From: Pseudovirgaria hyperparasitica
Taxonomy: Eukaryota
DNA length: 64,000 nucleotides
NCBI GenBank assembly: GCA_010093815.1
Contig: ML996567.1
Reading direction: 5' to 3' (one strand)
Each line of letters opens with the position of its first letter. Position 1 is the first letter of the stretch. This document shows, piece by piece, positions 1-64,000 of this stretch. The notes beneath the pieces are model-generated. The model ran no database searches, was not told the origin of the DNA, and worked only from the letters and a program-made list of their open reading frames with translations. The position numbers and the translations under genes are program-made.

Positions 1-1499
1 TTACATGGAATACAAACTCGAAGCAAGCGTCCAAGGTACCCGTGCCGTCCGTCCACTGCGTCCTACAAGCTATCGTCGTCGCACCCGATCTAGATGCCTC
101 AGGCCTCCTATAACACACCCACCCATAACCATATCCACATCTCATCCCGACAACCCGTCCCCATCAAGCCATGACTCTACGCGCCGTGGCACAACGCCAC
201 CACCATCCATCCACTAACCCACCTTCCCCAGAATCTAAACACGCCTCATGCATGCGTGCGTGCATGCATGCATATATTTCCTTTTTAGACAACTTAAGCT
301 ACGGTACAAGCATGTACAGTACATTATCACCGGAAAAACGCCCCCGAGAATGGAGAATGCCGAACATCTCCCCGATGCCCCCGATGGTGCAGTGTTATGC
401 ATGCAATGCCATGCCATGCCCTGCCATGTCATGCAGCCCTGGGTAGTGTGCATGCCATAGGTAGTGTGCATGCAATAAGTGTAGATTGCATTGCATTGTA
501 TGTGCATTTGCATGACTCGTGTGTTTGCTCCGGGTGCGGGGGGGGAATTCATGGCGGCGTTGTGTTTTTGTTTGTGAGTGTTATCGGCGGATTGACGAGC
601 CTCGGTTCGGTGGCTATCCATGGGATATTGGCTGGACTGGAATGGGATGGAATGGGGTAGTACAGTATACACATATACATTTACACACAAGTATCCGCCG
701 CACCTCACGAAGCCTCCTCGGAGCAGCAGTAGCAGTAACGACAACAAGTCCGAAACGCGGGGAATCACCTCAATCCATCCAACAATTCCACCCAATCAAT
801 CCATCCAGCTAATTAATCCATAATCCCCGCGACACAAACACACAAACACTAACATACACCCATCCGAGGTTTCCAAATTCCACCTCCCTCCCTCTCTCTC
901 CCTCCCCCGAAAGTCCAGACTCCCATCACACTACCCACCCACCATTCATCCTCCCGCAATCCACACAACCACCACCACCACAACAGCAGTAATTAGCCCC
1001 AGGCCCAGCCCAGCCCAGTCTAGCCGCTGCATCGATCGATCGATAGATCTATAGCACAAGATGTAGTAACACCACATAGTATAGAAAGTTATTTATATCT
1101 CCCTCCTCTCCCTCCCGTCCATGTCCCCCCAACATACGTCATGCCGTCACGTGGCGAGCTGTGTCGGGAGGCTTTATTCTGGATTTTTTCGATGGCGCGG
1201 ATGGGGTTTGCTCCGAGCGGGTGTTGGGTGGGTTGTTCTGGATTTGAGGTTGTGTTGAGGGTGCTAGGGAGAGGGAGAGGGAGGGGGAGGGGGAGGTATG
1301 TGATGTTTTGTGTTGTGCCGCGGTAGGGGGGGGTATTGGGTTTGAGAGAGAGAGGAGGTGGATGAGATGTATTGTAGGACGGACTGCTGTTTTCGTGATG
1401 TTATGTGGTGATTGGGTAGGGGGGGGGTTTGATATACTTCTTCTCCGGGTTCTTTTTTGTTTTCTGTTTTGTCCTCTTCTTTGTCCTATTCTATCTCTA

Positions 1500-2420
1500 T
1501 ATTCTTAAATCATATACCATCTATATAATATATGGAGTGTTCAATATGGTCTTCGATGCTTCGTGTAGTCTATGTAGTCATGTGTCTATATAGACTATGA
1601 TGTTATGTAACCATGTAGAGGGTATAGTAATGTATGTATATGGACCATTTAGTCATGTTACTACATAGATTAATTATAGTGCTTGGGATTGAATACGTAC
1701 CGCTTTTCGCTGGCTAAGTGCAGTTTCAATGAGTGTGAAATAGAACCTAGATATTACCGTATTTAGTTTCTCTTATACGCTAGTAGAGTATCATATACGG
1801 CGTCCTAGTAGTATTCTAGGGATAGCTTTAGTTTTAGCGCGGATTATACCTTATAGAAACTATATATGTTTAGAGGTTTGATGTGGTCTCCTATCAAACT
1901 CACTAGTTCTAAGATGGTATAGTATAGTATAAGTGTACATTACCATGAGTATCTAGTTTACCATGTATGTATATACACACACCTATACACATATAAGAAA
2001 ACCCATAGCCTTTCGACCTACCTATCCCTACGTAACGTACGAAGCTTGTCTACATCTTTAGACCTTACGCGTGAGAGCTGCAATATGGTAGTATATAATA
2101 GGGTGTACTAGACTATATAGGCGAATTATGTACTTACTATATCTATATATCTATCTAGATTTAGATAGTTATAAATAGATAGATAGGTAGTATAGAAAGA
2201 AGTAGCGATTTTCGTCCCTTTTATAGAAGTATAATAGTAAGAACGTATTATAGAGTAGGCGCTTAATCTAGTATAGAGTATATACTTATATATCGTATAG
2301 TCTCTCTATCATCAAAGCTGTGATTTAATAACTACTAGTTTAGATAAAGTATATACGAAGATAGAAGCATAATCTTGACTCTACATGCTAGCGTGGTCTA
2401 GTAAGACTCTAAGCTTACGT
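1500..2420. repeat. AT/TpA-rich relic, probably a RIP-degraded repeat of unidentified family
   Basis: Abrupt switch to TA-rich, CA/TG-poor sequence with no ORFs; no termini or domains recognisable; boundaries approximate. Confidence 0.5.
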
Positions 2421-2472
2421 TGTAAACCTAACATCCTCTGCACTTCCTGCTTAATCGTAATATCCTCCCACG

Positions 2473-3288
2473 ATGCAATCCGCCACCGCAACACCCCCTG
2501 AGCTCTACCACGTATCCCTCAACCCATCCCGTCCCTCCACAATCATCTTCATCCACGGCCTAGGCTCCATGCACGCAGAATGGAAGGACGTCACCCCCCA
2601 CCTCACCGCCTACCACATCCTCATACCCGACATAAACGGCCACGGCAAATCCTCCCATATAAGCCCCTACACCATCCCCGCCGCCGCAGACGCCGTCGCC
2701 CGACTGATCCGCACGCACGCACACGGCAGCACAGCACACGTCGTCGGCCTCTCAATGGGCGGCTTCATCACCCTCGACCTCACTCGCCGATATCCCGAGC
2801 TCGTCCAGAGCGCGTTCATCTCGGGCGCCGCACCCCCCGAAGGCCCGCGCAGGTTCTTCTTTGCCCGTCCGCGCATCACCTGGGCGCTCGACGCTCTGCA
2901 GCTCGCCCTGCCGGAGGCGGTGTACCGGTGGTCGGCGCGGAAACAGGGGCTGCTCCCGCACGAGGAGCTGTATGCGCATGCGCAGGCGAATCGGCGGTGG
3001 GAGGTGTGGCGGGATGTGTTTCTGAGTATCTGCGATGATGTGACGTGGGATGATGTGCGGGCGGTCCGTGTGCGGACGCTGCTTGTTGCGGGCGGGAAGA
3101 TGGATGATGTTGCTGGGATTAGGAGAGTGGGCCGGGCGTTGAGGGAGGCTGGGGCTGGGGAGAGTGGTGCGTATGTGGTTGAGAAGGCTGGGCATGCGTG
3201 GGATTTGCAGTTTCCGGATCTGTTTGCGCAGGCGGTGGGTTCTTGGATTGAGGGCAGGATGTTGCCAGAGGAATTCGAGGCATTGTGA
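2473..3288 (+). CDS. Alpha/beta-fold hydrolase (Abhydrolase_1/6-like), single exon
   Basis: IIFIHGLG oxyanion motif, PDINGHGKS, nucleophile elbow VVGLSMGG (GxSxG), C-terminal catalytic His in AGHAW; 271 aa ORF. Confidence 0.92.
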   Translation: MQSATATPPELYHVSLNPSRPSTIIFIHGLGSMHAEWKDVTPHLTAYHILIPDINGHGKSSHISPYTIPAAADAVARLIRTHAHGSTAHVVGLSMGGFITLDLTRRYPELVQSAFISGAAPPEGPRRFFFARPRITWALDALQLALPEAVYRWSARKQGLLPHEELYAHAQANRRWEVWRDVFLSICDDVTWDDVRAVRVRTLLVAGGKMDDVAGIRRVGRALREAGAGESGAYVVEKAGHAWDLQFPDLFAQAVGSWIEGRMLPEEFEAL

Positions 3289-3425
3289 TGCAGAATCAGT
3301 TGTGATGCGAGACTGGGCGAAAGCAGCTATAACGTAGATCTATACTACAATGCGAAAGCGTCTCACTACATACATTGCGAAAACAAGCGCTGTATCCTTG
3401 TACCTTCCTTCGACCAGGCGATACC

Positions 3426-4200
3426 GCTTCGATCGTCCGGAATGATGGGTCGGCTGTAGAGACTGAGGTGGAAGAAAGATCACCAACGAAATGATCAGAG
3501 CCACTGACAGTATCGTTGGAAAATCCAGGTACACGAGCGGTTTCTTTCGTTGCGAATTGAATCCCTCCAGCAGTTTGCGCTACAGCAACTGCACCGGCAA
3601 GTGTGAGTCCCGTCGCTGCCCACAAGCACAATATGGTCCACTTTCTGTATCTTTCCGTTCGCTGGGGTGATGCGTTTGGACCTTTGCGAATATCCAATTT
3701 CAGGAGTGCCAACGATAGGAGTCCCAGAGAGAAGAGAACCCCAGAAGCGGCGAGTAAGGGAGGAAAGATGTGACCCTGGAGTACCATAGCACATTGAACG
3801 AATTATTCTGCATCATCTGGTAATTCGGCGGAATATTGTCGAAACTTTGACGTCAACGCAGATGCTGTTGTGCTCTGTGATGAGAGGCATATCAAGTTTG
3901 AAGAGACACCACCGCATAGTCCTACCCACCGTTAATAGCCAGAGTAATTTTGAGACCGGAAACAGACATGACCGACCAAATTGGCCATCTCTCAATTCTG
4001 GGAAGCTAGTCGAATTCGTGCCTGGCACGCTGAACTTGACAAGAAAAATGTGCTGTAAACCAGGTAAACATCCCGCCAGGGTGATAGCTTCGTCTCGTTA
4101 GCATATATAGTTTTGCATTAACATTGTGAAGCTAAATGGAAGTATTGTAATCGGAATGATATTGGCATGGGTGAAGGAGCGCCATTTCACATTCTCTGGT
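3426..4200 (-). pseudogene. Degraded multi-exon Fig1/SUR7-PalI-like tetraspan membrane protein gene
   Basis: Minus-strand exon after gctaac...ag reads ITLAGCLPGLQHIFLVKFSVPGTNSTSFPELRDGQFG (resembles LAGC...RxGYFGxC). A downstream ORF has TM segments PLLAASGVLFSLGLLSLALL and WTILCLWAATGLTLAGAVAVAQTAGG. The last TM-like stretch is in another frame and no clean start was found; ends approximate. Confidence 0.5.
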
Positions 4201-5405
4201 GCTTATCAGTCCTGGATTCCTATTGTGTACTCCGGAATCACACACTCCACTTTTCGGCCCATGCCATATTTATTTCCTAGTTAAATTTCAAGGAATGGAG
4301 GCAAAGAACAACTGAGAGTGACTGGCTGAATGAAGCTTCAACTAGGCTGCGTCTTTTTGAAGGGGCTGCAGATGTCCTAGCCGAGAAGAATAGTAAGCAC
4401 AAGAGAGTTACTTGTTTTAGGGATAATTGAGTAGGTGATGAGTCCACCGAGTGAGCGTCTACTGCAGATTTATAGCAATTCCACAGCCGAATCACATGCA
4501 ATATTCCAACAACTTAATGTCTACTTCCAAAAGTTTCTGTATCCCCACTTGTACTATTGTTAGCCTGTTGTTGTTTCGACTCTCATGTGCGCCTTCCGAC
4601 ATCATCGCCTGAATCAGCCATTGTCGATTTTGTTGTACTCGGGTGCCTTGGTTCAAGCTCACAATGATAGCACGTACAGTGGAGCATCGCTTTTCCCGCC
4701 AGGATGTCATAGCCACATCCAATTTCGAGAAGTGTTCATCTTTCGAGAGCGTTACGCTGCGGCTCGGTTTTCAGTGGCCCTGGCAGCCTAGCCGCAGAAT
4801 ACGCTGCACCATGTCCAATTGAATCGCACCACAAAAAAGAAACTGTAACACAGGATTTGGTGTGATGAAGTCGCTAGAATGCTCAAGTGTCATCTCGCAC
4901 CCCTCGACTAGTGCTATGACAGGTGGATACATACTGAGGAATCAACGCTTCAGCGACGATAGTACGGCTCTTACAGCAACTCATCTGATTTTAGCTGACA
5001 GCGCTTTTGCGAACCTCAACATGACTGAAGCTCCCGAAGTATTATGCGCCGTCAGATTCGAAAGGCCACACCCGTGGCGTAACTTCCAGCAAATGGACCT
5101 GTCTGGCGAATCTGCCTTGCTTGGGAGATGTCCAGAGACTGTGCCACTGGTAAGCACTATGCCATATCCAGCGAGGTTGCAAAGATCTACTGAGTGGCAC
5201 GCCGTTCGAGAGTTTGGGAGGAAGATAGAGTGGTAGCTTCTGGCTAGGACAGTCACAGAGCAGTCACGATTCAGATCTCCCACAAAGGACTCCAGCAATC
5301 CGGTTGTCCAGGGACGTAGATTGTGTCAAAATCTGTCCTATAGTGGGAGTTTCGATTAAGAATAGTTCTGGTGTTGTAATTTGCATAGGCGATCACCACT
5401 CGGCC

Positions 5406-5840
5406 CTAGACTTCACCTGCCATCATCTTATCCCAAGCTCGAATGAAGGCCCCAAAAAAAGGACTCTTTTCCCCTGCAGCCCTGAAACCTGGCTCTAATT
5501 CGACGTATGGAAGTGCTGGCTGCCCTGGGGTTTGCCAATTCTCCTCCATCAGTCGTTCGCGCGGCAGCGGCCCTGGTTCGACGTACGGAAATAGGCTCCT
5601 TATGGCGTTTGTCATACCCTCAGGAGTCTCGTGAAATTCCAGCAGAAAATTGCGATGTCCTTTCGTCTCCTCTGCCGGTGTCGTCTCCTCTGCCGGTGTC
5701 GTCTCCTCTGCCGGTGTCGTCTCCTCTGCCGGTGTCGTCTCCTCTGCTGGTGCCGTTTCGTATGCCACTGTTGTCTCCTCTACTGTCGGCGTCTTGCCTT
5801 CCTCCTCCACAGTGCCATCATGTTCTGTGCCGTTTGTCAT
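5406..5840 (-). CDS. Small acidic hypothetical protein with PAEETT tandem repeats
   Basis: ATG-initiated 144 aa ORF with in-frame 18-bp repeats; no recognisable domain. Confidence 0.55.
   Translation of the reverse strand: MTNGTEHDGTVEEEGKTPTVEETTVAYETAPAEETTPAEETTPAEETTPAEETTPAEETKGHRNFLLEFHETPEGMTNAIRSLFPYVEPGPLPRERLMEENWQTPGQPALPYVELEPGFRAAGEKSPFFGAFIRAWDKMMAGEV
5663..5752. repeat. 18-bp tandem repeat (tcgtctcctctgccggtg), 5 copies
   Basis: Four perfect copies and one with a single mismatch; encodes (PAEETT)n on the minus strand. Confidence 0.95.
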
Positions 5841-6072
5841 AGTGAATATCTGTGCGTGCGGGCATTAGCCCTAGATCCAAAGAGAAGTGAACATAGGATA
5901 TTTACTTCGACGATGGAGCTAAGAAATAGTGATGCGTATCAGGATGGAGATGCAATGTCACAGACTTCTATGTAATCAGGGTAGGGTTCTAGCACGCGGC
6001 GCAGTTACAGAATTGTGGGATTTCTATTAGGTCATCCTCATTACTTAGATCTTATTTAGTACTAGGTTAGTA

Positions 6073-9000
6073 TAATAATAATAATAATATTATATAACTA
6101 GGTAGAGTAGTACTCTATAGACCTATGCCTCCTCTAGTCTAAGCTACTATATAAGAAGAAACCCTATAGGGAAAAACTTCCTTATATCTATAACTATATC
6201 TCGTTAAACCTCTATTTCGTCTTAAGTATATAGCTATAGGGTACGCCTATTAGTCTATAGCCTATATTACTATTATTTTACCCTTAGGTAGTACGTGTAG
6301 GTACGGAGGTTATTAGTTAAGGGCTGCCCTTAACTAATAATCGGGGTTCTCCCGGGGTTCTTCCGGTATATATTAGGTTACTACCGGCGTATGCCGGGTC
6401 TCTTCCGGTATATATTTCTAGGTCCACTAGTACTAGAGGAGTAGTAGATATATAAGCATCTATTAGGAGACGTCCTTAGGGTACTTATTAAGCTATTATA
6501 TAATATCTAAAGTCTTCGTAACGTGGATAAGCTATTACCGTTATATATAGAGGTTAGGGTATATAGCTAGATAGTAGCGTATTATACCTCTCCGGCCGTA
6601 CGCCTTATACTATAGAGAGGTATTAGGAACGCCTCTCTTATAGATATAGTATAGGAGTCCCATGGCGCCTATTCGGGCTTAGATAAGTATAGATACTTAG
6701 GCTTTCGTTAGCCCTTTATATATCTATTTACTCGGTTCCTTCTATAGCCCTTAAATCTACTCTAGGTATCTATTCTACTAGGAGGTCTAGTAGGTATAGA
6801 GTGCCTCTTTCTACTTATCTTAAGTCTATAACTATATATTTTTTATAAGTTCTTAAAGGCTCTACTAGTCTAGGAGAGCGTCCGGGTTATCTCGGACTTC
6901 TTATACTACTTAGCTAGAGTCGGCTTCTATTAAGTACCTATACCGTATTCGATTCCGGCCTATATATAGGAGTGCGCGGTAATATATACTAATTTATACA
7001 CGTAGCGCGGCGAAAGTGTATTCTGCGTTTCCTATGCGTTTCTATACTTATTATTTAGTAAAGTATACCACCCTCTATATCTAGTAGAAGTTATATATAC
7101 TTATAATGTCTATCTCGTATCGTAGTAGTACCGTATTAGTAGCTTTATATACGTCTAATATAAGACGGAGTATACGGTTCTATATGGATTTAAGCTTTAT
7201 TCGCCTAGTCTATATAAGGGCTATATACTAGTACTTGTGTCCGTACGTAAAGGCGGGTCGTACTATAGATATATATAGCTAGCGTGCCTTATCCTAGGCG
7301 GTTCCCTACGTAGAGGCTATAATCCGTTATATAGCGGCTTCTATCTAGAGAGCCCTAGAGACGGCGTATACTACTTATAGTCCCTATTTAAGCTTACTAT
7401 CTAGTATGACTCCGAGCGTATATATGCTTTATACTAGTAGTTCGTTAAATACGTCGATTCGGGGGCGTTATTCGCCTTCCCTAGTTACCTATTTCCCTTA
7501 ACGATTAATAAAGTGTATAAGCTAGTATTTCTCTAGGGCGAACTTTGCTCTATAGCGTTTTACCTACTAGAGGCACCTCTTATAGTTCTATTCTAGTCGT
7601 CTATACGTTCGGTTGGTATTATTATTAATAGCTAGGAGGTATATATTATTAGCGTATCCGACTACCTCTATATACTTTATTCCTTAAAGAAGGTCTACTA
7701 TAAAGAAGAGAAATAGGATCGGAGAGATAGTGCTCCCTTATAGGATGCCGTATACTATCTCTTTATATTCGCTCTAGTACCTAGGAATATATATCTAAGT
7801 TATTCTTCTTATAAGGAATAACTATATAAAGCGTATAATCTATTCTAGTATTCGTCTTATCCGGAGGTTATAAATAAGTCTTATATAGTTTATCTTATTA
7901 AATGCTCCGGCTATATCAAGGGAGAGAAGCGATACTACCTGTCCCTATTTCTATGCGGCCTAGACGACTTTAATAATATATTAGATAGCTATTATTAGAG
8001 AGCTATCTACCTTTACCTTCTAGTTCGGAGAGAGGAGATTATATTTCTATACTATAGTACTTATCTTCTTCGCTATCATAGTCTCTAGTATCTTACCTAG
8101 ATAGAAGAGAAGGGCGATTAGTCTCTATCCCTTTAGGGAGTTAGAGCTCTTTTCTAGTTTCGGGAGTATAATAGTATAGGCGACTTAGAAGCTCTAGGGG
8201 TGGTACCCCTACGTGATATATACTTAGAATATACGAGTAATAAGCGGTAGGGTCGCTTTTATAGTACTTTTTAGGTATTAATTTAGAATTCCATCTAGTC
8301 CGGGTACTTTATCATTTAGAAGTATCTTAATAATATTAAGTATATCCTCCTCCGTAACTTCTTCGGGGATATCTACCGTGTATAGATATTTAGCGCCGTG
8401 AACGTCTAATAGATCTACTAGTTCCGGGAGAGGGAATATAGCCTCCTATAGAGCCTTAGTTTTCTTAAGGCCTATGGAGTATATTCTCCCCTAATATATT
8501 AGGGGAGGTATAAGTGGCGGGGGTATCGGAGTATCTACGCCCTTAGCCTATTTCGCCATGCGCTATAGCCCTATTACGTATTATATCTATTAACTAGTAA
8601 TTATACGCTACTATTTACGCCTTTTATTACGGAGAACTTTATCGCGTTATTATATCGCTTCCTTCTATTCTTCCTACGACTCGGGTGTTCTCGTATAGTA
8701 TACGCGTCTATATAGTCTTCGGGCGTCTTATCTACTTTCCCGTACTTAAGGAATCCCCTTTACTTTCGGGGGCTAGTATATTTAGTATAGTACGTGTTTA
8801 TTTCTCGCATTCTAGTATGTTTATAGGAGTGTCTATACGGCCTGGTCTATAGCTAGGTTATTAGATATATTAACTATAGAGGGATCTAGGATCGCCGATT
8901 CTAGGTCCTTTAGGTACTTTTCCTAGTCGGTATCCTTCTATATCTATCGTCCCCGTTGTTTATTCGGGGTATATATGTTTATTACGGTTTCCATGTATTC

Positions 9001-10982
9001 GTAGTCGGAATCCGTCTATACCTAGCCTAGGCGGTAGTATTAGATCCGGTAACTAATATGCTCCGTAGCGAAGGTAAGGTTAAGCGTAGACCCGTCTTCG
9101 TCCTATTTATATTTTTTCTATATAACTTATTCTATAGGTATAAGTAGGTATAGGAAGTCGTGGTAGTAGGTGCGTAGTTCCCTTACTCTAAGTTCTTCCC
9201 TAACTACGGCTAGGCCTCCCTACTATTAGTGGTAGAGGTTAAAGTCTCCTAGAAGGATATATTACCCTAGTTCCGTGGTACCCTTAAGTATCTCGTCTAG
9301 TATAAGTACACGTTATTAGTTATATATGTTATATATATATAGGGGGCCTATATCTATTTATAGATATAGTATTATTCTAAGGTTATCGCGCTTGGTATAC
9401 GACTATAATAAGAGTAGTATTAACCTATGAATGTGGAAGAGGACTCGTCTTTCTAGTCCTAGAGGGTATATAGTATAGTATCCGGGGTGTATGGTTGGTT
9501 TACTCGTCTAGTAGTATTTATAGAGTTCCTAGATAGCGAGTATTATAGCCCCGGTCTCTTCGAGGAGCGTCGCCTAGTTCTCTCTTTTATATTATATATT
9601 TACCTATATAATTCGGAGTATATTCTAGTCCCTTATTAGGTACTAGAGAGTATATATATCTATATACTTATTTCTTAGAGGCGCGACTATCCTCGCGCGG
9701 TAGCGGCTTTAACTATGCCTTTTAGTCATTCTATCGCCTTCGGAATAGTCTACTATCCCGTCTAACTACCTTCCGGAGGGGAGGTTAGGGGTGTTATAAA
9801 GGAAGGGCTCGTGGTAGGTATTATATTCTATAACTATCTCGTGCCTCTCGCTTTTATCATGCGAATATATTCTATAACCTATTTACGTTTTATGCACGTT
9901 AACGACCACGACGGGTGTTTCCCGTCGTAGTTTAAATACTATACTATATCCCTGTTTCTTGGTCCGTCTCCTCGCGGTTTATAAGGGCACTCCTAGGTAG
10001 TATAGTCCCTACGGTACTATCCGCACTTAGTCTTCTATAAGTACCTTTATATAGTATATCCATACCCTTAATAGTTAAAGCACTATATTATTACCTATGC
10101 TCTATCCTATAGCTCGGCCATAAGGAGCTCTCCTTCTATTAGGAATCCCTTCTATATAATACGTTATACGAGGGCGGGGTCTCGGAGCTCCATAATTATA
10201 GTAGAGTATTTTTTCGCCGTCGTCTTAATCGCCTATGGGTTCTTCTACCACGCTTTCACGATCTTAATCCCTAGGTATTTTCGCGTGTTGGATTATTCCA
10301 TGCGCGTAATATCCTCCGCTCCGATAGCCTATCCCTACACGGGTACTATATATACTATAATTAGATATATGGCTGCCCTAATAGACGCGCCGGGGAAGAT
10401 ACTACCTATCACGTTCGGATCTCGCGAGATGTTTTACTACGCGGTATTCGTTATAGTAGTAAGTACTACCCCACCTAGCGTAACTTTAGTAGCCACGACG
10501 CTTAACTATATTCCTTTCTATTTATTAATCTTATTTATAATTTCCTTTAGGGATACCTATTAGACCTACGCCAGCGTGTCCTTATTCTAGATTACGACAT
10601 GTATACTATATACTCTATCTATAGTTCTAGTAGTCCTTAGTACGGTAGCTCCGGGTGTTACTATAATCTAAGCCTACGTGTTAGGGCGCTTACCTTAGAA
10701 TAGCTCTTTCTAGATTCTCCGTAGGCTAGCTTCTATTTGGTCGAGTCTACTACTAGGTTCCTCTTATAGCGACTTCCTTTCTTTCTCTATAATTCCTCTT
10801 AGGTTCCGGATAAGGTCCCGGAATATATAAAGGAGGGTCTTCTTTCTCTTCTCGGCGTCCCTCTCTACACGTATTACCTAGTATTTAATTTTATCTAGGA
10901 GGGTCTCCCCTCTCGGGGTCCCCTCGGTCTAGGTTATCTATAGCGCTTCGTATCCTTAGTTAGTTCCTGTATTTTAGATAGG
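6073..10982 (-). mobile_element. Tad-like LINE copy 1, RIP-inactivated, 5'-truncated at an LTR insertion
   Basis: (TAA)n tail at 6073-6089. De-RIPped minus-strand motifs: ORF2 CCHC near 6560-6620, RT YA[D][D] near 7650, endonuclease GDFN near 9245 and IQEP near 9530, ORF1 zinc knuckles at 9880-10090. Collinear with 30476-35784. Confidence 0.9.
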
Positions 10983-11222
10983 TATAAGGATTGTAGACGT
11001 AGAATAGTAGTCTAACAGGTCATAGAAGGATTCGGGAATATATTTAAAAGGGTAGTCTACTCTTCTAACGAGGTTAATTTCTAAAGAGTAGGAATTAAGT
11101 ATATACGGCCTACTTATATAGTAGTCTCGCTTATTCTAGCTAACTTACCCTAGGTCCACCTATCATGGACCGTACTAGACCATAGTATTCTAGTTAAGTC
11201 CGTCCTAGTATCAGCCCTAATA
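10983..11222 (-). repeat. 240-bp LTR, type 1 (3' LTR of element 1)
   Basis: Reverse complement of the LTRs at 37270-37509 and 45041-45280; adjacent polypurine tract (atatccttcttctttt on + strand). Confidence 0.92.
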
Positions 11223-11709
11223 ATATCCTTCTTCTTTTTATACTTCGCCCCGAAGTACTTAGCTATATATAAATCCGTAATTCCATAAGCGTTATATTTA
11301 TACGCGCATCTAATTAAATCTATATAACGTTATTAATAGTCTTTATATTAGTAAACTTAAGCTCTAGTTCACTTTTATTTATATACGCGCTCATCCCTTA
11401 CTTTATAGCTACTGCCTTAGAGGTAGCTCCGCGGGTCATGTAACCGCTATATTAACTAAGCTTATATTTAGTTCTCTTATTCTAAATTTTCTTCTCTAGT
11501 ATATCTACCTTACTCTTAAGGTAAGTCGTTAATTCGTATACTATCTCCTTTAGTTTAGATCCGTTCGGGTCTAGAGTAGTCTATTTTCGTTAGAGCTAGT
11601 CCTATATAATCTATTCGCGTTATTATAGTTACTAATTTAGCTTCTTTAATCGCCTTTAAGGCTAAACGAGTATTCTACTCTTAGATCTCTAGCTAACGTA
11701 TGTATATAG

Positions 11710-13016
11710 ATATCTAATACTAGTTCTATTTCTAAGCCTACCTCCTCCTCTCGCAAGACTCGCTCTAAAGAGATTATCTCTACCCTAGCTATACCGGCTA
11801 AAAAATCCACTTATCGTAGTAGTATAAAGGCGCGCTCTAAGTTAGAGAAGAAGATAGCTAAGGCTACTACTACTATTACTACTAACGTAGCTACTAGTCG
11901 CTCTAATCTAGGTAATTCTAGTACTGGTGTTACGGAAGAGGTGGCTATAAAGCCTACCTTTACCTACTCGCGCCGCCTATTTACTCTACCTCCTTTAGAG
12001 GATAAAGAAGATCTCGTCATAGATAATAATCGAGAGTTTACGCCTTCGCCGCCTCGCTCTAAACGCCGTTCCTCTTTTCGGTCTAATATAGACCGACTTA
12101 GTTACTCTAGGTCCTTTTAGGACCTTAATATTCGCTCTAAACCTAGCCCTAGTAATAATAAGGCCTAGGTCACCGAAGATACTAAACGTAGTCGCGGTTT
12201 ACGCTATAGAAAAACGGCGAACTACGGTTTAATATACTTTAAGTATATTAAGGCTTACGCTACTAGCTCTAAATATCTCTTCTACTCTAACTCTAGTATT
12301 AGCTACTACTCTACTAACCGCGACGGGCCTATACGCCCTATCTTTACTCTACCTACCCGCTACTACCGCTATACCGTGACTAGTAAGACTTATCTATAGG
12401 TAAGTATAATAGGCTATCTTAATCTAGTATAATCTAAAGTGGTCCGCGCTAATACATTCTTAGGTTCCTATATATATATAAGATATATATAACGACCTTC
12501 CCGTCCGTAAGACCCTCGGGGGTCCTTATAGCCGCCTATCTACTATATAGAGGGAGTTTAGGGAGTACTATAAGCTCTTCCTAGAGGTTATTAAAGTATA
12601 AGTTACGAGCACGTTAATTATTTTTAATACCTATTGATTTTTCTAGCCGCCGCGAGATCTCTAGCGCCTAGACTACCTATTCTAGGGAGTCTATCCTAGC
12701 TATAGAGGCCGTAGAGAGGATTTACTCTATCCCTCTCTATCCGTCTCGCGCTACTAACGTATCTTATAAGAGGTCTACTATTTCTCCCTCTAAGTCGCCT
12801 CGTAAGAGGGTATATATTCCCTTCTAGATTATTCTAGATTATGTTAGCTAACTTTAGACCTAGTCGCTACGCTCCGGCGCTTAAGGCTCTTCCCTCTAGG
12901 CTCTAATAGATCGGGTTATTACTCTAGAGGCTAAGGTCGTCGTCCTCCGCCGCTATATCGTATAGTTAGAGAGAACTATACTAGAGATTAGGATAGATAA
13001 TAAGATAGAGGAGTAG
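11710..13016 (+). pseudogene. RIP-inactivated spliced gene antisense to gag-pol in element 1; predicted Cys6 (Zn2Cys6-like) and coiled-coil protein
   Basis: 230-codon exon at 11710-12399 whose only stops are RIP-type TAG. Introns 12400-12463 (gtaagt..gctaat..tag), 12598-12646 and 12810-12863 (gtatat..gctaac..tag) splice in frame. Confidence 0.7.
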
Positions 13017-13872
13017 CTCTATGGTTCTAGCTCTATGTATTAGCTCTGTGCCTAGCTCTATATATTCTAGATCTACTATAGGTAGTGCGCGCCGGCTCTA
13101 TTTACCTAGCTTTTATCCGTTTTAGTCCTTTTTAGACCGTTTAGATACCCGTTAGTATAAAGAGTAAAGACGTAGAATAGTAGTCTAATAGTTCATAGAG
13201 AGACACAGGAATATATTTGTAGAGTAATCTTACTCTTATACGAGGTTAATTCCTAACGAGTAGGAATCGGTTTATACGGTCTACTTATATAGTAATATCG
13301 CTTAACTTAGCTAACTTAACCTAGCTCTGGCCACTACGTGGCTACATGGATTAGAATAGTCTATATAGGTCCATTATGGTTCCCGTCCTAATAATATCCT
13401 TTTTCTTTTTATGCTTCGCCCCGAAGCACTTAAGTATATATAATCCTAAGTCTTTATAATCTATCGTGTACCTATACATCCGTGACTAAGTTCCTATGAC
13501 GTTATAACTATCCTTAATATAGGTAAACTCGAGATTCTAGTTCACTTTTACTAGTTTATACACGCGCTTATCTCTTGCTTCGTGGCTGCTACCTAGGACA
13601 CGTGATCGCTACTTTGGTCGAGTATATATTTAGCTTCGCTCGCCTTTGATTTTATTCTCTAGTATATCCACCTCGCTCTTAAGGTAAGTCGTTAATTCAT
13701 ATACTATCTTCCCTAGTTTAGGTTTAGAAGGGTCTATAGTGGTCCATTCTTATTAGAACCGGTCCTATATAATCTATTCGCGTTATTACGGTTACTAATT
13801 TAGCTTCGTTAATCGCCGTTAAGGGTGGACGAATATTCCTTCCTTAGATCTCTAGCTAACGTATATATATAG

Positions 13873-15185
13873 ATATCTAATACTAGTCCTATCTCTAAGC
13901 CTGCCTCCTCCTCTCGCAAGACTCGCTCTAAAGGCATCGCCTCCTCCCCGGCCACGCCGGCTAAGAAGCCTACCTATCGCGGTAGTACGAAGGCGCGCTC
14001 TAAGTTAGAGAAGAGAGTAGCTAGGGCTGCTACTATTACTACCTCTATTACTAATATAGCTACTAGTCGCTCTAATCTAGGTAATCCTAGTACTAAACTT
14101 ATAGATAAAGTGGTCATAGATTCTCCTCTCGCTCTAAAGCGTACGCTATCTACTCTACCTCCTCTAGAGAATAAAGAAGATCTTATTATAGACGATAATC
14201 GCAAGCCCTTGCGCTCATCTACGCCGCCGCCTCGCCGCTCTTCCTTCCGGTCTAACATAGACCGATTTAGTCGCTCTAGGTCCTTTTAGGACCTTAATAT
14301 TCGCTCTAAACCCTAGCCTACTAATAATAAGGCCTAGGTCACCGAGGATACTAAATATAGTTATAGTTTACGCTATAGGAAAACGGCGAACTACGGTTCG
14401 ATATACTATAAGTATATTAAGGGCCATATAGCCGGCTCTAAATATCTCTTTCGCTCTAACTCTAGTATTAGCTACTACTCTACTAACCGCGACGGGCCTA
14501 TATACCCTATCTTTACTCTACCTACCCGCTACCGCCGCTATACTATAACTAGTAAGACTTATCTATAGGTAAGTATAATAGGCTATCTTAATCTAGTATA
14601 ATCTAAAGTAGTCCGCGCTAATATATTCTTAGGTTCCTATATATATATAAGATATATATAACGACCTTCGCGTCCGTGAGACCCTCGGGGGTCCTTATAG
14701 CCGCCTACCTACTATATAGAGGGAGTTTAGGGAGCGCTATAAGCTCTTCCTAGAGGTTATTAAAGTATAAGTTATAAGTACGTTAATTATTTTTAATACC
14801 TATTAATTTTTCTAGCCGCCGCGAGATCCCTAGCGCCTAGGCTACCTATTCTAGGGAGTCTATCCTAGCTATAGAGGCCGTAGAGAGGATTCGCTCTATC
14901 CCCCCCTATCCGTCTTACGCTACTAATAGATCTCGTAAGAGGTCTACTATTTCTCCCTCTAAGTCGCCTCGTAAGAGGGTATATATTCCCTTCTAGATTA
15001 TTCTAGATCGTATTAGCTAACTTTAGACCTAGTTACTACGCTCTAGCGCTTAAGGCTCTTCCCTCTAGGCTCTAACGGATCGGGTTATTACTCTAGAGGC
15101 TAAGGTCGTCGTCCTCCGCTACTATATTATATAGTTAGAGAGGACTATACTAGAGGTTAGGACGGATAATAAGATAGAGGAGTAG
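13873..15185 (+). pseudogene. Copy 2 of the antisense spliced Cys6/coiled-coil gene (in element 2)
   Basis: Homologous to 11710-13016 with the same donor, branch and acceptor positions. Confidence 0.68.
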
Positions 15186-17768
15186 CTCTATGGTTCTAGC
15201 TCTATAGGTTTAGCTCTATGCCTAGCTCTATATATTCTAGATCTACTATAGATAGTACGCGCCGGCTCTGTTTACCTAGCTTTTATCCGTTTTAGTCCTT
15301 TTTAGACCATTTAGATACCCATCGGCTAGTTTCTAGTAATTTAATTCTTAACTTAACGATATTATGTGTGCGCTCGCTTAGCTTATAACTATTAGTTTCT
15401 ATATTCTAATTTTCCTTAAGTTACCTAAGTGTGGGCACCGCATATAAATTGGTTTATCTCTATGAATTCTATTAGAGCACCTAAACCAGTGGCCTAGTAG
15501 TTATCGGTTTAGGTACTCTAACTTTTTATGTTTCGTGTTAAGAGTTTAATTCTATGGTAGGGTACCTTTTTTTAGGTTCTTAGTCCCATGTTTTTCTCGT
15601 GTATAATGGTCTATATTAGTCTATTCTAGACTCTTCTATATTATTCTATTATGGTATATCGCGTCGCGTTCCTAAAATGGTTATTTACGCTTTCTTCGCG
15701 TCTAGTAACCGTATAATACTTAAATTATAGGGCTGCTATATAGAGTTTTCCTAGTGCGCGTCTAGATTTCCTAGTTTAGTACTTCGTTCTCTATAGTATC
15801 CTTCTTCTTTTTACGACGACCGCGACGTTACTATACTTATATTAATAATACGCTATTCTATATCTTTTACTTATACGTAGCCATTATAGAACTTAAGATA
15901 TATACTACTAGTTCCTAGGTATCCTCGTCCTTAGTATAGTTCTTCTAACGGATTCTATATTTCTAAATACCGTCTTTATCGATCCTATGTTTAATAATAT
16001 AGTCCACTTTAAACACGTCTAGTCTATCTTAGGGTATAATAGAGTGTAACTATACGTTCGTACGGCTATACATGTTAGGTCGAAATCTTTCGAGTAGTAA
16101 GACGTGGAACACGTTATAGATTCTTATATCGCTTCCTAAGTCGAGCTCATAGACTCTTATACTAATACGATGTTTGATTCGGAAGGGACCAGCCATTTTA
16201 TAATCGAGCTTCTTATTTACTCGCGATATTTATATATTATAGACGTTAAGAAGGACCTTATCGCCCTCCTCGTACGTCTAATCCTTAGCTAACCTATTAT
16301 AGTACTTCGTATACGAGTCGTTTACTTATTAGATTATAGCGTGATAGTTACGTACGGTTTCAAAGATTTTAATTACTAATTCCTAAGCGTGGACGTTCAC
16401 GTCTATTATTTAATTAAATTAGACCGTCTAAGGCTTAAAACCTATCCTTAGACTACGTCCGAGGTTCGCCTAGAAAGGTATAATACCTATCGTACTATAA
16501 CGACTATTATTATATATAAACTCTACTATGCTTAGTAGGGAGGCGTAGTTATCCTACTCGAAATTATAGAATACACGTAGGTAGGCCTCGAGCATCTAGT
16601 TCTATCGCTCTATCTAGCTATCCGTCTAAGGATAAAATACTATAGACATGTTTCTATTTATACTTACTATTTCGTAGAATAACGTCTAGAATTTAGATAT
16701 GAAGATACTTCCTCGGTCCGTAACGATCCTTTTTAGTATACTATGGACCTTAATAATCTTATTCTAGAATACCTACGCTAGTTCTTTAGATGTAATCGTC
16801 TTCTATACCGGGATGTACCTAGATATCTTTATAAGTCTATCCACGATAATAAGAATAGAATTATAACTTATTCTAAGTATCTCGCTTAGAGATAAGTTAA
16901 CTATAAAGTCTATAGTAACGTCTTCCTATATAAAGAGGGGGGCTAAAAGAGGCTATAAATTCCTATATAGCTTATGCCTAGGGGCCTTCGTTCTTTAATA
17001 AATTAGATAAGTAGCTATCTATTCTTTAACGTACTTAGGTATATCTTCCTAAAAATAGTACTAATAAATTAAGCTTAGGGTACGTATATATCTAAAGTAT
17101 TCTACTAGGTTAGTATTATAGTATCGGCTAACTATGTTAAATCGCGCGTTACCCGTTAGTATATAGTACTTTCTATTATAGTAAAGTAAGCCGTCCACGA
17201 AGGTCCACTTATAGTCTACTTTAGTCTATAATAACCTATCTTACTATATTTTACGTAACTTTAAAACTATCGGGTCTATCTTCTATAGATCCATGATTAA
17301 CTAGGCGAGGTTAATTAGATATTCACGCCGGGCATTATCGCCCTTCCCGATAGCGCTAATAAACGGCCTACTAGGGACTTCGGTACCGCGTCTTTAGTTA
17401 CCGGCTTCGGTCTTAGAGATTTAATTACTAGTATCGATGTTAGCATCTCGCTAATCGCCTAATAACTTAAAATCTAACCTCGTCCTTAAGAGTTAGGCCT
17501 ATAGCTACTCTAGGACCCTATGGCTACTATAATTCTAGACGCCTTCTTTATAGTTAGGTCTTCTTAATATTCTATTAGCTAGATTTATACTTCTAGATTA
17601 ATAGTAGATTATAAAGTGAAAGTTCGTAAGCTACTTAGCCTATTAGACCTATCGACGGTTTAAAACCGTCGTGCTTATAAACCCCTTTAAGTTATAGTAA
17701 TTAGTTAGTAACTCGACGTTATATATAGTACCTTTAAGATAATATCGCTACTATTTAAACGACTCTAC

Positions 17769-17878
17769 NNNNNNNNNNNNNNNNNNNNNNNNNNNNNNNN
17801 NNNNNNNNNNNNNNNNNNNNNNNNNNNNNNNNNNNNNNNNNNNNNNNNNNNNNNNNNNNNNNNNNNNNNNNNNNNNNN
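17769..17878. other. Assembly gap (N run) in RNase H of element 2
   Basis: Run of N. Confidence 0.99.
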
Positions 17879-20800
17879 TTTAACGTAGATAGGTTTAGTT
17901 AGGTCGAAGTACACTAGTAATAGGGTAGTTATAAATGCCTCTTTGATTTTCTCGAAGGAGGCCCTTTCGCCTTTTAATAATTCTATAGGCTATAATTTAA
18001 TATTACGCTATTTCTATCTACCGCGGACCGTAATAGATAAATCTATAGTAGTAGTACGCGCGTTAAGCGGTACTACTAGCTAGGAGAAATACTTAATAAA
18101 TTTTTAGTAGTAATTAGCGAATCCGATAAAGACACGTATGTCTTAAACCGATTTTAGTTTAGGCTAGTCCACGATAGTAGCGACCCTGTCCCTTTCTATG
18201 GTTATACCTTAATTAGTAATAACGAAGCTAAGGAAGTTAACATGGTCCTAGTGGAACTTATATTTAGATAGCTTAATATATAGCTTATATTTTTCTAGCC
18301 TATCTAGGACTGCGCGTACGTGCTAGATGTGTTCTTCTTTATTATTAGAGAAGATAAGGATGTTATTAAGGTATACGATGCACGTCGTGTTAAGTAGGCC
18401 TACTAGCGCGTTATTAATATACGCTTAGAAGGTTCCTAGCGCGTTAGTTAGTCTAAAAGGGACCACTATATACTCGAAGTATCTATAACGGGTCCTAAAC
18501 GCCGTTTTCCACTTATCGCCCTTCTTAATATATAGGCGGTAGTAGGCGTCGTATAGATTAAGCTTAGTAAAGATCTTCGCGCGCCCTAGTCTATTAATAG
18601 ACTCGGAGATAAGAGGTAGTAGATAACGATTCTTTCGCGTAATATTATTTAGGCTACGGTAGTCGATATATAGACGGAGACTTCTATCCTTCTTCTTTAT
18701 AAAGAGGATTAGAGCTCCGGCTAGGGATATACTAGACCTAATCTATCCTCGCGTAAGGTTCTTTTCGATATATTCTCGGAGGACCTATAGCTTAGGTTCT
18801 AATAGAGGGTAGATAGGTCCGTATAGGGGTTATTAACCGTCTTCGAGGTTAATAGTAAGGTCGTTAGGTTAGTATTAAGGTAATTTAGATAAGTCGATCG
18901 CTAACGTGATATATTAGTATATTTTATACTAATATAGTAGGTTTTCGTCTACTTTAATACTAAGCTCTCTATTTTAAGTAAGTAAGAGGACGTAGATAGC
19001 GGAGATTACCTTTTCGTAGTCCTTCTAGAATTATTCATCATCAACTAGCTATACTAGATTCTATTATAGTAGGTACATGCGCCAGCCAGCTGTTTTCTAG
19101 ATAAAGTCTAGTTTCGGGTTATATTTTTCGAGCCACGGTATACTAAGGATTATATTAAAGGGACTATCTACCACGATAAAGGTTAAGTAGCAGGGTTTCC
19201 ACTTCCCCCCGCTATCCTAGATACTATATTTAATAGTATAGGTACCCTACGATTTAATAGGACCATCGATACCATGGAAGGTAGCACCTATTAGTACTTA
19301 AATATCGACGTTAAGTTCTTATACTCGTTAAGTTAATATAACGTTAGTAGCTAAACCGCTATTAAATATTATAGTCTAATATTATCCACGAGGGACCTCG
19401 ATAGGCCTAGCCTATAGTTCGATATACTAGTTGGCTAGTTATCTCTCTATTTTAGTTACGCCTATAAGTCGCGAGGGTTCCTTATAGATAGTTAGTTTTT
19501 TATATCGTATACCGGGTAGTTAGGCGCGATGTGTCCTAGCTATTAGTACTTATAGTATATAACTAACTTAGTATCTATATTAGTATTCGGTAGTTTCTCT
19601 AAGCGGCACTCGGGTGCTATATAGCCTATCCTACTATAGGTATAGTAGGTAACTTTAGGTTATTTATACGAGTCGTTTCTCGCGTCTCGATATATCGACT
19701 AGTAGAAAGATCCGTAGTACGGGCCTTGTCTTCTCGAGTTCGTAGAGTAGTAGCGCCCATAAGGTATTCCGCGCGATCTATTACTAAACCGGTCCTCTTT
19801 AGACGATTTTGTATTAGATTAGATTAATAGAGATAGTCGTGCGCCTATACGATGTTAGTTATTTATTATACGCTAATATCGTTCTACGAGATTCGTAAGT
19901 ATCTAAAGGTTAGTAGGGATAGACGTTATAAGGTCGATGCGTTCCTTTACGCTCGGGTTAAGGGACCTTTTAAAGTCGTCGCATTATTAAACCATACGAT
20001 CTTCCTTAGCTTCTCTCTAAAGAGGTTAGAGGTATTTAAGGAGTTATAATAGGGATTATCTCTCTCGCTATTAAGTCTTAAAGATATGGCTCTAAGCCTA
20101 TTCGCGTCGCTCGGCTCTATCACCGAAGTATTAAAGAAGGAATTTAGTGAACGTGTCCTAGTTATACATATCCTTAGGGTGTTTAATTCGATATACCATC
20201 TAACATTTAGATGGCGTTAGGTCTAGGTAGTTCTATACGAACCTAATCTTATTACTATCGTTTATAAATAGGTGGAAGAATCGGCTATACTAGTAAGCCT
20301 ATTTATAAAAGCTCCTTCTAGTTTTACCGTCGAAGTAAGATAGTTTCTTAGGCTAAGGTAACTAGGATAGTAATAGACTTAGTTAGACTATTTCGGCTTA
20401 AGTTAGTCTATATTAGTATAGGTTAGTTACTACTAGCACTAAAGCGCGTAGTATGGCTTTAAGTCTAGTGGTTCGTCCTTACGCTTTATTAAGTTTACGA
20501 AGTTATTACTTAAGCTAAGCCTAATACTACCTCTCCGTATATAGCTTAGTATATATATTATTATAAGGCGTGGTTAACGTTAGTCGGTTCTAATGAATTA
20601 ATTCGTTAACGTTAATAGGGTCTAGTCTTATAGTAAGGATGGGTCTAGTATAGTATAAACTAGACCGCGATAGAGTATAATGGACTCCTTTCTTATTATC
20701 TAGGTAATCTTCCACGGTTATATAGAATACTATACTAGTTATTAGTACGATAGTCTATAGGGTATACTTATTAGTAGAGGTGGTTATAGGGAGACTATTC

Positions 20801-23601
20801 TCTTCGTTTAGATTTAGAGAGAGTCTCTCGTGTAAGGTAGTACCACGGGTATTATAGCGCGTAGTAGAAGCTATCTCTATAAGCTACCGTCGTACTATAT
20901 AGAGAGGAATTAAAATATAAAGAGTGAAGACGTGGGATAGTAGTCTAATAGTTCATAGAGAGACATAGGAATGTATTTATAGAGTAATCTTACTCTTATA
21001 TAAGGTTAATTCCTAACGAGTAGAAATCGGTTTATACGGTCCACTTATATAGTAACATCGCTTAACTTAGCTAACTTAACCCAGCTCTGGCCACTACGTG
21101 GCTGCATGGATTAGAATGGTCTATATAGGTTCATTGTGGTTCCCGTCCTAACAGTCGGCTAGTTTCTAGTAATTTAATTCTTAACTTAACGATATTATGT
21201 ATACGCTCGCTTAGCTTATAACTATTAGTTTCTACATTCTAATTTTCCTTAAGTCACCTAAGTATAGGCACCGTATATAAATTAGTTTATCTCTATAAAT
21301 TCTATTAGAGTACCCGAACTAGTAGTCTAGTAGTTATTAGTTTAGATACTCTAACCTTTTATATTTCGTGTTAAGAGTTTAATTCTATAGTAGGGTACCT
21401 TTTTTTAGGTTCTTAGTCCTATGTTTTTCTCATGTGTAATAGTCTATATTAGTCTATTCTAGACTCTTCTATGTTATTCTATTATGGTATATCGCGTCGC
21501 GTTCTTAAAATGGTTATTTACGCTTTCTTCGTGTCTAGTAACTATATAACGCTTAAATTATAGGGCTACTATATAGAGTTTTCCTAGTACGCGTCTGGAT
21601 TTCCTGGTTTAGCACTTCGTTCTCTACGGTATTCTTCTTCTTTTTATAACGACCGCGACGTCGCTATACTTATATTAATAATATGCTATTCTATATCTTT
21701 TACTTATATATAGCCATTATAGAACTTAAGATATATACCGCTAGTTCCTAGGTGTCCTCGTCCTTAGTGTAGTCCTTCTAACGGATTCTATATTTCTAAA
21801 CACCGTCTTTATTAATCCTATATTCGATAATATAGTCCACTTCGAACACGTCTAGTCTATCTTAGGGTATAATAGAGTATAACTACACGTTCATGCGGCT
21901 ATATACGTTAGGTCGAAATCTTTTAAGTAGTAAGACGTGGAACACGTTATAGATTCTTATATTACTTCCTAAGTCGAGCTCGTAGGCTCTTATACCGATA
22001 TAACGTTTGATTCGGAAGGGACCAGCCATTTTATAATCGAGCTTCTTATTTACTTATAACGTTCGTATATTACGGACGTTAAGAAGGACCTTATCGCCCT
22101 CCTTATACGTCTAATCCTTAGCTAACCTATTATAGTACTTCATATATAAGTCGTTTACTTATTAGATTATAGTACGATAGTTACGTACGGTTTCGAAGAT
22201 TTTAATTGCTAATTCCTAAGCGTGGACGTTCACGTCTATTATTCGATTAAATTAGACCGTCTAAGGCTTAAAACCTATCCTTAGACTACGTCCAAGGTTC
22301 GCCTAGAAAGGTATAATACCTATCATACTATAACGACTATTATTATATACGAACTCTACTATACTTAGTAGAGAGGCCTAGTCGTCCTACTCAAAATTAT
22401 AGAATACACGTAGGTAGGCCTCGAGCGTCTAGTTCTATCGCTCTATCTAGCTATCCGTCTAAGGATAAAATACTATAGACATATTTCTATTTATACTTAC
22501 TATTTCGTAGAATAACGTCTAGAATTTAGACGTGAAGATACTCCCTCGGTCCGTAACGATCCTTTTTAGTATACTATAGACCTTAATAATCTCGTTCTAG
22601 AACACCTACGCTAGTTCTTTAGATATAATCGTCTTCTACACCGGGATATACCTAGATATCTTTATAAGTCTATCCACGATAATAAGAATAGAATTATAAC
22701 TTATTCTAAGCATCTCGCTTAGAGGTAAGTTAACTATAAAATCTATAGTAACGTCTTCCTATATAAAGAGAGGGACTAAAAGAGGCTATAAATTCCTATA
22801 TAGCTTATGCCTAGGGGCCTTCGTTCTTTAATAAATCGGATAAGTAGCTATCTATTCTTTAACGTACTTAGGTATATCTTCCTAAAAATAGTACTAACGA
22901 ATTAAGCTTAGGGTACGTATATACCTAAAGTATCCTACTAGATTAGCGTTATAGTATTAGCTAACTACATTAAATCGCGCGTTACCCATTAGTATATAGT
23001 ACTTTCTATCGTAGTAAAGTAAGCCGTCCACGAAGGTCTACTTATAGTCTACTTTAGTCTATAATAACCTATCTTACTATATTTTATATAACTTTAAAAC
23101 TATCGGGTCTATCTTCTATAGATCTATAATTAACTAGGTAAGGTTAATTAGACATTCACGCTAGGCATTATCGCCCTTCCCGATAGCGCTAATAAACGGC
23201 CTACTAGAGACTTTAGTACCGCGTCTTTAGTTACCGGCTTCGGTCTTAGAGATTCGATTACTAGTATTAATATTAGCATCTCGCTAATCGCCTAATAACT
23301 TAAAATCTAACCTCATCCTCGAGAGTTAGGTCTATAGCTACTCTAGGACCCTATAGCTACTATAATCCTAGGCGCCTTCTTTATAGTTAGGTCTTCTTAA
23401 TATTCTATTAGCTAGGTTTATACTTCTAGGTCGATAGTAGATTATAAAGTGAAAGTTTATAAGCTACTTAGCCTATTAAACCTATTAATAGTTTAAAACC
23501 GTTATACTTATAAACCCCTTTAAGTTATAGTAATTAGTTAGTAACTCGACGTTATATATAGTACCTTTAAGATAATATCGCTACTATTTAAACGACTCTA
23601 C

Positions 23602-23776
23602 NNNNNNNNNNNNNNNNNNNNNNNNNNNNNNNNNNNNNNNNNNNNNNNNNNNNNNNNNNNNNNNNNNNNNNNNNNNNNNNNNNNNNNNNNNNNNNNNNNN
23701 NNNNNNNNNNNNNNNNNNNNNNNNNNNNNNNNNNNNNNNNNNNNNNNNNNNNNNNNNNNNNNNNNNNNNNNNNNNN
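23602..23776. other. Assembly gap (N run) in RNase H of element 1
   Basis: Run of N with the same flanks as the first gap. Confidence 0.99.
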
Positions 23777-26700
23777 TTTAACGTAGATAGGTTTAGTTAG
23801 GTCGAAGTACACTAGTAATAGGGTAGTTATAAATGCCTCTTTGATTTTCTCGAAGGAGGCCCTTTCGCCTTCTAATAATTCTATAGGCTACGATTTAATA
23901 TTACGCTATTTCTATCCACCGCGGACCGTAATAGATAAATCTATAGTAGTAGTACGCGCGTTAAGCGGTACTACTAGCTAGGAGAAGTACTTAACGAATT
24001 TTTAGTAGTAATTAGTAAATCTAATAAAGACACGTATATCTCGAACTAATTTTAGTTTAGGCTAGTCCACGATAGTAGTAACTCTATCCCTTTCTATGGT
24101 TATACCTTAATTAGTAATGACGAAGCTAAGGAAGTTAACGTGGTCCTAGTAGAACTTATATTTAGATAGCTTAATATATAGCTTATGTTTTTCTAGCCTA
24201 TCTAGGACTACGCGTACGTACTAGATGTGTTCTTCTTCGTTATTAGAGAAGATAAGGATGTCGTTAAGGTATACGATGTACATCGTATTAAGTAGGCCTA
24301 CTAGCGCGTTATTAATGTACGCTTAGAAGGTCCCTAGCGCGTTAGTTAGTCTAAAAGGGACTACTATATACTTAAAGTATCTATAACGGGTCCTAAACGC
24401 CGTTTTCTACTTATCGCCCTTCTTAATATATAGGCGGTAGTAGGCGTCGCGTAGATCGAGCTTAGTAAAGATCTTTACGCGCCCTAGTCTATTAATAGAC
24501 TCGGAGATAAGAGGTAGTAGGTAATAATTCTTTCGCGTGATATTATTCAGGCTATAGTAGTCGATATATAGATGGAGACTCCTATCCTTCTTCTTTATAA
24601 AGAGAATTAGGGCTCCGGCTAGGGATATACTAGGCCTAATCTATCCTTATATAAGGTTCTTTTCGATGTATTCTCGGAGGACCTATAGCTTAGATTCTAA
24701 TAGAGGGTAGATGGGTCCGTATAGGGGTTATTAACCGTCCTTAAGGTTAATAGTAAGATTAGTAGGTTAGTATTAAGGTAATTCGGACGAGTCGATCGCT
24801 AACGCGATATATTAGTATATTTTATACTAATATAGTAGGTTTTCGTCTACTTTAATGCTAAGCTCTCTATTTTAAGTAAGTAAGAGAATATAAATAGTAG
24901 AGATTACCTTTTCGTAGTCCTTCTAGAATTATTCGTCGTCGACTAGCTATACTAGGTTCTATTATAGTAGGTACATACGCTAGCTAGCTATTTTCTAGAT
25001 AAAGTCTAGTTTCGGGTTATATTTTTCGAGCTACGGTATACCGAGGATCATATTAAAGGGGCTATCTACTACGATAAAGGTTAAGTAGTAGGGTTTCCAC
25101 TTCCCCCCGCTATCCTAGATGCTATATTTAATAGTATAGGTACCCTACGATTTAATAGGACCATCGATACTATAGAAGGTAGCACCTATTAGTACTTAAA
25201 TATTAATATTAAGTTCTCGTGCTCGTTAAGTCAATATAACGTTAGTGGCTAAACCGCTATCGAGTATTATAGTCTAATATTATCCACGGGGGACCTTAAT
25301 AGGCCTAGCCTATAGTTCGATATACTAGTTAGCTAGTTATCTCTCTATTTTAGTTACGCCTATAAGTCACGAGAGTTTCTTATAGGTAGTTAGTTTTTAA
25401 TATTATATACCGGGTAGTTAGGCGTGATATATCCTAGCTACTAGTACTTATAGTATATAACTAACTTAGTATCTATATTAGTATTCGGTGGTTTCCCTAA
25501 GCGGTACTTAGGTACTATATAGCCTATCCTACTATAGGTGTAGTAGGTAACTTTAGGTTATTTATATAAGTCGTTTCTCGCGTCTCGATATATCGACTAG
25601 TAGAAAGATCCGCGGTACGGGCCTCGTCTTCTTAAGTTCATAGAGTGGTAGCGCCTATAAGGTGTTCCGCGTAATCTATTACTAAACCGGTCCTCTTTAG
25701 ACGATTTTATATCGGATTAGATTAATAGGGATAGTTATACGCCTATACGACGTTGGTTATTTATTATATACTAATGTTATTCTACGAGATTCGCGAGTAC
25801 CTAAAGGTTAGTAGAGATAGACGTTATAAGGTCGATACGTTTCTTTACGCTCGGGTTAAGGGACCTTTTAAAGTCGTCGTATTATTAAACTATACGATCT
25901 TCCTTAGCTTCTCTCTAAAGAGGTCGGAGGTATTTTAGGAGTTATAATGGGGATTGTCTCTCTCGCTATTAAGTCTTAAAGATATAGCTCTAAGTCTATT
26001 CGCGTCGCTCGGCTCTATCGCCAAAGTATTAAAGAAGGAATTTAGTAAACGTGTCCTAGTTATACGCATCCTTAGGGTATTTAATTCGATATACTATCTA
26101 ACGTTTAGATAGCGTTAGGTCTAGATAGTTCTATGCGAACCTAATCTTATTACTATCGTTCGTGAATAGGTAGAAGAATCGGCTATACTAGTAAGTCTAT
26201 TTATAAAAGCTTCTCCTAGTTTTACCGTCGAAGTAAGGTAGTTTCTTAGACTAAGGTAACTAGAATAGTAATAGACTTAGTTAGACTATTTCGGCTTAAG
26301 TTAGTCTATATTAGTATAGATTAGTTACTACTAGTACTAAAGCGCGTAGTGCGGCTTCGAGTCTAGCGGTTCGTCCTCGCGCTTTATTAAGTTCACGAAG
26401 TTACTACTTAAGCTAAGCCTAACGCTACCTCTCCGCGTATAGCTTAGTATATACGTTATTATAAGGCGTGGTTAACGTTAGTTAGTTCTAACGAATTAAT
26501 TCATTAACGTTAATAGGGTCTAGTCTTATAGTAAGGATAGGTCTAGTATAGTATAAACTAGACCGCGATAGAATATAATAGACTCCTTCCTTATTATCTA
26601 GGTAATCTTCTATAGTTATACGGAATACCGTACTAGTTATTAGTGCGATAGCCTATAGAGTATACTTATTAGTAGAGATGGTCGTAGGGAGACTATTCTC

Positions 26701-26813
26701 TTTATTTAGATTTAGAGAGAGTCTCTCGTGTAAGGTAGTGCCACGGGTATTATAGCGCGTAGTAGGAGCTATCTCTATAAGCTACCGTCGTACTATATAG
26801 AGAGGAATTAAAA

Positions 26814-27051
26814 TATAAAGAGTAAAGACGTGGGATAGTAGTCTAATAGTTTATAGAGAGATATAGGAATGTATTTATAGAGTAGTCTTACTCTTATACT
26901 AGGTTAATTCCTAACGAGTAGGAATTAGTTTATGCGGTCTACTTATATAGTAACCTCGCTTAACCTAGCTAACTCATCCTAGCTCTAGCCGCTACGTGGC
27001 TACATGGATTAGAATGGTCCATACAGGTCCGTTAGGGTTCCCGTCCTAACA
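26814..27051 (-). repeat. 238-bp LTR, type 2 (5' LTR of element 1)
   Basis: Near-identical to 13156-13393 and 20916-21153; ends ...cctaaca; preceded by the PBS region agaggaattaaaa. Confidence 0.92.
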
Positions 27052-30000
27052 CTTAGGCTTTTATTAAAATAACTAAGATAACGTTTTTAAGGCGGCTAAG
27101 GTTATCTTTATAACTAGGTAGGGCTATACTATAGCGAAATCGCTATTAATTTCTTCCTTATTAGATAAGATAACGACTCGTTTCTTTACGAGCTTAGGTT
27201 AGATAATATAGAGATCCCTCTTAATGGTTGGTTTTTTAAAAACTAGACTTTCTATAACTACTCTATCGAGGCCCTATATCTTTTTAGCGGTACTTACTTT
27301 CTACTAAAAGTTCTAGAATAATATAATATATATATCTAGGTTACTCTTAACTTCGAAGGAGTCTTTAGTCGTTAAAATAGTATACTTAAATATAGGTTAC
27401 TTATATCTATTTTTAACTAAGTTAATACCTTTATTACCGATAAGTTTATAAAGAGTTTTAGCTTACTTAAGGAGTATTACGCGTAGGTTATTCCCGGTAG
27501 CTATTAGAACGGACGTTAAAAATTATACCTAGGTAGCTACCGTGGTTCTCTAGTTAACTATATTTATCTTAATAGACGAGGTTATATTATATAGTTATTA
27601 GTAGACATTAGTAAGATAGGCGTTAGCCTAGGTTAACTAGTTAACGATTCTTTCGACTACGTTAAGGTTATATATATAGATACCTAATATAGTCGCTTTC
27701 TTATTATCTAGCTAATCTTTCTATAGAATCGTAATTAGGTTAAATCTTTACGTACTAGTTTCAAAATTAATTACCCGACTTAATTTAGGTATAAATAGTA
27801 ATAGGTTACTAACGTTTAGTACTAAGCTACCCGAGTTTATTCGCTACCTACTTAACTAACTATATAGTAAGCTAAAGTCCGAATTATTGGTAGTGGTTAG
27901 TAATATAAGTAACGTGGTACGTATATAACCTACTCATCGCGATCGGGCTAAAATTAGATCGTCTACTAGACTTTTTATAGTCGGATATACGGTACTTACG
28001 ATCTTTAATAGTCGCTTAGCTAAAATACTACTATTATTATCTTTATGCCCGTATATTAGGTTAATATCTAAGGGTACCGCCTAAGTATAACGGTCGGTTT
28101 TATTCGCTATAAATGGCTTATCTTTAATTACCTAGGGCTTAGAACGAGTCTTTTCTAGAATCTACTAATAATATAGTAGTAATATTACTACTCTACCGAG
28201 TATAAATTAATTAAAGATAATTACGATCTTATTATTTAAAACGCCGGGGGCTCCGCGCGGGAGATAACTATCCTAAAACCATCCTTCTTTTAAGAATACG
28301 GCCGGTTATTAGATATTAACCTTGCCCTTCCTTATAATCTATTACTCTATTACTATAATAATTAGTAACTTTACTTAGTCGGACGGCTAGACGTTCGTAG
28401 GCGGCTAAGTTATATAGTCCTCTGTAATATTAATAGGATAATCTATATAAAACGGCTATAAATCGTATTTTAATAGGTGCCGTTATTTAGTCGTAGAGAA
28501 ATTATCTACTACCGGTCTATCGCCGGAGATCTATACGGGTAGAGCCGATAACGAAGGGTATCCTATTACTATGTATTCTAGAAGAATTAGTAGAAAAGCT
28601 TTTAATAAGCTAGAAAAACTCTTAGAATCTACCTAGTTTACTATTACGTTATATAGAGCTATATAGAATAGTTAGTTAGCTAGGTCGATATTTACTCGCG
28701 CCTAAATCTTTTCTATAGGCTACTAGTAGTACTTTTCGTCTATCTTTAGATGTAGACGTAGAAGGATATTAGTTAGTTTAGATTAAGTATAACTATTATA
28801 AGCCTACTAAATTAATATACTAGGTCTAGTAAGGATAAAGCTAGTTATATATAGTAATTAGTCGATATTATAGAATATTTATAGGTTAGTAACTACGAAT
28901 AGTAGGCCGTGCGGTCGGCTTAACCGTAGTAGTTATCTTTAGTTAACTAATCTAGGTCCGGTACCGACCTTTAAGCGAATAATATAAGGAAGTACTTAAT
29001 AGTTATATATCTATAGAATGCTTAGTAAATATATATATTATAACGCCGCTCGTTATAATAGATATTAACGGCTCTCTACCTATAACGGCTAGGGGCGGAT
29101 AGGTATTGCGACTTTAAGTAGTCGTTGACCTAGCTAGGCTCCTAGTAGACTATTTCTATAGGCTTATCTAAGGTTATATTCTTCGACTAAGTCTAATAGA
29201 AGTATACTTCGCCGTATCTACTAACCGAATTCTAGACTATTACTATATACCGTTACCTAGTATTTAACGGTTAGTTTATAATTACGCCTAATTTAAATAT
29301 AGCGCCGATTATAGATGGCCATTACTATCTACTTATTTATAATAGTAAGTAGGCGTATGTCTTCTCTACGGTTAAAATGGTTAAGATTCTTTAGAAATAG
29401 TTCTAACTATTTAATAGATATTACTAGGTGTATTTTCTATATCTCCGGTAGCTCTAGTTTGTACGCCTAATAGTCTACTATACGTTTAATTAGTACTAGT
29501 CCGACTCGTTATTAGCTAAGCTTATAATAAGCGTCTAGAATCTTATACCCTTTATATAGTTAAATATAGACCTAGTTACTAGAAGCGAGGTCTAGTAGAG
29601 ACGTATAGCGCCTATTAAAACGCTCCTTTATACGCGTCTAGGCAAATACTAGCGCGTCTAACGCCTCTTTCTAGTTTATATCACGCTTTCGGGCGTAATT
29701 ATTCACTTCTATTAAACTAGTCTCCTTAAATAGAATGCCTTTAGATAGTTAGAAGCCGTATACCATCTCGTTTAGAGATTTTTATATTAAGGCGTTTATT
29801 AAATTATTTATAAGCTACTAGACTAATAGGATATAGATCGTCTAGCCTATAGCTAGCGATATTAAAATAAGAAAATATAGGGTAATCTCTACCGTTTAGT
29901 TCGTGCGTTCACTTTAACCGTTACTCTATTTATAATAAGTAGTTAATACTAGGATTTTAGTACTAATGCCCTCGAAAATTCCTTTCTAAAATAACGATAG

Positions 30001-30475
30001 GAATTTTCGGTCTCTATTATAAATAATTACGGCTAGAACTCTCTATTCTAGTAGTATACTCCTTCTAAACGTAGTTACCTATTACGCGGTAGTCTAGTTA
30101 TTCCGGCCTAGGATAAGGTAGATTCACTTAGTAAACTTATCCGTTATAGTAAGTAGCGCGTTAAGTCTATTCTATCTTGGTAGTCCGATAATAAAGTCTA
30201 TTATAACCGTATAAAATAGTATTAGCGGTAACTAGACTAGCTTTAATTCACTATACGGCGTATATCTTTATATCTAGTAAGTTTTATAGGTGGGATAGTA
30301 CTAAATATAGTACTTTAGGCGCTTTGTAAGCCGATAAATAAAGTAGCCCGCGCAAATTCAATCGTATACTTAGAAAAATCCTATATAAGTACTTTTATTA
30401 TAGAATTAAGTAAAGATATCTCTATCGAGTAATTTTAGTACGTAGATCTAATATCGTCTATTAAGCTAATTAATA

Positions 30476-33400
30476 ATAATAATAATAATATTAGTAAACT
30501 AGGTAGAGTACCACTCTATAGGCGTATGCCTCCTCTAGTCTAAGCTACTATATAAGAAGAAACCTATAAATAGGAAAAACTCCCTTATATCTATAACTAC
30601 GCTCTATCTATCCTCTTATTCTTTATATATATATAGCCCTAGGGGCTACCCATAGGCCTATAGCCTATATTATAATAGTTTACCCTTAGGTAGCACGTGT
30701 AGATGCGGAGATTATTAGTTAAGGGCTACCCTTAACTAATAATCGCGGTTCTCCCGGGGTTCTTCCAACGTATACCGGGGTTCTTCCGGTATATATCGGG
30801 CTTCTTCTAGTATATATACGCGGGTCTACTAGAACTAGGGGAGAGGAAGGTGTACGAGTATCTATCGGGCGACGTCCTTAGGGTACTTATTAAGCTATCG
30901 CGTGATATCGGAGGTCCTTATTATATAGATAAGGGCTTATCTTAGGGTATAGAGGCTAGAGCACGTCGCGAGGTAGTAGCGTATTATACCTCTCCGGCCG
31001 TAGTCCTCGCACTAGAGAGATATATCTAGAATACCTCTCTAGTAGAGGTAATATAGGAGACCTATAGCGCCTATTCGGGCTTAGAGGAGTATGGATGCTT
31101 AGGCCTTCGTTAGCCCTTTATATATCTATTTACTTAGTTCCTTCTAAGGCCCTTAGATCTATTCTAGATACCTATCCTATTAGGAGGCCCACTAGGCTTT
31201 AAGTATCTCCCTCTATTTATTCTAGATCTACGACCGTATAACGCGGCTAAGCTCCTTAGGGCTCTATTAGCTTAGGACGGTATCCGGGTTATTTCGAACC
31301 TTCTACGCGGTCTAGCTCGAGTCCGCCTCTATATAGTATTTATATTATACTTAAGTTTATCCTATAGTAGGGAGGGCCTAGTAATACACGCGGATACATA
31401 TACGTAGTACAGCGAAGGTATATACCCTATCTCCTCCACATTCTTATACTTATTATTTAGTAAAGTATATAAGTCTCTATATCTAGTAGAAGTCCTATAT
31501 ACTCATTACATTTATCTCACGTCAGAGAAGCGTCGTGTTAGTAGCTTTATATACGCCGGAGATAAGGCGGAGTATATGGTTTTATATAGACTTAAGCTTT
31601 ACCCGCCGAGCTTATATAAGAGCCGTATACTAGTACTTGTATCCGTATATAAAGGCTAGGCGTACTAGGGAGACGTATAGCTGTCTCGCCTTATCCTAGG
31701 CTATTCTCTACGTAGATGCCGTAATCTAGCGTATAGCGGTTTCTATCTAGAGGGCTCTAGAGACGGCGTGTGCCACCTATAGTCCCTATTTTAGCTTATT
31801 ATTAATTATGACGCTAAGTGCTCGTATACTCTATACTAGTAGTTCTATAAAGGCGTCGATTTAGGGGCGACGTGCCCCCTCCCTAGTAGCCCATCCTCTA
31901 TAGTAGTTAATAAAGTATATAAGCTAGTATTTTTTAGGTGTGAATTTTACTCCGTGGCGCTTTATCTACTAGACGCATTTCTTATGGTCTTATTCGAGTC
32001 GTGTATATATTCTACTAGTACTACTATCGACCGCGAGGAGGTATATATTATCCGCGTATCCGACTACCTCTATATATTCTATTCCCTAAAGGAGATCTAC
32101 TATAAAGAAGAGGAAGAGAATCACGGAGATAGTACTCCCTTACGGGATACCGTATACCGTCTCCTTATATTCGCTTCGGTATCCGGGGATATATATTTAA
32201 GTAGTCCTTTATACGAGGAAGGACTATATAAATCATATAATCTACTTAGGTATTCGCCTTATCCGGAGGTTATGGATAAGTCTTATATAGTTTACCTTAT
32301 TAAACGCCCCTACTATATCTAGGGAGAGTAGCGTAATAACTTATCCTTATTTCTATATAGTCTAGATAACCTCGAGGATATATTAAATGGCTATAATTAG
32401 GGAGCTTCCTACCTTCGCCTTCTGGTTTACTAGGAGAAGGCCGTGTACCTATACTACTATACTTATCTTCTTAGTAATCGTGGCTTCTAGTACCTTACTA
32501 AGGTAGGAGAGGAGGGCGATTAGCCTCTATCCCTTCGGCGTGTTTAGGCTCTTCCCTAGTTTTAGAAGTATAACTATATATACGGTTTAGAAGCTCTATA
32601 GGTAGTATCCTATACGGGCGCACGCTCGGAATATATAGCCTATAATTAGTAAGGTCGCCTATATAGTCCTCTTAAGGCATTGATTCGGAATTCTATCTAG
32701 CCCGGGCGCTTTATCGTTCGGGAGTATCTTAATAGCGCCGAGTATATTATTGTCCGTGATTTCCCTAGGGATACTTACGGCTTCTAGGTATTCCGTGCCG
32801 TTAATATCTAATAGGTCTACGGGTTCTAGGAGAGGGAATATAACCTCTTATAGGATCTCTATTTTCTCGAGGCTTATAGAGTATATCTTTTCTTAATATA
32901 TAAGGGGGGGTATAAGTGGTATAGGTGTCGGGGAGGCGGTACTTTTAGTCTATTTTACTATATACTATAGTCTAGTAGTATTACGTGTGTATCTGTCCGT
33001 GACTATACGCTACTATTTACGTCGCTTATTACGGAGGACCTTATCTTATTATCTTCTCGCCTCTCTCTATTTATTCTATACTTTAGATATATAGTTATAG
33101 TATACGCGTGTATATAATCTCCGGACTTCTTATCTATGCTCTTATACTTAAGGTATGCTTTTTAGGTCTAGGGGTCTATATATTCGGTACGGCACGTGTT
33201 TATCTCTTACTCCCTAGTACGCCTATAGGAGTATATTCACGGCCTGGTTAATAGCCGGGCCATTAGATACGTCGACTATAGACGGGTCTAGGATCGTCGA
33301 TTCTAGGTCCTTTAGGTACTTTTCCTAGTTAGTATTCTTCTATAGCTATCGCCCTCGTTAGTCTTAAGGGGTAGATACGTCTATTACGGTCTCTATATAT

Positions 33401-35784
33401 TCGTGGTTAGAGTCTATCTATATAAGGCTTAGGCGGTAGTATTAAGTCCTATTATAAATATATCTAGTGGCTAGGGTGAGGTCGAGTGTGGATCCGCCCT
33501 TATCTTATTTATATTTTCGCTAGGTAATCTATCCTACTAGTATAAGAAGGTATAGAAAGCCGTGGTATTAGGTGCGTAGTTCTCTAGCTCGAAGCTCTTC
33601 GCGGGTAATGGTTAGTCTACCCTACTAGCTATAATAGAGATTAAAGTCTCCTAGGAGGATATATTATTCTAGCTCGGTAGTACCCTTAAGTATATTATCC
33701 GCCTAAAGCGATCGGTTCTAATTATATATATTATATATATAGAGGGGTCTAATATTCGTCTAGAGGTATAGTATTATCCGGAGGTTATCCCGTTTAGTAT
33801 ACGACCATAATAAGAGTAGAATAGACTTATAGACATGGAAGAGGACTCTCCTCTCCGGTCCTAGGGGGTATATTATATAATATCCTAGGTGTGTTATTGG
33901 TTTATTCGTCTAGTAGTATTTATATAGCTTCTATATAGCGAGTATTACAGCTCCGGTCTTCTCGAGGAGTATCGCCTAGTTCTTATATTTATACTATACG
34001 TTTGCCTATATAATTAGAAGTGTATCTTGGTCTCTTATTAGGTGCTAGGGAATATATAGGCCTATATATTTGTTCCTCTAAGACGCGACTATCCTCGTGC
34101 GGCGGCGGCCTTAGTAATTCCTCGGGGCTATCCTATTATTAGCTTTCTCGGGACGGTTTACTATTCCTAACTACTTCCTTATAAGGAGATAGTCTATAGT
34201 AGTAGTATTATAGTAAAGAGAGGAACGGTAGTAGGTCGTATCGTTTATAGCTACCTTACTCTCTTTATCCGGATTAAGTAGATATATTTAGTAACCTATT
34301 TGCGTTTCGCGTACGTAGCCGACTACGACGGGTACTTACCGTCGTAGTTAGAGTACTTCGCCGTGTCCCTATCCCTCTAGCCCTCTCCTCGTGTTCTATA
34401 GGGGCACTCCTAGATACTATATTCTTATTAATACTACCTATACCTAGTCTTTTAGGAGTACTACTATGCCGTATACCCGTATCCCTAATAGTTAAAGTAC
34501 TATATTATCGCCCATGCTCTATCCTATGGTTCCGCTATAAGAAGCTCCCCTTCCGCTAGGAATCCCTCTTACGTAATTTAATACGCGAGGGCGGGGTCCT
34601 TAAGCTCTACTATTATAGTAGAGTATGCCTTTAATCTAGTTTTAATCCCTTATATATTCTTCTACTATACTCTTATAATCTTAATCCCTAGGTATTTTCG
34701 CTTATTTAACTATTCTATCCGCGTGATATCCTCTTCTCTAATAACCTATCCGCTTATAGATATAGAGTATACCTATATCGGGTATATGGCCGCCCTAATA
34801 GAGGCGCCTAGGAAGATACTACTAATCGCGTTCGGATTACATAAGATGGTCTACTACGTAATATTCGTTATTATAGTAAGTACTACTTCTCCTAGCGTGA
34901 GTTTAGCGGTAACGATATTTAACTATATTCCCTTTTATTCATTAATCTTACTTACTATATTCTTTAGGGATGCTTACTAGACCTATACTAGGGTGTCCTT
35001 ATCCTAGATTGCGACGCGTATACTATACACCGCGTTACCGGTCCGGGGGGCCCGTAGTATAGTCTCCGGTGTTACTACTATTTATACCTATATACTAGGG
35101 CGCTTACCTTAAGTAAGTTCCTCCTAGATTCTACGTAGGCTAGCCTCTATTCGGTCGAGCCTACCCTCCGGTCCTCCTAGTTATATCTTCTTCTCCTCCT
35201 CCATAATTCCCTTTAGATTCTAGATAAGGTCCTAGAATATATATAGGAGGGTCTTCTAGCCCTCTCCGGCTTCCTTCTCTATATATACTACCTAGTAGTT
35301 AATATAATCTAGAAGGGTTTCCCCTCTCGGGGTCCCCTTTATTCCATCTATCTATAGTAGTATACGCCTTTAGGTGTGTTCTACGTTTTGGATAGGTATA
35401 TAGTTACTCTTAGTAATATTACTATATAGCCTTTTCTATCGTACCGGTGGGGGTATATCCGGTATATACCGGGGTATATCGGTGCCTAAGGCCGCCATAT
35501 TTATTAGTTAAGGGCTACCCTTAACTAATAAAAGGGGGTCGGCGTGTCAGCGTTCTAGTAGTATAGTCCGTGCCTCTATCTCCGTGAGGATTTTAAGAGG
35601 GTATGTATATATCTTTATACGGCGATAACGTCTTAGTTTCGACGCTGCACGTACGTGTATATGGTAGTAGTTAGTGTACTTGGTATACTCTATTAATTAA
35701 GGTGTATATCTCGCTGTATTACCCCGAATGGACTAAGTTAGCCTCTTAGGGATGTAAAAGAAGAGGTATAGTAAGTAAGGTCTA
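30476..35784 (-). mobile_element. Full-length Tad-like LINE copy 2 (~5.3 kb), RIP-inactivated
   Basis: 14-bp TSD taagctaattaata at 30462-30475 and 35785-35798; (TAA)n tail; GIP[Q]GSTIS RT motif ~32130, GDFN ~33645, ORF1 zinc knuckles 34300-34510. Confidence 0.93.
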
Positions 35785-37269
35785 TAAGCTAATTAATATA
35801 ATAAATTATACTATTAGTAAATTAAAAAGGAATTAGTTAGGTGATATTATTATCCTAGTCTAGTACTATAGCTTTTATACTTACCTAGTACTTATTGTTA
35901 TTATATACGTTAGCTAGCTACCTTATAAATTTTAGGTTAATTTTAACTATTACGACGTTAAACGTTAAGAGCTCCTTAAGAATATCTAAGTCTCTTAGCT
36001 AGGCTCTATCGTGGATCTAACAGAGCCGAGAAAGAGCGTTAGGTACCACGTATTCTTTATCTAGCCTATATTTAAGCTCTAGGTTAAACTAGAATAGATA
36101 CTATAAGGCCCGTACTAGTTAGAGATTTAGCTTATTAACTAATAAGCTTATAAGTACTATCTATCGAATAATACTTAGCGTGGCTACGTGGTTAGTAATA
36201 ATAATTATTAGTTAGTCTAAACCATTAACTATATAGCGTATTCGGCGTATAGTCCATACGACCACTACTACTTCTAGCTCTATCGGCTAGTACCGCGACT
36301 CGGCTATAGAGAGTTCTTTACTAAGGTATAGAATAGGCTCGATATCTAATTATCTAATCTTTATAATATCGCCTACTTCCTCTTTAATATAGTAAGTAAA
36401 GACTCTAAAGCCGTACTTTAATACGTTAATATCTACGTAGAGCCGTCGTTTTAGATTATAGTAGATAAGCTTAGTCTCGTCCGTAAAGGCGGCCTAAATG
36501 CCCTCCTATAACGCTAATAGCTAGTCTATTCGAGCGATCTTTATTCGTTTATAGTATACTATACGTATATATCCCGCTAAAGATACTTCTTTAAGAAGAC
36601 GCGTTTTCTTAGTCTATAGATTCTAGGTAAGCTAAGCGTAATATGGCACGTATTACCGTAACTATCCGGTTAGTCTAAGGTAGTATTTAAGCTTATCGAG
36701 CGTTTCGGGATACTAGAGATTATATATAGCTACTAATTTCTCGGCTATAGTAGAGAGTCTATAAGCGTCGACCTTCTAACTAAGTAGAGTAATAGATAGG
36801 TATTCTAAGTAATACTTTTTATCTTTAAGCGTTAGGTTTCTTACTTATAGTATAGTAAATACCCGCTAAAGGTAGTTAAGATACTCGTTAAGTTCCTTAC
36901 TAAATACGAGAATGTCGTTAATATATACTATGGTAAACGCCTTATATCTAGCGTCGTGTAAGATCTTATTAATCTATCTCTATACGTACGGTAGAGAGTT
37001 ATAGAAACCTATTAGAACGACGTTTAACTACTCCTAGCCCTAGTATAATATAAACGTTAGTTTATAACGGTCTTCCTTAGTAACCGGCCACTAGTAGAAG
37101 AAGCTAGCTATATTAACGATAGATATAAACTTCTTTCTAGCCGTACGTTAGATAATATCGCCCTAGAGTAGTAATAGATAGAAGTCCTTAATACTAATTT
37201 TATTTAGGCCTCTTATATCTCTAATCGCCTAACTAGCGTCCTCGCGCAATATCTAGGTAAGTAACTTTA

Positions 37270-40200
37270 TATTAGGGCTAACACTAGGATAGACTTAACT
37301 AGACTACTATGGTCTAGTACGGTCCGTAATAGGTGGACCTAGGTTAAGCCAGCTAGAATAAGCGAGACTACTATATAAGTAGACCGTATATACTTAATTC
37401 CTACTCTTTAGAAATCAACCTTATTAGAAGAGTAGACTACCCTTTTAAATATATTCCCGAATCCTCCTATGACCTATTAGACTACTATCCTACGTCTATA
37501 ATCCTTATATTTTAATTCCTCTTTATATAGCACGATAGTAGTTTATAGAAATAGCTCTAACCACTCGTTATAATACTCGTGGCACTACCTCTTATAGTAG
37601 ACCTTCTTCTAATCTAAACGAGGAGAATAGTCTACCTATAACTACCCCTACTAATAACTATACCTTATAGACTATTATACTAATAACTCGTACGATATTC
37701 CGTATAACTATAGAAGATATTATAGAATATAAGGATAGAGTCTATTATACTCTATCTTGGTCTAGTTTAAACTATACTAGACCTAACCTTAATACGAGGC
37801 TAGATCTTATTAATATTAACGAGTTAATCTATTAGAATCGCCTAACGTTAACTATACCTTATAATAATATATATACTAGACTACACGAAGAGAGGTAACG
37901 ATAGATTTAACTTAAGTAATAACTACGCGAACTTAACGAAGCTTAAGGATATACTATAAGACTTAAAGCTATATTACGCGCTTTAGTTCTAGTAATAACT
38001 AATCTATATTTATATAGACCTATACTAACTAAAACGATCCATCCTAGTCTACTACTATCCTAATTACCCTAACCTAAGAAACTACCTTACTTCGATAGTA
38101 AAAGTAGAAAGAGTTTCTATATATAGACTTACTAATATAGCCGATTCTTCTATCTATTCACGAACGATAGTAATAAAATTAGATTCGCCTAGAACTACCT
38201 TAACCTAACGCCTTTAGAACGTTAGATGGTATACTAAATCGAATATTCTAAGGATACCTATAACTAGAACACGTTCACCGAATTTCTCCTCTAATATTTT
38301 AGTAATAGAGCTAAACGACGCGACTAGGCCTAGGGCTATATCTTTAAGACTTAATAACGAGATAATTAGTTACCGTTATAACTTCTTAAATACCTTCGGC
38401 CTCTCTAGAGAGAAGCTAAAGAAGACTATATAATCTAATAGTACGACGACTTTAAACGGTCCCTCGCCCTAAATATAAAGGACCGTCTTAATCTTATAAT
38501 AATAATCTCTATAGACCTCTAAGCTCTTATAAACCTCACGGAGCGATACTAGTATATAATGAATAATTAACGCCGCGCTAGTATATGACTATCCCTAATA
38601 ATCTAATCTAACGTAAAATCGTCTAACTAAAACCGATTTAGTAATAGATCTCGCGGGACGTTATAAGGCTACTACTACGCCTTAAATTTAAAACCACGCG
38701 GATTATATTATAGATCTCTCTACTAATTGATATATTAAGATATAAGGACTAACTCGTATAAACGACCTAAAGTTACTTACTATACCTATAGTAGAATAGG
38801 CTATATAGTACCTAAGTACCGTTTAGGGAAGCCACTAAGTGCTAATATAACTAACTAACTAGTTATATACTATAAGTACTAGTAGCTAGAATACATCGCG
38901 CCTAACTACCTAGCATAGAATATAAAAAACTAATAGCCTATAAGAAACCCTCGCGACTTATAGGCGCGACTATAATAGAGGGGTAATCCGCTAAATAGTA
39001 TATCGAACTATAGGCTAGACCTATTAAGGTCCCTCGTGGATAATATTAGACTATAATACTTAATAGTAGGTCGGCTACTAACGTTATATCAATCTAATAA
39101 GCACGAGAACTTAACGCTAATATCTAAGCTCTAATAGGTACTATATTCTATAGTATTAACGGTCCTATTAAGTTATACGGTATCTATACTATTAAATACG
39201 GTATCTAGGATAGCGGAGGGAAATAGAAACTCTACTACTTAACCTTTATCGTAGTAGATAGTCCCTTTAACATGATCCTAGGTATACTATAGCTTAAGAA
39301 ATATAACCTAAAACTAGACTTCCTTAAGAAGATAGCTGGCTAGCGTATAAACCTACCTTAATAGGAACTAGTATAGCTTATTAACGACGAATAATTCTAG
39401 AAAGATTACGAGAAGGCGATCTCTACTATCTACGTACTCTTACTTATATAAAATAGTAAGCTTAGTATTAAAGTAGACGAAAACCTACTATATTAGTATA
39501 AAATATACTAATATATTATATTAGCGATCGATTCCTTTAAACTATCTTAATACTAATCTACTAACCTTACTATTAATCTCGAAGACGGCTAGTAACCTCT
39601 ACATAGACCTATCTACCCTCTTTTAGGACCTAAGTTATAAGCCCTTTAAGAATATATCGAAAAGAACCTTACGTAAGGATAGATTAGGCCTAGTATATCT
39701 CTAGCTAGAGCTCTAATCCTCTTTATAAAGAAGAAGAATAGGAGCCTCTATCTATGTATCAACTACTATAGCCTAAATAATATTACGTAAAAGAATCGTT
39801 ATCTACTACCTCTTATCTCCGAGTCTATTAATAGACTAGAATGTATAAAGATCTTTACTAAGCTCGATCTACGTAACACCTACTATCGCCTTTATATTAA
39901 GGAAGGCGATGAATAGAAAACGGCTTTTAGAACCCGTTATAGATACTTTAAGTATACTATAGTCCCTTTTAGACTAACTAACGCGCTAGGTACCTTCTAA
40001 GTATATATTAATAACGCGCTAGTAGGCCTACTTAACACGACATATATCGTGTACCTAGATAATATCCTTATCTTCTTAGATAATAAGGAGAAGTATATCT
40101 AGCACGTACGTATAGTCCTAGATAGGCTAGAAAAGTATAAGCTATATATTAAGCTATCTAAATGTAAGTTCCATTAGAACTATATTAACTTTCTTAGCTT

Positions 40201-43200
40201 CGTTATTACTAATTAAGGTATAACCATAGAGAGAGATAGAGTTACTACTATTATAGACTAGCCTAAACTAAAATCCGTTCGAGATATATGTGTCTTTATT
40301 AGCTTCGCTAACTACTACCGAAAATTTATTAAATACTTCTCCCGTTTAGCCGCACCACTTAATACACGTACTATTACTACTAACTTATCTATTATAGTCC
40401 GTAGTAGATAGAAATAGCGTAATATTAAATTATAACCTATTAAATTAACTAAGGTTAAAAGAACATCCTTTAAGAAGATTAAAGAAGTATTTATAACCGC
40501 CCTATTACTAGTATACTTCGACCTAACTAAACCTATTTACGTCGAAACTAATATATTAGAATTTATAATCTTAGGTATACTCTTCTAGCCTAGACTAATA
40601 GAGTCTAAAAAGATCTAATAGTATCTAGTTATATTCTTCTCGCGTAAGATAGCCGACGTCGAGACTAGATATACTATTTATAACTAAGAGCTACTAGTAA
40701 TAGTAGAGTCGTTTAAGTAGTAGCGATATTATCTTAAAGGTACTATATATAATATTAAGTTACTAACTAATTACTATAACTTAAAGGGATTTATAAGCAC
40801 AATAGTTTTAAATCATCAATAGGTTCAATAGGCTAAGTAGCTTATAAATTTCTACTTTATAATCTACTATTAACCTAGAAGTATAAACCTAGCTAATAGA
40901 ATATTAAGAAGACCTAACTATAAAGAAGGCGCCTAGAATTATAGTAGCTATAGGGTCCTAGAGTAGCTATAGGCCTAACTCTTAAGGATAAGGTTAGATA
41001 ATAAGTTATCTAATAATTAGCGAGATGCTAACGCTAATACTAGTAATTAAATTTATAAGACCGAAGCCGGTAACTAAAGACACGGTACCGAAGTCTCTAG
41101 CGAGCCATTTATCGGCGCTATTAGAGAGGGCGATAGTACCTAGCGTGTATATTAAGTAGATCTTACCTAGTTAATCGTGGATCTATAAAAGATAGACCTA
41201 ATAGTTTTAAAGTTACGTAAAATATAGTAAGATAGATTATTACGGACCGAAGTAGACTATAAGTAGACCTTCGTAGATAGCTTACTCTACTATAATAGAA
41301 AGTACTATATACTAACGGGTAATATATAATTTACTATAGTTAGCTAATACCATAACGCTAACCTAGTAGAATATTTCGGGTATATACGTACCCTAAGCTT
41401 AATTCGTTAGTACTATTTTTAGAAAGATATATCTAAGTACGTCGAAGAATGGATAGCTACTTATCCGATTTATTAAAGAATAAAGGTATCTAGGTATAAG
41501 CTATATAGAAACTTATAGCCTCTACTAGTCCCCCTCTTTATATAGAAAGATATTACTATAGATTTTATAGTTAACTTACCTCTAAGTAAGATACTTAGAA
41601 TAAGTTATAATTTAATTCTTATTATCGTAGATAGACTTATAAAGATATCTAGGTACGTCCCTATATAGAAGACGATTACATTAAAAGAACTAGTATAAGT
41701 ATTCTAGAATAAGATTATTAAGGTCTATAGTATACTAAAAAGAATCGTTACAGACCAAGGAAGTATATTCACATCTAAATTCTAGATATTATTCTATGAA
41801 ATGGCCGGTATAAATAGAAATATGTTAATAGTATTCCATCTATAAATAGATAGTTAGATAGAGCGATAGAACTAAACGCTCGAGGCCTACCTTCGTGCAT
41901 TCTATAATTTTAAATAAGATAACTAGGCCTCTCTACTAAGTATAGTAGAATTCGCGTATAATAATAGTTATTATAGTATAATAGGTATTACGCCCTTCTA
42001 GGCGAACCTAGAACGTAGTCTAAGAATAGGTTTCAAACCTTACACGGTCTAGTTCGACCAAACGATAGATATTAACATCCACGCGTAGGAACTAGTAATT
42101 AAAATCTTTAAAACCGCACGTAACTATCGCGTAATAATCTAGTAAGTAAATAAGTTATATATAAAGTACTATAATAGATTAGTTAAAGATTAAGCGTATA
42201 AGGAGGGAGACGAAGTCCTTCTTAACGTCTATAATATATAAATATTATAAGTAAATAAAAAGCTTAATTATAAAATGGCTAGTCCCTTCCGAATTAAACG
42301 TTATATTAGTATAAGAGTCTATAAGCTTAACCTAGGAAATGATATAAAAGTCTATAATATATTCTACGTCTTATTACTTAAAAGGTTTTAATCTAATGTG
42401 TATAAACGTACGAACGTATAATTATACTTTATTATACTCTAAGATAGACTAGACGTGTATAAAGTAGACTATATTATCGAACATAGGCTTAATAAGAACG
42501 GTATCTAAAAGTATCGAATCTATTAGAAGAACTATACTAAGGATAAGGATACCTAGGAACCTACGGTATATATCTTAAGTACCGCGATAGCTATATATAA
42601 ATAGAGGTTATAGGATAACACGTTACTACCGTAAACCTAGCGCTATCGGGGCCGTTATAAAAAGAAGAAGGATACCGTAGAGAACGAAGTATCGAATTAC
42701 GAATCCTAAATGTACACTAGGAAAACTCTATAAGGCAGCCCTATAATTTAAGCGATGTACGGTTACTAAACGCGAAGAAAACGTAAATAACCGTTATAGA
42801 CACGCGACGCGATATATTATAATAGAATAATATAGAGAAGTCTAGAATAGACTAATATAGACCATTATATATGAGAAGAATATAGGACTAAGAAACTAAA
42901 AAGGTACTCTACTACGGAATTAAACTCGTAATATATAATATAAAAGGTTAGAGTACCCGAACTAATAACTACTAGGCTACTAGTTTAGGTACTCTAATAT
43001 AATTTAGAGAGATAAACTAATTTATATATAATATCTACACTTAAGTAACTTAAAGAAAATTAGAACCTAAAATTTAATAGTTATAGAATAAATAAGAACA
43101 TATATAATATTATTAAGTTAAGAATTAAATTACTAGAAAACTAGTAGACGGGTATCTAAACGGTCTAAAAAGGACTAAAACGGATAGAAACCAGGTAGAT

Positions 43201-45280
43201 AGAGCTAATATATACTATATAGAAACCCTAGTAAATAGAGCCATAGAGCTACTTCTCTATCTTATTATTACTCTTAGAGTATAGTAAATAAACTAACCGA
43301 GTAATAGAGCGACGGAGGTTAGAGACCTTATTCTCTAGAGTAACCACGCGCTCGGTTAGAGCCTAGTAAGATAATAACTAAGCGCTAGAGCGGAGCGACT
43401 AGACCTAAAGTTAGCTAACACGGTCTAGAATAATCTAGAATAGAATATATACCCTCTTATAAGGTGACTTAGAAGGAGAACTAGTAGATCTCTTATAAGA
43501 CCCGTTAGTAGTATGAGGTGGGCGGGAAGGAATAGTACGAATCTCTTCTACGGCCTTAGTAGCTAAAACTAACTCCCTAGAATAGGTAGCCTAAGCGCTA
43601 GGAATCTCGCGGCGACTAAAAATTATAAGCTAAGGTTAATAATAATTAACGGTTTCTAAACTTATACTTTAATAACCTCTAGAAAGAGCTTATAGCGCTC
43701 CCTAAACTCTCTACGTATAGAAGCTAGATAACTACTAGAACTACCGAGAGTCTCGCGAACGCGAAGATCGTTATATATATCTTATATATAAATAGAAACC
43801 TAAAAACGTATTAGTATAGACGACTTTAGATTACCCTAGACTAAAATAGCCTAATAGACTTATCTAAAGATAAACTTTACTAAGGACGGTATAGCGGCGG
43901 TAGCGGGTAGAGAGCTTAAAGATTAGGTGTATAGGCCCGTTACGAGTAGTAGAGTAGTAGCTAATACTAGAGTTAGAGTAGAAGAGATATTTAGAGCTAG
44001 TGGCGTAAGCCTTAATATACTTAAAGTATATTAAACCGTAGTTCGCTATTTTTCTATAGCGTAAACCGCGACTATGTTTAGTATCTTCGGCGACCTAGGC
44101 CTTATTATTACTAGGGCTAGGTTTAGAGTAAATATTAAGGTCCTAAAAGAACCTAGAGCGACTAAGTTAGTCTATATTAGACCGAAAAGAGGAATAGTAT
44201 TTAGAGTAAGGCGGCGAAGGCGTGAACTCTCGATTATCGTCTATAATAAGATCTTCTTTATCCTCTAAAGGAGGTAGAGTAGATAGATAGTATAAGTAGG
44301 TGTAGATAGGCTTTATAGCCACCTCTTCCGTAATACTAGTACTAGGATTACCTAGATTAGAGCGACTAGTGGCCACGTTAGTAGTAATAGTAGTAGTAGC
44401 CTTAGCTACCTTCTTCTCTAACTTAGAGCGCGTCTTTATACTACTATAATAAGTAGATTTTTTAGCCGGTATAGCTAGAGTAGAGATAATTCCTTTAGAG
44501 CGAGTCTTATAAGAGGAGGAGGTAGGCTTAGAAATAGGACTAGTATTAGATATCTATATACACACGTTAGCTAGAGATCTAAGAGTAGAATACTTGTTTA
44601 GTCTTAAAGGTAATTAAAGAAGCTAAATTAGTAACTATAATAACGCGAATAGATTATATAGGACCAGCTCTAATAAAAATAGACCACTCTAGACCCGAAC
44701 GGATCTAAACTAAAGGAGATAGTATACGAATTAACGACTTACCTTAAGAGTAAGGTAGATATACTAGAGAAGAAAATTTAGAATAAGAGAACTAAATATA
44801 AGCTTAGTTAATATAGCGGTTATATAACCCGCGGAGCTATCTCTAAGGTAGTAGCTATAAAGTAAGAGATAAGCGCGTATATAAATAAAAGTAAACTAGA
44901 GCTTAAGTTTACTAATATAAAGACTATTAATAATATTATATGGATTTAATTAGATACGCGTATAAACATAACACTTATAGAATTACAGATTTATATATAG
45001 CTAAGTACTTTAGGGCGAAGCATAAAAAGAAGAAGGATATTATTAGGGCTAATACTAGGATAGACTTAACTAGACTACTATGGTCTAGTACGGTCTATGA
45101 TAGGTGGACCTAGGTTAAGCTAGCTAGAATAAGCGAGACCACTATATAAGTAGGCCGTATATACTTGATTCCTACTCTTTAGAAATTAACCTTATTAGAA
45201 GAGTAGACTACCCTTTTAAATATATTCCCGAATCCTCCTATAACCTGTTAGACTACTATTCTACGTCTATAATCCTTATA
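37270..45280 (+). mobile_element. Full-length Ty3/gypsy chromovirus element 3 (8011 bp, type-1 LTRs)
   Basis: 240-bp LTRs at 37270-37509 and 45041-45280; 5-bp TSD cttta (37265-37269, 45281-45285); two gag CCHC knuckles ~38775-38910; aaaaaac slippery site 38924-38930; RT VYLD[D]ILIF ~40050; integrase; chromodomain (YKVDYI..HR..Y.I.[W]K.Y..D.DT[W]EP) ~42460-42570; PPT aaaaagaagaagga. Confidence 0.95.
43249..44553 (-). pseudogene. Copy 3 of the antisense spliced Cys6/coiled-coil gene (in element 3)
   Basis: Reverse-complement homolog of 11710-13016; includes the listed ORF 44167..44376; diverged in the 3' half but collinear. Confidence 0.65.
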
Positions 45281-48200
45281 CTTTACTATAGAGTATATAA
45301 CGAATATTAGGAAACCGAACGGTATTACCTATATTAGGTATTCTATGTGACCTTATATATAAAGCTTATTATATATCTTATTAATAATGGTCTTACCGCT
45401 TGCTCCTAACGGGTAGATACGGTAGCTTAGCTTTATACTAGCCGTTTTCTAGTTACTTACTAGGGGGATATATATCTAGTCTTTCTCTAGGATGTTTATA
45501 AGTCTAGTATTATAAAATAAGGTAGCGTAACTTTAGATAATCTTATTAAACATCTAGGTAGTCGCTTCGTCTTTAGCGTAAATTTTTATACTAAACGCGT
45601 CTATCTATTTAACTTTATTAAGCCGAGTAAGCTTTATAGATAATCCCTCCGTACTATCTAAAGGGACTACTTTAGTCTAAAATATATAGAGGGCGTCTAT
45701 TTCGTCTATTAATATACTAAGTCTTATATTTTTATTTATATATACTAATCTAAATCCACGGTTTACGATAAATATATATACTATATTTTAGTTAGTAAGA
45801 TATATATAGACGCCTCTACTCTAACCAAGCCTTATACTTACGTATATTAGGGTAAACACGTAATCTTCTATAACTAATTCATGCTAGCAACGGATTATAA
45901 TTAGAACTAGTATAAGTGTTCGTAGCTAGAGGACGGTATACTATGAAACGGTTACTCCCCGGTATACTACTAGTCGAATAGTAGTAGTAAAGGTTAGTAT
46001 AGTAATCCCGCTATATATACTAATAGTTATTATATACGTGCTTATATAGATATCTATCTTCTAAGATACTATAATATCGGTTCTAAGAAGGAGACCTACC
46101 TATAGACGGTTAAGAATATATACTTCATATATTACTTTTATAATTATAGTAGTTAAACCGTTAGACGTTTAGCCCGGGAGGAATAGCGTAATAACTATAA
46201 ACTTAGTTAACTTTATAGGCTTAACTCCCTCTACTCCTTAAATAGAAATAGCTAGTTAGATAAGTATTTAGGTATTAAGGTTCTACCGTTTAAGAAAGGC
46301 TTAGTTAATTAGCGTTACTACGCTTTCTATATCTAGATAGATACGTTTAACGGGGCCGTTAAGACTAAGCGAGGCCTCGACTTAGATATAGTATAATCCT
46401 TTATACGCTCGGCCGGTGCCTAGTAGATTACTAACTAATAATAGTACCACGTTACCCTAGATATTATAATATACGACGTCTAATCTTAGGACTATATAAT
46501 TACATAGGGGAACCTTAGCCTTTACTATCGTCTTAAGGTACTTTCTATCCTTAAGGTACTTAAATAGCTTATTTCGCGATAGAAATACCTTATTATAAAC
46601 ATTATATTAGATCTAGCGTACTAGACGTGTATTAGTTACTTAGTACGCTACGAACTACAAAGGTAGACTCTTATTAATATTACTAGGCGGCGGGTTAAGG
46701 CTAGCGAGGCCGGTTTCGTTACTAAACTACACGAGTTTAATAGTGTCCGTATTAGTTAGCCTAAGGTAGAAGAAAGCTTCTTTAACCCCCGTATAGTAAG
46801 TATCTTTAATATCTAGGTTATATAATCCTTCCTAAATATTATACGCCTAGTAGAATAGTTATAGTAGTTAGGTAAATCGTCTATTATTACCGAGAGACCG
46901 AGGCTAGCCGGTATAGGGCTTATTAGTCGTTCTAGAACCGGTAGAATAATCTATAGAAGTACTAGTTATGGCTAGTAGCTAATGTACGTTAGCTAATACC
47001 TTTCGACCGCCTTTATCTAAATCTTCTAACCCTTATTAGAACTATTATAGAGGGCGGGGCTAGTACGAGTTATAGCGTCGATTAGATTAATTAGTTATAA
47101 GATAACGGCTATTAGGCTAGCTCTAGTCTTAAGAGTTACTAAACGGTTAAGGTAAGTTATAGCGATAAGAGCTATTATATTAACTATCTCCTCTTCCTTA
47201 TTAAGTAAATTAACTTAAAGTACCGCGCTATATACCCCTAAGGTAATAGTAGGCGAGTTAGTACTATTCTTTGCATTTTATCTATAGAGTTTATATAAAT
47301 TAGGCTAGAGACATAGATTCTATTAGTAGAGGTAGACCCTAGTAAAGGAGAATATTAATGCCGTTCCATGTAAACGTCTAAGCGTTTTAGCTAGAAGGGC
47401 CTAATAATTATATAGTACTATAGTTATAAGCTATAGTATATACGTATAAAGTAACGTTAGTTTAGAAGCGGGCCTATTAGAGAGTATATCTTCACGTTAT
47501 AAGGGATGATAGAGCGTTAGATAACGGCTACTTAAACTACTTAATTAAGGCCGTAGTCTAGGCGTCTAAACTAGGTAAGTAATAGAGCGCCTCCTTCTTA
47601 AGATTGGATAAACCTAATATAAATTACTCGAGGGCATATCCTCGTAGATACTAAGAGATTTTTAACTTAATAGTTTCGGTTTCTCTAGCCGTAGTAGCGT
47701 CTTTAATCTAGTTAAGGAAAATATACACGCTATATATATATATGTCCTAACTAGTAAAAACGATATCTCTATCTCCGAAGCTACGATCTAAGTTAGGTTA
47801 GAAGAATCTAATTTCTTATATTCTAAACCCTCGACCGTCTTCGTTATCGTTAAACGGTAGGTTTTTACTACTATCTATTAGGTTTTAGTTATTATCTCGT
47901 GAACTACCCGCCCGCTAAGTAAGAGCCTACTAGATTATAGCTATAATTATAGCTTACTACCTTACCGTAAAGTCCCTATTACTAGTTATTAGAGCCCTAG
48001 CTAGCGTGCTACTATTACCGGCGTCTATATCTATCTAACGTGGTATAGTATATTCTACTAAAGTGCTAGCACGTTTAGGGTGGTCGGATGTAGTAGCGTC
48101 CGTGCTAGAGCTTACTATATAATTAACCGAGTCCGATAAGCTTAAGAAAGCCCTAGGGAGCCTAGTAGTTAAAGGGTACTAAGCTCGAATTAACGGGTTA

Positions 48201-48979
48201 TTTAGGAATAAGTTATACGCCTCTTATAATACTAGGCGATTTATTAACTACTATAGTAGAAAAGACTTAGTAGCTAGCCTTCTACTTTGTAAGGAACGTT
48301 CTAGAGTAGAGGGCGGTAGATAGTTAGTAATAAGATAATTAAGTACTATCTTAAGTAGCGGTAGATTTCTAAACGTCTATTAATTAACTTATCTATAACT
48401 AAATAGTTAATGCCCTAGAAGAACTAAGTCCTCTAGTAGTAATATAAGCTATTATTATGAGCGGCTAGTAAGAGTATAGGAAATATAAAATCGCTAGTAT
48501 CTGGTATATAACGGAAAACTTTTAAGCTAAATAGTAAGATACGGAAGTAACGGAGTCGTAGATACCTAGTTTAATCTATATATAGTTTTATAACTAGTAA
48601 ATAGAGCGTTCTCGAGCTCTAGAGAGTTAAGTTTATAGTAATATAACGAGTCTATTCTACTTATACCGTATACTAGAAGGAGGACATTTTACTAGCCTAT
48701 AATAAAGTAGTTAGTATAGGTAGTATAGTAAGGAGGAGGTCGCTTAAACTAGCGATTATTCTATTATTACTATATTAACTAAGATAGCCTAGTAAAGAGG
48801 ACTTAGTGTTCGAAGTATACGAACTAGTAGGTACTAGCTTTTAGCTACTACTTTATTAAGATTATTAATAAGTTAAGTTATATTAGTTATAAAGTATACT
48901 ATTTTCTATATATATATCCGGTCGGTTGTATTTATATAAACGACCGGTTCGCAACTACCTATATTAATTATACATGGTG

Positions 48980-48989
48980 TGTGCTACTA
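48980..48989 (-). promoter_or_regulatory. Putative tRNA-iMet primer binding site of element 4
   Basis: Minus strand tagtagcaca, 1 nt from the LTR; de-RIPs to tggtagc..., the start of the Ty1-type iMet PBS. Confidence 0.5.
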
Positions 48990-48990
48990 C

Positions 48991-49183
48991 TGTAGCTATA
49001 ACACCAGCTAACTTGGCCAGGCGTGATAGGCAGTGAACGGTCACGTGCTAAACAGATTGGCGCCCCTTTATATATATACTCTCTAATTACCACCGAAAGG
49101 GTTTGGTAGTAATTCGTTCTATGATAGAATACACCCTATTATTCTATCTAGCTACACTACTATCTAATTACTCTATTCTTACA
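48991..49183 (-). repeat. 193-bp 5' LTR of element 4
   Basis: tgta...taca termini, adjacent PBS-like motif, duplicated immediately to the right. Confidence 0.75.
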
Positions 49184-49385
49184 CTAGATCTATATATATC
49201 TTAGCTAACTTAGTTAGAGATAGTATAATAGATAGTAAATGGTTATATACTAGGTAGATTAGTACCTCTTTATATATATACTCTTTAATTACTACTAAGA
49301 GAGTTTAGTACTAATTTATTCTAGAATAGAATATACTCTATTATTCTATCTAGCTATACTACTATCTATTTACTTTATTCTTATA
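49184..49385 (-). repeat. Second, more heavily RIPped tandem copy of the element-4 LTR
   Basis: Aligns to 48991-49183 mostly by C->T and G->A changes; ends ttcttata (from ttcttaca). Confidence 0.75.
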
Positions 49386-49580
49386 TAGATAGTAGATTCT
49401 TAGATTAAGAGAGAGATATTACTAGAGAAATTTAGGGTATTATAATATAGAGTTAGTTATAATATAAGACTAGAAGAAAGTAGCTATAACTTAGATCTAC
49501 TATAATATAAAAGTGTCTTACTATATATATTACGAAAATAAGCGCTGTATCCTTATAACTTCATTCGACTAGGCGATACC
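49386..49580 (+). pseudogene. RIPped duplicate of the hydrolase 3' end and downstream sequence (3229-3425)
   Basis: tagatagtagattcttagattaag...aagcgctgtatcctt...aggcgatacc aligns to caggcggtgggttcttggattgag...aagcgctgtatcctt...aggcgatacc. Confidence 0.88.
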
Positions 49581-49956
49581 AAATCAAGGGCCGACAACTC
49601 ATTAATCTCATATAGTACTTCGAGATATCTCAAACCCGAACGTTACAATCTCGTACCTGCGAAAGCCTTGATTATATAGACTCTTGTAGAACAATGTTCA
49701 GTTAATAGAAGCTCTCGCATTTACTCGAGAAACCATCCATTCATACGTAAGCTTAGTGGCTCTTCTTAAAGACCTTTGTTCAATCTAATGCTTTAGCACT
49801 CCTGATGAAAGATATCTATTCCTTGCATGCTCGTTGCTGTTCTCTCTTGCTCTTGCGAATTGTGCTAATTCAGAGTTTGTTCCCACTCCTTTGGCTTCTT
49901 CTGTGTCGTTTGACTCCTCCTTTGTCCTTTGGCGTGTCCTTTGGCTTGTCTTTCGA

Positions 49957-52900
49957 TCATTTTTCGTCTTTCGAGCTCTTCCCCAGGTCATTATCTTCTT
50001 CCGAACTTGACCTCGGATCCTTCTTTAGTCTTACCAAATGTTCTCTACAATTATCCGCGAGGCGAGTATTCGGAATAGACTCCAGATCACGCGTAGATAT
50101 ACAGGCTTCCAGCAAGGAAATTGCTTCAGAGAGGCGGCCGAGGTATTCGTATACATGAGCCAGGAGGTACATGACATTCCCACTTTCGAGCTCATCACTC
50201 CTTGATACATGTCTATAACCCTCAATCACGGCGATTCCGAGCCTCTCAGCCTGGACAAGGTCCCCACGAAGCACGCTATGTTCCATGCAAACTTTCAGGG
50301 TATCAAGTGTGTCCGGATGGTCGTCACCCAATATCCTTCTTTGAGATTCCAAGACCCTTGTGAGTATCTGCCCACTCTCAACAAGTCGGCCCATTATTAG
50401 ATAGCAGTGAGCAAGGGCAGACAATATTTGTAAACAGCTGGGATGTTCTGCACCAAGTTCAGATTGCAAAAACGGCGTAACTCCTTCGAATATCTGGGAT
50501 GCGGTCTCAAACTCGCCGAGGGTCTTCTGTAGCAAACCAAGATTCAACTGGTGAGTTAAAAATGTACGATATGCCACGCCTAACGACGTAGACAAGATTT
50601 CCGAATTTTGCACACACATCGCCTTCGCTTCTCTATGTCTAGAAGAAGATTCACTACGACGATCCAACCATTCCACGGTGTTGAAGGTGCATATGGGCGA
50701 TAAACGATAGAGCTTTTTCGACTCCCTAAGCACAAACTGCCCAATCTCACGACCTTTATCCTTTTTGCCTAGGTGGTAGCATACCTCGGCGTGATCTGCC
50801 ATATAAGACAATGTAGTTTCGTCTATTCCAAACTTCCTCTTTGAGACTTCGACGATTTCAGAGATAAGATGCTCGGCTTCCCTAAAACGACCGTTGCGGG
50901 CATGAATCTCTACCATCATAGATTTTGCTTCGAGGGTATAAATATGGTCATAGCCTTCTTTCCGTTGTCTCCGGTCGATGATCTGTGAAACTAGATCCTC
51001 TATTTCTCCAGATCTGCCTTGGCGAATCAGACACAATGCCAAAGTAGTCATGCCATTAGTTGTACTTGATGCATCGTATCTATCACTATCAGGCTCCAAC
51101 TCCAGGGCTCTCCATGCTTTAAGGGACCTAAGCTCGGCTTCGCGATATCTGCCATCACTTTTCAGATAATGACCAAGCCTCCAGGTAAGGTTTAGATGTA
51201 ACTCGTCAGACACAGAAATCTTATCCAAGTCAAGTACGTGTCCCATGTGACCGAGAAACTGCCTCCAAACATGTCTGTTCTCGTATCCCATTGGAACGAC
51301 CTCGTCTAGACGTTCAAGTGCCTTGCGGGTAAAGCCACGACTCAGGTCTCTGTCTTTCAACCATTTCCAAGTAGCATGATGGACTAGCCTATGTAGATTG
51401 TATGTATTTGATGTGGTCTTCATGAGGAATGAGTAGGCAGTGAGTGTTCCGATAGCATCAAGCTGTTTCTTTTTCGAGGGACCGGCTGGAAGAAACGAAT
51501 GAGGTATGTCCTTGTGTTCAAGGCAAGCCATCAGCGAGAGGTATTCGGCAGCCAGATTGTCAGTTGCTCTAATGCGCTCAAACGATATGAGCCATGTCGC
51601 TGCTATTGGGTTCCTGGCGGTCTCATATCGTCCTTGGTCCTCAAACTCCTCACTTAGAAGTTCTATAGCGGTGTCGTCTTGCTCTTGGAATAGAGTCAGG
51701 TATGTTGCGATTGAGACGTCGTTGGAATTCAGATATGCCGCTGCTTGCGAAAGTGCCAGCGGCAAATGTGTCAGCAGCTCACCGAGAGCTTCCAATTCAC
51801 TCTCACAGGGCCGATCTACATCCTCTGTGTGTATAAGGCTTTTACGTAATAGCTCCACAGAAAAGCTGGGCTCTAAGCCTTTTAAAACTATCACTTCGCT
51901 CTCAGCCAACTTCACTGCAACCTTCTTGTCTCGTGATGTGAAAAGAATGCTACCAAGGGCACTCTTGGGCAAACAGTGAATGAGTCGTTTTCCAGCGTGA
52001 CGATCGCTTTGTTTGTCAGTCCATGTCTCCATCGAGTCCGCGTTGTCGAATATCATCAACCATCGTCCAGTTTCAACCCTGCTCATGTGCATTTGTACAA
52101 GTAATTTCAAGTCAGTGGAACTATTACGGCGTCCAGGTACGTCAAGCTCGTCCGCTAAAGAGCTGTAAGCTCGGTCGAGACTCTCCGTATTGGTCATAGG
52201 AATCCAAAATATTGCGCAGTCAGGGTAGAGCTCAGCTGCTCGATAGGCAAGCTCGATCGCAACTTGCGTTTTACCAATGCCCCCTAATCCGACGATCGCT
52301 GCTCTGCTAGTCTCTGTACCACGGAATAGCATTCCACTCACTTGCGATAGGTCATGTTCGCGCCCAGTAAATCGTGAATTTCGTTCGAATGGCACCATGA
52401 AGGGGCGCCTCCGGGCTATTAGATTGTCATCAGAATTCACTCAATCTATAGGTGATACAACATACCGGGTGCGGTAATAAGATGGTCTGCCTCAGATATC
52501 TCTTTCCTCAACCGCCTCATTGCATGCTCTTCCCCCTCACCGTAGATGAGCGGAAGATAAATATTGCACAGTCCAAGTAAAGAGTAAACCTTGTCTTCCG
52601 ATTTTGTCGCCTGGCGCGTCTCGCACCAGCGGATTCGGTCATCAATACTATATTGAAGAAAGTTGCCATTCGATAAGACTGCGTTGTCAATTGAAGTGAT
52701 TCGTCTTAGGTTCTCGGCGAGAAAGACTTTGTCCCCCAGATACACGTGCTCACGAGAGTAGAACTCGACACTTCGTGGCGCAATCAGTTCTTGAAGTGTC
52801 CAAGCCCTTGTATGCCAGCGACTGCTTTCAAAAGAAGGTAACCATTCTTCTCGCGATAGCTGTCGTTCTCCGGCACGGATGGAGACATCCGTGAGGTAGA

Positions 52901-53222
52901 CGTAGCATCTTTCAGCCCGTTGGTACCAACGAAACATAGAGTTGATAGCCTCCTGTAACTCTGTGCTGTTGGACTTATCAATACAGCATGCGTCGACCCA
53001 GAAGTACGTCAAATCGTGTCTCATAGCCTGATTGTGACAGAACAGCAACTTTTCATACCCAGGTTTGTTCAATCCAGTACCATCCAGTACGTCTCTGTAA
53101 GTCACCTCGTAGTCCTCGAGTCGTCCCCAGGTATGGGAAAGGATGGCATAAGGAGGAACCTGATCTTCGCTGTACGTTTTCAGCTGCAGACCACCATCCG
53201 GAGCTACACTTAGGAGTCGCAT
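49957..53222 (-). CDS. Fungal NLR-like protein, HET - NB-ARC - TPR (two exons, intron 52416-52465)
   Basis: HET domain (MRLL, PPYAILSHTWG, YFWVDACCIDK, AINSMFRWY, SRWHTRAWTLQEL); in-frame gtatgt...tag intron; P-loop GLGGIGKT, Walker B WLMIFDNAD, LPLALSQAAAY, LHRLVH; C-terminal TPR-like repeats (LGAEHP, LGDDHPDTL). Confidence 0.92.
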
Positions 53223-53606
53223 TGTTGTGTTGTCGCCCGTGACAACGACAGGTGTTGGATGAAGGAGTAGTCGCAATTGACCCAGGCAGAAAGCTTAGAT
53301 GGATCAATGTTAATGGTCATAGTCTTTGGGGACGAGTATTCAGCTGATCGATGAAAATGAGGGGTAGTCATGCAACGAAGCGGCGCAGTGTCATGGATCC
53401 ATGCCTGGCACTCAACCACTTAGATACGACCACGTCTGTTCATACAACAATAGATGCCTGGAAAGACGCCTGCATTACATGCAGTTCGATCGTCGAGCAC
53501 AACAGACGAGCTTCGAGCAACTACAAAACACAATCGACCCCTTTATACTGGCAATAATGATAATCAGATATTACAAAGCTTGAGATGGGATCACAGCCTC
53601 GTTCGT

Positions 53607-55567
53607 CTACTTTATACTTATATCCGTCGGAGCCGCAACCGCCGTGTACAGTGTTGAGGGCACAGACGTAGCCTCAGCCCTCGCTTGAATCTTGGTAGCC
53701 CAATAACCTGCTACGGCTGCCTCGGCCTCGGGGATCCTATCATAAGGATGTAATATCGCCATCGACTTGACGGAGTCATCAACCCTGTCATTTGTCCAAT
53801 ACGCAGCATCATAAGGCTTAGCTCGCCATCTTTCCTCCATTGGGTCGATGAAGTGCGTTTCATTGTACCCAAGATCGGTCAACATAGTGACGTTGAAAGC
53901 CGCCATCATTTCATGGTCTTCGTGGATCAAATTGTGGCAGTGAAACATATACAGACCGTCGTGTGGACCGTAGACGGCTGTGATGATTAGTTAGTATCGT
54001 CATTGTGTATCCTTGTAAGACGGACGTACCTTCGACGGTCACTGTCTCGCCTTCTGCGAGCCAGACAACATCCTTAAGTCCTGCAGCTTCAAATGGTAGA
54101 ACCCCTCGGCCCTTACCGCCAGTTCGCTTCATGATCTTCATATCGATCAAGTGGATGTGGATCGGGTGCGTCCACCCACCAGATGAGTTCTCCAGTTCCC
54201 AAATCTCCGTAGTACCTCGTTGCGGCTTTGCTAGTACGCGATTATTCGGGTCTGCGAATGTGACGCCATTAATCTGCCATTGACCATTGCTACGATGGAA
54301 CTTGAAGTGATGGTCGACGCCTGTTTTATCCTTCGGATATGGCACATCTCGAAGCCTGGTGGGTAGAGCACCATTATTCGCACTGTCAGACACTGTAGTG
54401 CCTACATTGAATTGCATCACCTTATCTGTATGGAGATAATCTGTGTCGGCCCCAACGTCACGACTGTTCCGCAAGGTGATGTTTTGACCAGAGTAAGCCG
54501 CAAAATCAATCACAATCTCCCATCTTTCCGCCATTGAGATAGGCAGATCAGTTGTTGCGACTGGATTAGTGAGGAGTCCAGCATCAGAACCGACGACACT
54601 GAAACCAAGCTTCTTGCCTGTAGCGGTTGATTTCTCAATATACATGTTGAATGTGCGAGAAATTGCAGCATTCAGGAACCGAAAACGGTATTTCCTAGGC
54701 TCTACTTTCATGTACGGCCATGGCTGTCCATTTACATGTATGACATCGCCATACAAGCTAGTCTCCTCGTTTGCTGGGGAGTAGAGTGTGCCGTCTTTGT
54801 TGTATTGTTTGGCACTCAAGGCGAGTGGAATATCATAGTTACCTGATGGGAGACCATATTTGTCATCATCAGGGTCATGCTGTTATTCAATCAGTACCGA
54901 AAGGTCCTATGAGAAGAATGATAAGACTTACCAAGATGTAAAATCCAGCTTGTCCAAAGTAAGCATTCTCGGCAGTATGGTCGATCGCGTGATCATGATA
55001 CCAGAGGGTTCGTCCAGCTTGTCTATTTGGATAGTAATAGTCCTTATATGATCCGACGGGTGTGATGCTATATTCACGTCAGATCAGAGATGTCATATCA
55101 TTCATTTATTTTAGTCGCTTACTCTTCAGCCCACCCATCCCAAGGCGACCTACTGTAGGATCCGTGCAAATGTACCGAGTTTGCTAATCGACCATGGTTG
55201 ATGAAACGGACCACAGACTCACGACCTTTCTCCATGCGAAAAGTCGGCCCTGGAGATATGCCATCGTACCCCCAAAGCTTCGCTTTCCCCAACTTTGGGT
55301 AAACTTGCTGCTCCAACGGGAGTATATCGACCTCATAGAAATCAATAGGTGCTCCAGTATCTGGGTTTGTAATTGTCCTGTATCGAAAGTCAGTCAGGTA
55401 AGCGAGGCTGATGTAAGTCTGTACCTTTTCGGGATTTTAGTGGGTGGGACCGGTAAGGGATATTGATATAATGATGTGTAGGCAGGACTTTCCCAGTCTT
55501 TGGCAAAAGACGAAGTCATCAACAAAGAGCTGAGGAAAGCGATTCGTGGCAATGACAAGGTAGGCAT
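53607..55567 (-). CDS. Secreted multicopper oxidase, bilirubin-oxidase/CotA-like (multi-exon)
   Basis: Signal-peptide-like N-terminus; copper motifs SVHLHG, LWYHDH, HPIHIHL, MFHCHNLIHEDHEMM; about four short introns. Confidence 0.92.
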
Positions 55568-57668
55568 GATGCTGAAGTAACACTCTGAAGTGGTTTGAAA
55601 CATCAACACTGTATGGTTTGTAGATATTGCAAAGTAACTCAAACATATTTCGGTAGGCATCCTGGACCTTTATATTTACTAGCATAGACTTTACTGTGGA
55701 CTCAACAATCGTCTGATCGAGAACCCTAAAAGGGATCATACATGAAACCCTTCTCCCTGTAGCGAAACGCCAGATTCAACCTCGTTTCTGCAAATGTGGG
55801 ACGATGGCGGTGGCACTGAACACAAGGAGTCAGTGATTGAGGGCTGAAAAATCGTGTAAGATTTGTTTACAGTCAAGCCAGACCCATTCGTGGCGGGCGA
55901 AGTCCTTGGCATGGCGTGCATAGAGTGGAACAGAGTGGTGTCGAATATGGCTGATAAGAGCTTGGACAATATCTTAGCTTTATTGCTGTTAGATTGATCT
56001 TGGAAAAGGATGGACAGGCCCATTACGTGCTGGCAATATCGGAATACATTTGAGATGACATACCGGACACATGCATGAGGTCTTTGATCATGACTTGTGA
56101 CTGCCTACGAAATGGGCTTTCTGAAATGGACTCCATTGTCTGGTCAATTGTTCGATTACCAATCTAGATTTGCAGTATAGCAAGTGTAGGATACCATGCG
56201 AGGCAGGGGCCACAGCACAATTGCCAGCCCAATGACCATGCATTGCTTTAACCGAGCTCTTGAAGGAACTTTGAAAATACTGTGACTGAGAATTGCTGAG
56301 TATGCCGCACATGGAGGTTGCACGGCAGGGTCTATGACTCTATGAGATCTAAGACATGGTCATCAAGTCGTGGGTTGTGTTCTGGAACATCAAGGATTTT
56401 GTCGTATTCTCGCATGATCCATTGCTTGACCAGACCAAGCAAACCTTGGTAAGTGCCATGCGGCGCTTATTCGTGGATCTGGTGATTCGATAATGATCGT
56501 ATCGGGGAGGATGTAGCATTTTATTGTGGAGATGCGAAGTGCAAGGCTGAACAGGACCATTTTTATATGTAGGCTGACTGCTGACGTACAGGGTACAAAG
56601 CCAAGTATTGTGGCCAGGGTCTGGATTCGAAATCTCCATGGAGGGCCGGGCGAGAGAACTGAACCAGCTCGTCTCGCAATGAACTACCATAGTACTGATG
56701 GCAGAGTCATGTAGACCTTCATAGGTGGCTATTATCCCCAACTCGAGGGTTGCACAGTGCCTCCGGACAATTGTTGAAACATAAGACACCAGCGGAGCCG
56801 CATGCTATGAACAACGGTGAACTGTTTGGGCTTCGGTTCAGTGGCCCACCTGAGATAGCGAGATCTGCACTGTCTTCCAGCCAAGTCGCAGCAGACACGT
56901 CGTATGCGCATAGTGAAGGTAGGTCGCGAGCTCGCAACCAGATGTATAGTCATGTATCACAGCCCGAGTTTCACGTCTAGCAGCTCTGGCACCCGAAATA
57001 CCATGACCTGTCCAAGCATAGGCTGGTAGCCGCTCTCGTATGAATTATTCGTGGACACGAGCCGTCGATCTCACCCTTTGCGCATTACAGGGGTATCTGG
57101 AGAGTTGCTTGCTCGGGTCAGCCGCAATGCACCCCAAAGGAGACAAGGGAGGATGCGGACGTGTCTGACGGAAACGTAGCATGGGTTTGCCACCTCTAGG
57201 ATGCTGTCGCTCTCTTCAGATTATGATATCCGTGAACAAAGTAAGTGTGTTTACTGACCTAAAGTTGGCGAGGTCACCTGGTCTGTGGGACAGTGAAGCG
57301 AAGACGAGGGTATGACGATAGCCTGTATCCCTGTCTTCCAAAAGTGAGCTTTAGCGATGGTGGCTTAATGAGGATCCAGGTGGAGCTACATATACAATAC
57401 TGCCGCGGCTGATGAGATCATGAACGTGAGACAATCTAGAATATCGACTTTCTGCAAGCGCGAGGACGAAAAGATGCCGGTCTAGACTAATTGCTCTTTT
57501 GGTATGCTAGCCAGTTCTTGTGTCTTTAGACTCGTAGCAAATCCTTGAGAGGCTGACACGCATAGATCTGTTGGACATTTCCGATGAAGTGGTTGTGGTT
57601 GGAGAGCATGATCTAATCATCTCTACTGATCTAGATGCTGTGCTGCGCAAGATGTGAGATCGGGCGAT

Positions 57669-58631
57669 CTACTTCCACCATATATAGTCCTTGAATACTT
57701 GCATATGTGGAGACGTAGCTCTCAACCCATGCCAGTGGTCGAAAGCTTTGACAAGGCCGACAAAGTGTATAGCTGCTGCGGCTACCACGAAGCAATGAAA
57801 AATCTGATGACTGGAGCCCCAGATATCAAACTTTCCTGGGAAAAATCGCTCAGGCACGCGGGCTGCATATATGCCGGCCCCGATAATGTACATAGTTCCC
57901 TGACTGATGACCCAACTCAGAGCCATCTGAGTTTCCATCGTTGGCCAACCGTGCAGAAACACTCCGTGGACGACGGGAATGACACCAGTCAAACCTGTCA
58001 GGACAAACATACCCGCGCGGAGTGGTCTGAAGGCGGCAGTGCGGAATCTTGGCATGATACAGAGCATGGCTGTACCAAAACAATTCGCCGTGATGGTTCC
58101 TGTATAGATCTTGACCAGTCGCTCATCTCTCTGGAATCCATAATAGAGAGTCGGAACATAAGAGCCCCAAATCAAACAGAGGATACCTAAGTAATCAAGC
58201 TTGTTTCCGAATGCGGCGACAGAGTGAGAATGATTCGAAATTGTGTGGAACGTTGCAGACATGCCGAGACACGCAGTGGCACCTACAAAGAAGCAGGAAA
58301 AGGCAATGACGTCCTCAGATGTTGCGAGGTCGTACCGGGGCTTGAAGATGTTGTACATGGCGATGGCGCCTATGACGGCTACTACAGCTCCAAGAAGATG
58401 GGTGTAGATATTGACAGTCTCATTGTGTATATATCCCAGGCTACCAAACGACCGAGAAAAGGAATTGCTTGCCGGACGATATCCAGACCAGATGTAATGG
58501 TTATCCTGCTGCCATTCTTCTATCTCGGGCCACAAAACTGTTAAGCGATCTTCGATCTTTGCTGTTGTCTTTTGTGCTATATTAGAGAGTGACTCAACGG
58601 CCTCTTTGCTGGCCGCAGTCATAGCGTCCAT
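57669..58631 (-). CDS. PAQR / hemolysin-III (Izh, adiponectin-receptor-like) membrane protein
   Basis: WQQDNHYIWSGYR, HNETVNIYTH, SATFHT, KLDYLGI, PERFFPGKFDIWGSSHQIFH motifs; seven hydrophobic segments. Confidence 0.95.
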   Translation of the reverse strand: MDAMTAASKEAVESLSNIAQKTTAKIEDRLTVLWPEIEEWQQDNHYIWSGYRPASNSFSRSFGSLGYIHNETVNIYTHLLGAVVAVIGAIAMYNIFKPRYDLATSEDVIAFSCFFVGATACLGMSATFHTISNHSHSVAAFGNKLDYLGILCLIWGSYVPTLYYGFQRDERLVKIYTGTITANCFGTAMLCIMPRFRTAAFRPLRAGMFVLTGLTGVIPVVHGVFLHGWPTMETQMALSWVISQGTMYIIGAGIYAARVPERFFPGKFDIWGSSHQIFHCFVVAAAAIHFVGLVKAFDHWHGLRATSPHMQVFKDYIWWK

Positions 58632-59406
58632 GCTCTAGTCTAGTTGGAACGATCTGTAACGTGATTGAGTGGGTCCAAGTGGTTGGACAAGGAGTTTTGA
58701 TATTGATGCTTTTAGTATCATCTAGAATAAGAGGTCCTGGAGTAGGTGATTTTGATTAGGTACTCTTCAGACATCCATGTATCTGAGACCTGTTGGGAAT
58801 AGGAGTTGTTGGGACAGAGCGGAGGCATACGCGTTCCGCCAATCCAGACGTCGAAAAAAAGAGATCGGCTTGTACCAGATGCAGTGAAAGATCGCAAAGC
58901 TGCCTGTAGAAGAGCTGTCTAGAGAGCATCATATATGGACCGCGGAGGAGTATTAGGGCTAATCATTGCGGCACGTGCGAAATGTGAAAGTGCTCTAGCG
59001 TGCACGCCTTAACTCCGATAACGGCATGTTCTGCCTCAGGCACTACAATGAACAATGTCGAAAAATATATACAAAAGGAGAAACAACATATCGAGGGGCA
59101 GATCTGAACACGGATGTTCATCACTCTCGATCCCCTACGACCGCCTAGCCGAATAAAAGTATCTATTGAATCCCGGTGACCGATGATTACCCAGCTTTTT
59201 ACATGAAATATAAAAGGTAGTTTCTAAACGTGCGCCTAAGGCACGAAGATTAGTCTGACCTTCCTCCGCAACCTACAACACCCGTGGACACTACCTATTT
59301 CGGAGTCACGCAGAAGACATAGCGTTTGTCGCAGTCGTGAAAGACATTCTATATGCGTCCCAATGAGCCATAAACTTGAACCGCGCGTCAGTGTTATCTC
59401 CAGACT

Positions 59407-60483
59407 ATGGCTGCACAGCAAAGACCCAGTGGACGACGAGGTCCACCGTCCGGGGGTGGCAGTCGATGGCGCGAGTTTTCTCAGCTTAATCGTCTCAAAC
59501 CAGTGGTCACTGATCCATTGGAAGAGTATGGGTTACCTTCGAAAGGAGAGACAAGGTGGCTCAATTCTGCTGCGTCCAAGCTAGTCTCGGTCAAGATCTA
59601 ACTTGCAGACAGACTTCATACGTTCAACAAGCAAGAGGAGTTCTATAAGACAATTGTGACGCGTTACATGCAACTATGTGCTGAATCTGGCGGTGGTGAT
59701 GAGTTGACAAACCTATTTGCAGCGATATCGCTGGTCCCCGTCGAAGACACAGGTGAAAGCGAAAGCAGTGGTATCTCTGCCTGCTCATCGTCCAGCTCTG
59801 TTACATCCTCTCGTCCTGTATCGGCCCACTCGAACACAACGACGTTCTCGATGTCATCTCGACAGGAACCACAAGGCAAACGAACACTGACTGTGGAGCT
59901 CAACATGATCCTCTCAGCGATGCGTAAACTCCGTGAAGCTATAGTAGCATCGCACCGTGTCGACAACTTCGCTCAACGAGCATACATCTTCATAATACAC
60001 GCCTCTATACTTGTACAGTCCTTCGAGTCATATCATCCGGCCCTTCTATATCTCTTGAAACACATCCATCCTCGCTCTCCGCTCTCAGAGCCTGAGCTCC
60101 ACGAGTTCGCGGGCTACTACATCCTTGACCAAGCCTGTCGGCTCAGTGACATCACAGCTGCACACGCAACAAGGATTGAATACCAGTACCGCGATAGAAG
60201 AGTAGAGGGGGTCCTGAGAGCGCTCACAACCGATAATTGGGTCAGATTCTGGAAGCTAAGAAGAGCTATCGATGGCTATCAGGCCAAGTTGCTTGCTCCC
60301 GCCGAGGACAGAATGAGACTCCACGTCCTGAAATGCTTTGGACGAAGCTATATCAGCGTGGAAAAGCCTTTTGTGGAACGGAGTGTGGAAGCGACCTGGG
60401 ACGAGTTGGTAGGGCAAGGTGTAGGCTGGCAGTTGGACGAGTCGACGAACAAGGTTGTGATCAGGCGTCCTAAGGCGAAGTGA
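59407..60483 (+). CDS. Conserved fungal protein, probable PCI-like (SAC3/GANP or CSN8/eIF3K-type) C-terminal region; one intron near 59556-59612
   Basis: Exon 1 ends LPSKGETR at gtggct; ctaac..cag acceptor; exon 2 contains MRKLREAIVAS, YHPALLYLL, DNWVRFWKL. Confidence 0.7.
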
Positions 60484-60714
60484 GCAGATGACCCGGTATC
60501 GCCTAGCACTGCTACATGGACCATGTTCTGCAATGTCCATCGAATAATACTCTCTCGGTTGACAAAATACCGTAAGTCTAGGCCACGGTCAAAGCCGACG
60601 CACCTCTATGAGAAATCGGCTGATAGAGAACACCAGGCCTTTGCCACAATCCATCGAGGATGCTTGAATCATGACAGAACGGTGTTTGCATTTATACAAC
60701 TCCAACGATGGTCA

Positions 60715-62239
60715 TTAAGCCTCGTCTTCATTCTCGTCTACGTCTGTAACGTCATCCTCCTCCTCCTCCTCCTCCTCCTCCTCCTCCTCCTCCAATTCCA
60801 CGCCCCCCGCATCCTCATCCCACTCGTCGTCATCCAGATCTGGATCATAATCCTGCATGTCCTCGTCTTGATCCTCCGTGTTATCCTTCCCCTTTGCACC
60901 TCTCTCCTTCTTTTTCCGTTCGATGTTTTCTTTTTGTATCCTCTTCCGCTCTGCCTTCTCTTCGTGGCGCTTCTCCCATAGTTTGTCCATCTTTTGAATC
61001 TCCTCCCTCGACTTCTCAATGTACTCATGCCAGAGCACCTTTCCGGTACACATATCGTCCTCGACCTTTGTCAGTCGAAGCCTCATTCGCGGACCTAGTT
61101 CAATAAGTTTTACAGCCCGTCGTTCGACCTGGCTTTGCACGCGACGCAATTGTGGATTCTCCTCTGCCGCCAGTTGCTCCCGTTGCTTTTGTAGGTCTCG
61201 CCTGTTCAGCACCTTCTTTGTCACATTCGACAAGACTTCGACCTCTGCGTCCGTCTCGATTTCGGTGTCCGAAGCTGACGTATACCCTGCTCCCGACGGA
61301 TCCAGCATGAAATCTGCTACATCCTCCAGATTCCCTAGATTTGGTAGACCCTTCTTTTTTTTCTCTTGCGACCTCTTCAAATTTTTGGCTGCATTTAAGC
61401 GCTTTATAGCTTTGGAAAGGCCGGTCTGCTTTGTAGTTATGGCATAGTGTCGCAGACTGATTATGTATGTACCATCATCTTCAGGTGAAGGCTCGCGATT
61501 CAACAAGAGGACTCGGCGGATCGAAGATAGGGGTGTATTTTGCGGCGCGATTGGGGGAAAGAGAGACTGAAACATTTCGGTGACGAGGCGCTCGAGGTGA
61601 CGCGGTACGGAGGGATTGGTAGTCGTTTCAGGAGAGAGAAAGTTATTCATAACAAGCTGCAAGCCAGTATCAGTACTTTGTATGGAGCTTCAGTGACGTG
61701 CAGAGCGCAGATAAAAGGACATACTAGTGGCGCTGTAAGGAAGTCATTTGGCCCTGCTGTTCGCGGGTGCTTTTGTGCCTTTATGATATCCTTACATAGC
61801 GAGTACTTTTCTACCCTGAAGTGCAGTGTTGGTCCTCGCGGTGTGCGCGCTAGTCGCATGTTTGTATTGTTATTAGACGATCGCGAGAAGAGGAGTAGAT
61901 GTGAGACGCCTAAAGGTCCGCACATCGTTGTGTAGTCGCGCAATTTGTTTGCGCGGCGTTCCTGTAAACCATATGTTATCTCTGCTCAGGCTTATATGTT
62001 CAAATATGTGCAATTCGTGACAGATGCAGTAAACAGCCAAGGGACATATTGAATACCTTCAAACGACTTGCCGTTCCAGGCTCCATGACATGCCTCACAT
62101 CCTTGACCAACTGGCTCACGCTACTCCCGACCTCGCCAGCGCCAATGCGAATCACCATGCTCTTTGGTGCGCCGTCGCCTGCCTTCTTCAAGCCCCCGTT
62201 AGCCGGGGTCATGGTGCGCTTTTTCCTGCGTTCCGGCAT
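60715..62239 (-). CDS. SSF1: Ribosome biogenesis Brix-domain protein Ssf1/PPAN (three exons)
   Basis: PKSMVIRIG, QLVKDVRHVMEPGTASRLK, GPLGVSHLLLFS, PRGPTLHFRV, LVMNNF, RAVKLIELGPRMRLRLTKVE; acidic tail. Confidence 0.93.
60755..60793. repeat. (CCT)n microsatellite encoding poly-Glu in SSF1
   Basis: About 13 uninterrupted triplets. Confidence 0.9.
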
Positions 62240-63573
62240 TTTGGATATAATGCAATTTAGCTGTGTCGGTGGAAGACTCGGGTACAGTCTTGTGGTTGCG
62301 CAAGTTTGAAACTTTTAGGATATTTTTGCGCACGGACTTTTGATGTCGGAGCGCTAGTGGAGAGGGAACCGACGTCGATTAGAGACCTTTGCCAGTCATC
62401 TTCGCATCACATACTTTATCCTGCAAGGATTTTTTCGTTGGATTAGTCTGAATGTCTAAGAATACTTGACTATCATGGACAGCTCTGCGAGTCTTTCTAT
62501 AATTTAATTTGTCCTTTAAGTATTTTTAAGAGCCCCTTTAGCATTTATACATTTCTAAAAAACCCCATTCAATTGTATTCTTAGTTGTTTTAGGAGTCTC
62601 CACTAGCTAAATTCTATGCTCCTACAGTCCTCTCAGTATTCTTTATTTCCATGCATGAGCTGATCGCTCAATTGATTCTCATTTGAGTCACGACAGCCCA
62701 GCAAATAAGCAGGTAAATGAAATCTCAACCGCATGGGCTCCTATCCTCCCTTGCAAAACTTCCTGATGAATGATCAACTCTGGATGGTAGCCAGACACCC
62801 GAAGAGTCAGCTGTGCTTCTCAGGTGGACTCAGAGATAATGCGGTACGTTTCAAGTCTCATCAGAGCATCCATAACGACTTTCACGCATCATGATAAGTA
62901 AGTATAGAAGCCGTCATTGAGGCTGTATGCCAAAAGCACCAATTCATAAAAGCGAGTGCGCGTGGACCGAAATCTTGAAACTTGGCGGACGATGATGAGT
63001 AACGCTTCATCTACACATTCCCTCAAACCGGGTCATCACACGAAGGAATTCATGAGTGTTCTTGAATCGAGTGGGATACCCGTTGAGTACACAGACCACT
63101 GACGGGATTGGACCAGCTTTGGAAAGTATAGAGAATGAGACTGATCGCTTCTTGTGTTCCGCAAGGAGGACATCATCTTTGGATTAGGTATCCTTAATTC
63201 ACTTTGACGTCGTGGCCATGGGTCCGCGTGGTACGACCAGTCCATCTGACGTGCCTCGCGTAAACAAGGCTCAGGTAGGTGAAGTGAACTGTGACAACAC
63301 TTCATACTACACAATAAGGAGCAGATGTTGCATAATACAAGTCAAAACCATCACAATCCTGCCTCTCTGTTCGTCTCTCTTCTACTTCGTCATCTTCCCA
63401 CATCGTCCTGTAACCAACTCTAACTCGTGCTCGTTTCACGGTACCGCGTCATCAAACAACGTACAGTTCCAGTCTATCTCCTGTACTAGACATTATCTTT
63501 CTTACTTAGGGTAAAATAATGGTGTAGTATATCACTCCAGATGTGAAGATCTGGCCGCTGACACATTATGTAG

Positions 63574-64000
63574 TCGAACCTTCACAACTTCAACACCTGG
63601 AACTGGCCTCCAGATGACTTGCCTGATACCCAGAACCCATCTCCCAACTCTGACGCTTTTAACACCTGGTCTGCTCTTCGCCAGTTGCTCAACGACGATA
63701 TGGGCGTCCCAGCTTCAACTCCCGTGAACCCCGACGCAGCCTCCACTGGTGAGAGCAGCAACACCAACCTCAATCAGAGCACCGAAGATACCATTGACGA
63801 CGAGGATAATCCCACCGCAACCGCTCTAGCAACCAAGTCTGATGACGCTGCCATGTCCGACGTCCAAGACGACCCCTACGCTCTCAAAGACAACTCCAGA
63901 GACAACAAGTACAAATTCCCAATTCCGTCCAACCCGCTCTGGATTGCCCGCACTGACTCCCCTGAGCCGCGTCTCAGCACGCTCAAGGCATGGCTCATCA
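63574..64000 (+). CDS. Partial CDS of unknown product running off the window
   Basis: After gctgac...tag (63573) the frame SNLHNFNTWNWPPDDLPD...KYKFPIPSNPLWIARTDSPEPRLSTLKAWLI stays open to the end; possible ATG exon at 63519. Confidence 0.55.

Follow-up and report, generated by a model that had tools for sequence, protein, structure and literature searches.

The analyzed window, 64,000 nucleotides of contig ML996567.1 of Pseudovirgaria hyperparasitica, contains a Ty3/gypsy chromovirus family in which approximately 1.9 kb separates the end of pol from the polypurine tract and the 3' LTR. This stretch was found at three places in the window, and a four-exon frame on the strand opposite to gag-pol was present in all three copies. 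The features are summarized in Table 1.

Table 1. Features of the antisense gene and its host elements (positions refer to the window)
Feature	Position	Strand	Remarks
LTR copy, 240 bp, TA..TA	10983-11222	-	left of copy 1; self-BLAST and repeat families
Polypurine tract, copy 1	11223-11241	- (purine-rich strand)	adjoins the LTR; plus strand reads ATATCCTTCTTCTTTTTAT
Upstream region, presumed promoter and 5' UTR	11242-11709	+	composition non-coding whichever phase is read (-23 to -49 bits)
Candidate 5' UTR intron, 189 nt	11521-11709	+	GTAAGT..GCTAAC..TAG kept in 3/3 copies
Exon 1, copy 1	11710-12399	+	230 codons, 3 stops
Intron 1, 64 nt	12400-12463	+	GTAAGT..CTAAT..TAG
Exon 2, 134 nt	12464-12597	+	length sets the codon phase of exon 3; weak compositional support of its own
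Intron 2, 49 nt	12598-12646	+	5' site ATAAGT in 3/3 copies; ends TAG
Exon 3, 163 nt	12647-12809	+	phase scores (composition)
Intron 3, 54 nt	12810-12863	+	GTATAT..GCTAAC..TAG
Exon 4, 153 nt	12864-13016	+	least supported exon; TAG end in all copies
LTR copy, 3' LTR of the copy 2 element	13156-13393	-	self-BLAST, repeat families
Polypurine tract, second	13394-13412		same tract as at 11223-11241
Copy 2	13873-15185	+	exons 13873-14568, 14633-14766, 14816-14978, 15033-15185
gag-pol body	15322-20915	-	Pfam; N run at 17769-17878
Complete element	37270-45280	+	LTRs 37270-37509 and 45041-45280; CTTTA at 37265-37269 and 45281-45285
Copy 3, within the complete element	43249-44553	-	exons 44553-43864, 43799-43666, 43615-43453, 43398-43249

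The gag-pol strand runs opposite to the antisense frame. On the minus strand of 15322-20915, Pfam searches revealed a reverse transcriptase (RVT_1, E 3.2e-21, ~18700-18221), an integrase domain (SH3_Tf2-1, E 1.8e-12, ~16265-16083), and a sub-threshold chromodomain (Chromo, E 0.0063, 16.8 bits vs. a cut-off of 25.1, ~16013-15912). This order of reverse transcriptase, integrase, and C-terminal chromodomain is that of a chromovirus pol. Relatives of the reverse transcriptase share 46-58% identity, and most of them carry PF00385; the named pol relatives come from Aspergillus, Parastagonospora, Curvularia, Salinomyces, and Fusarium, and none from Botrytis.

The complete element comprises 8011 bp and is flanked on both sides by a 5-bp target-site duplication. 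Its LTR ends read TA..TA, which we read as RIP-altered TG..CA, and the polypurine tract AAAAAGAAGAAGGATAT (plus strand, 45015-45040) directly precedes its 3' LTR. LTRs, target duplication, and polypurine tract are thus those of a Ty3/gypsy chromovirus; a tRNA-type primer binding site was not recognized in it. As this element is complete with its target duplication, the 1.9-kb stretch is internal to the element. An interpretation of LTR plus stretch as a single 2.17-kb LTR was rejected, because the complete element has a 240-bp LTR at both ends and this LTR stops at the same base beside three different neighbors.

The earlier note on this DNA had counted three elements with the stretch between pol and the 3' LTR. 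This holds for copies 2 and 3, which are joined to pol, and fails for copy 1 (11223-13155), which lies between two LTRs without an attached gag-pol. An additional pol copy (21155-26813) adjoins an LTR without the antisense stretch, so that the stretch follows only two of the three pol ends in the window. As the polypurine tract is also missing where this additional copy meets the LTR, the junction looks like a rearrangement. As to the abundance of the family, organism A contributed thousands of short pieces of DNA contigs that map to the stretch, and among the four contig runs compared, X3 and X4 contained next to none of it. A search of the whole window against Rfam gave 0 matches; a scan for bacterial promoters and terminators, which is not applicable to a fungus, remained at shuffle level.

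Splicing of the four exons gives frames of 1140, 1146, and 1137 nt in copies 1, 2, and 3, respectively, all divisible by 3. The extents of the frames given by the earlier note (11710-13016, 13873-15185, and 44553-43249 on the minus strand) were verified, and its three introns were found with their lengths and motifs in all copies: 64, 49, and 54 nt, intron 2 measuring 50 nt in copy 3 through a 1-nt indel. The 5' site of intron 2 reads ATAAGT throughout, and a former GT at this donor is inferred. The motif of the upstream intron that the note had held probable is likewise present in every copy. On the gene strand, GTAAGT occurs twice in copies 1 and 2 and once in copy 3, always at a proposed intron start; it does not occur on the opposite strand of the stretch. 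Branch-point motifs are very common in the 44 kb (CTAAC 89 + 112 and CTAAT 140 + 161 on the two strands), and chance intron-like patterns amount to ~1 per 15 kb. The first codon of exon 1, ATA, is possibly a RIP-altered ATG; no start ATG is left in any of the three copies.

All three copies are dead through saturating RIP (CpA to TpA), with 9-11 in-frame stops each. The observed/expected ratio of CpA is 0.17 and TA/AT is 2.0, compared to 1.14 and 0.72 in the flank. RIP removed all Cys, Trp, Gln, and Met codons, nearly all His codons, and the start codon, and the translations of the three frames are devoid of C, W, Q, and M. As the earlier note had observed, the in-frame stops are solely TAG or TAA (8 + 2, 9 + 2, and 7 + 2 for the three copies); TGA is absent. 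Among the 40 variants listed from the contig pieces of organism A, 38 are transitions, the exceptions being 12821 C>A and 11960 T>A; many of the variants sit next to each other as TA/CG pairs.

Despite this decay, the openness of the frame can still be traced. In copy 1, exon 1 has 3, 12, and 41 stops in the frames of its own strand and 10, 15, and 55 in those of the opposite strand; over the three copies, the spliced frames contain 9-11 stops, whereas the alternative frames contain 21-23 and 56-66. In a scan of 1389 sliding 690-nt windows (6001-50000, six frames each), only 12 windows with ≤4 stops were found, and all 12 represented exon 1 in one or other of the three copies, always on the proposed strand, which makes exon 1 the most open 690-nt frame of the 44-kb RIP block. 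None of 2000 sequences simulated with a first-order Markov model had ≤3 stops (mean 15.8, minimum 6). The 3-base periodicity also peaks in exon 1, with a -log10 p of 8.3 vs. ≤3.3 in pol. An origin of this periodicity from tandem repeats was rejected; the repeat present there is a single 21-nt CTA run.

The composition of exon 3 favors the predicted phase in all three copies (+12.5 to +17.0 bits, vs. -19 to -28 for either alternative), a preference of >30 bits in each, and this agreement requires exon 2 to be spliced in as modeled. Although exons account for 59% of the length, only 2 of 11 internal indels fall into them (P = 0.007). Both of these have lengths that are multiples of 3, one of them being a 3-nt in-frame deletion in exon 4 of copy 3, compared to 1 of 9 outside the exons; in the upstream region, 4 of 5 are not multiples of 3. 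The scarcity of indels in exons and their preserved frame suggest selection while the subfamilies diverged. Exons 2 and 4 are weakly supported on their own by stops and phase: the 51 codons of exon 4 include 4 stops, which gives it no advantage over other frames, and its predicted phase is the best in only two of three copies. Exons are no better conserved than flanks (transversions per site ~0.07 in exons vs. 0.06 upstream), and codon position 3 shows a weak surplus of changes (transversions, P = 0.075; all changes, P = 0.04). Most of the divergence between copies is neutral decay after insertion.

Homologues were sought on several levels. A word-index protein search with exon 1 yielded 387 candidates, none of them at E up to 0.01, and a profile of the three exon-1 translations gave 0 matches at E up to 0.001 against 1.84 billion representatives. 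In Pfam, nothing above cut-off was obtained for 10 exon translations at E up to 10. A metagenome scan with exon-1 patterns led to 188 pattern matches, of which 0 were confirmed, and one with the integrase-chromodomain part to 9 loci with 28-35% identity. In these 9 loci, tblastn with the three spliced translations detected no homologue (best E 0.61), and ORF maps showed no clear antisense gene after pol. One of the loci, L001, is an intact distant relative, in which the mere ~1 kb behind pol contains no antisense frame reaching 120 aa.

Based on these results, it is reasonably probable that the stretch is a real but RIP-killed antisense gene. The earlier note's multi-exon gene between pol and the 3' LTR is accordingly borne out by stops, periodicity, exon 3 phase, indels, and the internal position. 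A stretch without any gene, namely a spacer without coding function or a long 3' UTR, whose frame and splice motifs stem from biased, RIP-altered composition, would agree with the missing homologues, the abundant branch-point motifs, an exon 4 as closed as other frames, and the fairly open frames on the opposite strand. Nevertheless, it appears improbable in view of an exon 1 that is the extreme of the scan, lies beyond all simulations, and exceeds pol in periodicity, of an exon 3 phase that agrees with the splice model, and of an indel pattern that fits coding. An env-like third ORF on the sense strand downstream of pol could be read from one minus-strand frame that is open for ~165 codons with one stop in a partial de-RIP reading. 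We give it hardly any credence, as even the most open minus-strand frame contains 10 stops across exon 1, compared to 3 on the plus strand, and shifts within exon 1 without splice signals, GTAAGT being absent from that strand. A passenger, meaning a real frame that stems from a transduced host gene or from part of another mobile element, was acquired a single time by the family's founder, and was copied along without serving the element, is unlikely, but deserves more weight. No protein relative was linked to another chromovirus in the profile and metagenome searches, L001 lacks such a frame, one pol copy in the window is joined to an LTR without the stretch, and a C-x2-C-x3-H-x5-C reading of Tyr and His loosely recalls a gag knuckle. 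On the other hand, the word, profile, and Pfam searches did not disclose a host-gene or transposon homologue either, the few in-frame exon indels suggest selection during subfamily divergence, and the pol junction without the stretch looks like a rearrangement.

The identity of the product proposed by the earlier note, an expanded-loop Zn2Cys6 (Gal4-type) regulator with a coiled coil, is very improbable. It was based on six Tyr codons (12235, 12244, 12304, 12361, 12370, and 12391 in copy 1), which are TAY in all three copies and are spaced x2, x19, x18, x2, x6. RIP turns TGY into TAY, but TAY can equally derive from CAY. The last three Tyr, if once Cys, resemble C-x2-C-x6-C; no choice among the invariant Tyr, however, gives the full pattern C-x2-C-x6-C-x5-12-C-x2-C-x6-8-C, as the first triad is spaced x2, x19 instead of x2, x6 and the gap between the triads is 18 instead of 5-12. 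Moreover, the six are a selection among ~15 Tyr positions of that segment, and at four positions outside the selection a less mutated copy encodes Arg (CGC) or His (CAT/CAC) instead. Cys codons are absent from all three copies, and PF00172 gave no match at E up to 10 with the 10 translated exon pieces, in which any Cys codons would be RIP-destroyed. The gag-type CCHC knuckle (PF00098, C-x2-C-x4-H-x4-C) is not reproduced either: Tyr and His give x2, x3-H, x5, the His is present in copy 2 only, and the exon translations had no profile match. As for the coiled coil, it had been placed in the last and weakest exon, where Lzipper-MIP1, a leucine-zipper-like family, matched at E 0.023 with 15.5 bits, far under the cut-off of 32.2 bits. 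The only other Pfam match at E up to 10, DUF4988 (E 0.17), was sub-threshold as well.

As a whole, the stretch is probably best explained as the RIP-killed antisense accessory gene of a chromovirus. The 1.9 kb would be the remains of a protein-coding gene that ran opposite to gag-pol in a filamentous ascomycete's abundant Ty3/gypsy chromovirus family. The gene would have comprised four coding exons interrupted by three short introns of fungal type, perhaps with a further intron in the 5' UTR. Its former product would have had ~380 residues, with a basic N-terminal half rich in Ser, Thr, Lys, Arg, and Pro, followed by a Tyr-rich segment that may once have been Cys/His-rich and by a short C-terminal part. 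Transcription would have started from a putative promoter of its own in the ~480 bp beside the 3' LTR and run towards pol. The introns would have outlasted retrotransposition, since splicing could not remove them from a genomic RNA in which they lie antisense. To judge from other antisense accessory genes of LTR elements, the product probably bound nucleic acids in the nucleus and served the element as a helper or regulator.

Little is understood of the accessory genes of LTR retrotransposons. In antisense-intron retrotransposition reporters, the antisense intron stays in the genomic RNA and is copied. Among antisense genes between pol and the 3' LTR, brtn is, to our knowledge, the only fungal case in print. 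It has been described from Boty-like chromoviruses of Botrytis and Sclerotinia (PMC7264820, PMC8365987, PMC4227169) and is attributed to Zhao et al., 2011 (Virology 417:248; via PMC7264820, PMC8365987, PMC4227169, PMC5987419). The host of the Boty element is the grey mould, and brtn appears in these accounts without a known function (PMC7264820, PMC8365987, PMC4227169, PMC5987419). The earlier note named no spliced zinc-cluster version from fungal chromoviruses, and its suggestion that a fungal case is unprecedented does not stand beside this published antisense gene. Like brtn, the present gene is an extra gene on the opposite strand between pol and the 3' LTR, and its host is a filamentous-ascomycete Ty3/gypsy element with a chromodomain; the comparison covers position, strand, and host element. 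The searches of protein collections gave no match of any kind; as RIP had altered the query, this is weak evidence against kinship. The named pol relatives found here belong to genera other than Botrytis.

In plants, antisense ORFs of this kind (aORF-3R) are reported from maize Grande (gene23), rice RIRE2, Silene Retand, and Phaseolus PvRetro13; they are described as present in most copies of a family and as encoding proteins without database relatives, and for Grande an own promoter upstream of the antisense ORF is known (PMC7264820). The present gene has the position and orientation that define an aORF-3R, and its coding capacity is retained in degenerate form, as judged from stops, periodicity, phase, and indels. 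Unlike the plant genes, it belongs to another kingdom and other lineages without a sequence link, has several short fungal introns, and has been inactivated completely by RIP. From retroviruses, too, genes are known that lie near the 3' LTR and run antisense to the genome (PMC7264820). These are genes of animal viruses and the intron reporters are engineered markers; neither is homologous to the present gene.

The antisense-gene layout is already known from Boty-like elements, and the novelty is modest. The copies in the window are dead and hence have no direct bearing on the biology of the host. It is conceivable, though doubtful, that they represent a second accessory-gene family in ascomycete chromoviruses, which arose independently and has no kinship with brtn. 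The intron-bearing antisense gene would then encode a nuclear protein that binds zinc through Cys and His, and selection would have maintained it in a lineage that grew to hundreds of copies before being silenced by RIP. If so, antisense accessory genes would be recurrent in fungal LTR elements and would have been overlooked in fungi because RIP hides them. A second fungal case would show that such genes are no oddity of Botrytis, and that frame, periodicity, and indel statistics alone can recover genes from RIP-ruined DNA. In the present case the introns, too, preserve a record of the antisense orientation across retrotransposition. With an intact relative, the function of antisense accessory genes would become testable.

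An AT-rich block at ~6000-50000 (30-40% GC versus 46-51% in the flanks) bears the signs of saturating RIP: the observed/expected ratio was 0.17 for CpA and 0.20 for TpG (flank, 1.14 and 1.15) and 1.76 for TpA, and the TA/AT index was 2.0 in the stretch versus 0.72 in the flank. In the alignment of the three copies of the 1.93-kb stretch X, the sites still polymorphic were mostly CpG (153), followed by CpT (96), CpC (74), and CpA (43). Many of the differences were adjacent TA/CG pairs, and the same pairs recurred among many genomic copies. Both edges of the block have short direct repeats nearby, with 75-79% identity (3240-3425/49397-49580 and 49026-49189/49228-49390). Two long open frames of 827 and 276 aa adjoin it (49957-53276, minus strand), with more beyond, up to 61662.

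The repeated units of the block were defined by self-comparison and a reading of the junctions, and are listed in the table together with tyrosine codons of the antisense frame discussed below. Pfam searches placed RVT_1 (E 3.2e-21), the integrase domain SH3_Tf2-1 (E 1.8e-12), and a chromodomain match below the cut-off (E 0.0063, 16.8 bits versus 25.1), in this order, on the minus strand of the body B. The relatives of the reverse transcriptase (46-58% identity), the few named ones being from Aspergillus, Parastagonospora, Curvularia, Salinomyces, and Fusarium, were chromodomain-bearing polyproteins. Together, the domains and these relatives identify the elements as ascomycete Ty3/gypsy chromoviruses.

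Repeated units of the chromovirus family, and tyrosine codons of the antisense frame (c1 numbering) that differ in a less mutated copy
Feature	Coordinates	Detail	Basis
L, 240-bp LTR	10983-11222, 13156-13393, 20916-21151, 26814-27049, 37270-37509, 45041-45280		self-comparison, junctions
X, 1.93-kb stretch	11223-13155 (c1), 13394-15321 (c2), 45040-43140 (c3)	c3 reverse	self-comparison, junctions
B, 5.6-kb body	15322-20915, 21155-26813, 37510-43139	third copy reverse	self-comparison, junctions
Tyr	12256	CAT in c2	
Tyr	12283	CGC in c2	
Tyr	12334	CGC in c1	
Tyr	12364	CGC in c2 and c3	

The inverted element (37270-45280) is complete in structure: it has an LTR on either end, with termini TATTAGG...CCTTATA that can be read as RIP-altered TG..CA, a polypurine tract (AAAAAGAAGAAGGATAT) immediately before the 3' LTR, and a 5-bp duplication, CTTTA, on both sides. 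No TGG-type tRNA primer binding site was found after the 5' LTR (37510-37540 and from 20915 downwards; bases TTTTAATTCCTC...). X follows the end of pol and precedes the polypurine tract, and is thus internal to the element. That L and X form one long LTR was ruled out, as the LTR terminates at the identical base beside X, flanking DNA, or B.

The forward cluster (10983-27051) is rearranged, reading L-X-L-X-B-L-B-L. The pol end at 21155 joins an LTR without X or polypurine tract, over a filler of 2-3 bases (21152-21154). Since N runs (17769-17878 and 23602-23776) occupy the same relative place in both forward copies of B, the arrangement may partly be a matter of assembly, and the cluster represents either recombination or an assembly artefact. 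A spacer between pol and the 3' LTR, ascribed by the earlier note to all three elements, was therefore found for two of them; c1 has no attached pol.

On the strand opposite to gag-pol, each copy of X carries a frame of four predicted exons (c1, 11710-13016; c2, 13873-15185; c3, 44553-43249 on the minus strand). Its coordinates, frames, and intron motifs were reproduced in all three copies, and every in-frame stop in the three translations was TAG or TAA. The spliced lengths of 1140, 1146, and 1137 nt are each divisible by 3 and contain 10, 11, and 9 stops (c1, c2, c3), compared to 21-23 and 56-66 in the other two frames. Exon 1 accounts for 3, 4, and 4 of these stops over 230-232 codons, while the opposite strand's best frame has 10. 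Sliding 690-nt windows were scanned across the RIP block (1389 windows, each in all six frames); ≤4 stops occurred in 12 of them, and every one of these was exon 1 from one of the three copies, on the frame's own strand. None of 2000 sequences from a first-order Markov simulation had ≤3 stops (mean 15.8, minimum 6).

Coding signals were also explored independently of stops. The 3-base periodicity of base composition was strongest within the element in exon 1, where -log10 p reached 8.3 in c1 and 6.8 in c2, compared to at most 3.3 in pol; the only tandem repeat within this exon was a 21-nt CTA run. With exon 1 as training set, a position-specific composition model scored exon 3 at +12.5 to +17.0 bits in the predicted phase in all three copies, and at -19 to -28 bits in the other phases. 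The preferred phase is not the one in which exon 1 lies in the genome, and is reached only with exon 2 (134 nt) spliced as proposed. By the same model, the predicted phase was weakly preferred in exon 2 and preferred in two of the three copies of exon 4, and the upstream 480 nt and the introns scored as non-coding. Although exons make up 59% of the length, only two of the 11 internal indels found between copies fell within them (binomial P = 0.007). Both were multiples of 3 (6 and 3 nt), compared to one of nine outside. Furthermore, GTAAGT occurs on the frame's strand of X twice in c1 and c2 and once in c3, each time at a proposed intron start, and was never found on the opposite strand of X.

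Several observations speak against a gene. CTAAC and CTAAT are common in the DNA of this block, full intron-like patterns arise by chance about once per 15 kb, and intron 2 has ATAAGT as its donor in all three copies. Exon conservation above the surroundings was not found among the three copies. Transversions numbered 20, 22, and 35 at the three codon positions (P = 0.075; all changes, P = 0.04); this weak third-position excess would be expected from copies that diverged mostly by neutral decay once inserted, and adds no support to the gene reading. Taken together, the earlier observation of an antisense frame with introns is essentially right, and the case for a gene is good over exons 1 to 3 and weak over exon 4.

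RIP converts TGY and CAY to TAY (Tyr), CAR and TGG to stops, and ATG to ATA. Cys, Trp, Gln, and Met were absent from the three translations and His occurred 0, 1, and 3 times, which a complete loss of CpA and TpG predicts. For several Tyr, and for at least two stops that look shared, another copy reads CGN (Arg). Exon 1 opens with ATA in all copies, directly after TAG at 11707-11709. As RIP turns ATG into ATA, this codon is plausibly the former start, in which case the candidate upstream intron would lie in the 5' UTR.

The protein class proposed in the earlier note, a Zn2Cys6 protein, was not supported. The six Tyr taken for former Cys (c1 12235, 12244, 12304, 12361, 12370, and 12391) are TAY in each copy, which leaves neither Cys nor Tyr to be read off the window. 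Their spacing (x2, x19, x18, x2, x6) fits Gal4 in the last triad alone. They were chosen among ~15 Tyr positions in 70 codons, and at four other Tyr a less mutated copy has Arg or His. Neither PF00172 nor PF00098 matched at E up to 10. An alternative reading, C-x2-C-x3-H-x5-C and later C-x2-C-x6-C, is possible and matches none of the families tested. A Cys/His-rich zinc-binding segment is a reasonable guess; Zn2Cys6 identity is not. The suggested coiled coil is based on a 15.5-bit match (cut-off 32.2) within the least supported exon.

Searches for relatives used a RIP-damaged query with a low-complexity N-terminal half, which makes their negatives weak. A word search with exon 1 gave no match, and at E up to 0.001 neither did a profile search against 1.84 billion representatives. 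A metagenome scan with exon-1 patterns gave no confirmed match, and among nine distantly related metagenome chromovirus loci the best local tblastn hit had E 0.61. In the DNA contigs of organism A, the source of the contig runs, the chromovirus family was very abundant, with 6369 and 2226 contig pieces from two runs of one sample lying on the stretch. All variants among those listed (n=40) were transitions except 12821 C>A and 11960 T>A, and no indels were found among these pieces at the listing threshold. One DNA contig of run X2 (a run label unrelated to the stretch X) passes from the LTR end at 11220 directly to 12198, in the 3' portion of exon 1, with two other letters in place of the 977 skipped bases, and is a deleted family member.

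In addition to the chromoviruses, two copies of a non-LTR element (6042-10924 and 30439-35338) are 73% identical over 4.9 kb. Their reverse transcriptase motifs lie on the minus strand, and the assignment as LINE-like is a reading of the translation. The first copy ends ~60 bp from a chromovirus LTR. After exon 1 of the antisense frame, the next most open 690-nt frames within the RIP block, with 5-6 stops, were located at 9781-10800 and ~34500-35200 on the plus strand, opposite the LINE-like reverse transcriptase.

The architecture of such an antisense gene is already published. Boty-like chromoviruses of Botrytis cinerea and Sclerotinia sclerotiorum are described as carrying the antisense gene brtn between pol and the 3' LTR (Zhao et al., 2011, as cited in PMC7264820, PMC8365987, PMC4227169, and PMC5987419). 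Compared by description rather than sequence, the frame resembles brtn in being antisense, between pol and the 3' LTR, in an ascomycete chromovirus. The review PMC7264820 groups brtn with the plant aORF-3R genes (Grande gene23, RIRE2, Retand, and PvRetro13), whose proteins are without database relatives; for Grande, an own promoter and a nuclear product are reported. The available text of a survey of fungal LTR elements (PMC3248453) does not mention such an antisense gene. In the working proposed by analogy, an own promoter beside the 3' LTR would drive the antisense gene, its introns would survive by being antisense in the genomic RNA, and the product may be a protein both basic and nuclear, serving the element as helper or regulator.
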